From an uncultured Bacteroides sp. (GTDB taxonomy: Bacteria; Bacteroidota; Bacteroidia; Bacteroidales; GCA-2748055), in NCBI GenBank assembly GCA_964575865.1, contig CAZNSZ010000003.1, forward strand, positions 27,266 to 91,265: DNA of 64,000 nt. The letters are read 5' to 3'. Numbering within the stretch: position 1 is the first letter of the stretch; every line of letters begins with the position of its first letter. Shown here one piece after another: positions 1 to 64,000 of this stretch. Position numbers and translations under genes: made by a program. Below the pieces are notes generated by a model. That model was not told the DNA's origin and did no database searches. It saw only the letters and a program-made list of their open reading frames with translations.

Positions 1-1202
1 TGTTCAATAGCCCCCGATTCCCTGAGGTCAGACAGCTGGGGTCGCTTGTTCCCTGACCGCATTTCCACGCTCCGGTTCAGCTGAGAGAGGGCAATGACAG
101 GGATATCAAGCTCCTTGGCCACACTTTTCAGGGAGCGGCTGATGTTGCTTACCTCCTGCTCGCGGCTTCCCGCATCCTTCGCCCCGGTCATCAGCTGCAG
201 GTAGTCGATCACCACTGCCTGTATGTCGTACTTCTGCTTCAGGCGCCTGCACTTGGCCCGGAATTCAAAAATGGAGATGGCAGGGGTATCGTCCACGTAG
301 ATGGGGGCCTTCTCCAGGTCCTTGATTTTGTATTCCAGCTGCTCCCATTCATAGTTCTCCAGCCTTCCGGTACGGATCTTGTCCGAAGATAGCTGGGTCT
401 CTCCGATGATCAGCCTGTTTACAAGCTGAATAGAGGACATCTCCAGGGAAAAGAAGGCCACCGGCCTGTTGTGGTCCACGGCCATGTTGCGGGCCATGGA
501 GAGCACAAATGCGGTTTTTCCCATGGAGGGTCTGGCTGCCAGGATGATCAGGTCCGATTTCTGCCAGCCTGAAGTGAGGCGGTCCAGTTTTGTGAATCCG
601 GAGGGTGTACCGCTCAGGCTGTCCTTTCTTTTCCCAGCTTCCTCAATCTGCTCAATGGCTGCTTTCAGGAGGTGGTTGATCTTAATGGTCTCTTTCTTGA
701 TATGCCCCTCGGCAATGTCAAGTAACTCACGTTCCGAGTAGTCCAGCAGGTCATCCACATCGGTACCCTCATCGAATGCCTTTTCCTGAATGGAGGAGGA
801 GACCCTGATCAGTTCCCGCTGGATATATTTCTGTGCCACGATCCTGGCATGGTACTCCAGGTGGGCCGCCGATCCCACACGCGAGGTGAGCTGGGCAATA
901 AAGGAAGCACCACCCACCGCTTCCAGCTTCTCCAGTTTGCGGAGCTCCTCGGTCACGGTCAGCAGGTCGATGGGCTTCTCCTGCTGTGAAAGGGTCTGGG
1001 CCACTTCATAGATCTGCTGGTGGGCCTCCTTGTAAAAGCTTCCGGGCTCCAGGATATCGAGCACCGAAAGGATGGCATCCTTCTCCAGCATGATGGCCCC
1101 CAGCACGGCCTCTTCCAGATCAAGTGCCTGTGGCGGTATTTTTCCGTAATCCAGGGCGATGGCCGGATTCTTTTTTGAAGGGGGAACCTGTTGTTTTGCC
1201 AT
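1..1202 (-). CDS. dnaB: replicative DNA helicase DnaB (3' part runs off the window start)
   Basis: Open minus-strand frame from ATG at 1202 to the window edge. It is absent from the ORF track because it has no stop. My translation starts MAKQQVPPSKKNPAIALDYGKIPPQALDLEEAVLGAIMLEKDAI. Near the edge it reads AKELDIPVIALSQLNRSVE...PQLSDLRESGAIEQ, typical of DnaB N-terminal and RecA-like domains. Confidence 0.85.
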   Translation of the reverse strand, partial: MAKQQVPPSKKNPAIALDYGKIPPQALDLEEAVLGAIMLEKDAILSVLDILEPGSFYKEAHQQIYEVAQTLSQQEKPIDLLTVTEELRKLEKLEAVGGASFIAQLTSRVGSAAHLEYHARIVAQKYIQRELIRVSSSIQEKAFDEGTDVDDLLDYSERELLDIAEGHIKKETIKINHLLKAAIEQIEEAGKRKDSLSGTPSGFTKLDRLTSGWQKSDLIILAARPSMGKTAFVLSMARNMAVDHNRPVAFFSLEMSSIQLVNRLIIGETQLSSDKIRTGRLENYEWEQLEYKIKDLEKAPIYVDDTPAISIFEFRAKCRRLKQKYDIQAVVIDYLQLMTGAKDAGSREQEVSNISRSLKSVAKELDIPVIALSQLNRSVEMRSGNKRPQLSDLRESGAIE

Positions 1203-1303
1203 GGTATAGTGAATGGGGCCATAAAGGTAACCATCCCGCCACAGCGCAGGGGAAATCCCTGTCCCGGATTTTTGCACACCGCTTCAATAGTTATCATTAA
1301 CAA

Positions 1304-2161
1304 ATGTTGAAAAATGGCCTATCTTTGATGGCCATGATCGCCTTTGCACCGGCCAAGATCAATGTGGGGCTCCATGTCCTGGAGCGCAGGGCCGACGGTT
1401 TTCACAACCTGCAGACCGTGATGCTCCGCACCGGCCTGTGCGATATCCTGGAGCTCACCCTTCAGCGGGGATCCCCCGGGGAACTCCGGTTCACCCAGAC
1501 GGGAATCCCGCTGGAAGAGGAGGCCGGGACCAACCTCTGCGTCAGGGCATGGGAAAAGATCTCCGGGCTGACCAGCGTTCCGCCCCTGCACATACACCTC
1601 CACAAGCAGATTCCGGTGGGGGCCGGACTGGGGGGAGGGTCCTCCGATGCCACGCACACCCTGCTGGCGATCAACAGCATGATCGATGATCCATGCTCCC
1701 CTGAAGTGTTGCATTCCCTGGCAGCCTCCATTGGGAGCGACTGTCCTTTTTTTCTCCATGAGGGGGCCATGCTGGCAGAAGGGAGGGGTGAACGCCTGAG
1801 CCCTGTCAGCCTTGAACTGCAGGGATACTGGCTCGCATTGTTCCACCCGGGTATCCATATCGCCACCGCAGAGGCCTACCGGGGGATCATCCCGCACGCA
1901 GAGAGGGAACATCTACCCGATCTGCTGGGTCAGCCCGTGGAAAAATGGAAACACACCGTGGTGAATGACTTCGAATCATCTGTTTTCAGGCGTTTTCCGG
2001 ATTTGGCGGAGATGAAGGCCTCCATTTACAGTTCCGGCGCCCTCTATGCTTCACTGAGCGGAAGCGGATCGGCCATGTACGGGATTTTCCGGGAATCAAC
2101 CGGGTTCACCGGGGAGCTGGCCCGGCGGGTGTTGTGGAAGGGACCGCTGGTAACGGGCTGA
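1304..2161 (+). CDS. ispE: 4-diphosphocytidyl-2-C-methyl-D-erythritol kinase
   Basis: 285-aa ORF. APAKINVGLHVL N-terminus and GHMP-kinase motif PVGAGLGGGSSDAT. Internal ATGs at 1328 and 1334 are alternative starts. Confidence 0.8.
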   Translation: MLKNGLSLMAMIAFAPAKINVGLHVLERRADGFHNLQTVMLRTGLCDILELTLQRGSPGELRFTQTGIPLEEEAGTNLCVRAWEKISGLTSVPPLHIHLHKQIPVGAGLGGGSSDATHTLLAINSMIDDPCSPEVLHSLAASIGSDCPFFLHEGAMLAEGRGERLSPVSLELQGYWLALFHPGIHIATAEAYRGIIPHAEREHLPDLLGQPVEKWKHTVVNDFESSVFRRFPDLAEMKASIYSSGALYASLSGSGSAMYGIFRESTGFTGELARRVLWKGPLVTG

Positions 2162-2536
2162 TCACCTGATCTCCACCAGCAGCTGTGCCTTGGCCACCAG
2201 ATCCCCTTCAGACACGTGGATCCGCTTCACCCGGCCCGGGACAGGTGAGCGCACCTCATTCCTCATTTTCATGGCTTCAAGGATCAGCAGGGGGGTCCCG
2301 TGTTCCACTTCCATCCCCTCCTTTACAAGGATCTTCTGAATGGTCCCGGGAATCACCGAGAGCACCTTCCTGTGATCGGGACGGACCCAGGGAACCCTGT
2401 TCCTGAACTTGCGGGTAAGGTGGGTAAGATAGGAGGCTCCCCCGATGACCAGTTCCTCCATGGGGAGGGCGGGCTTCTGCCCGGCTTTTTCTGCGTTGCC
2501 GCGTCCGGCTTTTTCTTCCGGTTTCTTGTTGCTCAT
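2162..2536 (-). CDS. biotin carboxyl carrier / biotinyl-domain subunit (acyl-CoA carboxylase or methylmalonyl-CoA decarboxylase gamma-like)
   Basis: 124-aa ORF with biotinyl-lysine motif LILEAMKMRNEV. Lies 9 nt downstream of the carboxyltransferase gene on the same strand. Confidence 0.75.
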   Translation of the reverse strand: MSNKKPEEKAGRGNAEKAGQKPALPMEELVIGGASYLTHLTRKFRNRVPWVRPDHRKVLSVIPGTIQKILVKEGMEVEHGTPLLILEAMKMRNEVRSPVPGRVKRIHVSEGDLVAKAQLLVEIR

Positions 2537-2545
2537 CTGTTCAGG

Positions 2546-4090
2546 TTAAAACGGGGGGATTCCATGTTTTTTGGCCGGCATACCCACACTCTTCTGCCCG
2601 GAGACTTCAAGGGCATGGAGCAGGGACCTGCGTGTTTCGGCCGGTTCGATCACCGAGTCGATATAGCCTTTTGCGGCAGCCACGTAGGGATTGGCAAATT
2701 TATCGATGTACTCCTGCACCTTCTGTTTCCTCACCTTGTCCGGATCTTCCGCTGCAGCGATCTCCCTGCGGAAAATAATATTGGCGGCCCCCTCCGGTCC
2801 CATGACCGCCACTTCCGCATCGGGCCAGGCAAATACGAAGTCGGCCCTGAGGTGCCTGGAATTCATGGCGATGTATCCGCCACCGTAAGCCTTCCGAAGG
2901 ATCACGGTCATTTTGGGGACCGTGGCTTCGCTGTAGGCATACAGCACCTTGGCCCCGTGCCGGATCACCCCGGCATGTTCCTGGTCCACCCCCGGAAGGT
3001 AGCCGGGCAGGTCCACGAAAGTGACAATGGGGATGTTGAAGGCATCGCAATACCTGATAAAGCGCGCCGCCTTGTCCGAGGAGTCCACATCAAGGACCCC
3101 GGCCAGCACCATGGGCTGGTTGGCCACGAAACCTACCGTCCTTCCGCCCAGTGTCCCGAAACCGATGACCATGTTGGCAGCCCAGCTCTCCTGGATCTCC
3201 AGAAAATCGGACCCGTCGGTAACCGCACGGATCACGTTGCGGACATCGTACGGCTGTCGCTTCTCAGCGGGGACGATCTTGGATATGTTGTATTTTTTCA
3301 GCGGTTCCTGGACCTTCTTTCGCTCCGGCACATCGGTATTGGACCAGGGAAGGTAACTGAACAGGGTCTTGATCTGTTCGAAACATTCATCTTCGGTTTC
3401 CGAAAAGAAATGCGCATTGCCGGTGATTTCGCTGTGCACCCTTGCACCGCCCAGTTCCTCCATGGTGATGTCCTCACCCAGCACCGTTTTGATCACCTCG
3501 GGACCGGTGATGAACATTTTTGAAATGGAGTCGACCACAAAGACGAAATCGGTCAGGGCGGGAGAATAGACCGCCCCCCCGGCACAGGGCCCCAGGATCA
3601 CCGAGATCTGAGGGATCACACCGGAAGCCAGGGTGTTCCTGAAAAAGATCTCTCCATAACCGGCCAGGGAATTGACCCCTTCCTGGATGCGCGCCCCTCC
3701 CGAATCGTTGATCCCGATCAGCGGCATCCGCATTTTCAGCGAGTGGTCCATGATCTTGGTGATCTTCCGGGCATGCATGAATCCCAGGGATCCTCCGGCA
3801 ACTGTGAAATCCTGTGCAAAAATGCAGACAGGCCTGCCCCCGATGGTTCCCGTTCCCGTGATCACCCCGTCGCCGTGAAGCTTCTTCCGGTCCATGCCGA
3901 AATCCCTGGCTTCATGCTCCACAAACAGGTCATACTCATTGAACGAACCTTCGTCAAGGAGTTTCACGATCCTTTCACGGGCGGTCATCTTGCCCATGGC
4001 AACCTGTTTCTGGATGGCCTGTTCGCCACCCCCCTGAAGGACTTCTTCCCGTCTTTTGATCAGTTCCTGTACCTTTTTTGTAGATGCCAT
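2546..4090 (-). CDS. acyl-CoA carboxyltransferase (methylmalonyl-CoA carboxyltransferase / propionyl-CoA carboxylase beta-like)
   Basis: 514-aa ORF with two carboxyl-transferase halves. Segments GGARIQEGV and KAYGGGYIAM are typical of this family. Confidence 0.8.
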   Translation of the reverse strand: MASTKKVQELIKRREEVLQGGGEQAIQKQVAMGKMTARERIVKLLDEGSFNEYDLFVEHEARDFGMDRKKLHGDGVITGTGTIGGRPVCIFAQDFTVAGGSLGFMHARKITKIMDHSLKMRMPLIGINDSGGARIQEGVNSLAGYGEIFFRNTLASGVIPQISVILGPCAGGAVYSPALTDFVFVVDSISKMFITGPEVIKTVLGEDITMEELGGARVHSEITGNAHFFSETEDECFEQIKTLFSYLPWSNTDVPERKKVQEPLKKYNISKIVPAEKRQPYDVRNVIRAVTDGSDFLEIQESWAANMVIGFGTLGGRTVGFVANQPMVLAGVLDVDSSDKAARFIRYCDAFNIPIVTFVDLPGYLPGVDQEHAGVIRHGAKVLYAYSEATVPKMTVILRKAYGGGYIAMNSRHLRADFVFAWPDAEVAVMGPEGAANIIFRREIAAAEDPDKVRKQKVQEYIDKFANPYVAAAKGYIDSVIEPAETRRSLLHALEVSGQKSVGMPAKKHGIPPF

Positions 4091-4164
4091 GTGGTGTGAT
4101 TTAAAAATCCGGCTACAATCTTACGAAAAACAATGGTGTTTATAAAACTGTTACAGAATATCCC

Positions 4165-5238
4165 CTACCGCGGTGCCATGCGCATGAGCATGACCGCCAC
4201 GGCCAGGAAAAAGATGTTGGGCAGCCACACCGCCAGCATCACCGGCAGCAATCCGCCGATGGCGAACTGTTTGGAAAACTGCTGGAAGAGGATGTATACA
4301 AAACTGATCACCACCCCGATGGCGATCTGAAGACCGATGCCCCCCCTCAGTTTTCTGGATGAAACGGCCACCCCTATCAGCGTCAGCACAAACGTGGAGA
4401 ACGGGAAGGCGATCCTGTTGTGCCGTTCAATCTGGTATGCCGTCACATTGGTCTCTCCCTGCATCAGCTGCTTGTTGATAAATTCATCCAGTTCCTTGAG
4501 GCTCATGGTTTCCACTATATTGAGCCTCATCTGGAAATCATCCGGATGCATGGCCAGTGTGGTATCGATCACCCTCCCCTCCTCCAGGGTCTCGTGGAGC
4601 CCGTCGATGGTCCGGATGTAGTACCTCCTGGCTTCCCATTTGTTGGACGCCGTATCCCAGCGGATCTGATCGGCGAACATTTTTGAGACCAGCTGCCCGT
4701 CCTCGAATTTCTCGATGGTGAACTGGTACCCCACCTTCGACACATTGCTGTAGTTCTGAAGATACACATAGATCCCCGGCTCGATCTGGCGGTGGAAGTT
4801 GGTGGTCTTGAAACTGACCGGTCTTTTTCTCACGTATTGCTCCTCGAAGTCGAGCTTCACCTTGTTGGCACTGGGGATCACCTGGTCGCTGAGGTAAAAG
4901 GAGGCCAGGGCGATCAGGGTGGCCGAGATCATGTAGGGAAGAAGCAGGCGCCTGAAACTCATACCGCTGCTGAGGATGGCGATGATCTCCGTATTGTAGG
5001 CCATCCGCGAGGTAAAATAAATGACTGCGATGAAAGCGAACAGGGAGCTGAAGAGCACCGCAAAATAGGGGATGAAGTTCAGGTAATAATCGAAGAGGAT
5101 GGCGTTGAGGCTGGCCCCGCTCTCCAGGAAGTCGTCGATCTTCTCGGACAGGTCGAAAATCACAGCGATGGAGAGGATCAGGGCAATGGATAACAGAAAG
5201 GAGCTCAGGAATTTCCTGATCACGTACATATCAAGCAT
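4165..5238 (-). CDS. LptF/LptG (YjgP/YjgQ) family LPS export permease
   Basis: N-terminus MLDMYVIRKFL, multiple TM helices and a large periplasmic loop. Start trimmed to ATG 5238 because the longer ORF (to 5349) overlaps the tgt 3' end. Confidence 0.7.
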   Translation of the reverse strand: MLDMYVIRKFLSSFLLSIALILSIAVIFDLSEKIDDFLESGASLNAILFDYYLNFIPYFAVLFSSLFAFIAVIYFTSRMAYNTEIIAILSSGMSFRRLLLPYMISATLIALASFYLSDQVIPSANKVKLDFEEQYVRKRPVSFKTTNFHRQIEPGIYVYLQNYSNVSKVGYQFTIEKFEDGQLVSKMFADQIRWDTASNKWEARRYYIRTIDGLHETLEEGRVIDTTLAMHPDDFQMRLNIVETMSLKELDEFINKQLMQGETNVTAYQIERHNRIAFPFSTFVLTLIGVAVSSRKLRGGIGLQIAIGVVISFVYILFQQFSKQFAIGGLLPVMLAVWLPNIFFLAVAVMLMRMAPR

Positions 5239-5255
5239 TTTCAGCCCGAAGAACC

Positions 5256-6386
5256 TTATAATCTTGTGCTTAAAGCCGGTATGATCCTTTCCTTCCATGC
5301 GCTGAACGTTCCGCTGCTGATTTCGTGTCGTGCCTGTCTGACCAGCCACAGGTAAAAACCCAGGTTGTGGAGCGTGGCTACCTGCGCTCCGAGCATTTCT
5401 CCCGATATGATCAGATGACGCAGGTATGCCTTTGAATATTGTGTGTCCACATAACTATGTGCCTCTTCGTCAATGGGCGTATAATCATTGCTCCATTTCC
5501 TGTTCTTGATATTGATGATGCCCCGGTCGGTAAAGAGCATGCCGTTTCGCCCGTTCCTGGTGGGCATCACGCAATCGAACATATCGATACCCAGTGCGAT
5601 GGATTCCAGAATATTGACCGGGGTCCCCACGCCCATCAGGTAGCGGGGCCGGTCATCCGGGAGGATCCCCCCCACCACCTCCAGCATGGCATACATCTCT
5701 TCGGCCGGTTCTCCCACAGACAGTCCGCCGATGGCATTTCCCGCTGCCCCCTTTTCCGCCACCCTGGTGGCAGATTCCCTCCGCAGGTCGGCATATACGC
5801 TTCCCTGCACGATGGGAAAAAAGTCCTGGTGGTGTCCGTACAGGGGTTCAGTCTCCCGGAACCTCTCCCACCCCCTGTCCAGCCAGTGATGGGTCAGTTC
5901 CATGGAGGACCTGGCATGCTTGTGGTCTGCAGGCCAGGAGGTGCACTCATCGAAGGCCATCATGATATCCGAGCCGATGGTACGCTGGATGTCAACGATG
6001 TTTTCCGGGGTGAACAGGTGTTTCGATCCGTCGATGTGGGACTGGAACCGGGCGCCCTCGGGCCGCAGTTTCCGGTTGGATGCCAGGGAAAACACCTGGT
6101 AACCGCCACTGTCGGTCAGGATCGATCGGTCCCAGTTCATGAACCGGTGCAGCCCTCCTGCCCCTTCCAGGACCTCCGTTCCAGGCCGGAGGTACAGGTG
6201 ATAGGTGTTCCCGAGAATGATCGGGGCATCCAGATCCTTTTCAAGCTCCCGCTGGTGAACCCCCTTCACGGTTCCTGCCGTACCGACCGGCATGAAAACC
6301 GGGGTCCTGATCTCCGAATGTCCGGTCCTCAGAACGCCGGTCCTGGCCTGACTTGACGGGTCCCTGTGTATGATTTCGAAGTCCAT
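5256..6386 (-). CDS. tgt: tRNA-guanine transglycosylase (queuine tRNA-ribosyltransferase)
   Basis: Motifs RTPVFMPVGT, LTDSGGYQV and FDCVMPTRNGRNG. Start set at MDFEIIHRD (6386); the ORF track extends to 6440. Confidence 0.85.
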   Translation of the reverse strand: MDFEIIHRDPSSQARTGVLRTGHSEIRTPVFMPVGTAGTVKGVHQRELEKDLDAPIILGNTYHLYLRPGTEVLEGAGGLHRFMNWDRSILTDSGGYQVFSLASNRKLRPEGARFQSHIDGSKHLFTPENIVDIQRTIGSDIMMAFDECTSWPADHKHARSSMELTHHWLDRGWERFRETEPLYGHHQDFFPIVQGSVYADLRRESATRVAEKGAAGNAIGGLSVGEPAEEMYAMLEVVGGILPDDRPRYLMGVGTPVNILESIALGIDMFDCVMPTRNGRNGMLFTDRGIINIKNRKWSNDYTPIDEEAHSYVDTQYSKAYLRHLIISGEMLGAQVATLHNLGFYLWLVRQARHEISSGTFSAWKERIIPALSTRL

Positions 6387-6468
6387 CAAAAGGAAGAGAA
6401 TCACCAAAGATAAGCAATTGTTGAAAACACACTTTTCCACGTATGCGGTTGCCGCCTAAATTTGAGGA

Positions 6469-7611
6469 ATGAACTGGGATGCACTCATCCGACAGACCGG
6501 TGTGACCGGCTGGATCCTCCTCGGAGTATTCCTCATCTCGCTTTTTTACCAGTGGGGACTCTACCTGTTCCTCTACCTGAAGTTTCCCCGGCACAACCCG
6601 GGGAAAAGCCGCAGGACGAAAAAACCGGTCTCCGTGGTGATCTGCGCCAAAAATGAGGAGGAGAACCTGAGAGCGTTCCTGCCCGGGGTACTGGAGCAGG
6701 ATTACCCTGAATTTGAGGTGGTGGTGGTCAACGACGCTTCCACCGACGGTACGGAGGATCTGCTCGCTGAGATGTCGGCCCGGTATCCCAACCTGCGCAC
6801 CACCCACCTCCCCATGAACGAAAAGTTCTCCCACGGGAAAAAACTGGCACTTACCATTGGTCTGAAAGCGGCCAGGTACGACCACGTGGTCCTGACCGAT
6901 GCCGATTGCTATCCGGTATCTGATCAGTGGCTCCAGCGGATGGCCTCCCGGCTGAGCAGTGAAAAGAAGATCGTACTGGGCTATGGCGGGTATGAACCCC
7001 GGAAGGGCATCCTTAACCTGATCATACGGTACGAAACCGTTTTTACGGCCATGCAGTATTTCTCCCGTGCCATCGCCGGGCGTCCCTACATGGGCGTCGG
7101 CAGGAACCTGGCGTATGAAAAATCCCTCTTTTTCGATCACAGGGGTTTCGCCGGACACTACCACCTGGCTTCCGGTGATGATGACCTGTTCGTCAATCAG
7201 CATGCCGGGCACCACAATACGGCGGTGGTCACTGAAAGGGAGGCCCATACCAGGTCGGTCCCCCACCTGAACCTCAGGGGATGGATCCATCAGAAACAGC
7301 GGCATCTGTCCGCCGGATCACATTACAGAAGGGATACCCGCCTTCGCCTGGGGGTGGAATACCTGACCAGGATCCTGCTCTACACCACCCTGGTGATCCT
7401 GTCGGTCATCTCCCCCTGGAATACCCTCATTCTTGGACTCTTTGGCCTCTGGCTCATCACCCGGCTGGTGGTCCTCAAATTGGTCATGCGCAGTTTGGAC
7501 GAAAAATATTTATTGCTACCTTCGCTGCTGCTTGATCCCGCGCTTCCACTGGTTCTCGGGATCATCTGGTTAAGCGGTGTTTTTGTAACTAAGTATCAGC
7601 CATGGAGGTGA
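6469..7611 (+). CDS. family 2 glycosyltransferase with flanking TM segments
   Basis: VSVVICAKNEEENL...VVVVNDASTDGT...LTDADC motifs (GT-A/GT2). N-terminal and C-terminal hydrophobic helices. Confidence 0.7.
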   Translation: MNWDALIRQTGVTGWILLGVFLISLFYQWGLYLFLYLKFPRHNPGKSRRTKKPVSVVICAKNEEENLRAFLPGVLEQDYPEFEVVVVNDASTDGTEDLLAEMSARYPNLRTTHLPMNEKFSHGKKLALTIGLKAARYDHVVLTDADCYPVSDQWLQRMASRLSSEKKIVLGYGGYEPRKGILNLIIRYETVFTAMQYFSRAIAGRPYMGVGRNLAYEKSLFFDHRGFAGHYHLASGDDDLFVNQHAGHHNTAVVTEREAHTRSVPHLNLRGWIHQKQRHLSAGSHYRRDTRLRLGVEYLTRILLYTTLVILSVISPWNTLILGLFGLWLITRLVVLKLVMRSLDEKYLLLPSLLLDPALPLVLGIIWLSGVFVTKYQPWR

Positions 7612-8207
7612 ATACCAACCTTTCCCTTAAAGCCCAGCAGGACATTGAACTGGTACACCGTGCCCGGAAAGGGGATCAGCTGGCCTACGGGGAACTCCTG
7701 GGAAGGTACCGCGATGCCATCTACTTTATGCTGCTGAAGATGGTCAACAGTCCCATCGATGCGGAAGACCTGACCATTGAAGCATTTGGCAAAGCCTTCA
7801 AGAACATCGATCAATACACCCCCAATTTCGCATTTTCCACCTGGCTGTTCAAGATCGCCACCAACAACTGCATCGATTTCATCAGGAAGAAAAGGGCCAG
7901 CCATGTTTCCCTCGACCAGACGGTGGACGGGGAGGAATCCCTTTCTCCCTCCGCACTGATCCAGTCGGATGGCATGGATCCCGAATCCTACATGATCAAC
8001 AAGCAGAAGATCAAGCATATGCGTAAAGTGGTTTCCCGTCTGAAGCCCAGGTACAGGACGCTTGTGGAACTGCGCTATTTCAAGGAGTATTCCTATGACG
8101 AGATCGCAGCCGAGCTGGATATTCCCATCGGAACGGTGAAAGCTCAGCTTTTCAGGGCCAGGGAGCTGTTGCTGAATATCCTCAACCGCTCCCAGGAGAA
8201 GCCCTGA
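7602..8207 (+). CDS. RNA polymerase sigma factor, sigma-70/ECF family
   Basis: Region 2 (FSTWLFKIATNNCIDFIRKKR) and region 4 HTH (YSYDEIAAELDIPIGTVKAQLFRAR). Overlaps the upstream GT2 gene by 10 nt. Confidence 0.8.
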   Translation: MEVNTNLSLKAQQDIELVHRARKGDQLAYGELLGRYRDAIYFMLLKMVNSPIDAEDLTIEAFGKAFKNIDQYTPNFAFSTWLFKIATNNCIDFIRKKRASHVSLDQTVDGEESLSPSALIQSDGMDPESYMINKQKIKHMRKVVSRLKPRYRTLVELRYFKEYSYDEIAAELDIPIGTVKAQLFRARELLLNILNRSQEKP

Positions 8208-8210
8208 CCG

Positions 8211-8831
8211 ATGCGGTTGATCCTCAAATATTTTCCCGAAACCGATCCAGAGAAGCAGGAACGCTTCAAACACCTTCTAGAACTCCTCCCCCGGCTGAAC
8301 AGGCAGGTGAATGTGATCTCCAGGAGAGACATCGGCGGACTGGAAGAACGGCATGTGCTGCACTCACTCGCCATTGCCAGGCTGTTCTCATTTCCCGCGG
8401 GATCCGAGGTGATCGATGCGGGGACGGGCGGGGGATTCCCGGGTATCCCGCTGGCCATCATGTTCCCCGGCGCGCGATTCACACTGGTCGATTCCATCGG
8501 CAAGAAAATCAGGCTGGTGAGGGAGCTGTCGGCATCGCTGGGACTGCAGAATGTGGAAGCGGTGCAGGCCAGGGTTGAAGCGCTTTCCATAAGGGCCGAT
8601 TGCGTGGTTTCAAGGGCTGTGGCACCTTTTCCGGAACTGCACAGGTGGACGGCACCGCTGATCCGTGCCGGGGGCGATCCGGCCATTCCCGGAGGGCTCA
8701 TCGCCCTGAAAGGAGGGGATCTGTCGGAGGAGCTCCGTCAGTTTCAGGACCGCGTTGAGGTTTTCCCCGTTTCACGCTGGTTTGCCGAACCTTTTTTTTC
8801 TGAAAAAAAGATTGTTTATCTAAAAAAATGA
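8211..8831 (+). CDS. rsmG: 16S rRNA (guanine527-N7)-methyltransferase
   Basis: 206-aa ORF with SAM-binding motif IDAGTGGGFPGIPLAI. GidB-like length and layout. Confidence 0.8.
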   Translation: MRLILKYFPETDPEKQERFKHLLELLPRLNRQVNVISRRDIGGLEERHVLHSLAIARLFSFPAGSEVIDAGTGGGFPGIPLAIMFPGARFTLVDSIGKKIRLVRELSASLGLQNVEAVQARVEALSIRADCVVSRAVAPFPELHRWTAPLIRAGGDPAIPGGLIALKGGDLSEELRQFQDRVEVFPVSRWFAEPFFSEKKIVYLKK

Positions 8832-8832
8832 C

Positions 8833-8840
8833 TACTTTTG
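8833..8840 (+). promoter_or_regulatory. candidate Bacteroidota -7 promoter box (TAnnTTTG) for rpmH
   Basis: TACTTTTG lies 21 nt upstream of the rpmH ATG. Confidence 0.35.
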
Positions 8841-8861
8841 CACGCTCAAAACAGTGTTGTT

Positions 8862-9020
8862 ATGAAGCGTACATTTCAGCCATCCAACAGGAAAAGGAAG
8901 AACAAACACGGATTCAGGGAAAGGATGTCGTCTGCAAGCGGACGCTCCATCTTATCCGGCAGGCGCAAAAAAGGCCGCAAGAAACTGACCGTTTCTGACG
9001 AGAAGAAACACAAGGTATAG
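8862..9020 (+). CDS. rpmH: 50S ribosomal protein L34
   Basis: [22 protein letters not shown] is the conserved L34 N-terminus. Start moved to the internal ATG at 8862. Confidence 0.9.
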
Positions 9021-9046
9021 GCACCCTGGCTGCCAGAACTGATCAT

Positions 9047-9077
9047 AACCGACCGGCTCCCGGTTGGTTATTTTTTT
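9047..9077 (+). terminator. rho-independent terminator after rpmH
   Basis: AACCGACCGG-CTC-CCGGTTGGTT forms a 10-bp stem with one G.U pair, followed by A+T7. Confidence 0.7.
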
Positions 9078-9130
9078 GCCCGCACATTAGCTGATTATTT
9101 GTATTTTCGCACGGAGATCAATCCCCCGTA

Positions 9131-11953
9131 ATGGCGAAACGAGTTCCCAGAACAAGCAGAAGCAAGAGGTCGCAGCAGGCGCCGAAGCCGACGCATTCCC
9201 TCCAGTTCATTTTTCCATGTTCGGGAAGCCCCTCGGTCTCGCCGGAATACCTGCTGGAATTTGCCGATAAGATCAGGCAGGAGTATTCCTCCAGGACCAT
9301 GATCTATTGCCTTCACCACGGAGGGGCCCCGGACTGCCCTGAACACCAGCTGGTGAAGGGCCTCGATGTGAGGCATCCTTCCAACCTTGAACTGCTTGAA
9401 GCGGAAGGGGGGAGCTATTCGGTGATCCTGAATCCGGGGATCCTGGAAAGCCATTTGAATCCCAACGAGTTTTTCCGAAAGGACCTGCCGGATCCCGATG
9501 GGGAAAAGCGGTTCTACCAGATCACATTCAAAGGCAAAATGAGTGAGGGCAATGCGGGGATCATCCTTCCATCGGCTGCTGTGAGGTACATGGTGACCGC
9601 CCTCGGGAACGAGGCATTTCCTGAACCCGGCCTGGCCACCATGGTATTGAATAAGCTGGGGTTCGCTTCGGAAGAATGGGTGATCCACCAGGATATTTCA
9701 GTACGCGCACATTCACTGCGCAGGCCCCCGCTGAAAAAGCGGATCGGGCTGAGCCTCGCCTGGAATACGGTGGTGCCGTTCAGGGAGTGGAAGGATCCCT
9801 CGCTGAAGAACCTGTTTTTTATCCGGGAGCATCCGCTTTTCCGTACCGCGTTCCTGCTGACAGGTGTCCTGATTTTCATCCTGCTCCCGATCCTGAGCCT
9901 GGATGCCGGTCTTTCAGGGGACGATGAGAAGCACTACCAGCATGCCATCAAGGTGTACCGCTATTTTACCGAAGATGATCCCGCGGCCCTGGATGATCCG
10001 AGGCTGAAACTGAATTACTACGGTCAGTCTTTCGATTTCTTCACCTACCTGGTGATCCGCACCTTTCACCTGGAGGAGTCTGCCTATGAAGCGCGGCATG
10101 TGATGGTGGCCCTTACCGGGGCAGCTGCCATCCTGTTCACCGGGTTGCTTGTGAAGCTGTTTGCCGGCTATGCCGGGGGATGGCTCGCGCTGATCCTCAT
10201 GTTCCTCTCCCCCCGTTTCCTCGGACACGCCTTCAACAATCCCATGGATATCCCCTTTGCGCTGGGGAATATCTTCACACTCTATCACATGATCCTCTTC
10301 CTGAAGAAGCTCCCGCGGATCAGCGTCAGGTCGGCTGTCTGGATCGCGGTGGGGATCGGGTGGACCAACGGGATCAGGATCGGAGGGCTCCTGCTGGTTC
10401 CTTACCTGTTCATGTTTTCCGGTCTTTACCTGCTGCTGCACCGCTGGCCCTGGAAATTCTTTTCGGCGGGCTGGTGGCGTTTCGCCATGAAGGGATTGCT
10501 TTCCCTGGTGCTGATCTCTCTCTCCGGGTACCTGCTGAGCCTGCTGACCTGGCCCTATGCGCTGCAGGATATCGTCAACCATCCGATCCAGGCGTTCAAG
10601 GTGATGTCCAATATCCAGGTCTCGATCCGGGTCCTTTACGACGGGCTCATCTACTGGTCCGACCGGCTCCCATGGCATTACATCCCCCAGAATATCTGGA
10701 TCACTGTTCCGGTGGTCGTCCTGCTGGGATGGCTCCTTTCATCCTTCACCTGGATCCTGGAGAAAAGGGAAAGACAGGGGTTCTGGACATTCATGCTCTG
10801 GTTTACCGTCCTGTTTCCCGTTCTATTCATCATCTACCGGGAATCGAATGTCTATGGAGGCTGGCGGCACATGATGTTCGTCTATCCCTCCATGCTGGCC
10901 CTGTCGGCCATGTCAATCACCACCCTGATCAGGAGGGCCGGGAACAGGTGGGTGAGGACAGCCGCCGTGGTCCTGGTCGCTGCAGGGCTGATCCACCCCC
11001 TGCGGCATACCATCGTGAACCATCCCAATACCTACATCTATTTCAATGAGTGGGCCGGGGGCATCAACCATACTTACGGGAAATTCGAAACCGACTACTA
11101 CTCCAACAGCCTCAAACCCGCAAGCGACTATTTCATCAGGAACGTTCTGCCCGAGGCGTCGGGCGGTCCGGGCGACACGGTCCGGGTGGTCAGCAACGCT
11201 GACATCGGTTATTATTTCAGGAACCATACCGACCAGGTGGCCCCGTTTTACAGCCGCTATTACGACCGGGGCAAATACGACTGGGACTATGCCATCCTCT
11301 ATTGCAACTACATCCACCCCTATCAGCTCAACCATGGGTTATGGCCCCCGAAAAACACCATCGCCGAGATCAGGGTCGACGATGTGGTGGTGGCAGCCAT
11401 TGTGGAGCGGCGGAACAGGGACGATTATTACGGCTCCAGTCTGCTGGCCGAGGGGATCAGGGACCAGGACCGGGATAAAATGGCGCAGGCCCTCCACTAC
11501 CTGGAAAGCGCCATCAACTATGACAACCACAACGAGGCGGCCCACCTTGAGCTGGGCAATGCCTACCTGGCATTTACCCGGTTCGGGGAGACCAGGGCCC
11601 TCATGGACCGCCTGCTGGAGTTCTACCCCGATTACGACAAGGCCCTGAACCTGAAAGGATACTCCTATGTGGTGGAGGCAGAGATCAATCAGCAGTGGGA
11701 GCTTCTGGACCAGGCCATTCAGGTGATCAACCTGGCCATCCAGTCCAATTATAAATTCTATTCGGGGTACTACAACCTGGGGCTCTGCTACGGCATGAAG
11801 AACGATAAGGACAATGCCGTATACAACTTCCGGCAGGCCATCCGTTATAATGGCAGGTTCAAGGCAGCATATGAGAGGCTGGCAGAGGTATACGAATATT
11901 TCGGGGACACGGAAATGGCCAACACCGTGCGGGCCCAGTTAAATCGGTTGTAA
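9131..11953 (+). CDS. large membrane protein: unassigned N-terminal domain + GT-C/PMT_2 (ArnT-like) multi-TM core + C-terminal TPR repeats
   Basis: 940-aa ORF. It has ~12 hydrophobic helices between roughly aa 250-640 and TPR-like repeats at the C-terminus (LELGNAYLAF, YNLGLCYGMKNDKDNAVYNFRQAIRYN). The start codon is uncertain. Confidence 0.5.
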   Translation: MAKRVPRTSRSKRSQQAPKPTHSLQFIFPCSGSPSVSPEYLLEFADKIRQEYSSRTMIYCLHHGGAPDCPEHQLVKGLDVRHPSNLELLEAEGGSYSVILNPGILESHLNPNEFFRKDLPDPDGEKRFYQITFKGKMSEGNAGIILPSAAVRYMVTALGNEAFPEPGLATMVLNKLGFASEEWVIHQDISVRAHSLRRPPLKKRIGLSLAWNTVVPFREWKDPSLKNLFFIREHPLFRTAFLLTGVLIFILLPILSLDAGLSGDDEKHYQHAIKVYRYFTEDDPAALDDPRLKLNYYGQSFDFFTYLVIRTFHLEESAYEARHVMVALTGAAAILFTGLLVKLFAGYAGGWLALILMFLSPRFLGHAFNNPMDIPFALGNIFTLYHMILFLKKLPRISVRSAVWIAVGIGWTNGIRIGGLLLVPYLFMFSGLYLLLHRWPWKFFSAGWWRFAMKGLLSLVLISLSGYLLSLLTWPYALQDIVNHPIQAFKVMSNIQVSIRVLYDGLIYWSDRLPWHYIPQNIWITVPVVVLLGWLLSSFTWILEKRERQGFWTFMLWFTVLFPVLFIIYRESNVYGGWRHMMFVYPSMLALSAMSITTLIRRAGNRWVRTAAVVLVAAGLIHPLRHTIVNHPNTYIYFNEWAGGINHTYGKFETDYYSNSLKPASDYFIRNVLPEASGGPGDTVRVVSNADIGYYFRNHTDQVAPFYSRYYDRGKYDWDYAILYCNYIHPYQLNHGLWPPKNTIAEIRVDDVVVAAIVERRNRDDYYGSSLLAEGIRDQDRDKMAQALHYLESAINYDNHNEAAHLELGNAYLAFTRFGETRALMDRLLEFYPDYDKALNLKGYSYVVEAEINQQWELLDQAIQVINLAIQSNYKFYSGYYNLGLCYGMKNDKDNAVYNFRQAIRYNGRFKAAYERLAEVYEYFGDTEMANTVRAQLNRL

Positions 11954-11955
11954 AG

Positions 11956-13398
11956 ATGAAGGTGGCAATTATCGGGGCCGGACCGGCGGGGATGACAGCA
12001 GCGTACCAGATCTCAAAAAAACTTGGGAAGGAGGTCACACAGCTCGATGTGTACGAAAAAAGCGACCGGGTGGGGGGGCTTTCCCGGAGCCTCGACCTGT
12101 GGGATCAGCGGGTGGACCTGGGGCCACACAGGTTTTTCAGCCACGACCCCGGCATCAATGCCCTCTGGCTCGAAGTGGTCGGTGACAAGTACGGGATCGT
12201 GAACCGGCAGACCCGCATCTATTATAAAAAACGTTTTTTCGATTACCCCATCAAGGCCTTCAATGCGCTCAGGGGGCTCGGGATAATTGAAGCGGGGCGG
12301 TGCCTGGTCAGCTACGGCATCGAACGGCTTTTTCCCACCCGGGACACCTCCACCTTCGAGGGATGGGTGACCAGCAGGTTCGGGAGGCGGCTCTATACCA
12401 TCTTCTTTAAAACCTATTCCGAAAAGCTCTGGGGGATCCCGTGTACGGATCTGGATTCCGACTTCGCTGCCCAGCGGATCAAAAAACTCTCGCTGTTCGA
12501 AGCCATCCGGAATGCCCTGATCCAGGGGAAGGGAAACATGCATGCCACCCTGGTGGAACAATTCGCCTATCCGCACGGCGGGACCGGCTCAGTGTATGAA
12601 TCGATGCAGCGAAGCATCGGGTCCCGTGGCGGCAGGGTGCACCTGGACCAGGGCGTGGAACGGGTGATCACCCGGGGCGGGAGGGCGTGTGCCATCCAGC
12701 TGGAATCGGGCGAACAACCTGAATACGATGAGATCATCTCTACCATGCCCATCTCGCAGCTGCTGGAAAGACTGCCCGAGGCACCTCCGGAGATCAGAGA
12801 ACTGGCCGGGAAACTCACATTCCGGAATACGATCCTGGTATACCTGAAGGTGGACCGGAGCGACCTGTTCACGGACCAGTGGCTCTATGTCCATGATCCG
12901 TCTGTGGAAGTGGGCAGGGTAACCAACTTCAGGAACTGGCTTCCTTCTGTTTACGGATCATCGGATGCTTCCATCCTCTGTCTGGAGTACTGGTGCTATT
13001 TTGACGATCCGCTCTGGAAAATGGAACCTGAGCAGCTGATCGGCAAAGCCAGGAATGAGATCGTTCAGACCGGACTGGTGAGGGACGGAGAGGTCAGCCA
13101 GGGGCAGGTAGTCCGTCTCCCCCGGTGCTATCCCGTCTATTTCAGGGGGTACCGGGAGGTCATGAAACCGGTGGAAGCTTACCTGAATACGGTGGGGGGA
13201 TTGCATGCCATCGGCCGGTACGGCGCTTATAAATATAACAACCAGGACCATAGTATTTTAATGGGCATGCGTGTAGCGGAAAATATCCTGGAAGGGAGCC
13301 GGCATGACCTGTGGGCCATCAACACCGATTACGAAACTTACCAGGAATCGTCGGTGATCACCGAAACCGGACTGGTCACCGTGTCCGGTTCAGGGTGA
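11956..13398 (+). CDS. FAD/NAD(P)-dependent oxidoreductase (amine-oxidase/desaturase-like fold)
   Basis: N-terminal dinucleotide motif KVAIIGAGPAGMTAAY...YEKSDRVGG. Starts 2 nt after the upstream gene's stop. Confidence 0.65.
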   Translation: MKVAIIGAGPAGMTAAYQISKKLGKEVTQLDVYEKSDRVGGLSRSLDLWDQRVDLGPHRFFSHDPGINALWLEVVGDKYGIVNRQTRIYYKKRFFDYPIKAFNALRGLGIIEAGRCLVSYGIERLFPTRDTSTFEGWVTSRFGRRLYTIFFKTYSEKLWGIPCTDLDSDFAAQRIKKLSLFEAIRNALIQGKGNMHATLVEQFAYPHGGTGSVYESMQRSIGSRGGRVHLDQGVERVITRGGRACAIQLESGEQPEYDEIISTMPISQLLERLPEAPPEIRELAGKLTFRNTILVYLKVDRSDLFTDQWLYVHDPSVEVGRVTNFRNWLPSVYGSSDASILCLEYWCYFDDPLWKMEPEQLIGKARNEIVQTGLVRDGEVSQGQVVRLPRCYPVYFRGYREVMKPVEAYLNTVGGLHAIGRYGAYKYNNQDHSILMGMRVAENILEGSRHDLWAINTDYETYQESSVITETGLVTVSGSG

Positions 13399-13409
13399 TG
13401 AATGATTTG

Positions 13410-13417
13410 TATATTTG
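13410..13417 (+). promoter_or_regulatory. candidate -7 promoter box (TATATTTG)
   Basis: Matches TAnnTTTG, 15 nt upstream of the ATG at 13433. Confidence 0.35.
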
Positions 13418-13432
13418 CACAAACCTTTGACA

Positions 13433-14266
13433 ATGAATTTCCTGAGGTTCTTAACCACCAAAAAATTCCTGCGCCACCTGGGGATCGCAGCCGGGATCAC
13501 CCTCCTGATACTGACAGGGACCATGCTCTGGCTCAGGATATATACCCACCACGGGCACACCATCACCGTCCCCGACTTATCCGGACTGACCCTGGAGGAG
13601 GTGGAGGACGTCACCGCTGCCCGGGAGCTTCGCTACGAGGTGGTGGATTCGGTCTTCTCCTCGGAGATGCCCAGGGGAACGGTGCTGAAGCAGAATCCAC
13701 GCGCAACCTCGGAAGTCAAAAAGAACCGCAAGATCTTTCTGACCATGAATGCGGTCAATCCGGAAACGGTCACCATGCCCAGGCTGGTGGGACTCTCCAT
13801 CAGGCAGGCGAGGCTGGCCCTTCAGAATGCGGGCCTCGAACTGGGCGACATCGAATACAGGCCGGACTACGCCATCAACAACGTGTTACAACAAATGCAT
13901 CGCGACTCCGTTATTAATGAAGGCACTGAAATCACAAGGGGATCGGTCATTGATCTGGTGCTGGGAATGGGTCTGAGCAACGAGACCACCCGGGTTCCCG
14001 ATTTGGTGGGACTGGGACTGGAAGCAGCCACCGGGGTGATCGCTGACCACTACCTGAATATCGGGGCCATCACCTTTGACGAGAGCATTGAAGACGGTGA
14101 GGACAGTGCCCGGGCATTTATCTGGCGGCAGTATCCTGAATTCGAAGCATTCAGGAGGCTGAACATGGGACTGGAAGTGGACATCTGGCTGACGGTGGAT
14201 TCGACCCTGCTCCCGGTGGCGGATACCCTGCAGGCAGGTGAAGAGACAGAAATCTTGGATGAATAA
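13433..14266 (+). CDS. PASTA domain-containing membrane-anchored protein
   Basis: N-terminal TM helix followed by three repeats, each opening with (V/T)x(V/M)P(D/R)L(S/V)GL as in PASTA domains. Start moved from the alternative start at 13415 to ATG 13433. Confidence 0.7.
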   Translation: MNFLRFLTTKKFLRHLGIAAGITLLILTGTMLWLRIYTHHGHTITVPDLSGLTLEEVEDVTAARELRYEVVDSVFSSEMPRGTVLKQNPRATSEVKKNRKIFLTMNAVNPETVTMPRLVGLSIRQARLALQNAGLELGDIEYRPDYAINNVLQQMHRDSVINEGTEITRGSVIDLVLGMGLSNETTRVPDLVGLGLEAATGVIADHYLNIGAITFDESIEDGEDSARAFIWRQYPEFEAFRRLNMGLEVDIWLTVDSTLLPVADTLQAGEETEILDE

Positions 14267-16127
14267 ATTGACCAGAGCTTTGGCTGCCTGGTGCACGGTG
14301 GCAGGAATGCTGCCGGCGGCACGGGCCCAGGAAGTGATCCTTCCCCTCTATGACAATCCCGCGGCAGCCCGTGCCGTGAAGACATGGGAGGGTGGGAAGA
14401 AAAGTGCCCGCGCGGAAATGCTTTCCCTGCCGCTTTTCGATGATTTCAGCCGGGGCTACGGCATCCCGGACCCAGGTCTCTGGAGCGACGCTTACGCGTT
14501 TGTCAACAACAACTTCGCCATTGAACCGGTCACCAACGGGGTGGCCACTCTGGATGCACTGGATACCGACGGAAGCCTGTATGCCGGGGCGGTGCTCGAT
14601 CCCAACACCTTCGTTGCGGATACCCTCACCTCCCACCCCATCGGGCTTGACTTTCCGGTCTCCGACAGCATTTATCTCAGCTTTCTCTACCAGCCGGCCG
14701 GATTGTGTGATCCCCCCGAGGAACAGGACTCCCTGATGGTCGATTTTTTTGCGCCCGATTCGGCAAGGTGGGTCCCCGTCTGGAGCATCCCGGGAGGGAA
14801 CCTGCATGCCTTCCGCCAGGTGATGATCCCGGTCACCGATACGATTTTCCTGAAGGAGGGATTCCGGTTCCGGTTCCGCAACCGGGCAAGCCTGGCCCGC
14901 AACAGCGACTATCCGGACATGCGCAGCAACGTGGATTACTGGCACCTCGATTACATCAGGCTGGACAGGAACCGCTTCCGGGCCGACACGGTGATGAGGG
15001 ATGTGGCGTTCACCACCCCCCTCAACTCGATCCTGAAGGACCTCACCTCGGTCCCCTGGTCCCATTTTGAGGAGGCGTACAATACCGTGCTGGACCAGTA
15101 CGCCTTCGCCCGTTACCGCAACAACGACACCATCCCCCGCAACATCACCAGGTCGCTCACCATCCTGGAACCTTACTACAACGAGATCCATAATCCGGTG
15201 GAACCCACTGCACAGGACATTCCTGCCCAGCAGGACACCATTGTCAATTTCGGATATTTCTATCCCCTGGAATTCAACCGGGGCGATTCGGCACTGCTCC
15301 GATTCCGTGCAGCCCTCCGGACCGACGAATTCGATCCAAAAGTCAACGACACCGTGGTGCACGACCAGGTCTTCAGCAACTATTATGCCTATGACGACGG
15401 CACCCCTGAAGCGGGGTACGGACTGCGCGGGGGAGGGACCCGGAACGGCATGGTGGCGGTCAGATACCGCGCCTACCAGCAGGACATGCTGGGGGGAGTC
15501 TACATCTATTTCAACCATGTCTATGATTCCCTGAACATGGATTATTATTTCAAGCTGATGGTATGGGATGAGGTGGACGGACGGCCGGGAAACCTGATCT
15601 GGGAAGACGGGAACGATCACACACCCAGGTATTCGGGATCGTATGACGGACTGGTCCGGTACGACTTCTCACAGCCGGTTCCCGTGGACGGGCCCTTTTT
15701 TGTGGGCTGGCTGCAGTACAACCAGTACCTGCTGAACGTGGGACTGGACCGCAACAGCCGTCCCTCCGCCCCGGTGATGTTCTATAATTTCCAGGGCAAT
15801 TGGGAATCCAGTCAGGCTCCCGGGGTCATCATGTTCAGGCCGTTTCTCTACAGCGAGCCCACCGCCGCCGAACATCAGCGGCAGGACCAGGTATCCCTCC
15901 ATATCTATCCCAATCCCGCCACCGACAGGGTCTTTATCGACTGGCCCCGGGGATTCCCCCCCGGTATCGTCACACTGGAACTGTTCGATACAGCCGGCCG
16001 GAGGATCCCCATGAACCTGACACCCGGCGAGAGCCTGGATGTATCGGGCCTCGCTCCAGGCATTTATCACATGAGGATCGCCTCGGGAGCCACAACCTTC
16101 CGCTCCAAACTGGTGATCAACCGCTGA
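14259..16127 (+). CDS. secreted protein of unknown function with T9SS C-terminal sorting domain
   Basis: Signal peptide MNKLTRALAAWCTVAGMLPAARAQ. The C-terminal ~80 aa (LHIYPNPATDRVFID...LELFDTAGRRI...GIYHMRIASG...KLVINR) match the Por/T9SS CTD pattern. Confidence 0.7.
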   Translation: MNKLTRALAAWCTVAGMLPAARAQEVILPLYDNPAAARAVKTWEGGKKSARAEMLSLPLFDDFSRGYGIPDPGLWSDAYAFVNNNFAIEPVTNGVATLDALDTDGSLYAGAVLDPNTFVADTLTSHPIGLDFPVSDSIYLSFLYQPAGLCDPPEEQDSLMVDFFAPDSARWVPVWSIPGGNLHAFRQVMIPVTDTIFLKEGFRFRFRNRASLARNSDYPDMRSNVDYWHLDYIRLDRNRFRADTVMRDVAFTTPLNSILKDLTSVPWSHFEEAYNTVLDQYAFARYRNNDTIPRNITRSLTILEPYYNEIHNPVEPTAQDIPAQQDTIVNFGYFYPLEFNRGDSALLRFRAALRTDEFDPKVNDTVVHDQVFSNYYAYDDGTPEAGYGLRGGGTRNGMVAVRYRAYQQDMLGGVYIYFNHVYDSLNMDYYFKLMVWDEVDGRPGNLIWEDGNDHTPRYSGSYDGLVRYDFSQPVPVDGPFFVGWLQYNQYLLNVGLDRNSRPSAPVMFYNFQGNWESSQAPGVIMFRPFLYSEPTAAEHQRQDQVSLHIYPNPATDRVFIDWPRGFPPGIVTLELFDTAGRRIPMNLTPGESLDVSGLAPGIYHMRIASGATTFRSKLVINR

Positions 16128-16130
16128 ATC

Positions 16131-17156
16131 ATGCACGGGGAACAGGAAGAGAACAATGAACTGTTCGAGCATTACCGGATTCAGGCAGACCCGGGACAAT
16201 CACCGGTAAGGATCGATAAATTTCTTTTCAACAGGCTGGAGGGGGCCTCCAGGACCCGGATACAGGCAGCTGCAGGGGCAGGGAACATCCTGGTGAACGA
16301 GAAGCCGGTGAAACCGAGTTACCGGGTGAAGCCGGAAGATGCCATCTCCATCCTGCTTCCCCATCCCCCGAGGAATTTTGAGCTGGTCCCGGAAGATATC
16401 CCCCTGGAGATCGTGTACGAGGATGAACACCTGCTGGTGGTCAACAAGGAAGCGGGCATGGTGGTCCACCCCGGCGTGGGCAACCCGGCCGGCACCCTGG
16501 TGAATGCCCTGTTACACCACCTGAAGGATCACCCGCTGTTCAGCCCGGATGAAGAACGTCCCGGACTGGTCCACCGGATCGATAAGAACACCTCGGGACT
16601 GCTGGTGGTGGCCAAGACGGAACTTGCACTGAGCAGGCTGGCCCGTCAGTTCTTTCATAAGACCACCCGCAGAACCTACCTGGCGCTGGTGTGGGGATCA
16701 CCCGGACAGGAGGAGGGGACCATCAGGGGCCACATCGGCAGGAATCCGAGGGACAGGAAACTGATGCATGTTTTCCCCGACGGGTCGCAGGGAAAGGAAG
16801 CGGTCACCCACTACCGCGTGGTGGAAAAACTGGGTTATGTGAACCTGGTGGAATGCCGGCTGGAGACAGGCCGTACCCACCAGATCAGGGTACACTTTCA
16901 GTTCATTGCACACCCGGTCTTCAACGATCCTGAGTACGGGGGCAACCGCGTGCTTCGCGGGACCACCTTCTCGAAATACAAACAGTTCGTAACCGGGTGC
17001 TTCAACCTGCTTCCCGGTCAGGCCCTTCACGCGAGCACCCTGGGATTTGTCCATCCCGCCAGCGGGGAGGAGGTCCTTTTCGAGGCCCCGCTTCCGGAAG
17101 GATTCAGTCAGGTGCTGGACCGGTGGAGAACCTACCTGAAGGGGAGAAACGATTAA
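16131..17156 (+). CDS. rluD: RluA-family 23S rRNA pseudouridine synthase (RluD-like)
   Basis: S4-like N-terminus plus catalytic motif HRIDKNTSGLLVVAK and THQIRVH. Confidence 0.8.
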   Translation: MHGEQEENNELFEHYRIQADPGQSPVRIDKFLFNRLEGASRTRIQAAAGAGNILVNEKPVKPSYRVKPEDAISILLPHPPRNFELVPEDIPLEIVYEDEHLLVVNKEAGMVVHPGVGNPAGTLVNALLHHLKDHPLFSPDEERPGLVHRIDKNTSGLLVVAKTELALSRLARQFFHKTTRRTYLALVWGSPGQEEGTIRGHIGRNPRDRKLMHVFPDGSQGKEAVTHYRVVEKLGYVNLVECRLETGRTHQIRVHFQFIAHPVFNDPEYGGNRVLRGTTFSKYKQFVTGCFNLLPGQALHASTLGFVHPASGEEVLFEAPLPEGFSQVLDRWRTYLKGRND

Positions 17157-17293
17157 ACCGGGTCCTGTCCCATCCATGGAACCAGTTCGTGGATATATGG
17201 TCCCGTTCGTCAAAATGGATGCCTCTGCATCAATGTGTTATGTAAATTAGATTGTAAATTTATCTGAGGACATTTCTTGATTGAACCGAGACG

Positions 17294-18271
17294 ATGAACA
17301 TTGCAGTTTTCGCAGGCGGGGATTCCTCTGAGTACGGGATCTCCATGAAAAGCGCCGGACAGGTGAAAAGGTGGCTGGAGGCCGCCGGACATAACTGCTA
17401 TCTGGTGGAAGTAAGGAGGAACCAGTGGACGGTCCTCGACGGGGATCAGCGTATCGCCCTGGATAAGAACGATTTCAGTTTTACAGGCGGGCAGGGACGC
17501 ATTCAGATGGAGTTTGCCTGGAACACCATCCACGGCACTCCGGGAGAAGACGGAAAGCTGCAGGGATGCTTCGACATGTCGGGGATCCCCTACAGTTGTT
17601 CCAACCACCTCTCCTCAGCCCTTACCTTCAACAAATACACCTGCAAAAGTTTCCTCAGGCAGCACCAGATCCTCACACCCGAATCGAGCCTGGTGAGAAA
17701 GAACATGGAGACCGACCTGGAAGAGGTGGCTGAAAAAGTGGGACTGCCCTGCTTTGTCAAACCGAACAGCGGCGGATCCAGCTTCGGAACAACCAAAGTG
17801 GTCCGGTTCGAAAACCTGCAGGCTGCGCTCAACGAAGCACTGAGGGAGGATCAGGAGGCCCTTGTGGAGCGGTATATCAAGGGGACCGAGGTCACCTGCG
17901 GATTGCTCAAAACCAGGAAAGGGTTTACGGTATTTCCCCTCACCGAGATCGTCTCCAGCAACGATTTTTTCGACTACGAAGCCAAGTACACCGAAGGCAA
18001 GGCCCAGGAGATCACACCTGCCAGGATCAAACCGGGACTGGAGACCCTGTGCAAAGAACTGGCCATGCAGGTGTATGAACTGACCAACTCATCAGGGATC
18101 GTCAGGGTCGATTTCATCATCAAGGGGAACCAGGTCTACTTCCTGGAGCTCAATTCCATTCCGGGGATGTCACCTGAAAGCATCATCCCCAAACAGGTGG
18201 CCGTCACGGGCACACCCATGGAAAAAGTGCTGCAGCAGGTCATCGACAATGCCCTCTCTAACCGGACCTAG
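17294..18271 (+). CDS. ddl: D-alanine--D-alanine ligase
   Basis: ATP-grasp layout. Segments HGTPGEDGKLQG, CFVKPNSGGSSFG and FLELNSIPGM. Confidence 0.85.
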   Translation: MNIAVFAGGDSSEYGISMKSAGQVKRWLEAAGHNCYLVEVRRNQWTVLDGDQRIALDKNDFSFTGGQGRIQMEFAWNTIHGTPGEDGKLQGCFDMSGIPYSCSNHLSSALTFNKYTCKSFLRQHQILTPESSLVRKNMETDLEEVAEKVGLPCFVKPNSGGSSFGTTKVVRFENLQAALNEALREDQEALVERYIKGTEVTCGLLKTRKGFTVFPLTEIVSSNDFFDYEAKYTEGKAQEITPARIKPGLETLCKELAMQVYELTNSSGIVRVDFIIKGNQVYFLELNSIPGMSPESIIPKQVAVTGTPMEKVLQQVIDNALSNRT

Positions 18272-18903
18272 TTGCGGTCCAGGAGCACGTCCAGTTTTAC
18301 GACCATTTCATCATCGATGAAGTTATCCTTCATGCTCGCGAAAACGGATTTGGACATGTGGTTCACTTCCCACCGGGTGCGGTCCAGAACGATCTTCCCG
18401 GTGCGCGCCCGGATCACCTGGTCCTCCATGGTAATCTCTGCGGGGAACGTGATCTGGTTGGTGTTGCCGCGGATGGTCAGGTCCCCCGTGACCATATGCA
18501 TGGAGGATTCACCCGGCATCTGTTCCACGCCGGTGATGACAAAAGAGGCCTTGGGGTACTTCTCCACATAAAAGAAATCCTCCGAAAGCAGGTGATTGAC
18601 CAGCCGTTCGCGCATGCCGTCGTTCTGTACATCCTCATTGCGGATGGTGGTCATGTCCAGTTCGAAAGAACCTCCGGTGATCATTTCGCCGTCTGTTGAG
18701 GCATTCCCGCTGACCACCTCGATGGTGCCGTGGTGCATTCCTCCCGGTTTGGTACCCTCCCAGTAGACGGTACTGGCCGAGGTATTGTAGGCGAAGGCCG
18801 GTCCTTTCGCTGCATTGTCTTCTCCGGCAATCTCGTTGGAAGCCCGCAGTGAAGCGGACATCATCATGGCTGCTGCCATCAGGGTCAAGGTTGTGTTTTT
18901 CAT
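18268..18903 (-). CDS. YceI-like periplasmic polyisoprenoid-binding protein
   Basis: Signal peptide plus YceI-like segment MVTGDLTIRGNTNQITFPAE. Confidence 0.65.
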   Translation of the reverse strand: MKNTTLTLMAAAMMMSASLRASNEIAGEDNAAKGPAFAYNTSASTVYWEGTKPGGMHHGTIEVVSGNASTDGEMITGGSFELDMTTIRNEDVQNDGMRERLVNHLLSEDFFYVEKYPKASFVITGVEQMPGESSMHMVTGDLTIRGNTNQITFPAEITMEDQVIRARTGKIVLDRTRWEVNHMSKSVFASMKDNFIDDEMVVKLDVLLDRN

Positions 18904-19027
18904 TGCTATATCGGTTTTTTGTTTAACGTTTTCAACAATGAATTAAACAATATCATATTAAAAATGTTTTGATCCAGACCGGTTTTTTAACATTATTTGC
19001 ATTTTTTGGCTACATTTACCGGCACTT

Positions 19028-19450
19028 ATGCGCCTCGCGAAAAACATCCTGCTGGCGGGACTGGTCCTCTGGCTGAGTTCCTGCCATTACAGCGAAAACG
19101 GGATCTATTTCGCAGAGCCGGTACCCGGCGAACCCCCCGAATTTAACGTATCCGTGAATCTGGACACCCTTGCGGGTCCCGTTGTCAGTGACAGCATGGA
19201 AGTGCGTTACGAGGTGGAGATCGAAAACGGTGAGTTCTACCTGATGGAAGCCTACCTGGCCGACACCTGGATTAACGGCTCCGATTCCGTTCAGTATTCC
19301 TTCTGGCTGCAGCATGACGATGTCCCGTTCCCGGGGCCCGATACCCTGTACCTGTTCTTCTATTACAGCACCAACACCAACAGCCTTGCCGATCTCATCG
19401 GGCTGGAAGCCATTGCGGCGCGCAGGAGTTACGGGATCATTTTCCACTGA
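19028..19450 (+). CDS. hypothetical lipoprotein
   Basis: Lipobox-like LWLSSC signal peptide. No recognisable motif otherwise. Confidence 0.45.
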   Translation: MRLAKNILLAGLVLWLSSCHYSENGIYFAEPVPGEPPEFNVSVNLDTLAGPVVSDSMEVRYEVEIENGEFYLMEAYLADTWINGSDSVQYSFWLQHDDVPFPGPDTLYLFFYYSTNTNSLADLIGLEAIAARRSYGIIFH

Positions 19451-19461
19451 GTGAGGGAACC

Positions 19462-20187
19462 ATGAAAAGAACCGTGATCATCTGGAGCTGTGTTCTTGCC
19501 CTCTGCGGGGGAGCCACAGGATTGAACGCCCAGAACCTGGGGGTCACCGCCACTGTTGGTCTGGGCACCTACCGGATGGATGATATGAAATACCTGCTGG
19601 AATCGATCATGGAGACCTACCCGGTGGAAGCCAGGGTGATCAGTTCATTCCCTGCCTATACCTCCACATCGGCAGGGATGGTGAAGAGGCTCTACCCGCA
19701 TGTGAAGGTTGGCGCCGCATACGGCTTTTCCACATCGGGGAGCAAGGCCGATTATTCGGATTATTCGGGAGCCATCCGGACCACCATTGTGGCGGTTTCA
19801 CACCGCCTGGGGGCACTGGCGGCCTACACCCCGTTGTCCGGGGAAAGGCTCGAACTATCGGTATACGGCAGGATTGATCTGAACATGACCCGCATGGATG
19901 TTTCCTCCTACCTGGTCGCCGCCGGTTACTCCAGCGGTGTGGAGAACAAATACAGGGCCTTCAGTCCGCAGCTCTCCGCATTCGCGGAGCTGCTGTACAA
20001 CCTCGGAAGATTTTCCCTTGGCATTGAAGGCGGGTACCTGGTGGACATCCCCGGTGAACTGAAGGGAAGCGGCGGGGGACCTGACCTGACCGATCCGGCG
20101 GGAGGAAGGGAACTGCTCACCTCGGACTGGACCGGATGGCGGACCGGCATCAAGATGATCCTCTGGCTCGATTTTCCCGAACCCTAA
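19462..20187 (+). CDS. hypothetical outer-membrane beta-barrel-like protein
   Basis: Signal peptide and an alternating hydrophobic pattern. Adjacent to the lipoprotein gene. Confidence 0.4.
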   Translation: MKRTVIIWSCVLALCGGATGLNAQNLGVTATVGLGTYRMDDMKYLLESIMETYPVEARVISSFPAYTSTSAGMVKRLYPHVKVGAAYGFSTSGSKADYSDYSGAIRTTIVAVSHRLGALAAYTPLSGERLELSVYGRIDLNMTRMDVSSYLVAAGYSSGVENKYRAFSPQLSAFAELLYNLGRFSLGIEGGYLVDIPGELKGSGGGPDLTDPAGGRELLTSDWTGWRTGIKMILWLDFPEP

Positions 20188-20960
20188 GGACCGGTGATCT
20201 GGCGCATGAAGCCACTGATCTTCTCCTCCAGAGGCCCCTCTTTCCCCAGGGCTTCGATGAAGGCACTTCCGATGATCGCACCCTGCGCATGCCGGCATGC
20301 TGTTTCAAAAGTGGAGCGGCTGGAAATTCCGAATCCAATGAGTCCCGGCAGGGAGAGGTCCATGTCTGCCAGCCTTCTGAAATAATGTTCCTGCTGTTCG
20401 CTGATCTCCCCCCGGGCCCCGGTGGTGGCTGCATCGGCAACAAGGTACAGGAATCCGCGTGAAAGCGAGGCGATTTTTCTGATCCGCTCTGCGGAGGTAT
20501 GGGGGGTGATCAGCAGGATGTGGTGGATTCCCCGCTCTTCGAATGATGTGCGGTAGTATGTTTCATATTCTTCCGGCGGCAGGTCGGGAATGATCACGCC
20601 GTCGATCCCGGCACCCATGCACCGCTTCAGGAACCGGTCCATCCCCATCCTGTGGATGGGATTGAAATATCCCATCAAAACCAGGGGGATGCGGATCTCC
20701 GGCCGGGCTTTTTCCAGCTGGTCGAACAACAGGTTCAGGTTCATCCCGTTGCGAAGGGCCGCCTGGCTGCTGTTCTGGATGACCGGCCCGTCGGCCATGG
20801 GATCCGAAAACGGGATCCCCACCTCCACCATATGGGCTCCGGATCCCTGCAGGGCCCTCAGCATTGGCAGCGTATCATTCAATCCGGGATACCCGGCGGT
20901 GATGTAAACCGAAAGGATGCCTGACTTTTTCTCCTGAAATAAGCGGTCTATTCTGTTCAT
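20184..20960 (-). CDS. trpA: tryptophan synthase alpha chain
   Basis: VEVGIPFSDPMADGPVIQ motif. Last gene of the trp operon. Confidence 0.9.
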   Translation of the reverse strand: MNRIDRLFQEKKSGILSVYITAGYPGLNDTLPMLRALQGSGAHMVEVGIPFSDPMADGPVIQNSSQAALRNGMNLNLLFDQLEKARPEIRIPLVLMGYFNPIHRMGMDRFLKRCMGAGIDGVIIPDLPPEEYETYYRTSFEERGIHHILLITPHTSAERIRKIASLSRGFLYLVADAATTGARGEISEQQEHYFRRLADMDLSLPGLIGFGISSRSTFETACRHAQGAIIGSAFIEALGKEGPLEEKISGFMRQITGP

Positions 20961-20970
20961 GGCATATCAT

Positions 20971-22161
20971 TCATAATCCAAGACTCCTGATGTAGGTCTC
21001 CATGTCCTTGTCCCCCCTCCCTGAAAGGTTGACCACCACGGTATCCTGCTCACCCGGCTGCAGCTTGTCCAGAACAGCCAGCGCATGTGCCGTTTCCAGG
21101 GCCGGGATGATCCCTTCCAGCCGGGTACAGCGCAGTGCCGCCTGCAGGGCCTCCTCGTCGGTGGCGGCCAGGACCGTTGCCCTGCCGGATTGTGCCAGCC
21201 AGGCATGCAGCGGTCCAACCCCGGGATAATCCAGCCCGGCGGAGACGCTGTAGGGTTCGATGATCTGTCCGTCGTCGTCCTGCATCAGCAGGGTCCTGCT
21301 CCCATGGATGATCCCCACCGAGCCCAGCAGTGAGGTGGCCGCGGTCTGTCCGCTCCCGATACCGAGCCCGGCCGCCTCGGCCGAGATCAGCCGGACCCGT
21401 TCATCATCCAGGTAATGGTAATAGGCACCTGCCGCGTTGCTGCCCCCTCCCACACAGGCCACCAGGTAATCGGGATGGTCCCGTCCGGTCTTTTCCTTCA
21501 GCTGCACCTTCAATTCCTCGGAAATCACGGACTGAAAGCGGGTCACCATATCGGGATAGGGATGGGGGCCCACCACCGATCCGATGATGTAATGGGTATC
21601 GACGGGGTTTCGGATCCAGTCCCGGATCGCTTCATTGGTGGCGTCCTTCAGTGTCCGGTTCCCGCTGTAGACCGGGACCACCGTGGCTCCCAGCATCTTC
21701 ATCTTCTTTACATTGGGGGACTGCCGTTCCACATCCAGGGCCCCCATATAGACGATGCACTCCACTCCTGTCATGGCACAGACCGTGGCGGTGGCGACAC
21801 CGTGCTGACCGGCGCCTGTTTCTGCAATGATCCTGCTTTTGCCAAGCTGCCTGGCCAGGAGGATCTGACCGATGGTGTTGTTGATCTTGTGGGCCCCGGT
21901 ATGGTTCAGGTCCTCCCGTTTCAGGAAGATCCGGGTCCGGTAGTGAGCCGACAGCCTCTCCGCCTCATAAAGCGGGGTGGGGCGGCCGGCGTAATCCCGA
22001 AGCAGCTGCCTGAACCTCTCTCGGAACGTTTCCGATCCGATGATCTCCAGGTAGCGCTCCTCCAGCTCCCGGATATTGGGAACCAGCATCTCGGGCACAT
22101 AGGCACCCCCGAATTCCCCGTAGAATCCTTTCCGGTCCGCATGGTATCTCATTTCGCTCAC
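20971..22161 (-). CDS. trpB: tryptophan synthase beta chain
   Basis: PLP-lysine motif [11 protein letters not shown], plus GGGSNA. Confidence 0.95.
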
Positions 22162-22165
22162 TTTT

Positions 22166-22930
22166 TCAGTTCAACGGTTTTCTGATTGCATCAATAAATG
22201 GTTTCAGCAGCTTAACATCCTTGATCCCCGGCGACAACTCGAACCGGCTGTTCAGGTCCACTCCGGACAAGGCAGGGTGCCCCAGCTGCCTTACCCGCTC
22301 CGCATCCTCCGGTCCGATCCCCCCTCCCAGCAGAAAGGGCAGGCTGATGTCCATCTGCCCGAGAAGGTTCCAGTCAAATGGGATTCCGCTGCCTCCCGAA
22401 CCGCTGCTCCCGCTGTCAAACAGCAGGTAATGGACCACCCCCACAAAATCCGAAGGAAGGTTGGTTCCGCCGGAGCGGATTCGGGCTGCTCCTGTGTCCC
22501 GCAGGAAGGCCTCCCCCTTCCCCCCGGCATGGATGGCTTTGATCAGCGGGATCCCCGCATCGGTGAGTTCCCGGCAATAGGCGGGAGATTCGGATCCATG
22601 CAGCTGCACCAGGTCAAGCGGACACGATTCGAACAGCTTCCGGACCCGGGTGACCGGTTCATCCACGAATACCCCCACCCTGGCGGAACCCGCCCCGGGG
22701 ATCCGGAAGAGGGCCGGATCGGGGGCCTCCCCCACATACCTGGGCGATCCGGGAACGAAGATATACCCTATGAAATCGGGATCAAGGGCGCATACCTCCT
22801 CCACATTCCCGGGCTGCATAAGCCCGCAGATCTTCACCTTCAGGGGCCTGCCCGGATTTCCGGACGGCCATGTGGCTTCAGGAACTTCCATTGATCCCGT
22901 CTTGTCTTGTTTCTTCCCTTTTCCTTTCAT
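22166..22930 (-). CDS. trpF: phosphoribosylanthranilate isomerase (with ~30-aa Lys-rich N-terminal extension if the ATG at 22930 is used)
   Basis: KVKICGL core. The ATG at 22930 overlaps the trpC stop in an ATGA arrangement. Confidence 0.8.
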
Positions 22931-23733
22931 TCACCGTGGCTTTCTGTTCCGGACCGCAGGTCCCGGATGAACTCCCCGCAGGCCAGTCCGGGATCATCCT
23001 GTTTCATGAACCTTTCTCCCATCAGGAAGAGCGAATAACCGGCCCGGTGAAGCCGGCGGACCTCCTCAACGGTGCCCAGGCCGCTCTCAGAGACCGCCAC
23101 CACATCCTCCGGAAGCTGCCTGATCAGCTCCATGCCCAGTTCCGTATCCACCTTGAAGGTTTTTAGGTCCCGGTTATTGACCCCTACCAGGGAAATGGAT
23201 CCGTGGTATTTGTCCAGGTCATCCAGCTCGTGTACCTCAAAGAGAACCTGTAATCCGAGGGAACGCGCCTCCAGGGAAAGCTCTTCCACCTGGCGCTTTT
23301 CCAGCATGGCCGCTATCAGCAGGACCATGTCCGCCCCGTAGGCACGCGATTCGTGAAGCTGGTAGGGATCCATGATGAAATCCTTCCGGAGCAGCACCAG
23401 CCCCTCCTCGGCCTCCCTGACCATGCGCAGGTCCCGGAAGGAGCCCCCGAAGAAATCGCGGTCCGTCAGGATACTCATGGCAGCCGCCCCCGCTCTCCGG
23501 TAGCCGGACGCCACCCGGACCGGATCGGCATCGGGGTGGATCCATCCCCGGGATGGGGACTTCCGTTTGAATTCGGCGATGATCCCCGGTCCCGCTGCAA
23601 GAGCGGCGGTATCCACTCCATTGGTCTCCCTCCCGTAATGGGGAAAGGTGCGGAGGTCGGACAGCGGCCGCCTTTTTTTCCGTTTCAGGATCTCCATCCG
23701 TTTATGCTCGGTAATGGCCTGCAGGATATTCAT
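22927..23733 (-). CDS. trpC: indole-3-glycerol-phosphate synthase
   Basis: IIAEFKRKSPS and VSESGL motifs. The start is either ATG 23733 (MNILQAI) or 23751. Confidence 0.85.
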   Translation of the reverse strand: MNILQAITEHKRMEILKRKKRRPLSDLRTFPHYGRETNGVDTAALAAGPGIIAEFKRKSPSRGWIHPDADPVRVASGYRRAGAAAMSILTDRDFFGGSFRDLRMVREAEEGLVLLRKDFIMDPYQLHESRAYGADMVLLIAAMLEKRQVEELSLEARSLGLQVLFEVHELDDLDKYHGSISLVGVNNRDLKTFKVDTELGMELIRQLPEDVVAVSESGLGTVEEVRRLHRAGYSLFLMGERFMKQDDPGLACGEFIRDLRSGTESHGE

Positions 23734-23740
23734 GGGTTGA

Positions 23741-24727
23741 TTATTGTACAAGGTTCTTAAATGTCTTCAGGGCTGCCCCCGATCTCAGGGAACGGGTCGC
23801 CCGTTCCAGGCAGTTGTCAAGTCCCTTTCCCTCATCCATGCAGAGAAGGGCCAGTGCCGCGTTGGCGATCACCACATTTTCCTGGGCTTCGGTCCCCCGT
23901 CCTTCCAGGATATCCAGGAACACCCCGGCTGCTTCCTCCACGCTGTCCCCCCCGCGGATCCGGGATGGATCGATCCTTTCCATGCCCAGGTCTGCGGGAA
24001 CCAGGCTTTTTTCGGATCGCCGGGTAAGGGCCCGGAACGGGCCTGTCAGTGAGATCTCGTCATAACCATCCAGGGCGTGGATGATGCAGAAATTCTTTCC
24101 CGATCCCTGGTAGAGGTAGTGGTAGATCCGGGCCACATCCAGGCTGTAAACACCCACCAGCTGATTGGGAGGGAACGCTGGATTGACCATGGGACCCAGC
24201 ATGTTGAAAAAGGTCTTGATGCGGAGGCTGCGCCTTACGGGTGCCACATTTTTCATGGCGGGATTGAAGAGCGGCGCATGGAGAAAACAGATGTTGTAAC
24301 GGTCCGTTTCCCGCTTCAGCCGGTCCGGATCGCTGGTGAAGCGGTAGCCGTAATACTCCAGTACATTGGAGGAGCCGCAGGCGGAAGAGACACTGTAGTT
24401 CCCGTGCTTGGCCACCTTCTCCCCCGCCCCTGCCACCACGAACGCGGCCAGGGTCGAGATGTTGAAGGTATTCTTCTCATCTCCGCCTGTACCACAGACA
24501 TCGATGGTATTGAATCCCGACAGGTCCACCGGGCTGCACAGCTCCAGCAGTGCATCCCTGAATCCCGCAAGCTCGTCCACCGTGATGCTGCGCATGAGGT
24601 ACACCGTTATGAAAGCCGCCATTTCGGCATCGTTGTATTTCCCCCCGGCCATGTTCCGGAGCACCGTTTTGGCCTCCTCCTTTCCGAGGGTCTTCTGATC
24701 GAACAGGTATTGCAGGATCTCTTTCAT
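23741..24727 (-). CDS. trpD: anthranilate phosphoribosyltransferase
   Basis: DVCGTGGDEKNTFNISTLAAFVVA motif. Confidence 0.9.
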   Translation of the reverse strand: MKEILQYLFDQKTLGKEEAKTVLRNMAGGKYNDAEMAAFITVYLMRSITVDELAGFRDALLELCSPVDLSGFNTIDVCGTGGDEKNTFNISTLAAFVVAGAGEKVAKHGNYSVSSACGSSNVLEYYGYRFTSDPDRLKRETDRYNICFLHAPLFNPAMKNVAPVRRSLRIKTFFNMLGPMVNPAFPPNQLVGVYSLDVARIYHYLYQGSGKNFCIIHALDGYDEISLTGPFRALTRRSEKSLVPADLGMERIDPSRIRGGDSVEEAAGVFLDILEGRGTEAQENVVIANAALALLCMDEGKGLDNCLERATRSLRSGAALKTFKNLVQ

Positions 24728-24739
24728 CGTTGTTGTTGC

Positions 24740-25333
24740 TTATGGTGACGCCGGACGTGAGGGATGCCTCAGCCAGTTCAGGATCATTCTTCCCCCGTAT
24801 TCGGTGAGCACTGACTCGGGATGGAACTGGACCCCGCGTACGTCATGTGTTCTGTGCCTGATGGCCATGATGGTTCCCTCGTCATTCTCAACGGTAATTT
24901 CCAGTTCCCCCGGCAGGCTTTCGCGGTCAGCCACCCAGGAGTGGTAACGGCCTGCCTCAAATTCCGCCGGGACCCCTTCCAGCAGGTAGTCCCCCGGGAC
25001 CACCTGCTTCATCTTCCCCACCACACCGTGGTATACCCTGGCCAGGTTGGTCAGGGTTCCACCGTACGCTTCGGCGATGGCCTGGTGACCCAGGCAGACG
25101 CCAAGGATGCTCTTTTCGGGACCGTACCGCCGGATCAGGTCAAGGGTAATGCCCGCTTCCACGGGTATCCCGGGACCCGGACTGATCACGATCTTCCCGA
25201 AGTCAGCCACTTCATCCAGGCTGATCCGGTCATTGCGCCTGACCACCACCTCCGTTCCCTCCACCCTTTCCATGTACTGGACAAGGTTGTAGGTAAAGGA
25301 GTCATAATTATCCACCACCAGTATTTTCATCAC
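24740..25333 (-). CDS. trpG: anthranilate synthase component II (glutamine amidotransferase)
   Basis: ILGVCLGHQAI and GVQFHPES class-I GATase motifs. Confidence 0.9.
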   Translation of the reverse strand: MMKILVVDNYDSFTYNLVQYMERVEGTEVVVRRNDRISLDEVADFGKIVISPGPGIPVEAGITLDLIRRYGPEKSILGVCLGHQAIAEAYGGTLTNLARVYHGVVGKMKQVVPGDYLLEGVPAEFEAGRYHSWVADRESLPGELEITVENDEGTIMAIRHRTHDVRGVQFHPESVLTEYGGRMILNWLRHPSRPASP

Positions 25334-25336
25334 ATT

Positions 25337-26758
25337 CTATTTCAGGTCAGACATTTTTCTGGCCATTTCAATGGCCGATTTCAGGGCTGCAAGCTTGTTG
25401 TTCACTTCCTGGAGTTCCCCCTCCTCGGTGGATTCGGAAACCACCCCCGCACCGGCCTGGTAATAGAGCCTGTGGTCCCGGGAGAGGAACGAGCGGATCA
25501 TGATGGCATGGTTGATGTCCCCGTTGAAGCGGATGAATCCGATGGTCCCGCCATAGTAGCCGCGCCGTTTGCCCTCGTACTGGTCAATCAGTTCCATGGC
25601 CCGGTACTTGGGTGCCCCTGAAAGGGTACCGGCCGGAAACGATTCCGCCATGATGCGGATGGTATTGGCCGTGTCGGGCAGGATCCCCGATACCCTGGAG
25701 ACCATGTGGATCACATGGGAATAGAACTGTATCTCCCTGTACTCCTCTACGGTTACCCTGGAGGTGGTCCGGCTCAGGTCGTTCCGGGCCAGGTCCACCA
25801 GCATCACATGCTCTGCATTCTCCTTTTCATCCCTTGACAGCTTCCTGGCCAGTTCCTGATCCTCCATATCATTCCCTGTCCTCCTGAAAGTCCCTGCGAT
25901 GGGATTGATGTACGCCTTTCCCCCCTTCACCTCGATCTGCGCTTCCGGAGAGGATCCGAAGATCCTGTAGTCGCCGTAATCGAAATAGAAGAGGTAGGGC
26001 GAAGGATTGATGGAACGGAGCGCACGGTAAACATTGAACTCATCTCCGGTGAAGGCCTGGGAGAACTGCCTGGAAAGGACGATCTGGAACACATCCCCCC
26101 TGTGGCAGTGCGCTTTTCCCCGGGTCACCATTTGCCGGTAATCGTCATCCGTCAGGTTTGAAGTTTCGTCCCCCTCGGTATCGAATCCATAGGTGGCAAT
26201 GTTCCGGTTATGCAGCAGTGCCGCCACATGCCCGATCTCGCTCTCCCCTCCGTTGACCAGGTGTTCGAAGAGCACCAGTTCATTGGTCAGGTGGTTGATC
26301 GCCAGCACGAATCTGAAAAAATCGTAACGGATCTCCGGGATCCGCTCACCCGGTGGCTGATCGGAGCTGAACCTGATCTGTTCGAAGTATTCCACTGCGT
26401 CGTAGGTACAGTATCCGAAAATCCCGTCCACCATCATCTCCGCTCCCCCTTGCTCCATCTCGAAACTGGACAGGAACTGGTTCAACAGGTCCACCACCGT
26501 CTGCTCCCCGTCCACCACGGTTACCTGCGGGGAGTGACCGGGCAGGTCTGTGGTGGCCCTCCCCTGTTCCACCCTGAAACCGGCGATGGGATCCAGGCAG
26601 ATGAATGAAAATGAATTCTCCTTGCTGTGATAGTCAGAACTTTCCAGCAAGAGTGCATTGGGATAGATATCCCTGACTTTTAAATAGATACTTACCGGCG
26701 TGATGATATCTGCCAGTATTTTGCGCCTTTCTACCCTGACCGGTACCCGTTTCATCAT
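25337..26758 (-). CDS. trpE: anthranilate synthase component I
   Basis: Chorismate-binding C-terminus with FPAGTLSGAPKYRAMELI and GAGVVSES. Confidence 0.9.
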   Translation of the reverse strand: MMKRVPVRVERRKILADIITPVSIYLKVRDIYPNALLLESSDYHSKENSFSFICLDPIAGFRVEQGRATTDLPGHSPQVTVVDGEQTVVDLLNQFLSSFEMEQGGAEMMVDGIFGYCTYDAVEYFEQIRFSSDQPPGERIPEIRYDFFRFVLAINHLTNELVLFEHLVNGGESEIGHVAALLHNRNIATYGFDTEGDETSNLTDDDYRQMVTRGKAHCHRGDVFQIVLSRQFSQAFTGDEFNVYRALRSINPSPYLFYFDYGDYRIFGSSPEAQIEVKGGKAYINPIAGTFRRTGNDMEDQELARKLSRDEKENAEHVMLVDLARNDLSRTTSRVTVEEYREIQFYSHVIHMVSRVSGILPDTANTIRIMAESFPAGTLSGAPKYRAMELIDQYEGKRRGYYGGTIGFIRFNGDINHAIMIRSFLSRDHRLYYQAGAGVVSESTEEGELQEVNNKLAALKSAIEMARKMSDLK

Positions 26759-26814
26759 TTGTTGTTATCCATGTGATTAATTCGTATCATATATCCCTGA
26801 TCCGCAGGGTGCAC

Positions 26815-26845
26815 AAAAAAAAAGGCTTCCGCCGAAGTGGAAGCC
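26815..26845 (-). terminator. intrinsic terminator of the trp leader (attenuator)
   Basis: Minus strand reads GGCUUCC-AC-UUCG-GC-GGAAGCC (26845 to 24) followed by U9 (26823 to 15). It ends 56 nt before the trpE ATG. An A4 run precedes the stem. Confidence 0.75.
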
Positions 26846-26875
26846 TTTTGTATCGTTGTGCACAACGGGCTGGCC

Positions 26876-26935
26876 CTATGCTCCGGCATTTCGGAAACAG
26901 GAGTGCCACCACCAGTTTGTGCGGATCAAGGTCAT
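26876..26935 (-). CDS. trp operon leader peptide (19 aa, MTLIRTNWWWHSCFRNAGA)
   Basis: Hand translation of the minus strand: ATG ACC TTG ATC CGC ACA AAC TGG TGG TGG CAC TCC TGT TTC CGA AAT GCC GGA GCA TAG. The three consecutive Trp codons are at 26906-26914. Confidence 0.7.
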   Translation of the reverse strand: MTLIRTNWWWHSCFRNAGA

Positions 26936-27021
26936 TTGAGGTTCTGATTTGCCTGTCAAATTAAAGGAAAGATTTTAAATCTTCCAAATTTCATTACTTT
27001 CAACCTGCAAAGTGATGCATC

Positions 27022-27783
27022 ATGGCCGTGAAAATCCTGAGAAACTTCCTGGTCTTCTTCTCCGTCTGGCTGGCAGTCATGCTGATCTACACACTAACAC
27101 ACGGGGTCAATGACCTGGAGTACCTGTGGAAGTTTTCGCTCCTTCCCGGGGCATTCCTGGGCGTGATTGCTGTCCTGGCCACTGCGCTCCAGCAAATGTT
27201 TGCCGTAAAGAAAGGCATCAACTGGGTGTTTCTGGGCTTTGCGGTGGCACTGGACCAGGGGATCAAGATCTATCTCTTCTCCATCGACTGGCAATCCCTC
27301 TCCATCCCGCTGATCGAACCGGTTTTTTACATCGAGCCCGCCCAGAACACCCTGGGCTCTTACCTCTGGGTGCTCCTGGGGCTGAAGAAAGGATCGCACC
27401 TGGTCAATATCATCCTGTTCAGCCTGATCGGGGTGGTGTTCGTCGAAGTGTGGAGGTTCTATGTGAGCCGCAAGAGGAACAGCTTCTGGATCAACGGCTT
27501 CATTCACCTGTTCCTGGCGGGGCTGGGTGCCAATCTGATCGATAATGCCGTCTGGGGTGGATCCCTGGATTATGTGACCATCAAACCCTTTTACACCTTC
27601 GACCTGAAAGACCTCTACATCACCCTGTGCGAGCTGTTCCTGCTGACGGAGCTGGTGGACAACAGGCTGCTGAAAAGGTTCCTGAACATGCCCCGGGAAG
27701 ACAGCAGGAAACTGAACCGGGATTTCATTGACTTCGTCCGGCGCGACTTCGGGGTCGGTAAAAAGGATCCGGAGGATCAGTGA
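27022..27783 (+). CDS. signal peptidase II (LspA)-family membrane protein
   Basis: ALDQGIKIYL, NTLGSY, GANLIDN and FDLKDL segments parallel the LspA DQxxK, NxGxxF, GNxxDR and FNxAD regions. The C-terminal tail is charged. Confidence 0.5.
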   Translation: MAVKILRNFLVFFSVWLAVMLIYTLTHGVNDLEYLWKFSLLPGAFLGVIAVLATALQQMFAVKKGINWVFLGFAVALDQGIKIYLFSIDWQSLSIPLIEPVFYIEPAQNTLGSYLWVLLGLKKGSHLVNIILFSLIGVVFVEVWRFYVSRKRNSFWINGFIHLFLAGLGANLIDNAVWGGSLDYVTIKPFYTFDLKDLYITLCELFLLTELVDNRLLKRFLNMPREDSRKLNRDFIDFVRRDFGVGKKDPEDQ

Positions 27784-28298
27784 AGGATCAGGGCGGACAT
27801 CAGCCTGTGACACCGCTGCATGTCTGCCACCATGGAGGAGGCGGAGATGGTTCCCCCGGAAACCCCGTCGATATCCTTGCCCAGGTGAAGCGGACCTCCC
27901 CGGTATCCATGAAACTGGCTCAGCCACCGGGGATGGGCGATGGCCCCTCCGTGGTCGGACCGGTACCGTGTGACCACCACACCCTCCACCACCAGCGAGT
28001 CATTGTACAATATGGCATAATCGAACGCATCGAACCTGCCCGGGGCACGGGTTGACAGCAGGTAGCCCGTTCTCCCTGAACTTCCGGTCATTCTGAACAC
28101 ACAGTCTCCGGGATGCAGAATTCCGGCAAGGGCTTCCTGTTGATCCAGAAGGGGAACCGGCTGCAGGATCACTTGTTCTCCGAATCGTTTCTCAGCCTCT
28201 CGGATCTCTTTTCGTCCGGGCACGCACTCCGGCTGGCCCAGCAGCCATATGGCCTGTGATGCCAGCAGCAGGACAGTCATTTGAAATCTCCTTTTCAT
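27777..28298 (-). CDS. FMN-binding domain protein (secreted)
   Basis: Signal peptide MKRRFQMTVLLLASQAIWLLG. The C-terminal IDGVSGGTISASS resembles the FMN_bind motif (D-x-V/I-S-G-A/G-T). Start trimmed to 28298. Confidence 0.6.
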   Translation of the reverse strand: MKRRFQMTVLLLASQAIWLLGQPECVPGRKEIREAEKRFGEQVILQPVPLLDQQEALAGILHPGDCVFRMTGSSGRTGYLLSTRAPGRFDAFDYAILYNDSLVVEGVVVTRYRSDHGGAIAHPRWLSQFHGYRGGPLHLGKDIDGVSGGTISASSMVADMQRCHRLMSALILH

Positions 28299-28308
28299 GA
28301 TACCCCGG

Positions 28309-29499
28309 TCAGAACCATACCCCCACGCCTGCATTGAACTGGCCCCGGTAGGATCCTTCGGCCTTGTTTCCGAACAGCTGCATGTCCACCTTGAGCACTG
28401 CCCCCGGAGTCACTTTCCACCCGATGCCCATGGTGATGTCGGTCCTGTTCAGGGCAGGGTCCTGCAGGACACCCTCCTCCACGGAAGCATGGGTATTGTA
28501 TTGTTCGAACCTGACGAACGGGATAAGCTCCGTCTCTGTCCAGTCCGCTCTGTGGAACACGTCACAGGCCACTTCGGCATACCACCCCCCCATGGTACTC
28601 CCCAGGTCACTCCCTGTAAAGGCATTGTAGGTGCCCGCACCTGAAACCCAGCCGTAATTGGCCTGTCCCCTCAGCCGCCATCCTCCCGTTGTATAGCGGA
28701 TATCTGCCCCCAGCATGGTCAGGCCCACCCTGCTCGAATCGGCCCGTGCCAGGGCCACCCGGTCCGCTTTCCCCGCACCATCGTATAGGATCGACTGCGT
28801 TTTTCCCGCGTATGCCGATACGCCAAGCTGTAATCCTGCAATACCGAAATAATTGACCCGGAAGGCTGCATTGGGTGCGCTCATGAACGATTCAGCCCCT
28901 TTCTGCCTGCCGCTCCTGAACCCGTTTGGCCCGCTGAGCCTGGCGGTCCCGTCATAGCCGTTGAATCCGTTCACCACATAAGCCTGGTACGAGATGGCCG
29001 CCGAAGGGAAGGTCCCCGTAAATCCGGCCCCGATCTCCCTCCAGGTGGTGGGCACGATGATTTTGTCCAGGTTGGGCCTTTCCACCCCGTTGAAAGTGGG
29101 GGGCTCATGGTATTCATTGATGATCCCCATGGGGATCAGGACCAGTCCCCCGCGAAACTTCAGCCAGGGAAGGATCTCCACCTGCAGGAATGCCTGCTCC
29201 ACATAGACCTCCTCCACATGCTCCAGTTCCACTTCAGAGATGAACTGAACCCTGTCGCCGAACTTATAGCCAAGCATCAGCACCAGCCTGTGCACATCAA
29301 GGGTCCCGTTGCTGTAAGCTCCCTGCATCAGCGGCTGGTTGTAATCGATCTGTGCATATCCCCCCAGCGTCAGGCGCTGCTCCTGCTGCATCATCCTTCC
29401 GGCTGTGTTCACTTCTTCCTGTGCAAGGACCTTTCCTTTCACCATGAGCAGCACCATCGCTGCGGCCATGCCACTCCATACCAAACGCGTTTTCACCAT
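28309..29499 (-). CDS. outer-membrane porin-like beta-barrel protein
   Basis: Signal peptide, amphipathic beta-strand periodicity, and a terminal aromatic residue (GVGVWF). Confidence 0.55.
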   Translation of the reverse strand: MVKTRLVWSGMAAAMVLLMVKGKVLAQEEVNTAGRMMQQEQRLTLGGYAQIDYNQPLMQGAYSNGTLDVHRLVLMLGYKFGDRVQFISEVELEHVEEVYVEQAFLQVEILPWLKFRGGLVLIPMGIINEYHEPPTFNGVERPNLDKIIVPTTWREIGAGFTGTFPSAAISYQAYVVNGFNGYDGTARLSGPNGFRSGRQKGAESFMSAPNAAFRVNYFGIAGLQLGVSAYAGKTQSILYDGAGKADRVALARADSSRVGLTMLGADIRYTTGGWRLRGQANYGWVSGAGTYNAFTGSDLGSTMGGWYAEVACDVFHRADWTETELIPFVRFEQYNTHASVEEGVLQDPALNRTDITMGIGWKVTPGAVLKVDMQLFGNKAEGSYRGQFNAGVGVWF

Positions 29500-29692
29500 C
29501 ACTTTTTTTGGGGATAAAACTAGGTGAAATGCGGAAACGCCTGCAGGAAAGACGAGGTATAGCAGAATTATTCTAAATAAGCAATCGGGATAGGTGACAG
29601 GGTACCAGGGGATTCACCCGATCAGGTCCGGATCTATTTAGACAAAAATACCCACTTTTAGGGATGTCGCCGGAGGACATTCACACTGCGGG

Positions 29693-30190
29693 TCAGGGGG
29701 CCGCAGGTGGCGGGACCGGATATTTGGCAAAAATGCTGGCTGCGACCAGGGGCAGCTCACCGGCCCGTTTCTCCGAATCATAGACCAGCTCATCCACTGC
29801 AGTTGAGTGCCAGACATGACGCTGGGTCTGGTTGTCGTACATATCGACCGTTACCGCCCTTTCCATATACACGTGCCGGTTGGAATACCAGTAATACCGG
29901 TCCATGGCCTGCCGGTGGTAAACCGTGACCCTCACGGAGACATCGCCGCCATTCTCCACGAACGCCAGTCCCCTGCTCTCCAGCTCCCTGGCCATGGCCA
30001 CCCGGATCCTTTCCAGTTCCATGCCGGGAATGGTCTTCTTGTTTCCTTCGGTGAAATCCAAAAAGCTGTATGTCCGGTACTGGTCAAACCGCCCTTCAGG
30101 ATCCCTGTCGCTGTAAACGCGCATGGATGAGCCGCATCCGTTCAGTGCCAGAAGGGCGGCCAGACCAAGCATAAAAGTGAACTGTTTCAT
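29693..30190 (-). CDS. DUF4136-like lipoprotein
   Basis: Lipobox LALNGC. Start set at MKQFTFMLG. Confidence 0.5.
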   Translation of the reverse strand: MKQFTFMLGLAALLALNGCGSSMRVYSDRDPEGRFDQYRTYSFLDFTEGNKKTIPGMELERIRVAMARELESRGLAFVENGGDVSVRVTVYHRQAMDRYYWYSNRHVYMERAVTVDMYDNQTQRHVWHSTAVDELVYDSEKRAGELPLVAASIFAKYPVPPPAAP

Positions 30191-30284
30191 GGGTTTTCTG
30201 ATTTTTCGCAGAGGGTTAGATCCCCCTTGCGAAAAACGCAAAATCCATGCCAGGAACAGCAGCCTGTTCGCCGGCCCCGTGGCA

Positions 30285-31226
30285 TCAGATGGTGAATGGA
30301 GTTCCGGTCAGTTCCTCTGAGATTTCCCAGAGCCGGCGGGCATCCTCATCGCTCATTCGCTTCGGGTTTGGCCGGTCCGGTGCGGGCCATCCCCTCATGC
30401 CGAACATGCCGCCCGGACCGAAGTAGGCTCCCTGTTCCACACCTGGGGCGGTGGCCGCATACAATACCGGGAGGGCTCCCATGGAGGCCGGCTGTGCCAC
30501 CAGGCTGTTGGCCAGGTTAAAAAGCCGGGCCTTCAGGGCTGATCCCTCCATAAGGGCCCCTTTGGCCTGTAATTCTGTTCCTGCATATCCCGGGTGGGCA
30601 GCAGCGGCGGTCACCGGCATTCCCGCCCCGGTGATCCTCAGGGACAGTTCCCTGGTGAACAGCAGGTTGGCCAGCTTGCTCATGCCGTACGCCCCCCACT
30701 TGCTGTAGGACTTTTCCCAGTGGATATCCCCGAACCTGATCCTGCCGAAATGGTGGGCAGCACTGCTCACATTGATGATCCGCGATCCGTCCGTACCCTT
30801 CAACAGCGGCCACAACCGCGCTGTAAGGGCAAAATGGCCCAGGTGGTTCACCCCGAACTGCATCTCGAATCCCTGCCTGGTCCGGTTCAGGGGAATGGCC
30901 ATCAAACCTGCGTTGTTGATCAGCAGGTCGATCCGGGTTTCTCCGCTCATGGCGTCTGCAAAGGCTTCCACCGAACCGAGGTCGGCCAGGTCGAGGTGAC
31001 GAACCTCCGCATCGGCTCCGGGCGCCTCTTTCAGGAGGGCGGTCCGCGCACGTTCCCCTTTGTCCGTATTCCGGCATGCCATGAGGACCCTGGCCCCTTT
31101 CTTAGCCAGCTCCATCGAGATGTGGTATCCCAGTCCGCTGTTGGCGCCGGTCACCACCACCGTCCTTCCCTGCTGTGAGGGAATATCAGAAGTGTTCCAC
31201 TGATTTGCTCTTCCCATCTGATCCAA
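30285..31226 (-). CDS. short-chain dehydrogenase/reductase (SDR)
   Basis: TGANSGLGY cofactor motif and YGMSKLAN (YxxxK) active site. Confidence 0.8.
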   Translation of the reverse strand: MDQMGRANQWNTSDIPSQQGRTVVVTGANSGLGYHISMELAKKGARVLMACRNTDKGERARTALLKEAPGADAEVRHLDLADLGSVEAFADAMSGETRIDLLINNAGLMAIPLNRTRQGFEMQFGVNHLGHFALTARLWPLLKGTDGSRIINVSSAAHHFGRIRFGDIHWEKSYSKWGAYGMSKLANLLFTRELSLRITGAGMPVTAAAAHPGYAGTELQAKGALMEGSALKARLFNLANSLVAQPASMGALPVLYAATAPGVEQGAYFGPGGMFGMRGWPAPDRPNPKRMSDEDARRLWEISEELTGTPFTI

Positions 31227-31318
31227 ATGTTAAAAGTGATACAACAAGATAGGGTAAACCGATGTTCATGCATCCTTATGGTAAAGACCAAATAATTTTC
31301 ACCAAAAACCGAAGAGGG

Positions 31319-32611
31319 ATGAAAACACAACACACAAAAAGAGGGTTCTGGCTGATGGCACTGGCCATGGTCCTTTCCATGGGGGTACGCGCACAGTCAG
31401 CTGCCGAGGACCTTGTATTCGATACACTCAATTACAGGGCTTTCTCGGGACAGGTCATTGACGCAGACAACAACCGCACACTTCCTTTTGCCACCGTTGA
31501 GGCCGTCGGAAGCAATGCGGCCACGGTGACAAACATCGACGGGGAATTCATCATCAAGCTTCCCATTGAAACCAGCGTATCCTCACTGAAAATCTCCTAT
31601 ATCGGGTACAGCAACAAAATCGTCGCACTGGGTGAATTCAGGGAAGGACGCACACTGACCGTCCTGCTGGAACCAAGTTCGATCCGGCTGCAGGAAATCA
31701 CCATCCGGCCCGAAGATGCCCTGAACCTGATCATGGACGCCCTTTCATACATCAAGGACAATTACAGTGAGGAGCCCATGATGATGAGGGGATTTTACCG
31801 GGAAACCATCGAACGGGGAAGGAATTACGTTTCCATTTCTGAAGCGGTGGTGGACATATTCAAGGGCAGCTATACCAATGTGTTCCAGACCGACCAGGTC
31901 AAGCTCTTCAAAGGCAGGAAAAGTGCGGATGTGGAGCGGATGGATACCGTGCTCTTCAAGCTGCAGGGAGGGCCCAATACCGCGGTGCTGCTCGATGTGG
32001 TGAAAAATCCCTATATCCTGCTGTCCGAGCAGTACAACGATATCTACGAATTCAGGCTCACCGATGTGGTCACCATCGATGAAAGGCTCCACTACGTGGT
32101 CTCCTTCCAGCAGAAGTCCCATGTGGATGATCCCTACTACCTGGGCAAGCTCTACGTGGACATGGAGAAACTGGCCATCACCGAAGCCGAATTCGAGCTT
32201 AACACGGAAAATGAAGAAGAGGCTGCCCGGCTGTTTATTCAGCGCAAGCCCATGAGCATGAGCATCATTCCCGAAAGGGCCGTATACCGGGCCAAGTACA
32301 CCATCGACGAAAACCGCTGGTATTTCACCTACGCCCGGGCTGAAGTGAGGTTCAAGGTGGACTGGAATAAGAAACTGTTCAATACCACATTCACCACCAT
32401 GTCAGAACTGGCCATAACCGACCGGACCTATGAAGGCATTGAAAAATTTGCTGCCAAGGACCGCTTCCGGCCCACGGATGTGATGGATGAGAAGGTCTAT
32501 ATCTTCTTCGATGAGGACTTCTGGGAAGGGTACAATGTGATCGAACCCGACCAGTCCATTGAGAGTGCCATCCGGCGGCTGAACAGGCAATACCTGCGAC
32601 GCAACGGGTGA
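31319..32611 (+). CDS. CarboxypepD_reg-like domain protein (paralog of 34255..35820, without STN domain)
   Basis: Signal peptide, then GQVIDADNNRTLPFATVEAVGSNAATVTNIDGEFIIKLP (carboxypeptidase-regulatory-like fold). The rest of the protein is collinear with the 34255 gene. Confidence 0.6.
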   Translation: MKTQHTKRGFWLMALAMVLSMGVRAQSAAEDLVFDTLNYRAFSGQVIDADNNRTLPFATVEAVGSNAATVTNIDGEFIIKLPIETSVSSLKISYIGYSNKIVALGEFREGRTLTVLLEPSSIRLQEITIRPEDALNLIMDALSYIKDNYSEEPMMMRGFYRETIERGRNYVSISEAVVDIFKGSYTNVFQTDQVKLFKGRKSADVERMDTVLFKLQGGPNTAVLLDVVKNPYILLSEQYNDIYEFRLTDVVTIDERLHYVVSFQQKSHVDDPYYLGKLYVDMEKLAITEAEFELNTENEEEAARLFIQRKPMSMSIIPERAVYRAKYTIDENRWYFTYARAEVRFKVDWNKKLFNTTFTTMSELAITDRTYEGIEKFAAKDRFRPTDVMDEKVYIFFDEDFWEGYNVIEPDQSIESAIRRLNRQYLRRNG

Positions 32612-32718
32612 ACCGGCGGAACCATCTTTGAGCAGCAACAGGGCGCTGTCTGGCTGAATTGTGTAACTTTACTGTCCCGGTACGAATCATTGCCAGACAG
32701 CGCTTCCTAAATCCGAAC

Positions 32719-33267
32719 ATGGTCCTGAAAGATCAACAGCAGCTCAGAAAGATACGCAGGGGTGACATCGCCTCATTTGAAATGCTTTTTCACCGGTACC
32801 ACCCGGGTATGTGCCGTTATGCCGAAAGCCTGGTGCGCCACCCCGGGGTGGCCGAAGAACTGGTACAGGATGTGTTCTACAACCTCTGGAAAAACCGGGA
32901 GACCCTCAGGATCAATAAAAGCTGGCAGGGATACCTGTACCGGTCGGTTTACAACAACGCCATGATGTACCTTCGAAAAGCACACCGGGAAAGGCCAATG
33001 GATGAGCAGCTTGGCAGGCTGGCGGAGGTTCCGGGACCTGATCCCTCGGATCAGATGGAATTTGACGAGGTTACCGACATGGTATGGAAAACCCTGGAAG
33101 AACTGCCGGAAAGGACCCGTGAAATATTCAGGCTGAACCGCCAGGAGGGAATGAAATACCGTGAGATCGCCGTCACGCTTTCCATTTCGGTGAAAACTGT
33201 GGAGGCGCACATGGGCAAAGCCCTCAGGGCCCTGAGAACAACATTGCAGAAATATGAACAAGAATAG
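32719..33267 (+). CDS. ECF sigma factor (FecI-like)
   Basis: Region 2 ELVQDVFYNLWKNRE and region 4 MKYREIAVTLSISVKTVEAHMGKA. Start moved to ATG 32719. Confidence 0.8.
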   Translation: MVLKDQQQLRKIRRGDIASFEMLFHRYHPGMCRYAESLVRHPGVAEELVQDVFYNLWKNRETLRINKSWQGYLYRSVYNNAMMYLRKAHRERPMDEQLGRLAEVPGPDPSDQMEFDEVTDMVWKTLEELPERTREIFRLNRQEGMKYREIAVTLSISVKTVEAHMGKALRALRTTLQKYEQE

Positions 33268-34246
33268 AGATATGGCGCTGGCCCGGTATCTGGCCGGTGA
33301 AATGAGTACCAGGGAGGAACTGGCTTTCAGGAAAAAACTGGAAGCCGATCCCGGTCAGAAAAAAGCACTGAATATGATGGAAAAGACCTGGAGCCGGTTC
33401 GACAGCGGCGAATCCTTCGAACCGGGGGATTCGTCGAAAGCCTGGGAGAAGCTGCACCAAAGGCTGAAAGACGATGGTCTGCTGGACCATCCCCCCTTCG
33501 AGGAGCGATCCGCCTGGCGGCCCTACGCCCTTCGGATCGCCGCAGTGATCGTCCTGATCCTGGCAGTGGGCATCCCCGCTGTCTATTTCGGGCTCCTGCA
33601 TGACCCCAGGGGGAACACTGAACAGCGCCACACTGCACAGCAGGGGATCAACGCAGTGGATCTGCCCGACGGCAGCAGGGTATTCCTGAACCAGGGAGCT
33701 TCCCTGACCTATCCCGCACGTTTCGACCGGGAGCGGAGTGTGAGGCTCAGCGGCGAAGCGTTTTTCGAAGTCATGTCCGATCCCCAGAATCCCTTCACCG
33801 TGCATTCTGGAAAAGTCAGGGTCACGGTCCTGGGAACCGCTTTCAACATCAAACCGTCGGCACAGGATGAAGAGATGGAGGTTTATGTGGAATCCGGAAG
33901 GGTGCGGATGTCCCTGGAGGAGTCCGGCCGTTCTATTACCCTCGGTCCGGGCCAGCTGGGAGCCTCCAGCCGGCAGGAACTGACGTCGGGCTCCCTAAAG
34001 GATCCCAATTATCTTTCCTGGAAGACAAAAGAGTTTAAATTTGTGGAAGCAGATTTGCTGGAAGTCCTCCGCGAACTGGCAGATTCGTACCATGTGCGGA
34101 TCCATACCGGGGACCTGGCACCGAACCAGATGAAGATCACCACTTCATACAGTGAACAGTCCATCGACGCCATACTGGAGACCATCGGTGCTGCCTTCGG
34201 GGTCACCGTAACCCACGGGGAGGACGGCTACCATCTGTCCAATTGA
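33254..34246 (+). CDS. FecR-family anti-sigma factor
   Basis: N-terminal anti-sigma segment, one TM helix (AAVIVLILAVGIPAVYF), a FecR-like periplasmic domain, and a C-terminal segment of the type that pairs with STN domains. Overlaps the sigma gene by 14 nt. Confidence 0.8.
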   Translation: MNKNRDMALARYLAGEMSTREELAFRKKLEADPGQKKALNMMEKTWSRFDSGESFEPGDSSKAWEKLHQRLKDDGLLDHPPFEERSAWRPYALRIAAVIVLILAVGIPAVYFGLLHDPRGNTEQRHTAQQGINAVDLPDGSRVFLNQGASLTYPARFDRERSVRLSGEAFFEVMSDPQNPFTVHSGKVRVTVLGTAFNIKPSAQDEEMEVYVESGRVRMSLEESGRSITLGPGQLGASSRQELTSGSLKDPNYLSWKTKEFKFVEADLLEVLRELADSYHVRIHTGDLAPNQMKITTSYSEQSIDAILETIGAAFGVTVTHGEDGYHLSN

Positions 34247-34254
34247 GAACGCAT

Positions 34255-35820
34255 ATGGATGAAACAATCAGGAGGTACTGGCACAGAACAATCCGTCTGG
34301 CCGTATCCCTTTTTGTCCTCATCCAGGGGTATCCCGCGCTGCTGCGTGCCCAGGACAGCATCCCCCCGGCGGAGGTCAGCGTGGTGCTGGAAGAGGGAAC
34401 CCTCAACGAAGTGCTGGACAGGATCACGCTGCAGACCGGTTACCGGTTCACCTACGATGCGGATCTGGTAGACGGTGCCAGACGGATCTCATTCAGGGCG
34501 GAAAACCTGCCCCTCCGGCAGACCCTCGATTCCCTGCTGCAGGATCCGGGGCTTGCCTACCGGCTCATCGACAGGAACATTGTGCTTTACCGGAAGAATC
34601 AGGCTCCGCCGGCTCCCCTGCTGGAGGAGATCGACCGTTCGATCCTGCAGGGAAAGGTCATTGACCGGAGGACCGGGGATCCCCTGGCCTATGCGACCAT
34701 CGCGCTTTATGGCACCAGCCTGGGATCGATCACCAACCAGGAAGGCGAGTTTTCCTTTAAAATACCCCGTTCCCAGTCCGATCCCATCCTGGTTGCCTCC
34801 TACATGGGTTACCACAGGGAGATCGTTCCGGTGGTCTTTCCCGCCGGGGAGAAACTTGTGATATCCCTGGAAAGGGAAACCATTCCCCTGCAGGAGGTCA
34901 TCATCCGGTTTTCAGATCCCGGCCTGCTTCTGAGTGAGGCCATGCAAAGGATCCCCGGGAATTACCTGACCGAGCATGCCACCATGAGTGCCTTTTACCG
35001 GGAGTCTGTGCGCAGGAGCCAGCATGTGCTGGTCTACTCGGAAGCAGTGCTGGATGTGGCCAAAGCCCCTTACGATTCGGAACTTCAGACGGATGCGGTC
35101 AGGATCGAGAAGGGAAGAAAAATTACTGATGTGACGTCACAGGATACGGTGATGGTGAAGCTTCGTTCCGGTATCAGCACGTCACTGAACCTGGATGTGA
35201 TCAAAAACCGTCCCGATTTCCTCCTCCCCGACTTCGCCGAACGGTACGAACTGGAATTTTCAGACCTGGTGGTCCACGGGGACAGGCTGGTGTATGTGAT
35301 CAGTTTTAAACAGCGAAGCGGGATCCAGGAGCCCTTGTTCCAGGGACAGCTCTTCCTGGATCAGGAAAACCTGGCCCTGCTGGCTGCCGATTTTGAATTC
35401 AACCCCGCGCTGATCCACAAAGCCCCGGGACTGTTCCTGGTGAGCCGGTCACCCGCCATCCGGATCAGGCCCCTTCAGGCCAGATACCACGTTGAATACA
35501 GGCAGCATGAGGGGAAATACCATGTGAGCCAGGTGAGGGCGGAACTGGAGATCCGGGTCAGGAAAAGGAGGAGATGGATCGGCGACAGGTACGCCATTTC
35601 CATCGAGATGGCCATTACGGACATTCTCCCGGGACAACGGCTCCGCATCGATCCTTCCGAAAGGGTCAGGCCAGGTGTGGTGCTGTCCGACGAGCGATTT
35701 GAATTCGACCCGCTCTACTGGGGCATCTACAACACCATCGAGCCCGAATCCTCGCTGATGGAATCCATCGAAAAACTTGAAGAAAGCCGAAACGCCTTAC
35801 CCCCAAACAACAACCCATGA
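34255..35820 (+). CDS. STN + CarboxypepD_reg-like domain protein lacking a TonB-dependent plug/barrel
   Basis: After the signal peptide, VVLEEGTLNEVLDRITLQTGYRFTYDADL...NLPLRQTLDSLLQDPGLAYRLIDRNIVLY has the STN/secretin-TonB N-terminal pattern. This is followed by GKVIDRRTGDPLAYATIALYGTSLGSITNQEGEFSFKIP. At 521 aa total it is too short for a TBDT barrel. Confidence 0.6.
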   Translation: MDETIRRYWHRTIRLAVSLFVLIQGYPALLRAQDSIPPAEVSVVLEEGTLNEVLDRITLQTGYRFTYDADLVDGARRISFRAENLPLRQTLDSLLQDPGLAYRLIDRNIVLYRKNQAPPAPLLEEIDRSILQGKVIDRRTGDPLAYATIALYGTSLGSITNQEGEFSFKIPRSQSDPILVASYMGYHREIVPVVFPAGEKLVISLERETIPLQEVIIRFSDPGLLLSEAMQRIPGNYLTEHATMSAFYRESVRRSQHVLVYSEAVLDVAKAPYDSELQTDAVRIEKGRKITDVTSQDTVMVKLRSGISTSLNLDVIKNRPDFLLPDFAERYELEFSDLVVHGDRLVYVISFKQRSGIQEPLFQGQLFLDQENLALLAADFEFNPALIHKAPGLFLVSRSPAIRIRPLQARYHVEYRQHEGKYHVSQVRAELEIRVRKRRRWIGDRYAISIEMAITDILPGQRLRIDPSERVRPGVVLSDERFEFDPLYWGIYNTIEPESSLMESIEKLEESRNALPPNNNP

Positions 35821-36173
35821 AATCAGTCATCAGATTGTTTGTTATCCTGATCACCATCACGGTGATCGTGGTTGCGTGGATCACCCACCGGCTGCAGGAT
35901 CCCACCGTTCAGGCCCTCATCGCCATCCTGGTCGCACTGAGCCTGGCGGTGTTCTTTATGATGAATATGCTGGAGCAAAGGGAAGAGCGGAAACGGAGGC
36001 AGGAACGGGAATCCCAGGTCCGGCCCAGACCCGGCCCCGGTTCCTCCAAACGAAAACCCTCCGATGTCTCATACGCCATGAAGGAGAAAAAGTCGGGACT
36101 TTCGTGGGGAGGCGGGAACATCAAGGGCAGCGAGGCCACCCGTGGAACCAAAAGAAAATTCCTGGGCAGGTAG
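35817..36173 (+). CDS. small membrane protein, unknown function
   Basis: Two predicted TM helices followed by a basic tail. Its ATG overlaps the upstream stop (ATGA). Confidence 0.4.
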   Translation: MKSVIRLFVILITITVIVVAWITHRLQDPTVQALIAILVALSLAVFFMMNMLEQREERKRRQERESQVRPRPGPGSSKRKPSDVSYAMKEKKSGLSWGGGNIKGSEATRGTKRKFLGR

Positions 36174-36234
36174 GAGGCATGTGTCCGCTACCAGTTGAAT
36201 TTTCCCCGCCGTTGATGTATATTCGGACTTATCA

Positions 36235-36657
36235 ATGAAGCTCAACATGGAGATCCCCGGGAACGTGCTCGATGAAATGGTGCAGCGCAAGCTGGAGGGG
36301 GAAAGCTACAGCCAGATCCGGAAAGAGCTCTCTGATTCCGGTCTCCGGGGCGATGAGCTTCGGAGCGCTATGAGGAAGATCGATGAAAAGGTCCTGGAGG
36401 AGGAACTGAACAGGAAAGCAGGGGACAGGACCAAACAATGGTACCGGGCAGGCATGTTCCTGGCACTGGTGGGGTTGCTCCTCACCCTGGGTGCCAGCCG
36501 GGGGATCATCCTGAACAACATCCCCCGGTGGATCCTGTATACCCCTTTCTTCGGAGGGATCGCCCTGATGCTCTACAGCCGCTTCGCCGGCAAAAGAAGT
36601 GATTCCGGCCGGAATGAAGGTCCGGGGCCCATCCGCCGTAAAAGACCCTTCAAATAG
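36235..36657 (+). CDS. membrane protein, unknown function
   Basis: Soluble charged N-terminal half followed by two TM helices. Confidence 0.4.
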   Translation: MKLNMEIPGNVLDEMVQRKLEGESYSQIRKELSDSGLRGDELRSAMRKIDEKVLEEELNRKAGDRTKQWYRAGMFLALVGLLLTLGASRGIILNNIPRWILYTPFFGGIALMLYSRFAGKRSDSGRNEGPGPIRRKRPFK

Positions 36658-36710
36658 TCCTGGCCTCTGGGTATTTGCCGCAATCTTCCTACCTTCGTAA
36701 AAAATTTGGA

Positions 36711-37358
36711 ATGGTCGAGGAGATTGTGAGGAAACGGTTCCCGTTCTTTGAGTCGGGACTCAGGTCCGCCATCAGTGAGAACGGGATATTCAGGGAATTC
36801 GGGCAGGATCAGGAGCTGATCCGGGAGGATCAGTACATCCGCTCCTTCCCCATTGTGATTTCCGGCCTGATCAAAGTATGCCGCACGGACGATGCCGGAA
36901 ACGAGCTGCTGCTCTACTACCTGAGACCCGGAGAGGTGTGCACGGTCTCCCTGATCTGCTGCATGGACCGGACAAGGAGCCGGGTAAAGGCCATTACCGA
37001 GACGGAAACCGCAGTGATCCTGATCCCGGTGGAATTGCTGGACAGCTGGATCGGCGAGTTCCAGACATGGAAGGAATATGTGATGCGGTCCATGCAGATG
37101 CGTTTTGATGAGCTGCTGAATACCATCGACGGGATCGCTTTCATGAAGATGGACGAACGGCTGGAGAAGTTTTTCCTGGACCGGTATCAGAGCTCCGGGT
37201 CCACCGTATTCGAAGGATCGCACCAGGAGGTGGCCCTCGCCATGAACAGCTCCAGGGAAGTTATTTCCAGGCTGTTAAAGCAAATGGAAAAGCGGGGGAT
37301 GATCACCCTGTCCCGCGGACGCATCGACTATTCCGCCATATGTGACAAAAGTTACTGA
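36711..37358 (+). CDS. Crp/Fnr-family transcriptional regulator
   Basis: cNMP-binding-like beta-roll region plus C-terminal HTH (SHQEVALAMNSSREVISRLLKQMEK). Start moved to ATG 36711. Confidence 0.75.
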   Translation: MVEEIVRKRFPFFESGLRSAISENGIFREFGQDQELIREDQYIRSFPIVISGLIKVCRTDDAGNELLLYYLRPGEVCTVSLICCMDRTRSRVKAITETETAVILIPVELLDSWIGEFQTWKEYVMRSMQMRFDELLNTIDGIAFMKMDERLEKFFLDRYQSSGSTVFEGSHQEVALAMNSSREVISRLLKQMEKRGMITLSRGRIDYSAICDKSY

Positions 37359-37379
37359 ACCACATGAGCCCCTTTTTAT

Positions 37380-37387
37380 ATTTTTGT
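37380..37387 (+). promoter_or_regulatory. candidate -7 promoter box (TATTTTTG)
   Basis: Matches TAnnTTTG, 23 nt upstream of the ATG at 37411. Confidence 0.3.
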
Positions 37388-37410
37388 GCGGAAATATTTA
37401 GAAACGCACC

Positions 37411-37992
37411 ATGAAAACAAATGCAATCCATTCATACGGAGAACTTGAAGCCGGCATGAAACCCCTCGAGCGGGCGTTTCTCCTGCTTTATAAGGGCGGA
37501 GCAGAGCAGAGTGACTGCGCGCTCAGAAGGATCTCCGGGCTCAACGAGGGTGAAGAATCAATGCTGTTCACCGCTGATGTGAACCGGGTCAGGGACATCC
37601 ATGAACGGTTGAACGTGAACACAGCGCCCAGCCTGGTTGTATTTCAGAAAGGCAGGGTGGTGAACATCTACAAAGGATGCCAGACCGAAGCCGCCTATGA
37701 ATCGATCATCAGCGGCCGCGAAATGGGAAGCATCAGGCAGGAAGAGGGAAAAAAGGCAAAGAACGTCACCGTGTACACCACACCCACCTGTTCGTGGTGC
37801 ACCACCCTCAAGACTTACCTCGACTCGCACCAGGTGCGGTACAGGGAGATCAATGTGGCCTCCGACAGTGCTGCCGCGGAAGCAATGGTCCGCAGGAGCG
37901 GCCAGCAGGGCGTCCCGCAGACGGAGATCAACGGACAGATGATTGTGGGCTTCGATAAAGCCAGGATCAATCAGCTGCTTGAAATAGAATGA
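37411..37992 (+). CDS. thioredoxin-like domain fused to glutaredoxin-like domain
   Basis: The C-terminal ~80 aa (VTVYTTPTCSWCTTLKTYLD...GVPQTEINGQMIVGFD) are glutaredoxin/YruB-like with a CxxC motif. The N-terminal half is thioredoxin-fold-like and has no CxxC. Confidence 0.65.
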   Translation: MKTNAIHSYGELEAGMKPLERAFLLLYKGGAEQSDCALRRISGLNEGEESMLFTADVNRVRDIHERLNVNTAPSLVVFQKGRVVNIYKGCQTEAAYESIISGREMGSIRQEEGKKAKNVTVYTTPTCSWCTTLKTYLDSHQVRYREINVASDSAAAEAMVRRSGQQGVPQTEINGQMIVGFDKARINQLLEIE

Positions 37993-38028
37993 GTTCGACT
38001 CAGTTTGCAAACCTAAAAACCAAATGAA

Positions 38029-38310
38029 ATGAAAGAGTTACAGCCAATCAATCAACACGTGCTTCTGGAAATGGGAGCCAAGGAAGAGAAGACCGCTTCG
38101 GGTATCATTATACCCGATACCGTCAAGGAGAAACCACAGTATGCCAAAGTCGTCGCTATGAGCGGGATCGAGGATCCCGAGATTGAGGTGGGAGATGTGG
38201 TGTTCTACAAGAATTTTTCAGGCACAGAACTGGAATTCGATGGCAAAGAGTACCTGATGATCCCCTATGCGGACATTCTCGGACGAATTGTTGAAACAGA
38301 CAAAATCTGA
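38029..38310 (+). CDS. groES: co-chaperonin GroES (stand-alone copy)
   Basis: 93 aa. Segments EEKTASGIIIPDTVKEKPQYAKVVA and GDVVFYKNFSGTELEFDGKEYLMI match the GroES mobile loop and core. Confidence 0.8.
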   Translation: MKELQPINQHVLLEMGAKEEKTASGIIIPDTVKEKPQYAKVVAMSGIEDPEIEVGDVVFYKNFSGTELEFDGKEYLMIPYADILGRIVETDKI

Positions 38311-38371
38311 TGTTTGTTGCCTGACCGGCTGTAGGCGATTTCAACATTATCAAAATCTTTAGGTTTCTGCC

Positions 38372-38412
38372 AGGAGGGCTGTTACTCGACATGACAGCCC
38401 TCCTATTTTTTT
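38372..38412 (+). terminator. rho-independent terminator after groES
   Basis: AGGAGGGCTGT (38372-82) pairs perfectly with ACAGCCCTCCT (38394-404) around an 11-nt loop, followed by A+T7. Confidence 0.75.
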
Positions 38413-38449
38413 ACTACTTTTGGGCCTTTATCAACCAATCTGAACGACC

Positions 38450-40555
38450 GTGAAAAATACCTTGTCCCTCATGGCAACAGCGATGATCCTTTTATCCGGT
38501 TGCACGACGAAGAACGAAACTGACATGAACCCATTTTTAGCTCCCTACGAGACCCCGTTCGGGGTACCACCCTTTAATGAGATCCGGAACGAACATTTCA
38601 TCCCTGCCTTCAAGGAAGGGATCAGCCAGCAGAAAGCGGAGATCGATGCCATCGTGGCCAATCCCGAAGCCCCCTCGTTCGAAAACACCATTGCCGCATT
38701 TGACCTGAGCGGTGAGGTGCTCAGAAAGGTGGGAGGGGTTTTTTACCGGCTCAGGTCGGCAGAGACCAGTGATGAGATCGACTCCATCGCCGGGGTACTG
38801 GTACCGGTCACTTCGGCCCACCAGAGCGACATGCTGCTGAACCAGGCACTCTTCGAAAGGGTGAAAACGGTCTATGACAACCGGTCCGCCCTTCAATTGA
38901 ACCAGGAACAGCTGAGTGTGGTGGAGGAGATCTATAAAATGTTCGAGCGGGGCGGGGCCAACCTGGACGATGCGGGAAAGGCCAGGATCCGTGAGATTGA
39001 CGAGCGGCTCTCCATGCTCACACTGCAGTTCGGGAACAACCTGCTGGCCGAGACCAATGGTTACGAACTGGTCATCGAAGACGAGGCCGACCTGGCCGGG
39101 CTGCCCGCCTCCGTCCGGTCTGCTGCCGCTGAGGCCGCCGAAAGGGCAGGATATCCGGGCAAATGGCTTTTCACTTTGCAGAAGCCAAGCTGGATCCCGT
39201 TCCTCCAGTACGCCGAGAACCGCGAGCTGAGGGAGGAGCTCTACAGGGCCATGTTCATGCGGAGCAACCGGGGCAATGAATATGACAACAAAGCGATCAT
39301 CGGGGAGATCATGGATCTTCGCATTGAGCGGGCCAACCTGCTCGGATATGAAACACATGCCGACTTTATGCTGGCTGAACGCATGGCCAAAAAACCGGAA
39401 AATGTGTATGACCTGCTGATGCAGATCTGGGAGCCCGCGCTCCAAAAAGCAAAGGAGGAGGCTGAAATGATGCAGGCCATGATCGCAGGCGAAGGCGGGG
39501 GATTCAAGCTGGAGTCGTGGGACTGGTGGTACTACGCCGAAAAGATACGGAAATCCGCTTATGACCTCGACGAAGAGGAGCTCAGATCCTATTTCAGCCT
39601 CGAAACAGTTAAGACCGGCCTTTTCGACGTGGTCAATCAACTCTACGGGCTCACCTTCGAGATCAGGGAGGACCTGCCGGCCTACCATGAGGAGGTGGTG
39701 GCTTACGAGGTGAAGGAGCGTGACGGATCCCACCTGGGCATCCTCTATATGGACTTTCACCCCAGGCCCGGGAAACGCGGGGGCGCGTGGAGTACAAGCA
39801 TCCGGCAGGCACACACGGCAGACGGGGAGAGGATCACCCCGGTACACCTGATCGTCATGAACTTCACCAGGCCCACCGGCGGAAGACCGGCCCTTCTCAG
39901 TTTTGATGAGGTACTCACCTTTTTCCATGAGTTCGGGCACGCCCTGCATTCCATGCTGACCAGGTGCGACTACCTGACCACCTCAGGGAGCTCGGTAGCC
40001 AGGGATTTCGTTGAGTTACCCTCTCAGATCATGGAGAACTGGGCGGCTCATCCCGATGTCCTGAAAACCTATGCCGTTCACTTCGAAACCGGAGAGGCGA
40101 TCCCGGAAGAGCTGCTGAAGAAGATGGAAGCCGCCGGTAAATTCAACCAGGGCTTTACCACCGTTGAATATGTGGCTGCATCGATCCTGGATATGGATTA
40201 TCATACCCTCCGCGATGCGGGGAATCTGGATGTGAACCGCTTTGAGGAAACCAGCATGAACCGGATCGGGCTGATCGATGCCATTATTCCCAGGTATAAA
40301 TCCACCTATTTCCAGCACATCTTCTCAGGCGGATACTCTGCGGGGTATTACAGCTACATATGGGCAGAGGTGCTGGACAAGGATGCATTTAATGCATTCC
40401 TCGAAACCAGCCTGTTCGATCAGACGGTGGCCACCTCTTTCCGGGAAAATATCCTGGAGAAGGGCGGTTCCGACGACGAAATGACCATGTACATCCGTTT
40501 CAGGGGAACAGAACCGACCATTGAGCCCCTGCTCAAAGGAAGGGGATTGCTCTGA
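38450..40555 (+). CDS. dcp: M3-family peptidyl-dipeptidase (Dcp-like), lipoprotein signal
   Basis: Zinc site FHEFGHALH. Size of 701 aa fits the family. N-terminal signal ILLSGC. GTG start at 38450. Confidence 0.8.
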   Translation: MKNTLSLMATAMILLSGCTTKNETDMNPFLAPYETPFGVPPFNEIRNEHFIPAFKEGISQQKAEIDAIVANPEAPSFENTIAAFDLSGEVLRKVGGVFYRLRSAETSDEIDSIAGVLVPVTSAHQSDMLLNQALFERVKTVYDNRSALQLNQEQLSVVEEIYKMFERGGANLDDAGKARIREIDERLSMLTLQFGNNLLAETNGYELVIEDEADLAGLPASVRSAAAEAAERAGYPGKWLFTLQKPSWIPFLQYAENRELREELYRAMFMRSNRGNEYDNKAIIGEIMDLRIERANLLGYETHADFMLAERMAKKPENVYDLLMQIWEPALQKAKEEAEMMQAMIAGEGGGFKLESWDWWYYAEKIRKSAYDLDEEELRSYFSLETVKTGLFDVVNQLYGLTFEIREDLPAYHEEVVAYEVKERDGSHLGILYMDFHPRPGKRGGAWSTSIRQAHTADGERITPVHLIVMNFTRPTGGRPALLSFDEVLTFFHEFGHALHSMLTRCDYLTTSGSSVARDFVELPSQIMENWAAHPDVLKTYAVHFETGEAIPEELLKKMEAAGKFNQGFTTVEYVAASILDMDYHTLRDAGNLDVNRFEETSMNRIGLIDAIIPRYKSTYFQHIFSGGYSAGYYSYIWAEVLDKDAFNAFLETSLFDQTVATSFRENILEKGGSDDEMTMYIRFRGTEPTIEPLLKGRGLL

Positions 40556-40577
40556 TCAACACTTCAAGGGGAGGGGA

Positions 40578-42029
40578 TCAGACCCCCCTTCCCTTGAATA
40601 CGGTGATGGCGGTATAGAAAAGGATCTTGAAGTCGACGAAAAGCGACATGTTCTCGATATAAAGGATATCGTACCTCAGCCGCTTGATCATCTCCTCTAC
40701 ATTCTCCGCATAGCCGTATTTGACCTGGCCCCAGGAGGTAATCCCGGGTTTGACCTTGTGGAGGTGCACGTAGTGGGGTGCCTGCTGGGTGATCTTCCTG
40801 ATGAAATATTCCCTTTCGGGACGCGGTCCCACCAGCGACATTTCCCCCTTGAGGACATTGATGAAATTGGGGATCTCATCCAGGCGGTGCTTCCGCATGA
40901 ACTGCCCGAACCGGGTCACCCTGGGATCATGTTTGGAAGAGAGTTCAGGGCCATTTTCCTCTGCGTTGTGGTACATGGAGCGGAACTTGTAGATCCTGAA
41001 GTGCCTTCCGAACCGCCCCACCCTGTCCTGGCTGTAGAGCACCGGACCGGGTGAGGAAAGTTTGACTCCGATGATCAGAAAGATGTTCAGGGGCAGCAAT
41101 ACGACGAGGGATACCGCAGCCAGCACCAGATCAAGTATTTGCTTGACATTCTGCTGCCATGCGGGCATCAGCTCGTGGTTTACCTCCAGGAGCGGTGTCC
41201 CGAAAATGGTGGAGCTCTTTACCTTCCCGGTCAGGATGTCCGTCATGCTGGGAATGGCGCTCACACGGATATCCAGGAAGGAGAGCCTGTTGACGATATC
41301 CTCAATTTTGCCATGCTCGGAAGGTTCCAGGGCAATGATCACCTCCTCCACACCCTGCTCCCTCAGGATGGCCTCCATCTGCTCCTGTCCACCCAGGTGG
41401 GGCAGGTAGTCCTGCAGCTGGTAGTGCACTTTCTCATGGATGTTGATGAACCCGAGAATCTCATGACCGCTCGATTTTTTCTGATCCCTGATATCCAGGT
41501 AGACATCCACTGCATTTTCGTTGCTGCCGATCATCACGGTCCTGAACCCGATCCTGCGCTGGTGGACCTGCCGGACAGTCCTTCCGGTGAGGATCATCCT
41601 GGGCACCAGGGTCAGGAAAAAATGGAGGATGAAAAGGGTGAAAAAGAGCTGGTAATAGTTGGTGTAGTCAACGATGGTGTCATCCAGGATCAACAGGAAG
41701 AATATGGTGGTCACCCCCAGCAGGGCAGTGATGAAGGTCCGGGTGAAGTCATCCAGCCGCGAGCGCCGGAAGAGGTTGTTGTAAAATCCCGTGAAATAAT
41801 AGAACACGATCCATGCGAATGGAAGCCCGATGGCCCCTGCCCAGAAGCGTGAGCCCAGGGTAATGGGAATATCGATCCCGAATACCTGGGGTTCAATCTC
41901 TACTTTTCGGAAAATATAAAAGAGGATCCAGGCCGCGGATGCAGCAAGAAAATCGAACAATATGTAGAGAAATCGCTGGTACCTGTGGTTCTTCATCAAT
42001 GGGTCGACCTCTGTTTGATATAACTGCAA
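40578..42029 (-). CDS. polyprenyl-phosphate sugar phosphotransferase (WcaJ/WbaP-like initiating transferase)
   Basis: N-terminal TM bundle plus C-terminal bacterial sugar transferase domain (SLVGPRPEREYF, KPGITSWGQV). Confidence 0.8.
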   Translation of the reverse strand: MQLYQTEVDPLMKNHRYQRFLYILFDFLAASAAWILFYIFRKVEIEPQVFGIDIPITLGSRFWAGAIGLPFAWIVFYYFTGFYNNLFRRSRLDDFTRTFITALLGVTTIFFLLILDDTIVDYTNYYQLFFTLFILHFFLTLVPRMILTGRTVRQVHQRRIGFRTVMIGSNENAVDVYLDIRDQKKSSGHEILGFINIHEKVHYQLQDYLPHLGGQEQMEAILREQGVEEVIIALEPSEHGKIEDIVNRLSFLDIRVSAIPSMTDILTGKVKSSTIFGTPLLEVNHELMPAWQQNVKQILDLVLAAVSLVVLLPLNIFLIIGVKLSSPGPVLYSQDRVGRFGRHFRIYKFRSMYHNAEENGPELSSKHDPRVTRFGQFMRKHRLDEIPNFINVLKGEMSLVGPRPEREYFIRKITQQAPHYVHLHKVKPGITSWGQVKYGYAENVEEMIKRLRYDILYIENMSLFVDFKILFYTAITVFKGRGV

Positions 42030-42091
42030 TTGTATCCCTTTAATTGCATCCGGGGCTCAAAATTTGAGGAATTATGTTCAAGAATATGGTT

Positions 42092-42099
42092 TATATTTG
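42092..42099 (+). promoter_or_regulatory. candidate -7 promoter box (TATATTTG) for pcm
   Basis: Matches TAnnTTTG, 16 nt upstream of the in-frame GTG at 42115. Confidence 0.3.
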
Positions 42100-42114
42100 G
42101 ACTTTGAATCGCAA

Positions 42115-42759
42115 GTGGTGGACAGTTTCAGACATAAAGGACTGAGGAAGAAATTGATAGATTCCATCCGTTCCAAAGGCATCTCGGATGAATCGGTCCT
42201 GGAGGCCATGGACAGGGTACCCAGGCATCTTTTTATGGACAGCAGCTTCATCAATTTCTCATACACCGACAAGGCGTTCCCCATTGCAGCCGGTCAGACC
42301 ATCTCCCAACCCTATACCGTGGCCTTTCAGACGGAACTGCTGGAGGTCAGGCGGCACCAGAAAGTCCTGGAGGTGGGTACCGGCTCGGGGTATCAGACCG
42401 CCGTGCTGCTGGAGCTGGGGGCCCGGGTATACACCATTGAGCGTCAGCACCAGCTTTTTCTGGAGGCGCAGAAAACACTGGGGCCTTTGAATTACAAACC
42501 GATCTATTTCTACGGGGACGGCTACGAAGGACTGCCCGCATACGCGCCTTTCGAAAGGATCCTGATCACGGCCGCTGCCCCGGAAATCCCCCGGATACTG
42601 CTGGATCAGCTGAGCATCGGGGGGATCCTTGTGGTGCCCGAGGGGGACCGTTCGGGACAGCGGATGGTCAGGGTGATCCGGAAATCCGAATCGGATTTCG
42701 AAAGAAGCGAACACGGCTATTTCTCATTCGTCCCCCTGCTCCGGGGAAAAAACAAGTGA
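42115..42759 (+). CDS. pcm: protein-L-isoaspartate O-methyltransferase
   Basis: TISQPYTVA and VLEVGTGSGYQTAVL motifs. The ORF track starts at TTG 42064; I prefer GTG 42115 or 42118 (VDSFRHKGLRKKL), downstream of the -7 box. Confidence 0.8.
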   Translation: MVDSFRHKGLRKKLIDSIRSKGISDESVLEAMDRVPRHLFMDSSFINFSYTDKAFPIAAGQTISQPYTVAFQTELLEVRRHQKVLEVGTGSGYQTAVLLELGARVYTIERQHQLFLEAQKTLGPLNYKPIYFYGDGYEGLPAYAPFERILITAAAPEIPRILLDQLSIGGILVVPEGDRSGQRMVRVIRKSESDFERSEHGYFSFVPLLRGKNK

Positions 42760-42760
42760 C

Positions 42761-43408
42761 ATGCTCCATATAGACACCCTTGTTTACAATGCGTTTCAGG
42801 TCAATACCTACCTTGTCCGTGATGGGGAGGGCCATTGCCTTGTGATCGATCCGGCCTTCCAGCCGGGTGAAGAGACCGAATCATTCGACCGGCTGATCGC
42901 AGAGAGCAACCTGACCCTGACCGGCCAGGTCAATACACACTGCCATGTGGATCACCTGCTCGGGGTACTGCACATTGAAAACAGGTTTGGATTCGGGCTG
43001 AGGGCTCATGATGCCGAAAACCGCAACCTGAGGCAGGCCCCGCTCATGGGGGAGGTATTCGGACTGAAACTGGAATCCCCGAACAGGATCAGCCGGGTGA
43101 TCAGCCACCAGGACCGGATCTCCCTGGGCGGGCATACCCTCACGGCCCTTCATGTGCCCGGCCATTCCCCGGGAAGCATGGCCTTTTATTCTCCCGACGG
43201 GGGATTCGTGGTCACTGGCGACGCCCTTTTCCAGGGAAGCATCGGAAGGACAGACCTGCCGGGCGGGAATTACGATCAGCTCATTGCATCGATCCGTGAA
43301 CAATTGCTCACCCTGCCGCCGGATACGGTGGTATATCCGGGCCACGGTCCTGCATCCACCATCGGGGAGGAACTGGCGGAAAATCCCTTTCTGAAGATCA
43401 CTGAATAA
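42761..43408 (+). CDS. MBL-fold metallo-hydrolase (glyoxalase II-like)
   Basis: THCHVDH metal motif and downstream HVPGHSPG. Confidence 0.75.
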   Translation: MLHIDTLVYNAFQVNTYLVRDGEGHCLVIDPAFQPGEETESFDRLIAESNLTLTGQVNTHCHVDHLLGVLHIENRFGFGLRAHDAENRNLRQAPLMGEVFGLKLESPNRISRVISHQDRISLGGHTLTALHVPGHSPGSMAFYSPDGGFVVTGDALFQGSIGRTDLPGGNYDQLIASIREQLLTLPPDTVVYPGHGPASTIGEELAENPFLKITE

Positions 43409-43478
43409 CATCTTTTGGGCACCCGTTTTTCACGGGCCGATTCCTTATCTTTGGGCTTCCATTGAAACATGTTTTCGT

Positions 43479-46352
43479 ATGAAGTCCGAACCGTTTAGCA
43501 GCCGACACCTGGGACCCCGTGATGAGGAGGTCAGGGAGATGCTGAAAGTGATTGGAGTACCTTCCGTAGAGAAGCTCGTGGAGCGAACCATTCCCGCATC
43601 CATATACCAGGATACCCCCCTCCGGCTTCCGGAAGGAGTGGAGGAACATGCCTACCTTGAACAGCTGAGGGAAACAGCATCGAAGAACAGCCTTTTTAAA
43701 ACATACATCGGTCTCGGATACTACAACACCCACCTGCCTCCGGTCATCCAGCGCAATATCCTGGAGAATCCCAACTGGTATACCTCGTACACCCCTTACC
43801 AGGCTGAGATCTCACAGGGAAGACTGGAAGCACTGCTGAACTTTCAGACCATGGTGATGGAACTCACCGGGATGGAAATTGCCAATGCATCCCTTCTCGA
43901 TGAAGCCACCGCTGCCGCAGAGGCAATGATCATGCTCTTCAATGCGCGGTCGAGGTCTGCCATCAATGAGGGCCGTGTCCGATTCCTGGTGGACGAGAAC
44001 ATTTTTCCGCAGACGAAAAGCGTCCTGGAAACCAGGGCAGCACCGCTTGGGATTGATCTGGTACAGGTCTCCGCCGGGGAAGAAGCCCTGGATCCGCTGA
44101 TGTTCGGGTGTCTGCTCCAGTATCCCGGCGGGGATGGTCAGCTGAAGGACCACGGGCCGTTTACGGCAAAGGCCCGGGAGATGGGCGTTTCCGTGGCCGT
44201 GGCTGCGGACCTGATGAGCCTGGTGCTGGTCACTCCCCCCGGCGAATGGGGTGCCGATGTGGTGGTGGGAAGTTCTCAGCGTTTCGGGATCCCCATGTTC
44301 TACGGCGGACCCCATGCAGCATTCTTTGCCACCCGTGAAACGTACAAACGGTTCATTCCGGGAAGGATCATCGGGGTCTCCATCGATATGTACGAGAAGC
44401 CGGCCCTCCGGATGGCCCTGCAAACCAGGGAACAGCATATCAAGAGGGAGAGGGCCACCTCCAACATCTGTACGGCCCAGGCACTGCTGGCAAGCATGGC
44501 AGGGATGTACGGGGTATACCATGGTCCCGGGGGACTGAAACGGATCGCCACCAACATCCATTCAGGGACCTGCTACCTGGCCTCCCAGTTGAAAGAACTG
44601 GGCTACCGGATCGTACACGAAAGCTTCTTTGATACTCTGCGCATAGCTCTTCCGGAAGGCCTCGATTCGGAGGCCCTGAGGTCCATTGCAGAGGAGAAGG
44701 AGATCAATCTCTATTACCCGGATGAGGGCCATGTGCAGCTGTCCACGGACGAATCGGCCACTGTGGAAAGACTCAATGCAATCCTTGAGGTCTTCTCCAT
44801 AGCGGTACAGAAAGGGATCCACTTCCGGGAGCAGGTGGACCCTGTTACAGGATTCGATCCCTCACTGGCAAGGAAAACCTCCTTCATGAACCAGAAGGTT
44901 TTCCACCAGTACAGGTCCGAAACTGAACTGATGCGCTACATCCGTAAACTGGAGAAAAGGGATATTTCGCTGACGCAATCGATGATATCCCTCGGTTCAT
45001 GTACCATGAAACTGAATGCGGCGGCACAGCTCTTTCCGGTCTCCTGGCCGGAATTCGCCTCCGTTCATCCCTTCGTACCCATCACCCAGACGGAGGGCTA
45101 CCACCAGCTTATTCATGAGCTGGAGCATGCACTGAAAGAGATCACCGGCTTTGATACCATCTCGTTCCAGCCCAACTCAGGTGCTTCGGGCGAGTATACC
45201 GGCCTGATGGTGATCCAGGCCTACCATGCGGACCACGGAGACCTGCAGCGGAAAGTGGTCCTGATCCCGGCGTCGGCCCATGGCACCAATCCGGCCAGTG
45301 CGGTAATGGCCGGCCTGGATGTGAAGGTGGTCCGGTGCGACGAACGGGGAAACATCGATACGGATCACCTCAGACAGCTGGCCGGCGAAGCGGGAGATAC
45401 GCTCTCCTCGATCATGATCACCTACCCCTCCACCCATGGTGTGTTTGAAGAGAATATCCGGGAGATCATTGATGTGGTGCATGCCCACGGCGGACAGGTC
45501 TACATGGACGGGGCCAACATGAATGCACAGGTGGGGCTCACCAGTCCGGCCCATATTGGGGCGGATGTCTGTCACCTGAACCTCCATAAAACCTTTGCCA
45601 TACCCCATGGAGGCGGAGGACCCGGCGTGGGGCCCATCGGGGTGGCCAATCACCTGGTGGAATACCTCCCCACCCATCCGCTGGTGGAAACCGGAGGGAT
45701 CAGGGGCATCGGCAGCGTCTCAGCCGCCCCCTACGGCAGCGCGGGTATCCTGGCGATTTCACATGCCTATATCCGGCTTCTGGGCGGAAAGGGACTGACC
45801 GAAGCGACCCGCATGGCGATCCTGAATGCCAACTACGTGGCCGCCTCCCTGAAGGATCACTACGACATCCTTTACACCGGAAAGAACGGGACCGTGGCAC
45901 ATGAAATGATCCTCGATTGCAGGAAATTCAAAACCCTGGCAGATATCACTGAAGCCGATATCGCCAAACGCCTGATGGATTATGGCTTCCATGCCCCCAC
46001 CCTCTCGTTCCCGGTACATGGGACGCTGATGATGGAACCCACCGAGAGCGAATCGAAAGCGGAGCTGGACCGGTTCATCGAGGCCATGATCGATATCCAC
46101 CGGGATATCATGGAGATCGCAGAAGGGAAAGTGAAGGCAGGTGAAAGTGTGCTGCGTTACGCCCCCCATACGGCCGGGGTGCTGATGGGGGATGAATGGG
46201 ACAGGCCCTATTCCAGGAAAAAGGCTGCCTTCCCGCTCCCCTGGGTGGAAGAGAACAAATTCTGGCCCTACGTGAGCCGCATCAATGACGGGTACGGTGA
46301 CCGCAACCTGGTCTGTTCCTGTGAACCGATCGAAGCATACGGAGAACACTGA
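43479..46352 (+). CDS. gcvP: glycine dehydrogenase (decarboxylating), single-chain P protein
   Basis: 957 aa. Segments NWYTSYTPYQAEISQGRLEALLNFQ and LHKTFAIPHGGGGPG (PLP lysine region). Confidence 0.95.
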   Translation: MKSEPFSSRHLGPRDEEVREMLKVIGVPSVEKLVERTIPASIYQDTPLRLPEGVEEHAYLEQLRETASKNSLFKTYIGLGYYNTHLPPVIQRNILENPNWYTSYTPYQAEISQGRLEALLNFQTMVMELTGMEIANASLLDEATAAAEAMIMLFNARSRSAINEGRVRFLVDENIFPQTKSVLETRAAPLGIDLVQVSAGEEALDPLMFGCLLQYPGGDGQLKDHGPFTAKAREMGVSVAVAADLMSLVLVTPPGEWGADVVVGSSQRFGIPMFYGGPHAAFFATRETYKRFIPGRIIGVSIDMYEKPALRMALQTREQHIKRERATSNICTAQALLASMAGMYGVYHGPGGLKRIATNIHSGTCYLASQLKELGYRIVHESFFDTLRIALPEGLDSEALRSIAEEKEINLYYPDEGHVQLSTDESATVERLNAILEVFSIAVQKGIHFREQVDPVTGFDPSLARKTSFMNQKVFHQYRSETELMRYIRKLEKRDISLTQSMISLGSCTMKLNAAAQLFPVSWPEFASVHPFVPITQTEGYHQLIHELEHALKEITGFDTISFQPNSGASGEYTGLMVIQAYHADHGDLQRKVVLIPASAHGTNPASAVMAGLDVKVVRCDERGNIDTDHLRQLAGEAGDTLSSIMITYPSTHGVFEENIREIIDVVHAHGGQVYMDGANMNAQVGLTSPAHIGADVCHLNLHKTFAIPHGGGGPGVGPIGVANHLVEYLPTHPLVETGGIRGIGSVSAAPYGSAGILAISHAYIRLLGGKGLTEATRMAILNANYVAASLKDHYDILYTGKNGTVAHEMILDCRKFKTLADITEADIAKRLMDYGFHAPTLSFPVHGTLMMEPTESESKAELDRFIEAMIDIHRDIMEIAEGKVKAGESVLRYAPHTAGVLMGDEWDRPYSRKKAAFPLPWVEENKFWPYVSRINDGYGDRNLVCSCEPIEAYGEH

Positions 46353-46435
46353 TCCGTGCGGATTCACCGGCCCGTAGAGTTGTTAATAAGTCCCCTGTTA
46401 TTGGGAATTTGAAGCCCCGTTCGTACCTTGCGGTC

Positions 46436-47398
46436 ATGATGCACCAGGGATACAGGGTATTCTTCTTTTTTATCGCGGCGCTCCTTTTTGTTACACCTGC
46501 GCAAGTCCTCCCTCAGGGACCTGAAACCGGTGACCCGGGAACCGTCTCTGACTCCATCCTGGAACAACAGCGGGATTCGATGCTTTTCAACCTGAACCTG
46601 AGGTATCTGAACGGCGTCAACGAGCACCGTTCCCCGTTCGAACTGATCCCCATCATCGAAGAGATCCTTGAACTCGATCCCGGCTTGTACCACCAGTGGT
46701 TCAACCTGGGTATGGAGTACATCAAGATCAAAGAGTATTACCTGGCCGCCGATGCGCTGAACAAGGGTCTGGAACGCTATCCGGCGGAACAGATGGCTAC
46801 CCTGGAACAGATCTACATCAGCCTCAGTTTCTGCTATCACAAGACAGAGAGGCATCAGAAGGAGCATGAGATCCTCGATATGCTTTCGGAATACCACCCC
46901 CACGGGCCCGCCATCCTCGGCCGTTACCTGATCTGTGCCCATTACCGCATGCGGTTCACCGAGGAGGAGGCATACAGGGACCAGCTGGTTTCGGTTCTCC
47001 GGGATAAACGGGTGAATGAATCGGATATCGCTTATTACCTGGGCAGGCTCTACCTGAATGAGGATTATCTGGAAGCAGAAAAATACTTCTCCATTGCCTA
47101 TCATTATGATCCGGAGAATGTGGAAAAGATGGGGTCATTGGCCTGGGTACTGATCATGAACGCGCTGCGGATCGATGAAGGCATGGCCCTTATGAAAAAA
47201 GCGATCGAAGCGGATCCGGACAATGCCATCTACATCCACCAGATGGGATACGGGTATTACATCAAGGGAAAATATGAGGTTGCCCTGGAAAACCTTTACG
47301 CCGCGAGGGACCTTTACCAGGAATACAGTTTCGAACTGGACAACCACATCCGCCTGGTGGAAGAAGCCATTGCGCTCCTGGAAGACCAGTCCATCTGA
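46436..47398 (+). CDS. TPR-repeat protein (secreted)
   Basis: Signal-like N-terminus and several TPR-like 34-aa repeats (WFNLGMEYIKIKEYYLAADALNKGLE, etc.). Confidence 0.55.
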   Translation: MMHQGYRVFFFFIAALLFVTPAQVLPQGPETGDPGTVSDSILEQQRDSMLFNLNLRYLNGVNEHRSPFELIPIIEEILELDPGLYHQWFNLGMEYIKIKEYYLAADALNKGLERYPAEQMATLEQIYISLSFCYHKTERHQKEHEILDMLSEYHPHGPAILGRYLICAHYRMRFTEEEAYRDQLVSVLRDKRVNESDIAYYLGRLYLNEDYLEAEKYFSIAYHYDPENVEKMGSLAWVLIMNALRIDEGMALMKKAIEADPDNAIYIHQMGYGYYIKGKYEVALENLYAARDLYQEYSFELDNHIRLVEEAIALLEDQSI

Positions 47399-47414
47399 TC
47401 CCCCGAAAGCCCCT

Positions 47415-47828
47415 TCAGACAAGTGCCCTGATCACCCCCTTCAGATCACTTTCCCGGCTGAAGATCTGGTAAACCGTACATTCCCTGCAATTCTCGTTGC
47501 GGCATACCCTCCCTTTCTCAGAAGCTTCCCAGCAGGGAAAGGAGGAAGCCATATAGGCATTGCAGCCTGCCCGGTCCTCCACACTGCACGGACGAAGGGC
47601 CCAGCAGGGCACAATGGCCATCAGCGCCCTGATCCCGGCAAAATTCAGCCCCTTTTCATGGATCATGGTATGGATCTGCTTTAACCGCGCAATATCCTGG
47701 TCTGAAAAGAGGTGGCGTTTCGACTCGCGTTTGAAGGGGATCAGAAGGCCCCTGTCGATATACTGCCGGATGGAATGCGCCGGGATCCCCGATAACTGTG
47801 CGGTAACACCGAGGGTATAGACCGGCAT
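47415..47828 (-). CDS. MerR-family regulator with Cys-rich C-terminal domain
   Basis: MPVYTLGVTAQLSGIPAHSIRQYIDRGLL is a MerR HTH. The C-terminal 50 aa contain 7 Cys (CWALRPC...C...C...C..C..C). The ORF track start at 47876 would add 16 aa. Confidence 0.7.
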   Translation of the reverse strand: MPVYTLGVTAQLSGIPAHSIRQYIDRGLLIPFKRESKRHLFSDQDIARLKQIHTMIHEKGLNFAGIRALMAIVPCWALRPCSVEDRAGCNAYMASSFPCWEASEKGRVCRNENCRECTVYQIFSRESDLKGVIRALV

Positions 47829-47880
47829 CTGTTTTTCCCTGGCCGATTCCTGAGGATGCTGGATTTCTGTAATCATGATT

Positions 47881-47905
47881 CTTATTTAATAACAGTCTAA
47901 ATAAG
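47881..47905. promoter_or_regulatory. perfect 8-bp inverted repeat CTTATTTA-N9-TAAATAAG (candidate operator)
   Basis: Read directly from the sequence. It lies in the AT-rich divergent intergenic region between the MerR gene and the cytochrome operon. Confidence 0.35.
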
Positions 47906-48005
47906 CTGTGAATTAGGCAATTAATATAATGAAACGAATTGATAACCCAATATTATTCTGTATTATTATTCACATCTTATATGTATTATTCAATACAGTT
48001 TATAT

Positions 48006-48461
48006 ATGCCACCACAACTAAAACGCCTGATTCCCATCTTCATTGTATTCGTCGGTCTGTTCCTGCTGGTGCGCCATTTTCTGATACCTGAATCATTCGG
48101 CCAGTATGGCCACTACCGTGGAGATGCCCTCAATGAAATAGCGGCCCAGGAAAAAAGGGTCGCCAGCAAAGCGATGTGTGTGGAGTGTCACTGGGACGTG
48201 CAGGAAGTGATCGAAAATGACGTACACGCGGCGCTTTCCTGCATCATCTGTCATGGTGAGGGGCTGGCCCACACAGAAGAACCCTCGGCCGATAATATTG
48301 AGAAGCTCACCGAACGGGCACTCTGCCTGAAATGCCATCAGCTGAATCCCGCACGTCCGGCCGAGGTGGTCTTCCAGGTCGACCCGGTCACCCACAATCC
48401 TGAATTCGAGAATTGTTCCGATTGTCATCACCCGCATCAAGTATGGGAGGGACTCCAATGA
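48006..48461 (+). CDS. membrane-anchored tetraheme cytochrome c
   Basis: N-terminal TM helix and four CxxCH motifs (CVECH, CIICH, CLKCH, CSDCH). Confidence 0.8.
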   Translation: MPPQLKRLIPIFIVFVGLFLLVRHFLIPESFGQYGHYRGDALNEIAAQEKRVASKAMCVECHWDVQEVIENDVHAALSCIICHGEGLAHTEEPSADNIEKLTERALCLKCHQLNPARPAEVVFQVDPVTHNPEFENCSDCHHPHQVWEGLQ

Positions 48462-49210
48462 AATCATCCAGGCGAAAATTCATGAAGGCCTCTTCGGCCG
48501 CTGCCGGTGCCATCCTGCTGACCTCGGCCATAAAACCGTTCCAAATGCTGCTCATGGCCTCTGATCCTCCCCCGGAGGAGGGCCCCTGGTGGGGGGTCGG
48601 GATCGATATCACACAGTGCATCGGGTGCGGAATGTGCGCGAAGGGCTGCAAGATGGAAAACGACGTCCCTGACGAGCCCTTTTATTTCAGGACCTGGGTG
48701 GAACAGTATACCATTCTCCACGACGGGGAGGTGCTGATCCAGTCCCCCAACGGAAGCATCGACGGTTTCACCCAGCCGGTCCCCGAAGAGGAGATCTTCA
48801 AGACCTTTTTCGTCCCCAAAATGTGCAACCACTGCGCCAAATCCCCCTGTACCCAGGTGTGCCCGGTGGGAGCCACCTTTGAAAGTCCTGACGGGGTGGC
48901 GCTGGTGGATGAAAAGTATTGCATCGGTTGCGCCTATTGCGTCCAGGCATGTCCTTACGGCTGCCGGTACATCCATCCTGAAAAGAAAGTGGCCGATAAA
49001 TGTACCCTCTGTTACCACCGGCTCAAGGAGGGTACCGATCCGGTCTGCATGGAAATCTGTCCCACCGGGGCCAGGTTATATGGTGACCTGCGTGACAGGG
49101 AAAGCAAGCTTGTGAAATTCTTGCGCGAACACGACTACCAGGTCCTGAAGCCGCACCTCAATACGGGATCTAAATTATTCTATAACGCGCTCACCGCAGA
49201 AATCAGCTGA
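48458..49210 (+). CDS. Tat-exported 4x[4Fe-4S] ferredoxin subunit (NrfC/PsrB/DsrO-like)
   Basis: Twin-arginine signal SRRKFMK. Four Cys clusters: CIGCGMCAKGC, CNHCAKSPCTQVCP, CIGCAYCVQACP and CTLC...CMEICP. The ATG overlaps the cytochrome stop (ATGA). Confidence 0.8.
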   Translation: MKSSRRKFMKASSAAAGAILLTSAIKPFQMLLMASDPPPEEGPWWGVGIDITQCIGCGMCAKGCKMENDVPDEPFYFRTWVEQYTILHDGEVLIQSPNGSIDGFTQPVPEEEIFKTFFVPKMCNHCAKSPCTQVCPVGATFESPDGVALVDEKYCIGCAYCVQACPYGCRYIHPEKKVADKCTLCYHRLKEGTDPVCMEICPTGARLYGDLRDRESKLVKFLREHDYQVLKPHLNTGSKLFYNALTAEIS

Positions 49211-49211
49211 T

Positions 49212-50411
49212 ATGGACCACACGCAACACCTCTATGACATGCTCTCCCAGGTGGAAGGATACATCTACCCCAACGAGATTGCCCTCCAGTGGGGGATCCT
49301 GGTGGTCCTTTATCCTTACATCACCGGGCTGGTAGCCGGGGCCTTCATCCTGGCCTCACTTGAACGCGTGTTCAAGGTCAAAGTTCTCCGTCCCACCTAT
49401 CAACTGGCACTGCTCACCGCACTCGCCTTCCTGATATGCGCCCCGCTGCCCCTGGTCTCCCATCTGGGACAGCCGGGCCGCGCCTACGAGATCATGATCA
49501 CCCCCCATGCCAAATCGGCCATGGCCATCTTCGGATTCGTCTACCTCTGGTACCTGATGGTGGTCCTGTTGCTGGAGATCTGGTTCGATTACCGGGCCGA
49601 TTTTGTTCGCTGGTCGAAGGAAAAAACCGGGTTCATGAAGCATGTCTACCGGGTGCTGAGCCTCGGGGTCAGCGACCTCTCGCCAAGGACAATCAGCTGG
49701 GACGAACGGCTGGGCTACATCATCACCATCATAGGGATCCCGTCCGCCTTCCTCCTGCACGGGTATGTGGGATTCATTTTCGGGTCCATCAAAGCCAACC
49801 CCTGGTGGTCCACCGTGCTGATGCCTGTGATCTTCCTCTTCTCTGCCATGGTCTCCGGCATCGCCCTGGTGATGGTCCTCTACATGGCGGTTTCTGCGAT
49901 CCGCAAAGTGAAAATCGACATGGCCTGCCTCGATATGGTGGGCAGGTATCTCTTTTACATGCTGATCCTCGACTTCGCCCTCGAATCCCTTGACCAGGTG
50001 CACCGGATCTACGAAGCAGAGGAATCGTTCGATATCCTCCACGTCCTGGTGAACGGCAGGCTGAACTACACCCTGTTCGGATTCCAGATCGGCCTCGGGA
50101 CCCTGGTACCGCTGATTGCCCTGGGGATCCTTCAGGTAACCAAAATGGAAGAACGCATCCGGAAAACCATCTACCTGGCTTCCGGCATCCTGGTGCTGAT
50201 GGGGATCTTTTTCATGCGCTGGAATGTGGTAATCGGCGGCCAGCTCTTTTCCAAAGGCTTCCACGGATTCACCGATTTCAAACTTTCCCTTGCCGGTTCC
50301 GAGGGCCTTTTCATGGCCATCATGTGGATGGCCCTGCCCTTCGGCATCCTGGCATTCCTGCTCTGGCTGATGCCTCCATGGAAAAAACAGGAAGCCCTCT
50401 CTGAACCCTAA
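49212..50411 (+). CDS. NrfD/PsrC-family integral membrane quinone-interacting subunit
   Basis: 399 aa with ~10 TM helices. It starts 1 nt after the NrfC-like stop, and its size and position are typical of NrfD-like subunits. Confidence 0.65.
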   Translation: MDHTQHLYDMLSQVEGYIYPNEIALQWGILVVLYPYITGLVAGAFILASLERVFKVKVLRPTYQLALLTALAFLICAPLPLVSHLGQPGRAYEIMITPHAKSAMAIFGFVYLWYLMVVLLLEIWFDYRADFVRWSKEKTGFMKHVYRVLSLGVSDLSPRTISWDERLGYIITIIGIPSAFLLHGYVGFIFGSIKANPWWSTVLMPVIFLFSAMVSGIALVMVLYMAVSAIRKVKIDMACLDMVGRYLFYMLILDFALESLDQVHRIYEAEESFDILHVLVNGRLNYTLFGFQIGLGTLVPLIALGILQVTKMEERIRKTIYLASGILVLMGIFFMRWNVVIGGQLFSKGFHGFTDFKLSLAGSEGLFMAIMWMALPFGILAFLLWLMPPWKKQEALSEP

Positions 50412-50424
50412 AAAACACTCCCGG

Positions 50425-52107
50425 ATGAAAGCACCACCCGAACATCTTGACCACCGGCTGGAGGAACTCCGGCAGCGGATAGAGGAGCTGGAGCAACGGG
50501 TCGGGCAACTGGAAGCCGGCTCCCCGGTCAGTGAACCCTCCTTCACCGTCAGGATCGCTGCTGATCCAGAAGAGGATGACCGGCAGCTGAAAAAGAGCAG
50601 TGCAGAGCCCGTCGAATCGGTGGAATCCCGGATAGGCGAGTACGGCATGGCCTGGCTGGGCAACTTTGTGCTGCTTTTCGGGATCCTTTTCCTCACACAG
50701 TTCCTCCGGATCAGGGAGCAGGAGCTGCTGTCCCTTGTCCTGGGACTCGTTTCAGTTGCTGCCGTTTACCTTGCAGGGTACCTGACCCGGCCCTCCTTTC
50801 CCTACCTGTCGGGATTGTTCGGATACAATGGCCACATCCTGCTCTTCATGATTGCCATGCAGGTCTATCTCCTTCCCGGGAACCGGCTGACCGGCAATGC
50901 GTTGATCGGAGAAGGCATTGTGCTTGCAGTGATCGGCGTCATGTTTTACCTCACCCTGAAAAGGGAGTCCCAGGTGCTCGCCATCATCACCTGGATCATG
51001 GCCACGGTGGCAGCCATTGCCAGTAACCAGACCCACCTGATGCTCCCGCTGATGGTGGCAGTGGCATGGAGTGCCCTCTTTGTGACCTACCGGTACAACT
51101 GGGGGGCCGCTCTGATCACTTCCGTTATACTGGTCTATTTTACCTTCCTGATCTGGATCCTGGGAGATCCCTTTGTGACCCATCAGACCGGCGTCATCAC
51201 CTCCCACCAGTTCAGTTTCCTGTACCTTTTTGCATGTGCGATGGCGTACACCTTCCTGACCGTGCTCCCCCGGTCGGAACGTTTCAAAGAGGGGACGATC
51301 AATGCTGCCATACTCCTGAACGGAATGGGCTTTTCCACCATCCTGACCATTTCGGTACTGGCCTTCTTTCCCGATGACTATTTCCTTCTGTTCGGTGTGA
51401 TCGCAGCATGCTGCATGGGATTCGCCGTCTGGTTGCAGTCCCGTGGTGTATGGAAAAGGATTTCCGCCCTGTACGCCATATACGGCTTCATCGCACTGAG
51501 TATATGCGTGGCGGGGGCATTCGGATTCCCCAGGGCATTTCTGGCGCTGGCACTGCAGAGCCTGCTGGTAGTATCGGTTGCCCTCTGGTTCCGCTCACGG
51601 TTCATGGTGGTCATGAACACCCTCCTGGTGCTCGGATTGCTGATCACCTACCTTGCCCTGCCTGAAAATGAACACCCGGTCAATTTCAGCTTCGCCCTGG
51701 TGGCACTGGTGACTGCAAGGGTGTTGAACTGGAAAAAGAAAAGGCTGGAGATCCGGACCGAACTGATCCGGAACACCTATCTCATCACCGGGGCTTCCGT
51801 ATGGCTGTACAGCCTGCACGAAGTCATCCCGGCCCATTTCATTTCACTCTCCTGGGTGTTGTCGGCAGTGGTATTTTTCCTGCTCAGCCTTCTGCTGCAT
51901 AACATCAAGTACCGCTGGCTGGCCATCGGGACCATGATCGTTACCGTATTCTATGTGTTCATCGTGGACCTGAAGAGCATCAGCCTGGGATACCGGGTTG
52001 TGGCATTGCTGCTGATCGCTGTCATCTCCCTCAGCATCTCCATATTCTATTCCAGGAAGCTTAAAAATGATCCTGACGGAAAGGGGAAGCCGGATCCGGC
52101 CCCTTAG
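50425..52107 (+). CDS. polytopic membrane protein with N-terminal coiled coil (DUF2339-like)
   Basis: LEELRQRIEELEQRVGQLE followed by 12 or more hydrophobic helices. Lies 13 nt after the NrfD-like gene. Confidence 0.45.
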   Translation: MKAPPEHLDHRLEELRQRIEELEQRVGQLEAGSPVSEPSFTVRIAADPEEDDRQLKKSSAEPVESVESRIGEYGMAWLGNFVLLFGILFLTQFLRIREQELLSLVLGLVSVAAVYLAGYLTRPSFPYLSGLFGYNGHILLFMIAMQVYLLPGNRLTGNALIGEGIVLAVIGVMFYLTLKRESQVLAIITWIMATVAAIASNQTHLMLPLMVAVAWSALFVTYRYNWGAALITSVILVYFTFLIWILGDPFVTHQTGVITSHQFSFLYLFACAMAYTFLTVLPRSERFKEGTINAAILLNGMGFSTILTISVLAFFPDDYFLLFGVIAACCMGFAVWLQSRGVWKRISALYAIYGFIALSICVAGAFGFPRAFLALALQSLLVVSVALWFRSRFMVVMNTLLVLGLLITYLALPENEHPVNFSFALVALVTARVLNWKKKRLEIRTELIRNTYLITGASVWLYSLHEVIPAHFISLSWVLSAVVFFLLSLLLHNIKYRWLAIGTMIVTVFYVFIVDLKSISLGYRVVALLLIAVISLSISIFYSRKLKNDPDGKGKPDPAP

Positions 52108-52114
52108 GTCCTGA

Positions 52115-52528
52115 TCAGCTCCCTGTGGTTTCCTCCTCAGGCATGGGCTCCACTGCAGCCCTGGATTCCTTCGCCGGTTTCGGCGAATCCGCATTCCTGG
52201 GGGAGAGAAACAGGAAATTGTCACAGACGATCTCCGTACTGAAATGGCGGTTCCCTTCCGGGTCCTCCCAGGAGTTGGTGGAAATTTTCCCTTCCACATA
52301 AAGGGCATCCCCTTTTTTCACATGCTGTTTCACGATCTCGGCAGGCCGGTTCCAGACCACAATCCGGTGCCATTCGGTCCGACGCACCTCCTCCCCTTCC
52401 TTATCCTTCCAGACCTCGTTGGTGGCCAGCGGGAAGTTGGCCACAAAAGCCTGGCCGTCCCGTTCGGACACGCGGGGGGCCTCACCCACGTTCCCTACGA
52501 GCGTTACTCTGTTTACACCATATTTCAT
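52115..52528 (-). CDS. ssb: single-stranded DNA-binding protein
   Basis: OB-fold N-terminus MKYGVNRVTLVGNVG...TEWHRIVVWN. The C-terminus ends PEEETTGS, without a canonical D-D-(I/L)-P-F tip. Confidence 0.85.
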   Translation of the reverse strand: MKYGVNRVTLVGNVGEAPRVSERDGQAFVANFPLATNEVWKDKEGEEVRRTEWHRIVVWNRPAEIVKQHVKKGDALYVEGKISTNSWEDPEGNRHFSTEIVCDNFLFLSPRNADSPKPAKESRAAVEPMPEEETTGS

Positions 52529-52580
52529 AATGCTAAAGATTTGGTTACAGAAGTTAATGTGGCGAGGAGTGGGGATATCG
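52493..52580 (-). repeat. ssb 5'-region repeat, copy A (functional copy, contiguous with ssb)
   Basis: The first 12 ssb codons plus ~52 nt upstream. Aligns by eye with 53231-53322 and 53929-54021. Confidence 0.85.
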
Positions 52581-52621
52581 TTGATGGAGCAGTGAGAAAT
52601 GAGATCGCGCTTAAATCACGT

Positions 52622-52921
52622 TCATAAATCATCTTTCTTTTTCGGGTCAGATCTGTTATCAAAGAGATCGAGTAATATGATTTGATCACCTTCGATCATG
52701 TAAAATATACTGACGTGTTTAGTAATAGAAAAGCCCCTGATATTCTTCTCAGGGTATTGCATGGCACCTATTTCAGGGAATTCAGTCAAAATCTCCAGAA
52801 AATCATAAAGCTTTCTCATAAAAGCCATTACAACACTTTCTCCCCACTTTGTTTCTAGATAAATGATTATTTGATCAAGCTTAATATCCGCTCTGGTGGT
52901 CCAGCGTATCTCTAAAGCCAT
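52622..52921 (-). CDS. RelE/ParE-family type II toxin
   Basis: 99 aa. It overlaps the upstream small gene by 10 nt. Sequence style (IRWTTRADIKLDQIIIYL...GDQIILLDLFDNRSDP) fits Bacteroidota ParE-like plasmid-stabilisation toxins. Confidence 0.65.
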   Translation of the reverse strand: MALEIRWTTRADIKLDQIIIYLETKWGESVVMAFMRKLYDFLEILTEFPEIGAMQYPEKNIRGFSITKHVSIFYMIEGDQIILLDLFDNRSDPKKKDDL

Positions 52922-53154
52922 TTCTTATGCTTCGCCTTTTGCTTTTCGTGGTCGACCAAGTTTTCTTTGTATTTTGACTCAGATTCTGAAATTAATAATT
53001 CTTTCCTCTGCTCATCCGAGAGTTGATTCCATAAATCACCTTCATTCTGGTCTTTGGATTTCGAAAGTAAATCATAGAGTTTAATTAATAGTTGATCATT
53101 TTCAATCTCATCAATGAGTTGATGGAGGTTAGTTCGTATATCTGACTGTTTCAT
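52912..53154 (-). CDS. putative antitoxin (partner of 52622..52921)
   Basis: 80-aa acidic helical protein directly upstream of, and overlapping, the toxin. A TATCTTTG -7 box lies 14 nt upstream. Confidence 0.55.
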   Translation of the reverse strand: MKQSDIRTNLHQLIDEIENDQLLIKLYDLLSKSKDQNEGDLWNQLSDEQRKELLISESESKYKENLVDHEKQKAKHKKWL

Positions 53155-53168
53155 TTTAGACTTTTATT

Positions 53169-53176
53169 CAAAGATA
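53169..53176 (-). promoter_or_regulatory. candidate -7 promoter box (TATCTTTG) of TA cassette 1
   Basis: Plus strand CAAAGATA is the minus strand TATCTTTG. It lies 14 nt upstream of the antitoxin ATG at 53154. Confidence 0.35.
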
Positions 53177-53266
53177 CTAAAACCTATAGTGCATTTCCTC
53201 AGAACCAGAACTAGTACAAATAAACTGCACCCCTACGAGCGTTACACGATTAACTCCGTATTTCAT
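53177..53266 (-). pseudogene. ssb 5' stub (12 ssb codons, then unrelated sequence and stop)
   Basis: ATG AAA TAC GGA GTT AAT CGT GTA ACG CTC GTA GGG encodes MKYGVNRVTLVG, then diverges (VQFICTSSGSEEMHYRF*). Confidence 0.7.
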
Positions 53267-53322
53267 ATTGCTTAAGATTTGGTTACGGGGGTTGATGTGA
53301 TGAGGGGCGGGGAGATCGGTCA
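53213..53322 (-). repeat. ssb 5'-region repeat, copy B
   Basis: 110 nt collinear with copy C (53912-54021), including the extra shared AGTACAAATAAACT. The right ~90 nt align with copy A. Confidence 0.85.
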
Positions 53323-53323
53323 A

Positions 53324-53581
53324 CTATCTGTAGATGTCTTTCCTGTGACCTATTTTTATAACCAGGACAACCAGTTTATCATCCTCAATGGAATATACAA
53401 TCCTGTATCTGCCTTGCCGTATGCGATATTTTTCATCTGCAGTAAGTTTCTCACAACCCGGAGGTCTTGGATTTGATGAAAGGCTTCGGATCTTGCCAAT
53501 TATCCTGGATAGATCTCGTTTTGGGATCTTCTGAAGTTCCTTTACGGCAGTGGGTTTAATGTAGATTTTATATTTTCCCAC
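53324..53581 (-). CDS. RelE/ParE-family type II toxin
   Basis: 85 aa. KYRIRQGRYRIVYSIEDDKLVVLVIKIGHRKDIY is a classic RelE/ParE C-terminal pattern. Confidence 0.8.
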   Translation of the reverse strand: MGKYKIYIKPTAVKELQKIPKRDLSRIIGKIRSLSSNPRPPGCEKLTADEKYRIRQGRYRIVYSIEDDKLVVLVIKIGHRKDIYR

Positions 53582-53801
53582 TAGACCTTAATTCTTTCAG
53601 CACATATTCAAAATCCAGGTTGGGTTCATTGAGACGGCTTTCAAAAGCTTCAAGGTCTTCAAAGTCCTCAGCGAGGGAATTTCGAATAGCCTCATTTACC
53701 AGGTCCGATATCGATCTTGATGCCTGTGCAGCCTTGATCTTAAGGGCTCTATGAATCCTTGGATCCAGGTAAACAGTAGCTCGTTTTAAATCAGTTTTCA
53801 T
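53568..53801 (-). CDS. ribbon-helix-helix-type antitoxin
   Basis: 77 aa. The RATVYLDPRIHRALKIKAAQASRSISDLVNEAI strand-helix-helix pattern is present. Overlaps the toxin start by 14 nt. Confidence 0.7.
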   Translation of the reverse strand: MKTDLKRATVYLDPRIHRALKIKAAQASRSISDLVNEAIRNSLAEDFEDLEAFESRLNEPNLDFEYVLKELRSSGKI

Positions 53802-53806
53802 AGATA

Positions 53807-53814
53807 CAAATATA
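53807..53814 (-). promoter_or_regulatory. candidate -7 promoter box (TATATTTG) of TA cassette 2
   Basis: Plus strand CAAATATA is the minus strand TATATTTG. It lies 5 nt upstream of the antitoxin ATG, which implies a near-leaderless mRNA. Confidence 0.3.
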
Positions 53815-53911
53815 CAGAAAAATGTTAAAACGTTATGCTGCTATGTTCGTTATAACATTGTTCTATTTCACTGATAGACTGCCAACTTGGTTAATAGCCT
53901 CAAGAATAATA

Positions 53912-54021
53912 AGTACAAATAAACTACTCCCCAACAAGCGTTACACGATGTACTCCGTATTTCATAATGATTAAGATTTGGTTACAGGGGTTAATGTGAT
54001 GAGGGATGAGGAGATCGGTCA
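53912..54021 (-). repeat. ssb 5'-region repeat, copy C
   Basis: See copy B. Contains the stub ATG AAA TAC GGA GTA CAT CGT GTA ACG CTT GTT GGG GAG TAG. Confidence 0.85.
53924..53965 (-). pseudogene. ssb 5' stub (MKYGVHRVTLVGE*)
   Basis: Hand translation of the minus strand: 12 ssb-like codons followed by a stop. Confidence 0.7.
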
Positions 54022-54122
54022 GCAAGCCCTGTGGATTTACTTGATCATTGACTTAAGTTCATATACTCAATATTTTAGACAATTCAATTACATTTTGAAC
54101 GACCAATCACTTTTAAGTAAAA

Positions 54123-55430
54123 ATGAAACGACCACTAAGCTTCTCGGGACTAATTCTGTGTATAATTCTTTTTAGCTGTACAACCGAATATATATATGTT
54201 AAAACATTGCCAAGGCCTGATTGCAGTGGAGAAACCAGTATAGAGAAGGAGTTCTACAAGAACACCAAGAAATTACTAGTGATACCTGATGCCCCTTCTG
54301 ATCCCATTGAATTCAACAAGGTCCTAAGCTTCTATAAAGCCCAATATCCCGATTCTCTGGTAAAAACAGAATCTGAGCTTGTTCAGGATGATTTTTCAAA
54401 AGGATTAGACATTTATGGTAATATCAATGACTTCGAAAACTGGGAGGTTTTCAATCTGCCCATCAAGCAACTGGCCTTTGGATTCAAGTTTTCAAATCGG
54501 AAGTATACAAATGATGCTGATGCAATGTATTACATCTCAAAGAACAGGAGGATTTTCACTGGCAATTCTATCAAGATCATCAGAGAAATAGAGAACACCG
54601 CGGCAGGATTCTATAAATATATCATATTCCGGAACGGCCTATTATCAGAATATGGCTTTCCGGATGATAGCAGAATTGATATTGATCAATTAAGGGTATC
54701 CAACTTCAATCAATCATCATCAAAGTTCTTTAATCTTTTTGTAGATAAGAATTTCCCCAGGGATACAAGAATCGATGATTCTGTAGTAACAGACATCTGC
54801 GAACGAATGAAAATACCCTATCCTGACTTTACAATTAATGCTTTCCTGCATGACGATGCGAATTCAACGAGATTGTTTACCAACTTCTTCTATATGACCG
54901 GATGCGATACATTGGAAAAGGATCTCATGATCAACACGGTGGCCTTTAATGGGATCCATACAAATGGGTTGGATCTGGAAATGATAAAACATGAAACCTC
55001 TCATATGTTATGGAATACCAGTGTCGGATCACCCGGAGAGCAATCATTCTTAAATGAGGGAATTCAGGAGTATTATCAACAATTGCTTGATTCATCACGA
55101 ATACATCGGAACATTGAAGTATTAACCCGATTTCCTGACTATGACATAATTAACCTGATTATAAGAGGCAATTTTCAGGATTTCTGGGGTGGTCCTGCCG
55201 AGAATTACTGGCCTATCGCATATAATATATCGGGCTTATTCGTTAAGTATCTGATTGATAACTGGGGCCTTGAAAATTTTAAAAAGTTTTATCCGATAGC
55301 TGACAGGGAAAAAGCATACTGGCAGATATACAAAAGGACGCCAATGGAACTGAAAAATGAATTTTACAGCTGGATGCGAAGCAGGATATGCAGGAGGCAG
55401 CTTCCGTGGCTCAACGGACTTTCTTTTTGA
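54123..55430 (+). CDS. lipoprotein with gluzincin (M1-like) HExxH...E metallopeptidase motif
   Basis: Lipobox ILFSC. HETSHMLWNTSVGSPGEQSFLNEGIQEYY parallels the M1 HExxH-X18-E / WLNEGFA arrangement. The region is AT-rich. Confidence 0.5.
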   Translation: MKRPLSFSGLILCIILFSCTTEYIYVKTLPRPDCSGETSIEKEFYKNTKKLLVIPDAPSDPIEFNKVLSFYKAQYPDSLVKTESELVQDDFSKGLDIYGNINDFENWEVFNLPIKQLAFGFKFSNRKYTNDADAMYYISKNRRIFTGNSIKIIREIENTAAGFYKYIIFRNGLLSEYGFPDDSRIDIDQLRVSNFNQSSSKFFNLFVDKNFPRDTRIDDSVVTDICERMKIPYPDFTINAFLHDDANSTRLFTNFFYMTGCDTLEKDLMINTVAFNGIHTNGLDLEMIKHETSHMLWNTSVGSPGEQSFLNEGIQEYYQQLLDSSRIHRNIEVLTRFPDYDIINLIIRGNFQDFWGGPAENYWPIAYNISGLFVKYLIDNWGLENFKKFYPIADREKAYWQIYKRTPMELKNEFYSWMRSRICRRQLPWLNGLSF

Positions 55431-56433
55431 GTGTCTCACTGGGTAATTCTCCAAACCGGTCAAAGTAGTATTTCCCAAAGCGGTTCACATCGAAGATACC
55501 CACACCGATCGCCACATGCTTAACGGAGGTCTGTTGAGGCCCATCCTTCAGGATCTGATTGGCCTTCAACAACTTTCGTTCTTTAAGGAATTGCATCGGA
55601 GTGTAGTTACGGTGCTTTTTAAAGGCTTTCTGCAGATTCCGAGGAGTGGTAAACACCCTGTCGGCTACCTCCTGAATGGTGGAAATATCCGCACAGTGGC
55701 TTTCCATAATCTCCTCCGCTTTGAACACCAGCCTCTTATCCGGCGACTCGTTCAGCAGACTTTTTTTCTGTAACAGGTCCCCCATCAGATCGGCGGCCAT
55801 CAGCAGGCTGATTTCCCTGATGTTCATCTTTGCCACCAGCGATTCCCTCAGGCTGGAGAAGGTCTTCACAACATGGATGGTCGACCCGATGTAGTAGAAG
55901 AGCGCCTTGACTTTCTCATCCAGAAAATTGATCTTCTGAAAGTACCCGGATAATTCCCGGACACCGTATTTCATGTCCAGCATGTTGATCAGGTCCTGGT
56001 GATTGATAATGACCATATAATTGTTCACCTCTGCCGAAGAATTGTAGTACAGCACTTCATCAACCGCGGTCAATACGTTCCCGGTTTCCCGTGCTTTGTT
56101 CTTCACTCGTTGATGAACTGCCTGGGTGTCGAAATGCCCGAAGCGCGGCATTGAGATCACACAGTCTTTCATGCTGGTCCCATGGATGGATTCGATGTTA
56201 TAGCCTTTGAAGTTCCCGATAAAGAAATCCTCTATTACAATTCCTTCGCCGATGGAAGAGAGGTCCTTGTCAAATGGTTTGCAGTCGAACGTACTCCCTT
56301 TGAAGATGGACTCAAATGCTCTGTTCAGGTCTTCAACAGACGAAATACAATCGGTAATATATTTTCCCTTCATGCCGGCTACGGGTTCATCGTAAGGATG
56401 GGATTTGCCCTTCCGTAAGTCCTGGTTATACAT
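55411..56433 (-). CDS. AraC-family transcriptional regulator
   Basis: C-terminal double HTH (ISTIQEVADRVFTTPRNLQKAFKKHRNYTPMQFLKERKL...VKHVAIGVGIFDVNRFGKYYFDRFGELPS). Confidence 0.8.
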   Translation of the reverse strand: MYNQDLRKGKSHPYDEPVAGMKGKYITDCISSVEDLNRAFESIFKGSTFDCKPFDKDLSSIGEGIVIEDFFIGNFKGYNIESIHGTSMKDCVISMPRFGHFDTQAVHQRVKNKARETGNVLTAVDEVLYYNSSAEVNNYMVIINHQDLINMLDMKYGVRELSGYFQKINFLDEKVKALFYYIGSTIHVVKTFSSLRESLVAKMNIREISLLMAADLMGDLLQKKSLLNESPDKRLVFKAEEIMESHCADISTIQEVADRVFTTPRNLQKAFKKHRNYTPMQFLKERKLLKANQILKDGPQQTSVKHVAIGVGIFDVNRFGKYYFDRFGELPSETLKKKVR

Positions 56434-56571
56434 GTTTCAATTGGGAACTGCAGCAGTCATATGAAAAAAACGAATTTCAATATACATAAACCGAATTTAA
56501 ACATGTATCAGCAGATCCCAATGATCAAAATCCATCCTTCATCTGTTTATGGTATTTGAAAAACAAAAAAA

Positions 56572-58281
56572 ATGAAGATGAAGTTCATGAGCCTGTTAAC
56601 AGGGATGGTTTTCCTGGCGATAGCCATCTCCGGTTGCACATCGTCAATGGACGGAAAAGGAGGCGGTGACAATAGACCGAATATCCTGCTCATTGTTGCC
56701 GATGATCTGGGATACAGCGATATCGCCTCTTTCGGGGGCAACATCCATACACCGGTCCTGAGCGGACTGGCGCAGGAAGGGATCTCCTTTTCAAATTTCC
56801 ATGTCCAGCCCACCTGTTCCCCCACCCGGGCATCGTTGCTGACGGGAAACGACAACCATGTGGCGGGCCTGGGGATCATGTCTGAAATGGATTATCCTGA
56901 ACTGAGTGCATTTAACCTGCCTGGCTACCAGGGTTACCTGAGCCAGCAGGTGGTCACCATTCCTGAAGTACTGCGTGAAAACGGATACCACACCTATATG
57001 GTCGGCAAATGGCATCTGGGTGAAGGGCCTGGCAAAGACCCATTTGACAGGGGCTTTGAAGAGACTTTTATCCTCGGAACCGGCGGAGGCAGTCACTGGG
57101 ATGACCAGAGGGCGTTGTCACCCCTGCAGCATATGGATTACACCCGGAACGGCTTACCGGTTGGACTGCCGGAAGATTTTTATTCATCCAGGAATTATAC
57201 CGATTCTCTGATCGCCTTTATCGACAAACATAAAGGCGATCAGAAGCCGTTCTTCTCCTATTTATCCTATACCGCTGTTCACGACCCGCTGCATGCGCCC
57301 GGGGAATATATCGACAAATACAGGGGAAAGTTCGACATGGGATGGGATTCCCTGTGGGTGGAGCGGCTGGAGAACCTTAAATCCCTGGGACTCATTTCAA
57401 AGGATGTATACCGGTTTTCAAAGAACCCTGCCATCCCCGCCTGGGATTCTCTGCCCGGGGACCATCAGAAAGAGCTTTCTAGAAATATGGAAGTCTACGC
57501 GGGTATGCTTGAATACCTGGATATGAGTGTGGGGCGTGTTTTCGAGTACCTGAAAAAAGAAGGGATGTACGATAACACCCTGATCATCTTTATGTCCGAT
57601 AATGGTGCAAACGGCGCCACGGCATCCCTCTATCCCGGAAACGAAGATGGCGCCTATATCAGCACCTTTGATAATTCGCTCGGGAACCGGGGACTGAAAA
57701 ACTCTTACATCGAAACGGGAGCCGGCTGGGCACAGGCATCCTCCTCCCCCTTCCGGTATTTTAAAAGCTTTGCCAGTGAAGGGGGCATCCGGGTTCCCCT
57801 GATCATTAAAATGCCGGGGCAGGCAGTTCATGCCGGTCAGTGGAATCATGGGTTTGTTCATGTTACCGATCTCATGCCGACGGTGCTGGAACTGGCTGAG
57901 ACTCCCTATCCCGACCAGTACAGGGGACGACGCATTCACCCTGCAACAGGCAAATCCATTATCCCGGTTCTTGTGGGAGATTCGGTCACTGTTCACTCGG
58001 GCGACGGATTTGGATGGGAGCTCTTTGAAATGAAAGCCTACATCAAAGGAAATTGGAAACTCCTTCGCTTGCCCGAGCCTATGGGAAGCGGGAACTGGGA
58101 GTTATACGATCTTGAAAATGACCCGGCCGAGGCCACGGACCTATCGGCTCAATTCCCGGAGATAAAAAGGCAGTTGATCGAAGAATGGAACCAGTACGCC
58201 AGTCAAAATGAGGTCCACGATCACAAGGGACACTTTGACGAATTGTACCGGCTCAATTACATGCCCGAAGAAAACGATTGA
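56572..58281 (+). CDS. arylsulfatase (formylglycine-dependent, S1 family)
   Basis: Signal/lipobox AISGC. Motifs NILLIVADDLGYSD and the sulfatase signature CSPTRASLLTG (CxPxR). Confidence 0.85.
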   Translation: MKMKFMSLLTGMVFLAIAISGCTSSMDGKGGGDNRPNILLIVADDLGYSDIASFGGNIHTPVLSGLAQEGISFSNFHVQPTCSPTRASLLTGNDNHVAGLGIMSEMDYPELSAFNLPGYQGYLSQQVVTIPEVLRENGYHTYMVGKWHLGEGPGKDPFDRGFEETFILGTGGGSHWDDQRALSPLQHMDYTRNGLPVGLPEDFYSSRNYTDSLIAFIDKHKGDQKPFFSYLSYTAVHDPLHAPGEYIDKYRGKFDMGWDSLWVERLENLKSLGLISKDVYRFSKNPAIPAWDSLPGDHQKELSRNMEVYAGMLEYLDMSVGRVFEYLKKEGMYDNTLIIFMSDNGANGATASLYPGNEDGAYISTFDNSLGNRGLKNSYIETGAGWAQASSSPFRYFKSFASEGGIRVPLIIKMPGQAVHAGQWNHGFVHVTDLMPTVLELAETPYPDQYRGRRIHPATGKSIIPVLVGDSVTVHSGDGFGWELFEMKAYIKGNWKLLRLPEPMGSGNWELYDLENDPAEATDLSAQFPEIKRQLIEEWNQYASQNEVHDHKGHFDELYRLNYMPEEND

Positions 58282-58442
58282 TTCCGGTCAGGAATTGCTG
58301 AGCCAATTGAATCCATTTTCAGATGTCCCGTAGCCAACGATCAGTTGTGATTTCATTAACGCTTTCTTATAAAACTATTTACGCCAGGGGATGTTTATGT
58401 GTTATTGGTTTTTAACGCTCACAACCGCAAAATCTATAACCG

Positions 58443-58811
58443 ATGGGACTTTCAGCAGGAATTATGATCATCATCATCAGTATCGCTCACATTATCTATG
58501 GTGAGAAGAAACAAATTCCAGAACTTAAAAAAATTACAAGTGATTCCGTAATGATCGGATCATTAAGAATCATGATTTATCAGGGTGGAATCTTGCTGTT
58601 TGCCGTAGGAATCATTCAGGTTTTGGTTTCGGCTTCCCTCATTCAGTTGCCCGGAATTTCAGCTCATATTCCTGCGGGAATAATCCTGATTAACTTTTTC
58701 ACCAGTTTGATAATAGCAGGTTTTCTGCACAGAGAGATCTTTAAAATCACCCTTCCTCAATTTGTTATCTTCGCTATCATTATCGTTTTGCAACTCCTAT
58801 CCCTGAAATGA
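58443..58811 (+). CDS. small 4-TM membrane protein, unknown function
   Basis: 122 aa, almost entirely hydrophobic helices. Confidence 0.4.
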   Translation: MGLSAGIMIIIISIAHIIYGEKKQIPELKKITSDSVMIGSLRIMIYQGGILLFAVGIIQVLVSASLIQLPGISAHIPAGIILINFFTSLIIAGFLHREIFKITLPQFVIFAIIIVLQLLSLK

Positions 58812-58988
58812 GCTTATAAATTGCCGTTTTGGCTGCGATTGCAGTCCTTGCAATAATTGGCCAGGAATGAAGGAAAAAAGGCTTGTTTGCATCACATTTT
58901 AGACAGTTTTATTAACTTTTATGCTTTGGCATCCGGGGAGCTGTGTTTTATTATCAGATCGCCAGCCGGTTAATCATATTCATTCAAC

Positions 58989-61520
58989 ATGAAAAGACAA
59001 ACATTTTTCGCAATTATCGTACTGCTGTCGGCGGCATGCAATGATGGTTCGAGTCAGGACCTGAAGCTCAATGAACTTGAATATTTCGAGATGCAGGGCG
59101 TCAATATCCTGGTGTACAGCAACCTTTTCACCGGAGGTTTCAACGACGAGAAGACCGCCGGTATAGAATTGATCCACCATGGGGTAAGGACCGCTCAGGG
59201 CGGTGCGGTGAGACTCTCCAGTACTCCGGAACAATGGGATCTCGTTCCTGCAATACCCACCCGGACGGTGGACCAAGCTTCACAAACCATTGCCTCCGAG
59301 TTGAGGTATGAAGCGTACGATTTTAATTCGCGGGTGGTTGTTACCGCAAAGGGAAAAGGTGTCGAAATATCTGTTTACCTTGACAAACCTGTACCTGATG
59401 CCCTCGAGGGGAATGCCGGATTTAATCTTGAGTTTCTGCCCTCGCAATACTGGGGGAAGACCTACCTGATGGACGGGCGCCCCAACCGGTTTCCCCGCTA
59501 TGTGGCCGGGAACACCATAACGAGGCCCAACAGTGAAAAACCGGAGCAGTACAAGGGGTATGTGACTTCCGATGACCGGGGGACCGGCAGGTTTATCGAT
59601 CCGCTTCCCCTTGAAACAGGCCGCACCATCCTTCTTGCTCCCGAGGAACCGGAACGGCTGGTAAAAATTACCTCCCAGGATGCCGATCTGATGCTTTACG
59701 ACGGCCGTGTACTGGCACAAAACGGCTGGTATGTGGTGCGCAGTCTGCTTCCGGCAGGAAAGACAGGCAGGGTGTTGACCTGGACAGTTGAACCAAATGC
59801 CATTGATGGCTGGATCAGAGAGCCCAATATCGGCTTCTCCCAGGTGGGCTACCTCCCTTCACAGCAAAAAATCTCTGTAATTGAACTGGACAAGAAAGAT
59901 ACCCCCCTTTCAAAGGCTTCGGTAGTTCAGATTGGCAGCGACGGAAAAGCAACGGAAGTTTTCAGTGGCAATATCACACCGTGGGGTGACTATTATAAAT
60001 ACCACTATGTGAAGTTTGATTTTTCTTCAGTCACTTCACCCGGAATATATTTTATCCAGTATGGCGACTTCAAAACCAATAACTTCATCATAGATAACAA
60101 TGTGTACGACTGGATCACCGACGCCACCAGTGATATATGGATCCCGATCCATATGAATCACATGTTTGTGAACGAGGCTTACCGGGTGTGGCACGGCGAA
60201 CCTTTTAAGGAAGGGTACCTCCAGGCTCCGCCGAACACCGATCACTTCGACCTTCATGGCCAGGGTCCGACAACCGATACCGAGTATGAGGCGCTGGAAA
60301 CGATCCCCGGTTTAAACATCGGCGGGTTTTTTGATGCCGGAGATTTTGATATCGAGACAGGATCGAACATTTTCGTGGTGGAGAACCTGGTCCAGACATG
60401 GGAATACTTCAAACCCCTGCGCGATCAGACCTATGTCAATGAGGATCAACGTTATGTGGATCTTCACCGTCCCGATGGGACACCGGATATACTGCAGTAT
60501 ATCGAACATGGAACAATGAACCTGGTGGCTCAGGCAGAGATCATCGGCCATATGGCCCAAACGCTCTCCAACGCTGTGCTCGACAATTACCATCACCTGG
60601 GTGATGCAGCCTCGATTACGGACGGGCTTCCATACAATCCGGACCTCGGTCCCTACGAAGTTGCACCGGACGGCCGTTCGAGCGGGGTGAAGGATGATAT
60701 GTGGGCTTTCACCACCCGCAATCCCGGCCTCGACCTCAGGGCAGCAGCGATGTTTGCCTCTGCAAGCCGGGTGCTGAAAGGATATAACGACGATCTGGCG
60801 GATCGGGCATTGCACCAATCGAAAAGACTGCTGCAGGAGGCCACGGAATTACTTGCCGATCAGCCGCAGGATCGCCCCGGCAGGTGGGGACGATCGGCAG
60901 ATGTATCCACCAACCTTCAACTTTACATTACAACCGGGGAACTGCAGTATGCCGATAAATTTAAGGAACTTCTATGGCCGGCGCTGGAGCGCAATCTAAG
61001 TTACGTTATTCTGACTGCGCTACATGCCATACCACACATGGATGCTTCCTATAAAGAGAAACTCCGGCCTTATGTATTTAATTACAAAGAATATATCCAA
61101 GAGCTCGAAAAGGATAATCCCTATGGAGTCCCCATCGGTCTTGGCAACTGGGCCGGAGGCGGAAGTATTGTAAGCTTTGGAACCACCATTTGCTTTGCAA
61201 ACTCCTACTTTCCAGATATCATCGATGCCCGCCACGCGTTCAAAACAACCAGCTGGCTGTTCGGATGCCATCCTTACCACAATTATTCCCTGGTTGCCAC
61301 AGTGGGCGCTGCACGCCCAAAAGAGGTCTTCTATGGCAACAACAGGGCGGATTTCTCATTTATTCCGGGCAATGTGGCTCCGGGAATCCTTTTCCGGAAA
61401 CCCGATCACTTTGAAAACTACGACGACTGGCCATTCCTCTGGGGTCAGAACGAAGGTACGATCGGTGGAAATACCAGTTATCTGATCTTTGGGTCTGCCT
61501 TTAAGGAGCTGATAAAATAA
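58989..61520 (+). CDS. glycoside hydrolase family 9-like protein with N-terminal Ig-like (CelD_N-type) region
   Basis: Lipoprotein-like signal LLSAAC. FDFSSVTSPGIYFIQ is the Ig-like domain pattern. NIGGFFDAGDFDIE matches the GH9 DAGD catalytic motif. The C-terminal QNEGTIGGNTSY resembles the GH9 catalytic Glu region. Confidence 0.55.
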   Translation: MKRQTFFAIIVLLSAACNDGSSQDLKLNELEYFEMQGVNILVYSNLFTGGFNDEKTAGIELIHHGVRTAQGGAVRLSSTPEQWDLVPAIPTRTVDQASQTIASELRYEAYDFNSRVVVTAKGKGVEISVYLDKPVPDALEGNAGFNLEFLPSQYWGKTYLMDGRPNRFPRYVAGNTITRPNSEKPEQYKGYVTSDDRGTGRFIDPLPLETGRTILLAPEEPERLVKITSQDADLMLYDGRVLAQNGWYVVRSLLPAGKTGRVLTWTVEPNAIDGWIREPNIGFSQVGYLPSQQKISVIELDKKDTPLSKASVVQIGSDGKATEVFSGNITPWGDYYKYHYVKFDFSSVTSPGIYFIQYGDFKTNNFIIDNNVYDWITDATSDIWIPIHMNHMFVNEAYRVWHGEPFKEGYLQAPPNTDHFDLHGQGPTTDTEYEALETIPGLNIGGFFDAGDFDIETGSNIFVVENLVQTWEYFKPLRDQTYVNEDQRYVDLHRPDGTPDILQYIEHGTMNLVAQAEIIGHMAQTLSNAVLDNYHHLGDAASITDGLPYNPDLGPYEVAPDGRSSGVKDDMWAFTTRNPGLDLRAAAMFASASRVLKGYNDDLADRALHQSKRLLQEATELLADQPQDRPGRWGRSADVSTNLQLYITTGELQYADKFKELLWPALERNLSYVILTALHAIPHMDASYKEKLRPYVFNYKEYIQELEKDNPYGVPIGLGNWAGGGSIVSFGTTICFANSYFPDIIDARHAFKTTSWLFGCHPYHNYSLVATVGAARPKEVFYGNNRADFSFIPGNVAPGILFRKPDHFENYDDWPFLWGQNEGTIGGNTSYLIFGSAFKELIK

Positions 61521-61563
61521 GCGGCAGTTGCAGAGTCGTTCTGACAGTGTCAGTTCACAGGAA

Positions 61564-61612
61564 TTATCTATTTTTACTGTATTCCATAATTTTGTTTTAC
61601 AAGGCAGATCGA
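61564..61612 (-). repeat. probable degenerate fourth copy of the ssb 5'-region repeat
   Basis: TACTGTATTCCATAAT aligns with copy C TACTCCGTATTTCATAAT (15 of 16 nt, allowing a 2-nt gap). TTTGTTTTACAAGG aligns with TTTGGTTACAGG. The minus strand gives ATG GAA TAC AGT AAA AAT AGA TAA (MEYSKNR*, compare MKYGVNR). Confidence 0.35.
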
Positions 61613-62002
61613 CACAGTAGTGGCAAAATTCGGGGCATACCAGATCATTCCTGATGAACGGCTTGTATTGGAGATTCATTCAGGGAGCAGTGGCAGACTG
61701 GCTCAATAAAAGGAACATAGACAAGGCCTATCTCACTGGAAAATTCAGCCAATTGAAAAGCAAACCTGGTAACTTTTATATTCCGTCTGAAGTTGTGTAA
61801 TGCCGGCATCAAATAATTCCTGCAAAATGGATCAAACGCTCCACCCGGAACAGAAAAACCGTCAAAACGATGTGAAAACGACCCTATCCCAGTTGTGGAT
61901 CGTGGTGATGTTGAACATGGTTTTTGCAGATATCTACTCCATTATGGTCATCCTCGTCACCGGCCAGGCTCCGGAAGATGCCCGTTAGAAAGGAGAAAGA
62001 AA

Positions 62003-63043
62003 ATGAGAGCCATTATCTACGATCAATTCAGGGGCCCGTTGCAAATCCGGAACGTTCCCGATCCCGTTCCCGAACCCCATGGCGTGGTGGTCAGGGTGAA
62101 GGCCACCGGGCTGTGCCGAAGCGACTGGCATGGATGGATGGGACATGACCCGGACATAACCCTGCCCCATGTGCCCGGGCATGAACTGGCCGGAGTGATC
62201 GAATCTGTCGGGAAGGAGGTCCGGAAATTCAGACCCGGAGAAAGGGTGACTGTCCCGTTCGTATGCGGGTGTGGCGCCTGTGTTCAGTGCCTCTCTGGGA
62301 ACCACCAGGTATGCGATCACCAGTCACAGCCTGGATTCACCCACTGGGGCTCCTTTGCAGAATACGTGAGGCTGGATCATGCCGACACCAACCTGGTTCC
62401 GCTTCCTGATGAGATGGAAGATGCCACAGCCGCCTCGCTGGGCTGCCGGTTCATTACCTCCTTCAGGGCGATCGTGGATCAGGCCGGGGTGTGTGGCGGA
62501 CAGTCTGTGGTGGTGCATGGTTGCGGCGGGGTCGGACTCTCCGCCGTGATGATCGCAGCTGCGCTGGGAGCCAGGGTGGTTGCGGTGGATATCCGGGATG
62601 AAAACCTTTCCCTGGCAAGGGAAGTGGGAGCATCTGAAACGATCAATGCCACCGGTGATGACCACATCATCGACCGGGTCAAAACACTTACCGGGGGCGG
62701 GGCCCATGTATCCATCGATGCACTTGGAAGCCAGGAGACCTGCTTCAACTCCATCGCCGGTTTGAGGAAGCGTGGGAAGCACATACAGGTGGGGCTGATG
62801 ACCGGCGACCATCAGCATCCAAAGGTCCCCATGGACAAAGTGATCGCCAATGAGCTGGAAATCATCGGAAGTCATGGGATGCAGGCATTCAGGTACCCGG
62901 AGATGCTCGAGATGATCCTGAGCCGGAAAATGGATCCTGCCCTGCTCATTCAAAAAACCATCTCGCTCGAAGAGGCGGTCCGGGCCCTTCCGCTCATGGA
63001 CCAGTTTGAGCATACGGGCATGCTGGTGATCAATTCATTCTAA
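62003..63043 (+). CDS. zinc-dependent alcohol dehydrogenase family oxidoreductase
   Basis: GLCRSDWH and [12 protein letters not shown] zinc site, structural zinc CGCGACVQC, and [10 protein letters not shown] Rossmann motif. An AGGAGA RBS-like sequence precedes ATG 62003. Confidence 0.85.
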
Positions 63044-63077
63044 TTGAAAAACAGAGAACCATACCCACAGACCGAAC

Positions 63078-64000
63078 ATGCGCTATAAAAGCATCCTGTT
63101 GCTCCCAGCCATTTCCCTGGCATTGTATCTCCCGCTTTTCTCGCAAACACCGGAATTCGAAAATCCGATCGCGGAACAGCGGGCCGATCCCTGGGTGCAC
63201 AGGTCCGGGGACGGGACCTATTACCTGGTGGCCACTGTTCCCGAATACGACCGCATCGTGATCAGGAGGGCGGGCAGCATCAACGGATTGAAAAATGCAA
63301 CGGAAAAAACCATATGGGTAAAACACGAAACCGGGGTGATGGGACATCACATCTGGGCTCCCGAACTGCACCGGATTAACGGAACCTGGTACATCTATTT
63401 TGCCGCAGGCGAGGCAGAAAACATCTGGAACATCCGAATGTGGGTACTTTCCAATCCGTCAGAGGATCCCATGGAGGGGTCCTGGAAGGAGGAAGGAAGG
63501 ATCGAAACCGCCATTGAATCCTTTTCCCTGGATGCCACCACCTTCGAGCACATGGGGAGAAGGTATCTGATCTGGGCACAGAATGTATCGGGAGGTGAAC
63601 ACGGGACCGCGCTGGTGATCTCGGAGATGAAAGATCCCATCACGCTGACCGGACCGGAGGTGGTGATCTCCGAACCTGACTTCAGCTGGGAGAAGATGAA
63701 ATATCAGGTTAACGAAGGACCTGCGGTGATTAAAAGGGACGGAAGGATTTTCGTGACCTATTCGGCCAGCGCCACCAACCACCACTATTGTATGGGGCTG
63801 CTGTGGACCGATGAAGACGCCGACCTGCTGCACGCATCCAGCTGGAACAAATCCCCGGGACCTGTTTTTTACACCAACGTTGAGTTGATGCGATACGGAC
63901 CTGGTCACAATTCCTTCACCACTGCGGAGGATGGAGAGACGGTGGTCATGATGTATCATGCCAGGGATTACAGGGATATTCAAGGGCACGAACTGTCTGA
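63078..64000 (+). CDS. glycoside hydrolase family 43 protein (3' end beyond window)
   Basis: Open frame with no stop, so it is absent from the ORF track. My translation reads MRYKSILLLPAISLALYLPLFSQ...NPIAEQRADPWVHRSGDGTYYLVATVP...HHIWAPELHRINGTWYIYFAAG...NEGPAVIKRDGRIFVTYSAS, which fits GH43 five-bladed propeller motifs. Confidence 0.75.
   Translation, partial: MRYKSILLLPAISLALYLPLFSQTPEFENPIAEQRADPWVHRSGDGTYYLVATVPEYDRIVIRRAGSINGLKNATEKTIWVKHETGVMGHHIWAPELHRINGTWYIYFAAGEAENIWNIRMWVLSNPSEDPMEGSWKEEGRIETAIESFSLDATTFEHMGRRYLIWAQNVSGGEHGTALVISEMKDPITLTGPEVVISEPDFSWEKMKYQVNEGPAVIKRDGRIFVTYSASATNHHYCMGLLWTDEDADLLHASSWNKSPGPVFYTNVELMRYGPGHNSFTTAEDGETVVMMYHARDYRDIQGHELS

Follow-up and report, generated by a model that had tools for sequence, protein, structure and literature searches.

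How the start of an ssb gene comes to occur three times in a row, with a different toxin-antitoxin (TA) gene pair in each of the two intervals, is the question raised by this locus, which lies in the 64-kb stretch of DNA analysed here (the window). The initial annotation had proposed serial insertion of small cassettes that regenerate the gene. The three copies on which that proposal was built are real: an alignment, a repeat finder (family D1) and a degenerate pattern search each gave three copies of a unit of ~92 nt, nhmmer recovered the same three, and the degenerate pattern matched 3 times in the window against 0.00 expected in shuffled sequence. A six-frame search of the 64 kb found the start peptide of ssb as MKYGVNRVTLVG twice and as MKYGVHRVTLVG once, and nothing further with at least 7 of 12 residues identical to it. 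The locus consists of the following parts.

52115..52528, minus strand: intact ssb, 137 aa (PF00436 SSB, E 1.9e-31, residues 5-108 matching model positions 1-104 of 104).
52493..52584, minus strand: repeat copy A, ~56 nt of leader plus codons 1-12, running on into the intact ssb (alignment; nhmmer 52494-52584, 86 bits).
52622..52921, minus strand: toxin of TA1 (cassette 1), ParE family, 99 aa (PF05016, E 1.2e-07).
52912..53154, minus strand: candidate antitoxin of TA1, 80 aa; overlaps the start of the toxin gene (ORF list; no Pfam match).
53169..53176, minus strand: cassette 1 promoter box TATCTTTG, a Bacteroidota-type -7 box (pattern TANNTTTG), 14 nt upstream of the ATG (53154) of the antitoxin gene.
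53213..53230, minus strand: class-1 arm GTGCAGTTTATTTGTACT, the conserved cassette end directly after stub B (pattern search).
53231..53324, minus strand: repeat copy B, leader with ssb codons 1-12, one of the displaced stubs (alignment, pattern and six-frame searches; nhmmer 53232-53324, 87 bits).
53324..53581, minus strand: toxin of TA2 (cassette 2), ParE family, 85 aa (PF05016, E 1.3e-12).
53568..53801, minus strand: TA2 antitoxin, RHH type, 77 aa (weak RHH Pfam matches).
53807..53814, minus strand: cassette 2 promoter box TATATTTG, a -7 box (TAnnTTTG pattern).
53912..53929, minus strand: class-1 arm GAGTAGTTTATTTGTACT, after stub C (pattern search, motif listing).
53930..54023, minus strand: repeat copy C, leader with codons 1-12 carrying N6H, outermost of the stubs (alignment, pattern and six-frame searches; nhmmer 53931-54023, 89 bits).
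54024..54079, minus strand: upstream extension U1, containing the motif ...TATATGAACTTAAGTCAAT (BLAST, motif listings).
54123..55430, plus strand: gene of 435 aa with an HExxH motif, divergent from the array, in low-GC DNA (0.37-0.41, composition profile).

The array thus runs in the order stub C, TA2, stub B, TA1 and copy A, with copy A continuing into the intact ssb and the two stubs lying outward of it, which is the layout of a target-regenerating island. Copy A is an attR-like junction, copy B is an attL-like stub, and the 5' half of this ssb is the docking site. The ORF that begins in copy A matches the SSB family over the full length of the model, lacks the canonical acidic C-terminal tip and has homologues at 73-89% identity in many Bacteroidota MAGs. 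Each interval holds a single RelE/ParE-type TA pair with its own TAnnTTTG box, as initially annotated: PF05016 was detected in both toxins, the boxes lie directly upstream of the antitoxin genes, and in both pairs a small antitoxin gene precedes and overlaps the gene of a ParE-fold toxin (by 10 and 14 nt). A gene in locus L023 that is identical to the TA2 antitoxin gene carries the precomputed Pfam family PF22180 (RH3_dom). The family of the 99-aa TA1 toxin is also found between ssb repeats in L092, CAWCAK (L011+L004) and L114; the antitoxin candidate accompanies it in CAWCAK and in the identical Logan contigs L023, L024 and L026, and in L114 precedes a shortened, 65-aa copy of the toxin gene. 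Homologues of the TA2 toxin (83-89% identity) lie at most a few kb upstream of an ssb on six of the seven long contigs examined, the seventh (L121) being one that stops before any ssb. In other genomes, too, U1 sequence precedes ssb repeats, and the BLAST match with L009, L006, L007, CAWCAK and CAVQMZ (L022+L020) runs on for 55-60 nt upstream of copy C. The 435-aa gene has no Pfam match and no homologue in other arrays; it may be an older cargo of the array, without a detectable outer stub.

Three copies lying close together in the same orientation would be expected from a local tandem duplication of the ssb start, and chance similarity or an assembly artefact might also be invoked. However, the two inter-repeat segments are unrelated to each other and hold two different TA pairs, the copies differ at 12-31% of positions, the identical arrangement is present in five independent assemblies, and the architecture occurs in dozens of genomes, in short-read and long-read assemblies alike. 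The unrelated segments, the five assemblies and the recurrence at other loci refute these explanations, to which we give practically no probability.

The divergence between the copies is mostly synonymous, in agreement with the initial annotation. Read from the alignment, five codons differ between copies A and B, all of them synonymously, and copies B and C are separated by three synonymous changes and one non-synonymous change (N to H); in a larger sample the ratio of synonymous to non-synonymous differences was 189:12 in copies that run into native ssb sequence and 107:24 in stubs. The stubs bear what is, judged by these codon comparisons, the signature of once-functional gene starts. The conserved part upstream of the codons, a non-coding leader of ~56 nt that starts at (T/A)(G/A)ACCGAT, shows no third-position periodicity and yet is conserved above synonymous sites, and a leader that is both non-coding and conserved fits a sequence that every cassette must supply. 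It contains no TAnnTTTG box, so the replacement promoter that each cassette had been thought to bring is not visible in it. The AT-richness of the first 12 codons is no sign of a chimeric ssb because AT-rich starts are a habit of the whole genome, seen equally in 16 of 42 genes of the window. The hallmarks of insertion sequences and MITEs, terminal inverted repeats with a short target-site duplication, are not those of these units, which have no terminal inverted repeats and are flanked by ~92-nt direct repeats of the target gene.

After codon 12, the reading frame of copies B and C breaks into the shared sequence AGTTTATTTGTACT, as first described; with up to 2 mismatches allowed, the window contains it nowhere else (2 occurrences against 0.07 expected). 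We then turned to other loci, found by an exact 22-base pattern and forming a sample biased toward copies that keep that pattern. The leader/start pattern is present in 22 genome loci and 68 metagenome loci, and in a non-redundant set of 88 ssb loci (Bacteroidota MAGs and metagenomes) 40 have between two and six copies of the repeat; a single copy was detected in others, including L001, L003, L009 and L028. In multi-copy loci the copies always have the same orientation and end at an ssb wherever the contig extends that far, with a spacing of 259-5356 bp (median 1345). Metagenome contigs break at the repeats more often than expected by chance (33 contig ends near a repeat against 12.2 expected). 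The stubs end at no fewer than four discrete ssb positions or types, each with its own conserved arm. Class 1 stops at codon 12 and continues into GTGTAGTTAAYKTGTACT (31 or more independent copies in other loci, with many different cargos); class 2 stops at approximately codon 15 and continues into GTGTAACGTTA (10 or more copies); class 3a breaks off at approximately codons 56-60 and has a conserved arm of ~110 nt (19 copies); and class 3b breaks off in the same region with a different arm. Cargo is diverse across the arrays, one and the same arm preceding TA pairs, beta-lactamase-family genes, an SDR and membrane proteins that are unrelated to one another; ssb and most cargo ORFs are encoded on opposite strands, and units of 260-360 bp without any ORF exist.

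On balance, we favour the reading, which we hold to be slightly better than an even bet, that cassettes without an integrase gene enter the 5' half of ssb through a recombinase encoded elsewhere and regenerate the gene as they do so. The 5' half of this ssb paralogue would then be the attachment site for small cassettes (0.26-5.4 kb) lacking a recombinase gene. The free cassette would be a circle with a two-part attachment site, composed of a copy of the ssb leader with the first 12 codons (~15 or ~57 in other cassette families) and of a family-specific arm, which in the window would be G(T/A)G(C/T)AGTTTATTTGTACT. A recombinase from elsewhere in the genome, probably of the tyrosine type, would cross the cassette into the resident ssb inside the shared segment. 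The leader and first codons of the cassette would become the new start of the gene, ssb would stay intact, and the old start would be displaced outward as a stub abutting the arm; repeated events would stack the cassettes.

Comparison of relatives bears directly on insertion. The order in L120 is TA2 / ssb and that in the window TA2 / TA1 / ssb, and bases 478-564 of L120 align to both copy A and copy B, which identifies the TA1 unit of the window (~740 bp) as an insertion bounded by the repeat. This pair, together with the 40 multi-copy loci, supports the initial proposal that insertion occurs at the 5' end of ssb, regenerates the gene and leaves a start behind as a stub. Differences in occupancy had also been anticipated among related loci; they are seen here between occupied and unoccupied genomes of different species, not strains, whereas the array is identical in five further assemblies of the strain from which the window comes, and no empty/occupied polymorphism was seen within one population. 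No excised circle was seen, none of the 118 loci being a circular contig.

The cassettes are also reshuffled between loci. The order is CotH / TA2 / sulfatase+GH106 / ssb in L109, CotH / TA2 remnant / sulfatase+GH106 / TA2 / TA1 / ORF-less unit / ssb in L114, and TA2 / CotH / ssb in L119; distal cassettes look eroded, as does the TA2 remnant of L114, which has no repeats. Arrays vary even between close relatives. L109 and CAVQUO (L017+L019) are 90-92% identical in their flanks and 95% identical in the sulfatase cassette, and the block they share begins exactly at a stub/cargo junction, the whole stretch from that junction to the distal flank being different. A block of 97% identity (repeat, TA2, repeat, arm) is common to L007 and L008 and is flanked by unrelated sequence on both sides; its left breakpoint falls within the repeat rather than at the arm. 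Between genomes TA2 is ~84-86% identical compared with 77-82% for ssb, and a cassette identity only slightly above that of ssb gives no sign of recent transfer. On neither side does a shared cargo make the adjacent repeats more similar than background (0.81 versus 0.79), so that a fixed crossover point is unsupported; with one breakpoint inside the repeat as well, the crossover core initially placed at codons 8-12 cannot be localised.

Homologous recombination clearly acts on these repeats, and it could be held responsible for the arrays as a whole. The stub/arm junctions would then have arisen a few times long ago, and RecA-dependent events between the ~92-nt repeats (unequal crossing-over, gene conversion, Campbell-type integration of looped-out circles, allelic exchange after DNA uptake) would have made the arrays with no dedicated enzyme. 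Such an origin accords with repeats that are direct and 74-96% identical, with the lack of linkage between repeat and cargo on both sides, with the L007/L008 breakpoint, with variation in mid-array and not just beside ssb (L109 versus CAVQUO), and with the finding of no recombinase in the arrays and surroundings searched. We nevertheless regard it as unlikely, since it leaves unexplained both the dozens of unrelated cargos between the same arm and repeat and the four junction classes with arms of up to ~110 nt; moreover, arms and leader are conserved beyond synonymous sites, suggesting selection as sites, and ~92 nt at ~80% identity is a poor RecA substrate. If cassettes are instead inserted by a recombinase encoded elsewhere, as we favour, later homologous recombination between the ~80%-identical repeats, together with deletions, would have reshuffled, fused and eroded them, and TA cassettes with their own promoters would probably persist, their loss being costly.

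The initial annotation had noted that the cassettes contain no recombinase gene, and this extends to every cassette searched: the ORF list and Pfam gave no integrase in the window cassettes, and non-exhaustive searches gave none in ~100 cassettes elsewhere. No recombinase was present in precomputed Pfam annotations within 10 kb on either side of arrays L109, L111-L114, L117 and L119-L121, or found by a crude tyrosine/serine-recombinase motif search in 613 kb of loci and the 64-kb window; Pfam scans of selected cargo ORFs yielded one IS110 fragment only, in a single locus. The repeat and the class-1 junction had no match in viral contigs, the window segment had none in phage or plasmid collections, and no autonomous relative came to light at the ssb site itself, in viral contigs or among phages and plasmids. 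Of the site-specific insertion first proposed, the recurrent insertion architecture is supported, but the recombinase is one that we infer, none having been found.

The behaviour, for which the initial annotation gave no described element family, is not without precedent. Islands specific for dusA replace the 5' end of that gene and leave the original 5' end at their outer boundary (PMC4482086), and these islands and prophages use DAI integrases (Farrugia et al. 2015, PMC4482086); integrase-less remnants (CIMEs) that accrete in tandem have likewise been described, as have arrays of partial tRNA genes (PMC5704250; bioRxiv 10.1101/2020.12.28.424599). Insertion that rebuilds the 5' end of a gene is thus already known from dusA islands, but stacked cassettes without an integrase appear not to have been described at a site of this kind. 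The ssb arrays resemble dusA islands in having the 5' end of a protein gene as target, in the supply of a new 5' end and in imperfect direct-repeat flanks. In contrast, dusA islands measure tens of kb, have their own tyrosine integrase next to att and a 21-bp consensus att, whereas the ssb units are 0.26-5.4 kb long without an integrase next to the junction (in the window or in the ~100 cassettes elsewhere), share a segment of ~92-230 nt, are stacked up to six deep and show at least four junction classes in one gene. With CIME and tycheposon islands they have in common that newer elements displace older ones outward, that partial copies of the target gene lie between units, and that integrase-less remnants retain att sites; those islands, however, target the 3' end of a tRNA, tmRNA or protein gene and regularly contain integrase genes or fragments, while in the ssb arrays no integrase was found and identical small cassettes recur in different orders.

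These precedents lend some weight to a history of CIME accretion, in which large integrase-bearing ICEs, IMEs or prophages that restored the ssb 5' end inserted serially and decayed to remnants keeping their att sites and often an addictive TA module, the cassettes themselves not being mobile. Tycheposon islands do show partial-tRNA repeats with degenerate remnants, dusA islands do comprise an integrase-bearing element that replaces a 5' end, TA modules are typical survivors, and older distal cassettes look eroded, as in L114. We consider such decay quite unlikely here. Not one integrase or fragment was seen in ~100 cassettes or within 10 kb of Pfam-annotated arrays, although these are frequent in tycheposon and dusA islands; small cassettes with identical boundaries turn up in more than one array and in varying order, which independent decay would not yield; and the ORF-less units and the lack of matches in viral contigs and in phage and plasmid collections also speak against it.

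A small-cassette array with conserved ~110-nt sites also recalls integrons. Chromosomal integrons hold TA cassettes and ORF-less cassettes, both of which are present here, and in CALINs intI is absent by definition. Integrons and the ssb arrays share many small cassettes of diverse cargo, each of which is delimited by a conserved recombination site and lacks a recombinase of its own, TA cassettes with their own promoters, and reshuffled order. If this were a true integron or CALIN, the repeats would be attC and the integrase would lie outside the sequence seen. However, single-stranded folding of copies B and C with flanks, on both strands, gave minimum free energies of -4.5 to -10.1 kcal/mol and z scores of +0.35 to +2.15 relative to shuffles, three of the four sequences being less stable than shuffles (z +1.7 to +2.15), whereas the fourth (z +0.35) did not differ from its shuffles; the repeat forms no hairpin, and the only 9-nt inverted match seen in it shows no covariation. 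The folding test contradicts an attC identity of the repeat. In addition, the cargo is mostly transcribed against the array from its own promoters rather than as promoterless cassettes read from Pc along it, the terminal site continues in frame into ssb, no IntI-like gene was found within 10 kb of any annotated array, and insertion takes place at a gene start to be rebuilt, not at an attI next to intI. An integron is thus very improbable.

A further comparison is with the Xer modules (IMEX at dif; pdif modules of Acinetobacter plasmids), which are small, recombinase-less, often carry TA genes and are moved by a housekeeping recombinase, their serial integration regenerating the target site. 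Xer sites comprise 28 bp, with 11-nt XerC and XerD arms and a 6-nt spacer, and alternate in orientation in pdif modules, whereas the ssb repeats are direct, ~92-230 nt long and overlap a coding start. The arms contain the short palindromes AGTTAACT and TAACGTTA; no 11-6-11 Xer-type site was recognisable by eye in repeats or arms, for genomes that have no dif reference. The GC skew of the window was uninformative for a link to dif.

In the host group, which is one of uncultured sediment Bacteroidota, the start of ssb is a recurrent docking site for cassettes, comparable in its working to an integron or a tRNA-gene island but situated at the 5' end of a protein gene. As a tentative extension, which we consider possible but doubtful, the arrays may represent a second, integron-like mode of gene capture in a Bacteroidota lineage, in which the start of an ssb paralogue would serve as a permanent acquisition site, with several families of double-stranded, non-hairpin sites, circular recombinase-less cassettes and a dedicated recombinase, encoded elsewhere, that would rebuild the gene each time. 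If this is true, a platform for stockpiling genes would have evolved independently of IntI and attC.

The ssb gene of the window is preceded by two displaced copies of its own 5' end. A repeat unit comprising ssb codons 1-12 and about 56 nt upstream occurs three times, once as the start of the intact gene (copy A) and twice as stubs (copies B and C), with two toxin-antitoxin cassettes (TA1 and TA2) between the copies. The initial annotation had described these ssb starts and toxin-antitoxin genes, and alignment, a repeat finder, nhmmer, pattern searches and Pfam found it correct in every detail checked. The features concerned are the following:

52115-52528, minus strand: ssb, a 137-aa ORF with a full-length match to PF00436 (E 1.9e-31)
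52493-52584, minus strand: repeat copy A, continuous with ssb (alignment, repeat finder, nhmmer)
53231-53324, minus strand: repeat copy B (alignment, repeat finder, nhmmer)
53930-54023, minus strand: repeat copy C (alignment, repeat finder, nhmmer)
53169-53176: TAnnTTTG box of the Bacteroidota type, TA1
53807-53814: TAnnTTTG box of the Bacteroidota type, TA2
54123-55430, plus strand: 435-aa predicted lipoprotein with an HExxH...E motif (HETSHMLW...NEGIQEYY)

The coding part of the repeat, written as a degenerate pattern, matched the sites of copies A, B and C alone, against 0.00 matches expected from shuffles, and a six-frame peptide search of the 64 kb gave no fourth copy of the ssb start; an SSB-like match at 63696-63851 falls within a 307-aa ORF of no relation to SSB and was dismissed as chance. 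Copies B and C are each followed directly by an 18-nt arm, G(T/A)G(C/T)AGTTTATTTGTACT, whose last 14 nt, AGTTTATTTGTACT, occur in the window only at these two places, and neither a fourth stub nor any other type of arm was found in the window. The inter-repeat segments carry two ParE-family toxin genes (PF05016) of 99 and 85 aa, each preceded by a small overlapping antitoxin gene; they contain toxin-antitoxin genes only and no recombinase gene. Since no TAnnTTTG box lies within the repeat, ssb in the window may be transcribed by read-through out of the TA1 cassette or from an unrecognised promoter.

Several features of the surroundings were recorded alongside. The predicted lipoprotein gene lies in a low-GC tract adjoining the array, and its product has no Pfam match and no homologue in other arrays. 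A second short low-GC patch (0.38; 58300-59000) lies between a sulfatase gene (56572-58281) and an 843-aa gene (58989-61520). Downstream of ssb, an operon at 48413-52107 (compared with loci L007, L028 and L115) encodes a Fer4 protein, an NrfD-like protein and a membrane protein of 550-560 aa with no Pfam family. It sits between ssb and gcvP in L111, L117, L119 and L120; in the window it adjoins ssb and gcvP was not identified there. The operon is absent in other lineages and stands at the distal end of the array in the combined locus CAVQMZ (L022+L020). The window has no second ssb, and its SSB is probably a paralogue, not the housekeeping protein. Together with its homologues (P0001-P0120) it is short (113-137 aa) and lacks the acidic DDxxPF-type tip through which canonical bacterial SSBs recruit partner proteins.

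The two parts of the repeat vary in different ways. Variation in the 36 coding bases, compared over 90 distinct copies, is almost confined to third positions (0.04, 0.01 and 0.30 for the three codon positions). The divergence between the copies had been described as mostly synonymous, which holds for A and B (5 of 5 differing codons), for B and C (three synonymous and one non-synonymous difference) and in the wider sample, where synonymous changes from consensus outnumber non-synonymous ones both in copies that run on into native ssb sequence (189:12) and in stubs (107:24). The stubs thus look like former functional starts in which decay has begun. The 37 upstream bases outside the search pattern show no codon periodicity (0.17, 0.09, 0.18) and yet are more conserved than synonymous sites, indicating a selected non-coding element. 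Many copies have this leader open in frame; that it extends SSB at the N terminus was rejected, since it lacks third-position periodicity and a consistent start codon. By eye the leader is G-poor, and copies B and C with leader and flanks are unstructured when folded. It could be the arm of a recombination site, or it could be a regulatory element needed by ssb; in phage T4, gp32 regulates its own synthesis through binding of this SSB to an unstructured leader. Either role would explain why every cassette carries the leader. The GC content of ssb rises from 0.42 in codons 1-12 to 0.72 in codons 13-24, which is not decisive as proof of a chimeric gene because window genes generally start AT-rich: the 42 genes of at least 200 aa average 0.46 in their first 36 nt versus 0.57 in the next 36 nt, and 16 of them start at or below 0.42, in a genome of 55% GC.

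The repeat, which the initial annotation took for the mark of serial insertion at ssb, recurs in other genomes. An exact 22-base pattern, covering the most conserved part of the leader plus the start codon, was found in 22 stretches of Bacteroidota MAGs and on 68 metagenome contigs and had no match among viral contigs; a profile built from the copies then detected additional, more diverged ones at the same loci. These contigs are mostly short, and 8-20 kb around each array was covered. In this sample, ascertained by the exact pattern, 40 of 88 loci (near-identical contigs removed) hold two to six copies, always in the same orientation within a locus and spaced 259-5356 bp from start to start (median 1345, n=67), and wherever the contig reaches far enough, the final copy continues into a complete ssb. 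Frameshifts in some long-read assemblies inflate the count of 'long stubs'. The array of the window's strain is identical in five independent assemblies, which excludes an assembly error, and no within-strain polymorphism was seen among the five. The inter-repeat segments are unrelated to one another, which speaks against tandem duplication; we regard an artefact or a local duplication as having a negligible chance of accounting for the arrays.

The ends of the stubs are not scattered but fall into discrete classes, each with its own conserved following sequence. In class 1, the type found in the window, codon 12 is followed by GTGTAGTTAAYKTGTACT (at least 31 copies), and in class 2 the junction lies at about codon 15, followed by GTGTAACGTTA (at least 10 copies). 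Classes 3a and 3b share a junction at about codons 56-60, after GAATGGCACCGGATCGT, and continue with about 110 nt of conserved sequence (3a, 19 copies) or with CACTCTGTKGTGAATGTTGTAAC (3b). Discrete junctions with class-specific arms are the expected product of site-specific systems; integrase families show sublocation preferences within tRNA genes, and these are mirrored by the at least four junction families within one ssb. Pfam scans of a sample of cargo ORFs, together with precomputed annotations, revealed unrelated cargos behind the same arm, including beta-lactamase-family and alpha/beta hydrolases, xylose-isomerase-like TIM barrels, DUF6090 proteins, sulfatases with GH106 glycosidases, CotH/LTD surface proteins, S41 peptidases, two-component systems and T9SS-sorted proteins.

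Individual loci add further detail. Genes for DUF6090 membrane proteins are repeatedly the immediate, divergently transcribed neighbours of an ssb repeat (L013, L018, L087, L117, L010, L044 and L098); they form a cluster of nine ORFs in eight loci, four of them in arrays, plus similar singletons. A second type of conserved upstream extension (U2, ...TGAATATGTTAAGAAT) precedes the repeat in L010, L018 and some other loci. Loci with one detected repeat are not necessarily empty: in L009 (ssb on plus), a low-GC tract upstream of ssb holds, at 1818-2392, what resembles a HEPN/nucleotidyltransferase toxin-antitoxin pair, as judged from the sequences alone, and in L012 a class-3a ssb fragment lies about 2 kb upstream (2165). 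On three JGI contigs of about 75 kb (L038-L040; ssb at 10001-10342 of L038), the surroundings of ssb are phage- or conjugative-element-like, with PcfJ, PcfK, RadC, a faint RecT match and many small ORFs, so that this ssb lineage is also carried on mobile DNA; there the repeat profile matches the start codon region and first 12 codons only, not the leader. The SSB encoded in this setting (P0038, found on 17 contigs) is 84% identical to the SSB of the window.

The 85-aa ParE toxin of TA2 allowed us to follow one cassette between loci. Cluster representatives at least 79% identical to it number about 60, and on six of seven long contigs examined it lies within a few kb upstream of ssb; the seventh (L121) stops before any ssb. 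Its neighbours vary from locus to locus:

L120: TA2 / ssb
L119: TA2 / CotH / ssb
L111: TA2 / S41 peptidase + TPR / ssb
L109: CotH / TA2 / sulfatase + GH106 / ssb
L114: CotH / TA2 remnant / sulfatase + GH106 / TA2 / TA1 / ORF-less unit / ssb
Window: TA2 / TA1 / ssb

The most telling comparison for the window is L120, whose SSB is 86% identical and whose downstream genes are the same. Its single repeat (bases 478-564) aligns to copy B and also to copy A, so that arm, TA1 and repeat (about 740 bp) in the window represent an insertion bounded by the repeat. Two close relatives, L109 and the combined locus CAVQUO (L017+L019), have flanks 90-92% identical and share a 4.9-kb sulfatase cassette at 95% identity; the common block starts exactly at the junction of stub and cargo, and everything from there to the distal flank differs. 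Between L007 and L008, a block made up of most of a repeat, TA2, a repeat and an arm is 97% identical; the sequences on both sides of it are unrelated, and its left edge lies inside a repeat. Were the crossover always at the arm, a cargo would be expected to travel together with the repeat that adjoins it towards ssb. Similarity among the repeats adjoining TA2 or TA1 stays at background level on both sides (0.81 versus 0.79), and repeat-cargo linkage was therefore discarded as a means of locating the crossover. The missing linkage and the L007/L008 edge indicate that homologous recombination or gene conversion between repeats clearly contributes; that homologous recombination acted alone, on a few ancient junctions, we consider unlikely. 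TA2 cassettes are 84-86% identical between genomes versus 77-82% for ssb, so these transfers were not recent. Ends of metagenome contigs lie no more than 150 nt from a repeat in 33 cases, versus 12.2 under random placement, an excess expected if populations are heterogeneous there. In L008 (ssb on plus), and likewise in L052, a TA2-bearing array has a DUF1670/HTH_DeoR gene with a small neighbouring ORF (4361-5510) about 1.1 kb upstream of its outermost repeat.

The arrays have no recombinase gene of their own that we could find. Precomputed Pfam annotations gave no integrase, resolvase or transposase within 10 kb on either side of ten array-bearing loci and no recombinase at the ssb loci L115 and L116, where repeats are unmapped, and crude searches for tyrosine and serine recombinase motifs found none in 613 kb that included the whole window. 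In tycheposon islands (bioRxiv 10.1101/2020.12.28.424599) and dusA islands (PMC4482086), integrases or their fragments are common. That about 100 cassettes yielded no integrase at all is the chief reason for supposing that they depend on an enzyme encoded elsewhere; it is an argument from absence in the array surroundings that draws partly on crude searches. CIMEs and tycheposons stack at an att site holding a gene end, and their integrase-less remnants keep att sites (PMC5704250; bioRxiv 10.1101/2020.12.28.424599); accretion of this kind, through decay of once-autonomous elements (PMC5704250), appears improbable here, somewhat more so than homologous recombination alone. Other sources were also considered. 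At the distal end of an array with five copies, an IS110-family transposase gene (PF02371/PF01548; L004 5272-5736, or 2265-2732 of the combined, ssb-oriented CAWCAK, L011+L004) stops 35 nt short of a partial ssb repeat; it is truncated, confined to one MAG and found at no other locus, and was discarded as the driver. The structure is not an insertion sequence or MITE, as it has no terminal inverted repeats. No known RNA or tRNA target was recognised: Rfam returned nothing up to E 1, and ARAGORN predicted no tRNA in the window. GC skew across the window, looked at for a possible dif site or terminus, is noise. A phage or plasmid origin was dropped, as viral contigs had no match to two patterns and the window segment no relative among phage and plasmid collections. 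Terminal overlaps, as in excised circles, were present in 0 of 118 loci.

Integrons depend on folded attC sites and the integrase IntI, and are rare in Bacteroidota. When copies B and C were folded as single-stranded DNA on both strands (z +0.35 to +2.15), three of the four sequences were less stable than shuffles and the fourth no more stable. A motif of the leader, CACATTAAC, and one present in some arms, GTTAATGTG, are reverse-complementary; they give no stable fold, their variants do not covary, and an attC-like hairpin was rejected. The cargo is mostly oriented opposite to the array, under promoters of its own, and the final site forms an in-frame fusion with a gene. A genuine integron is thus a very remote prospect. 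The reading we lean towards, with little more than even confidence, is that cassettes without a recombinase enter the 5' half of ssb through a site-specific recombinase encoded in trans. The incoming cassette would provide a fresh leader and first codons and push their predecessors outward; homologous recombination and deletion would afterwards reshuffle and erode the array.

Target-rebuilding islands mostly use the 3' ends of tRNA genes and carry their own integrase, and to our knowledge stacked arrays of recombinase-less cassettes have so far been known essentially from integrons. Features of integron-like arrays and of target-rebuilding islands are combined here at the 5' end of a protein gene. 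Insertion of a dusA island likewise rebuilds a protein gene at its 5' end, the island supplying the new 5' end and the original one becoming the outer boundary (PMC4482086). A full-text literature search returned no description of ssb-anchored cassette arrays, nor of small recurrent integrase-less cassettes with several junction families in one gene. We have filed the ssb arrays as a variation on described systems, not as a separate category; that they form an independent, integron-like capture platform is a tentative idea. If a trans-acting enzyme were found, it would define a new gene-capture platform and might yield site-specific recombination tools with long, simple double-stranded sites. 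The repeat and its arms explain assembly breaks at the ssb locus in these genomes, and they provide a sequence handle on the flexible gene pool of abundant uncultured sediment Bacteroidota, bringing sulfatases, glycosidases, surface proteins and toxin-antitoxin systems within reach.
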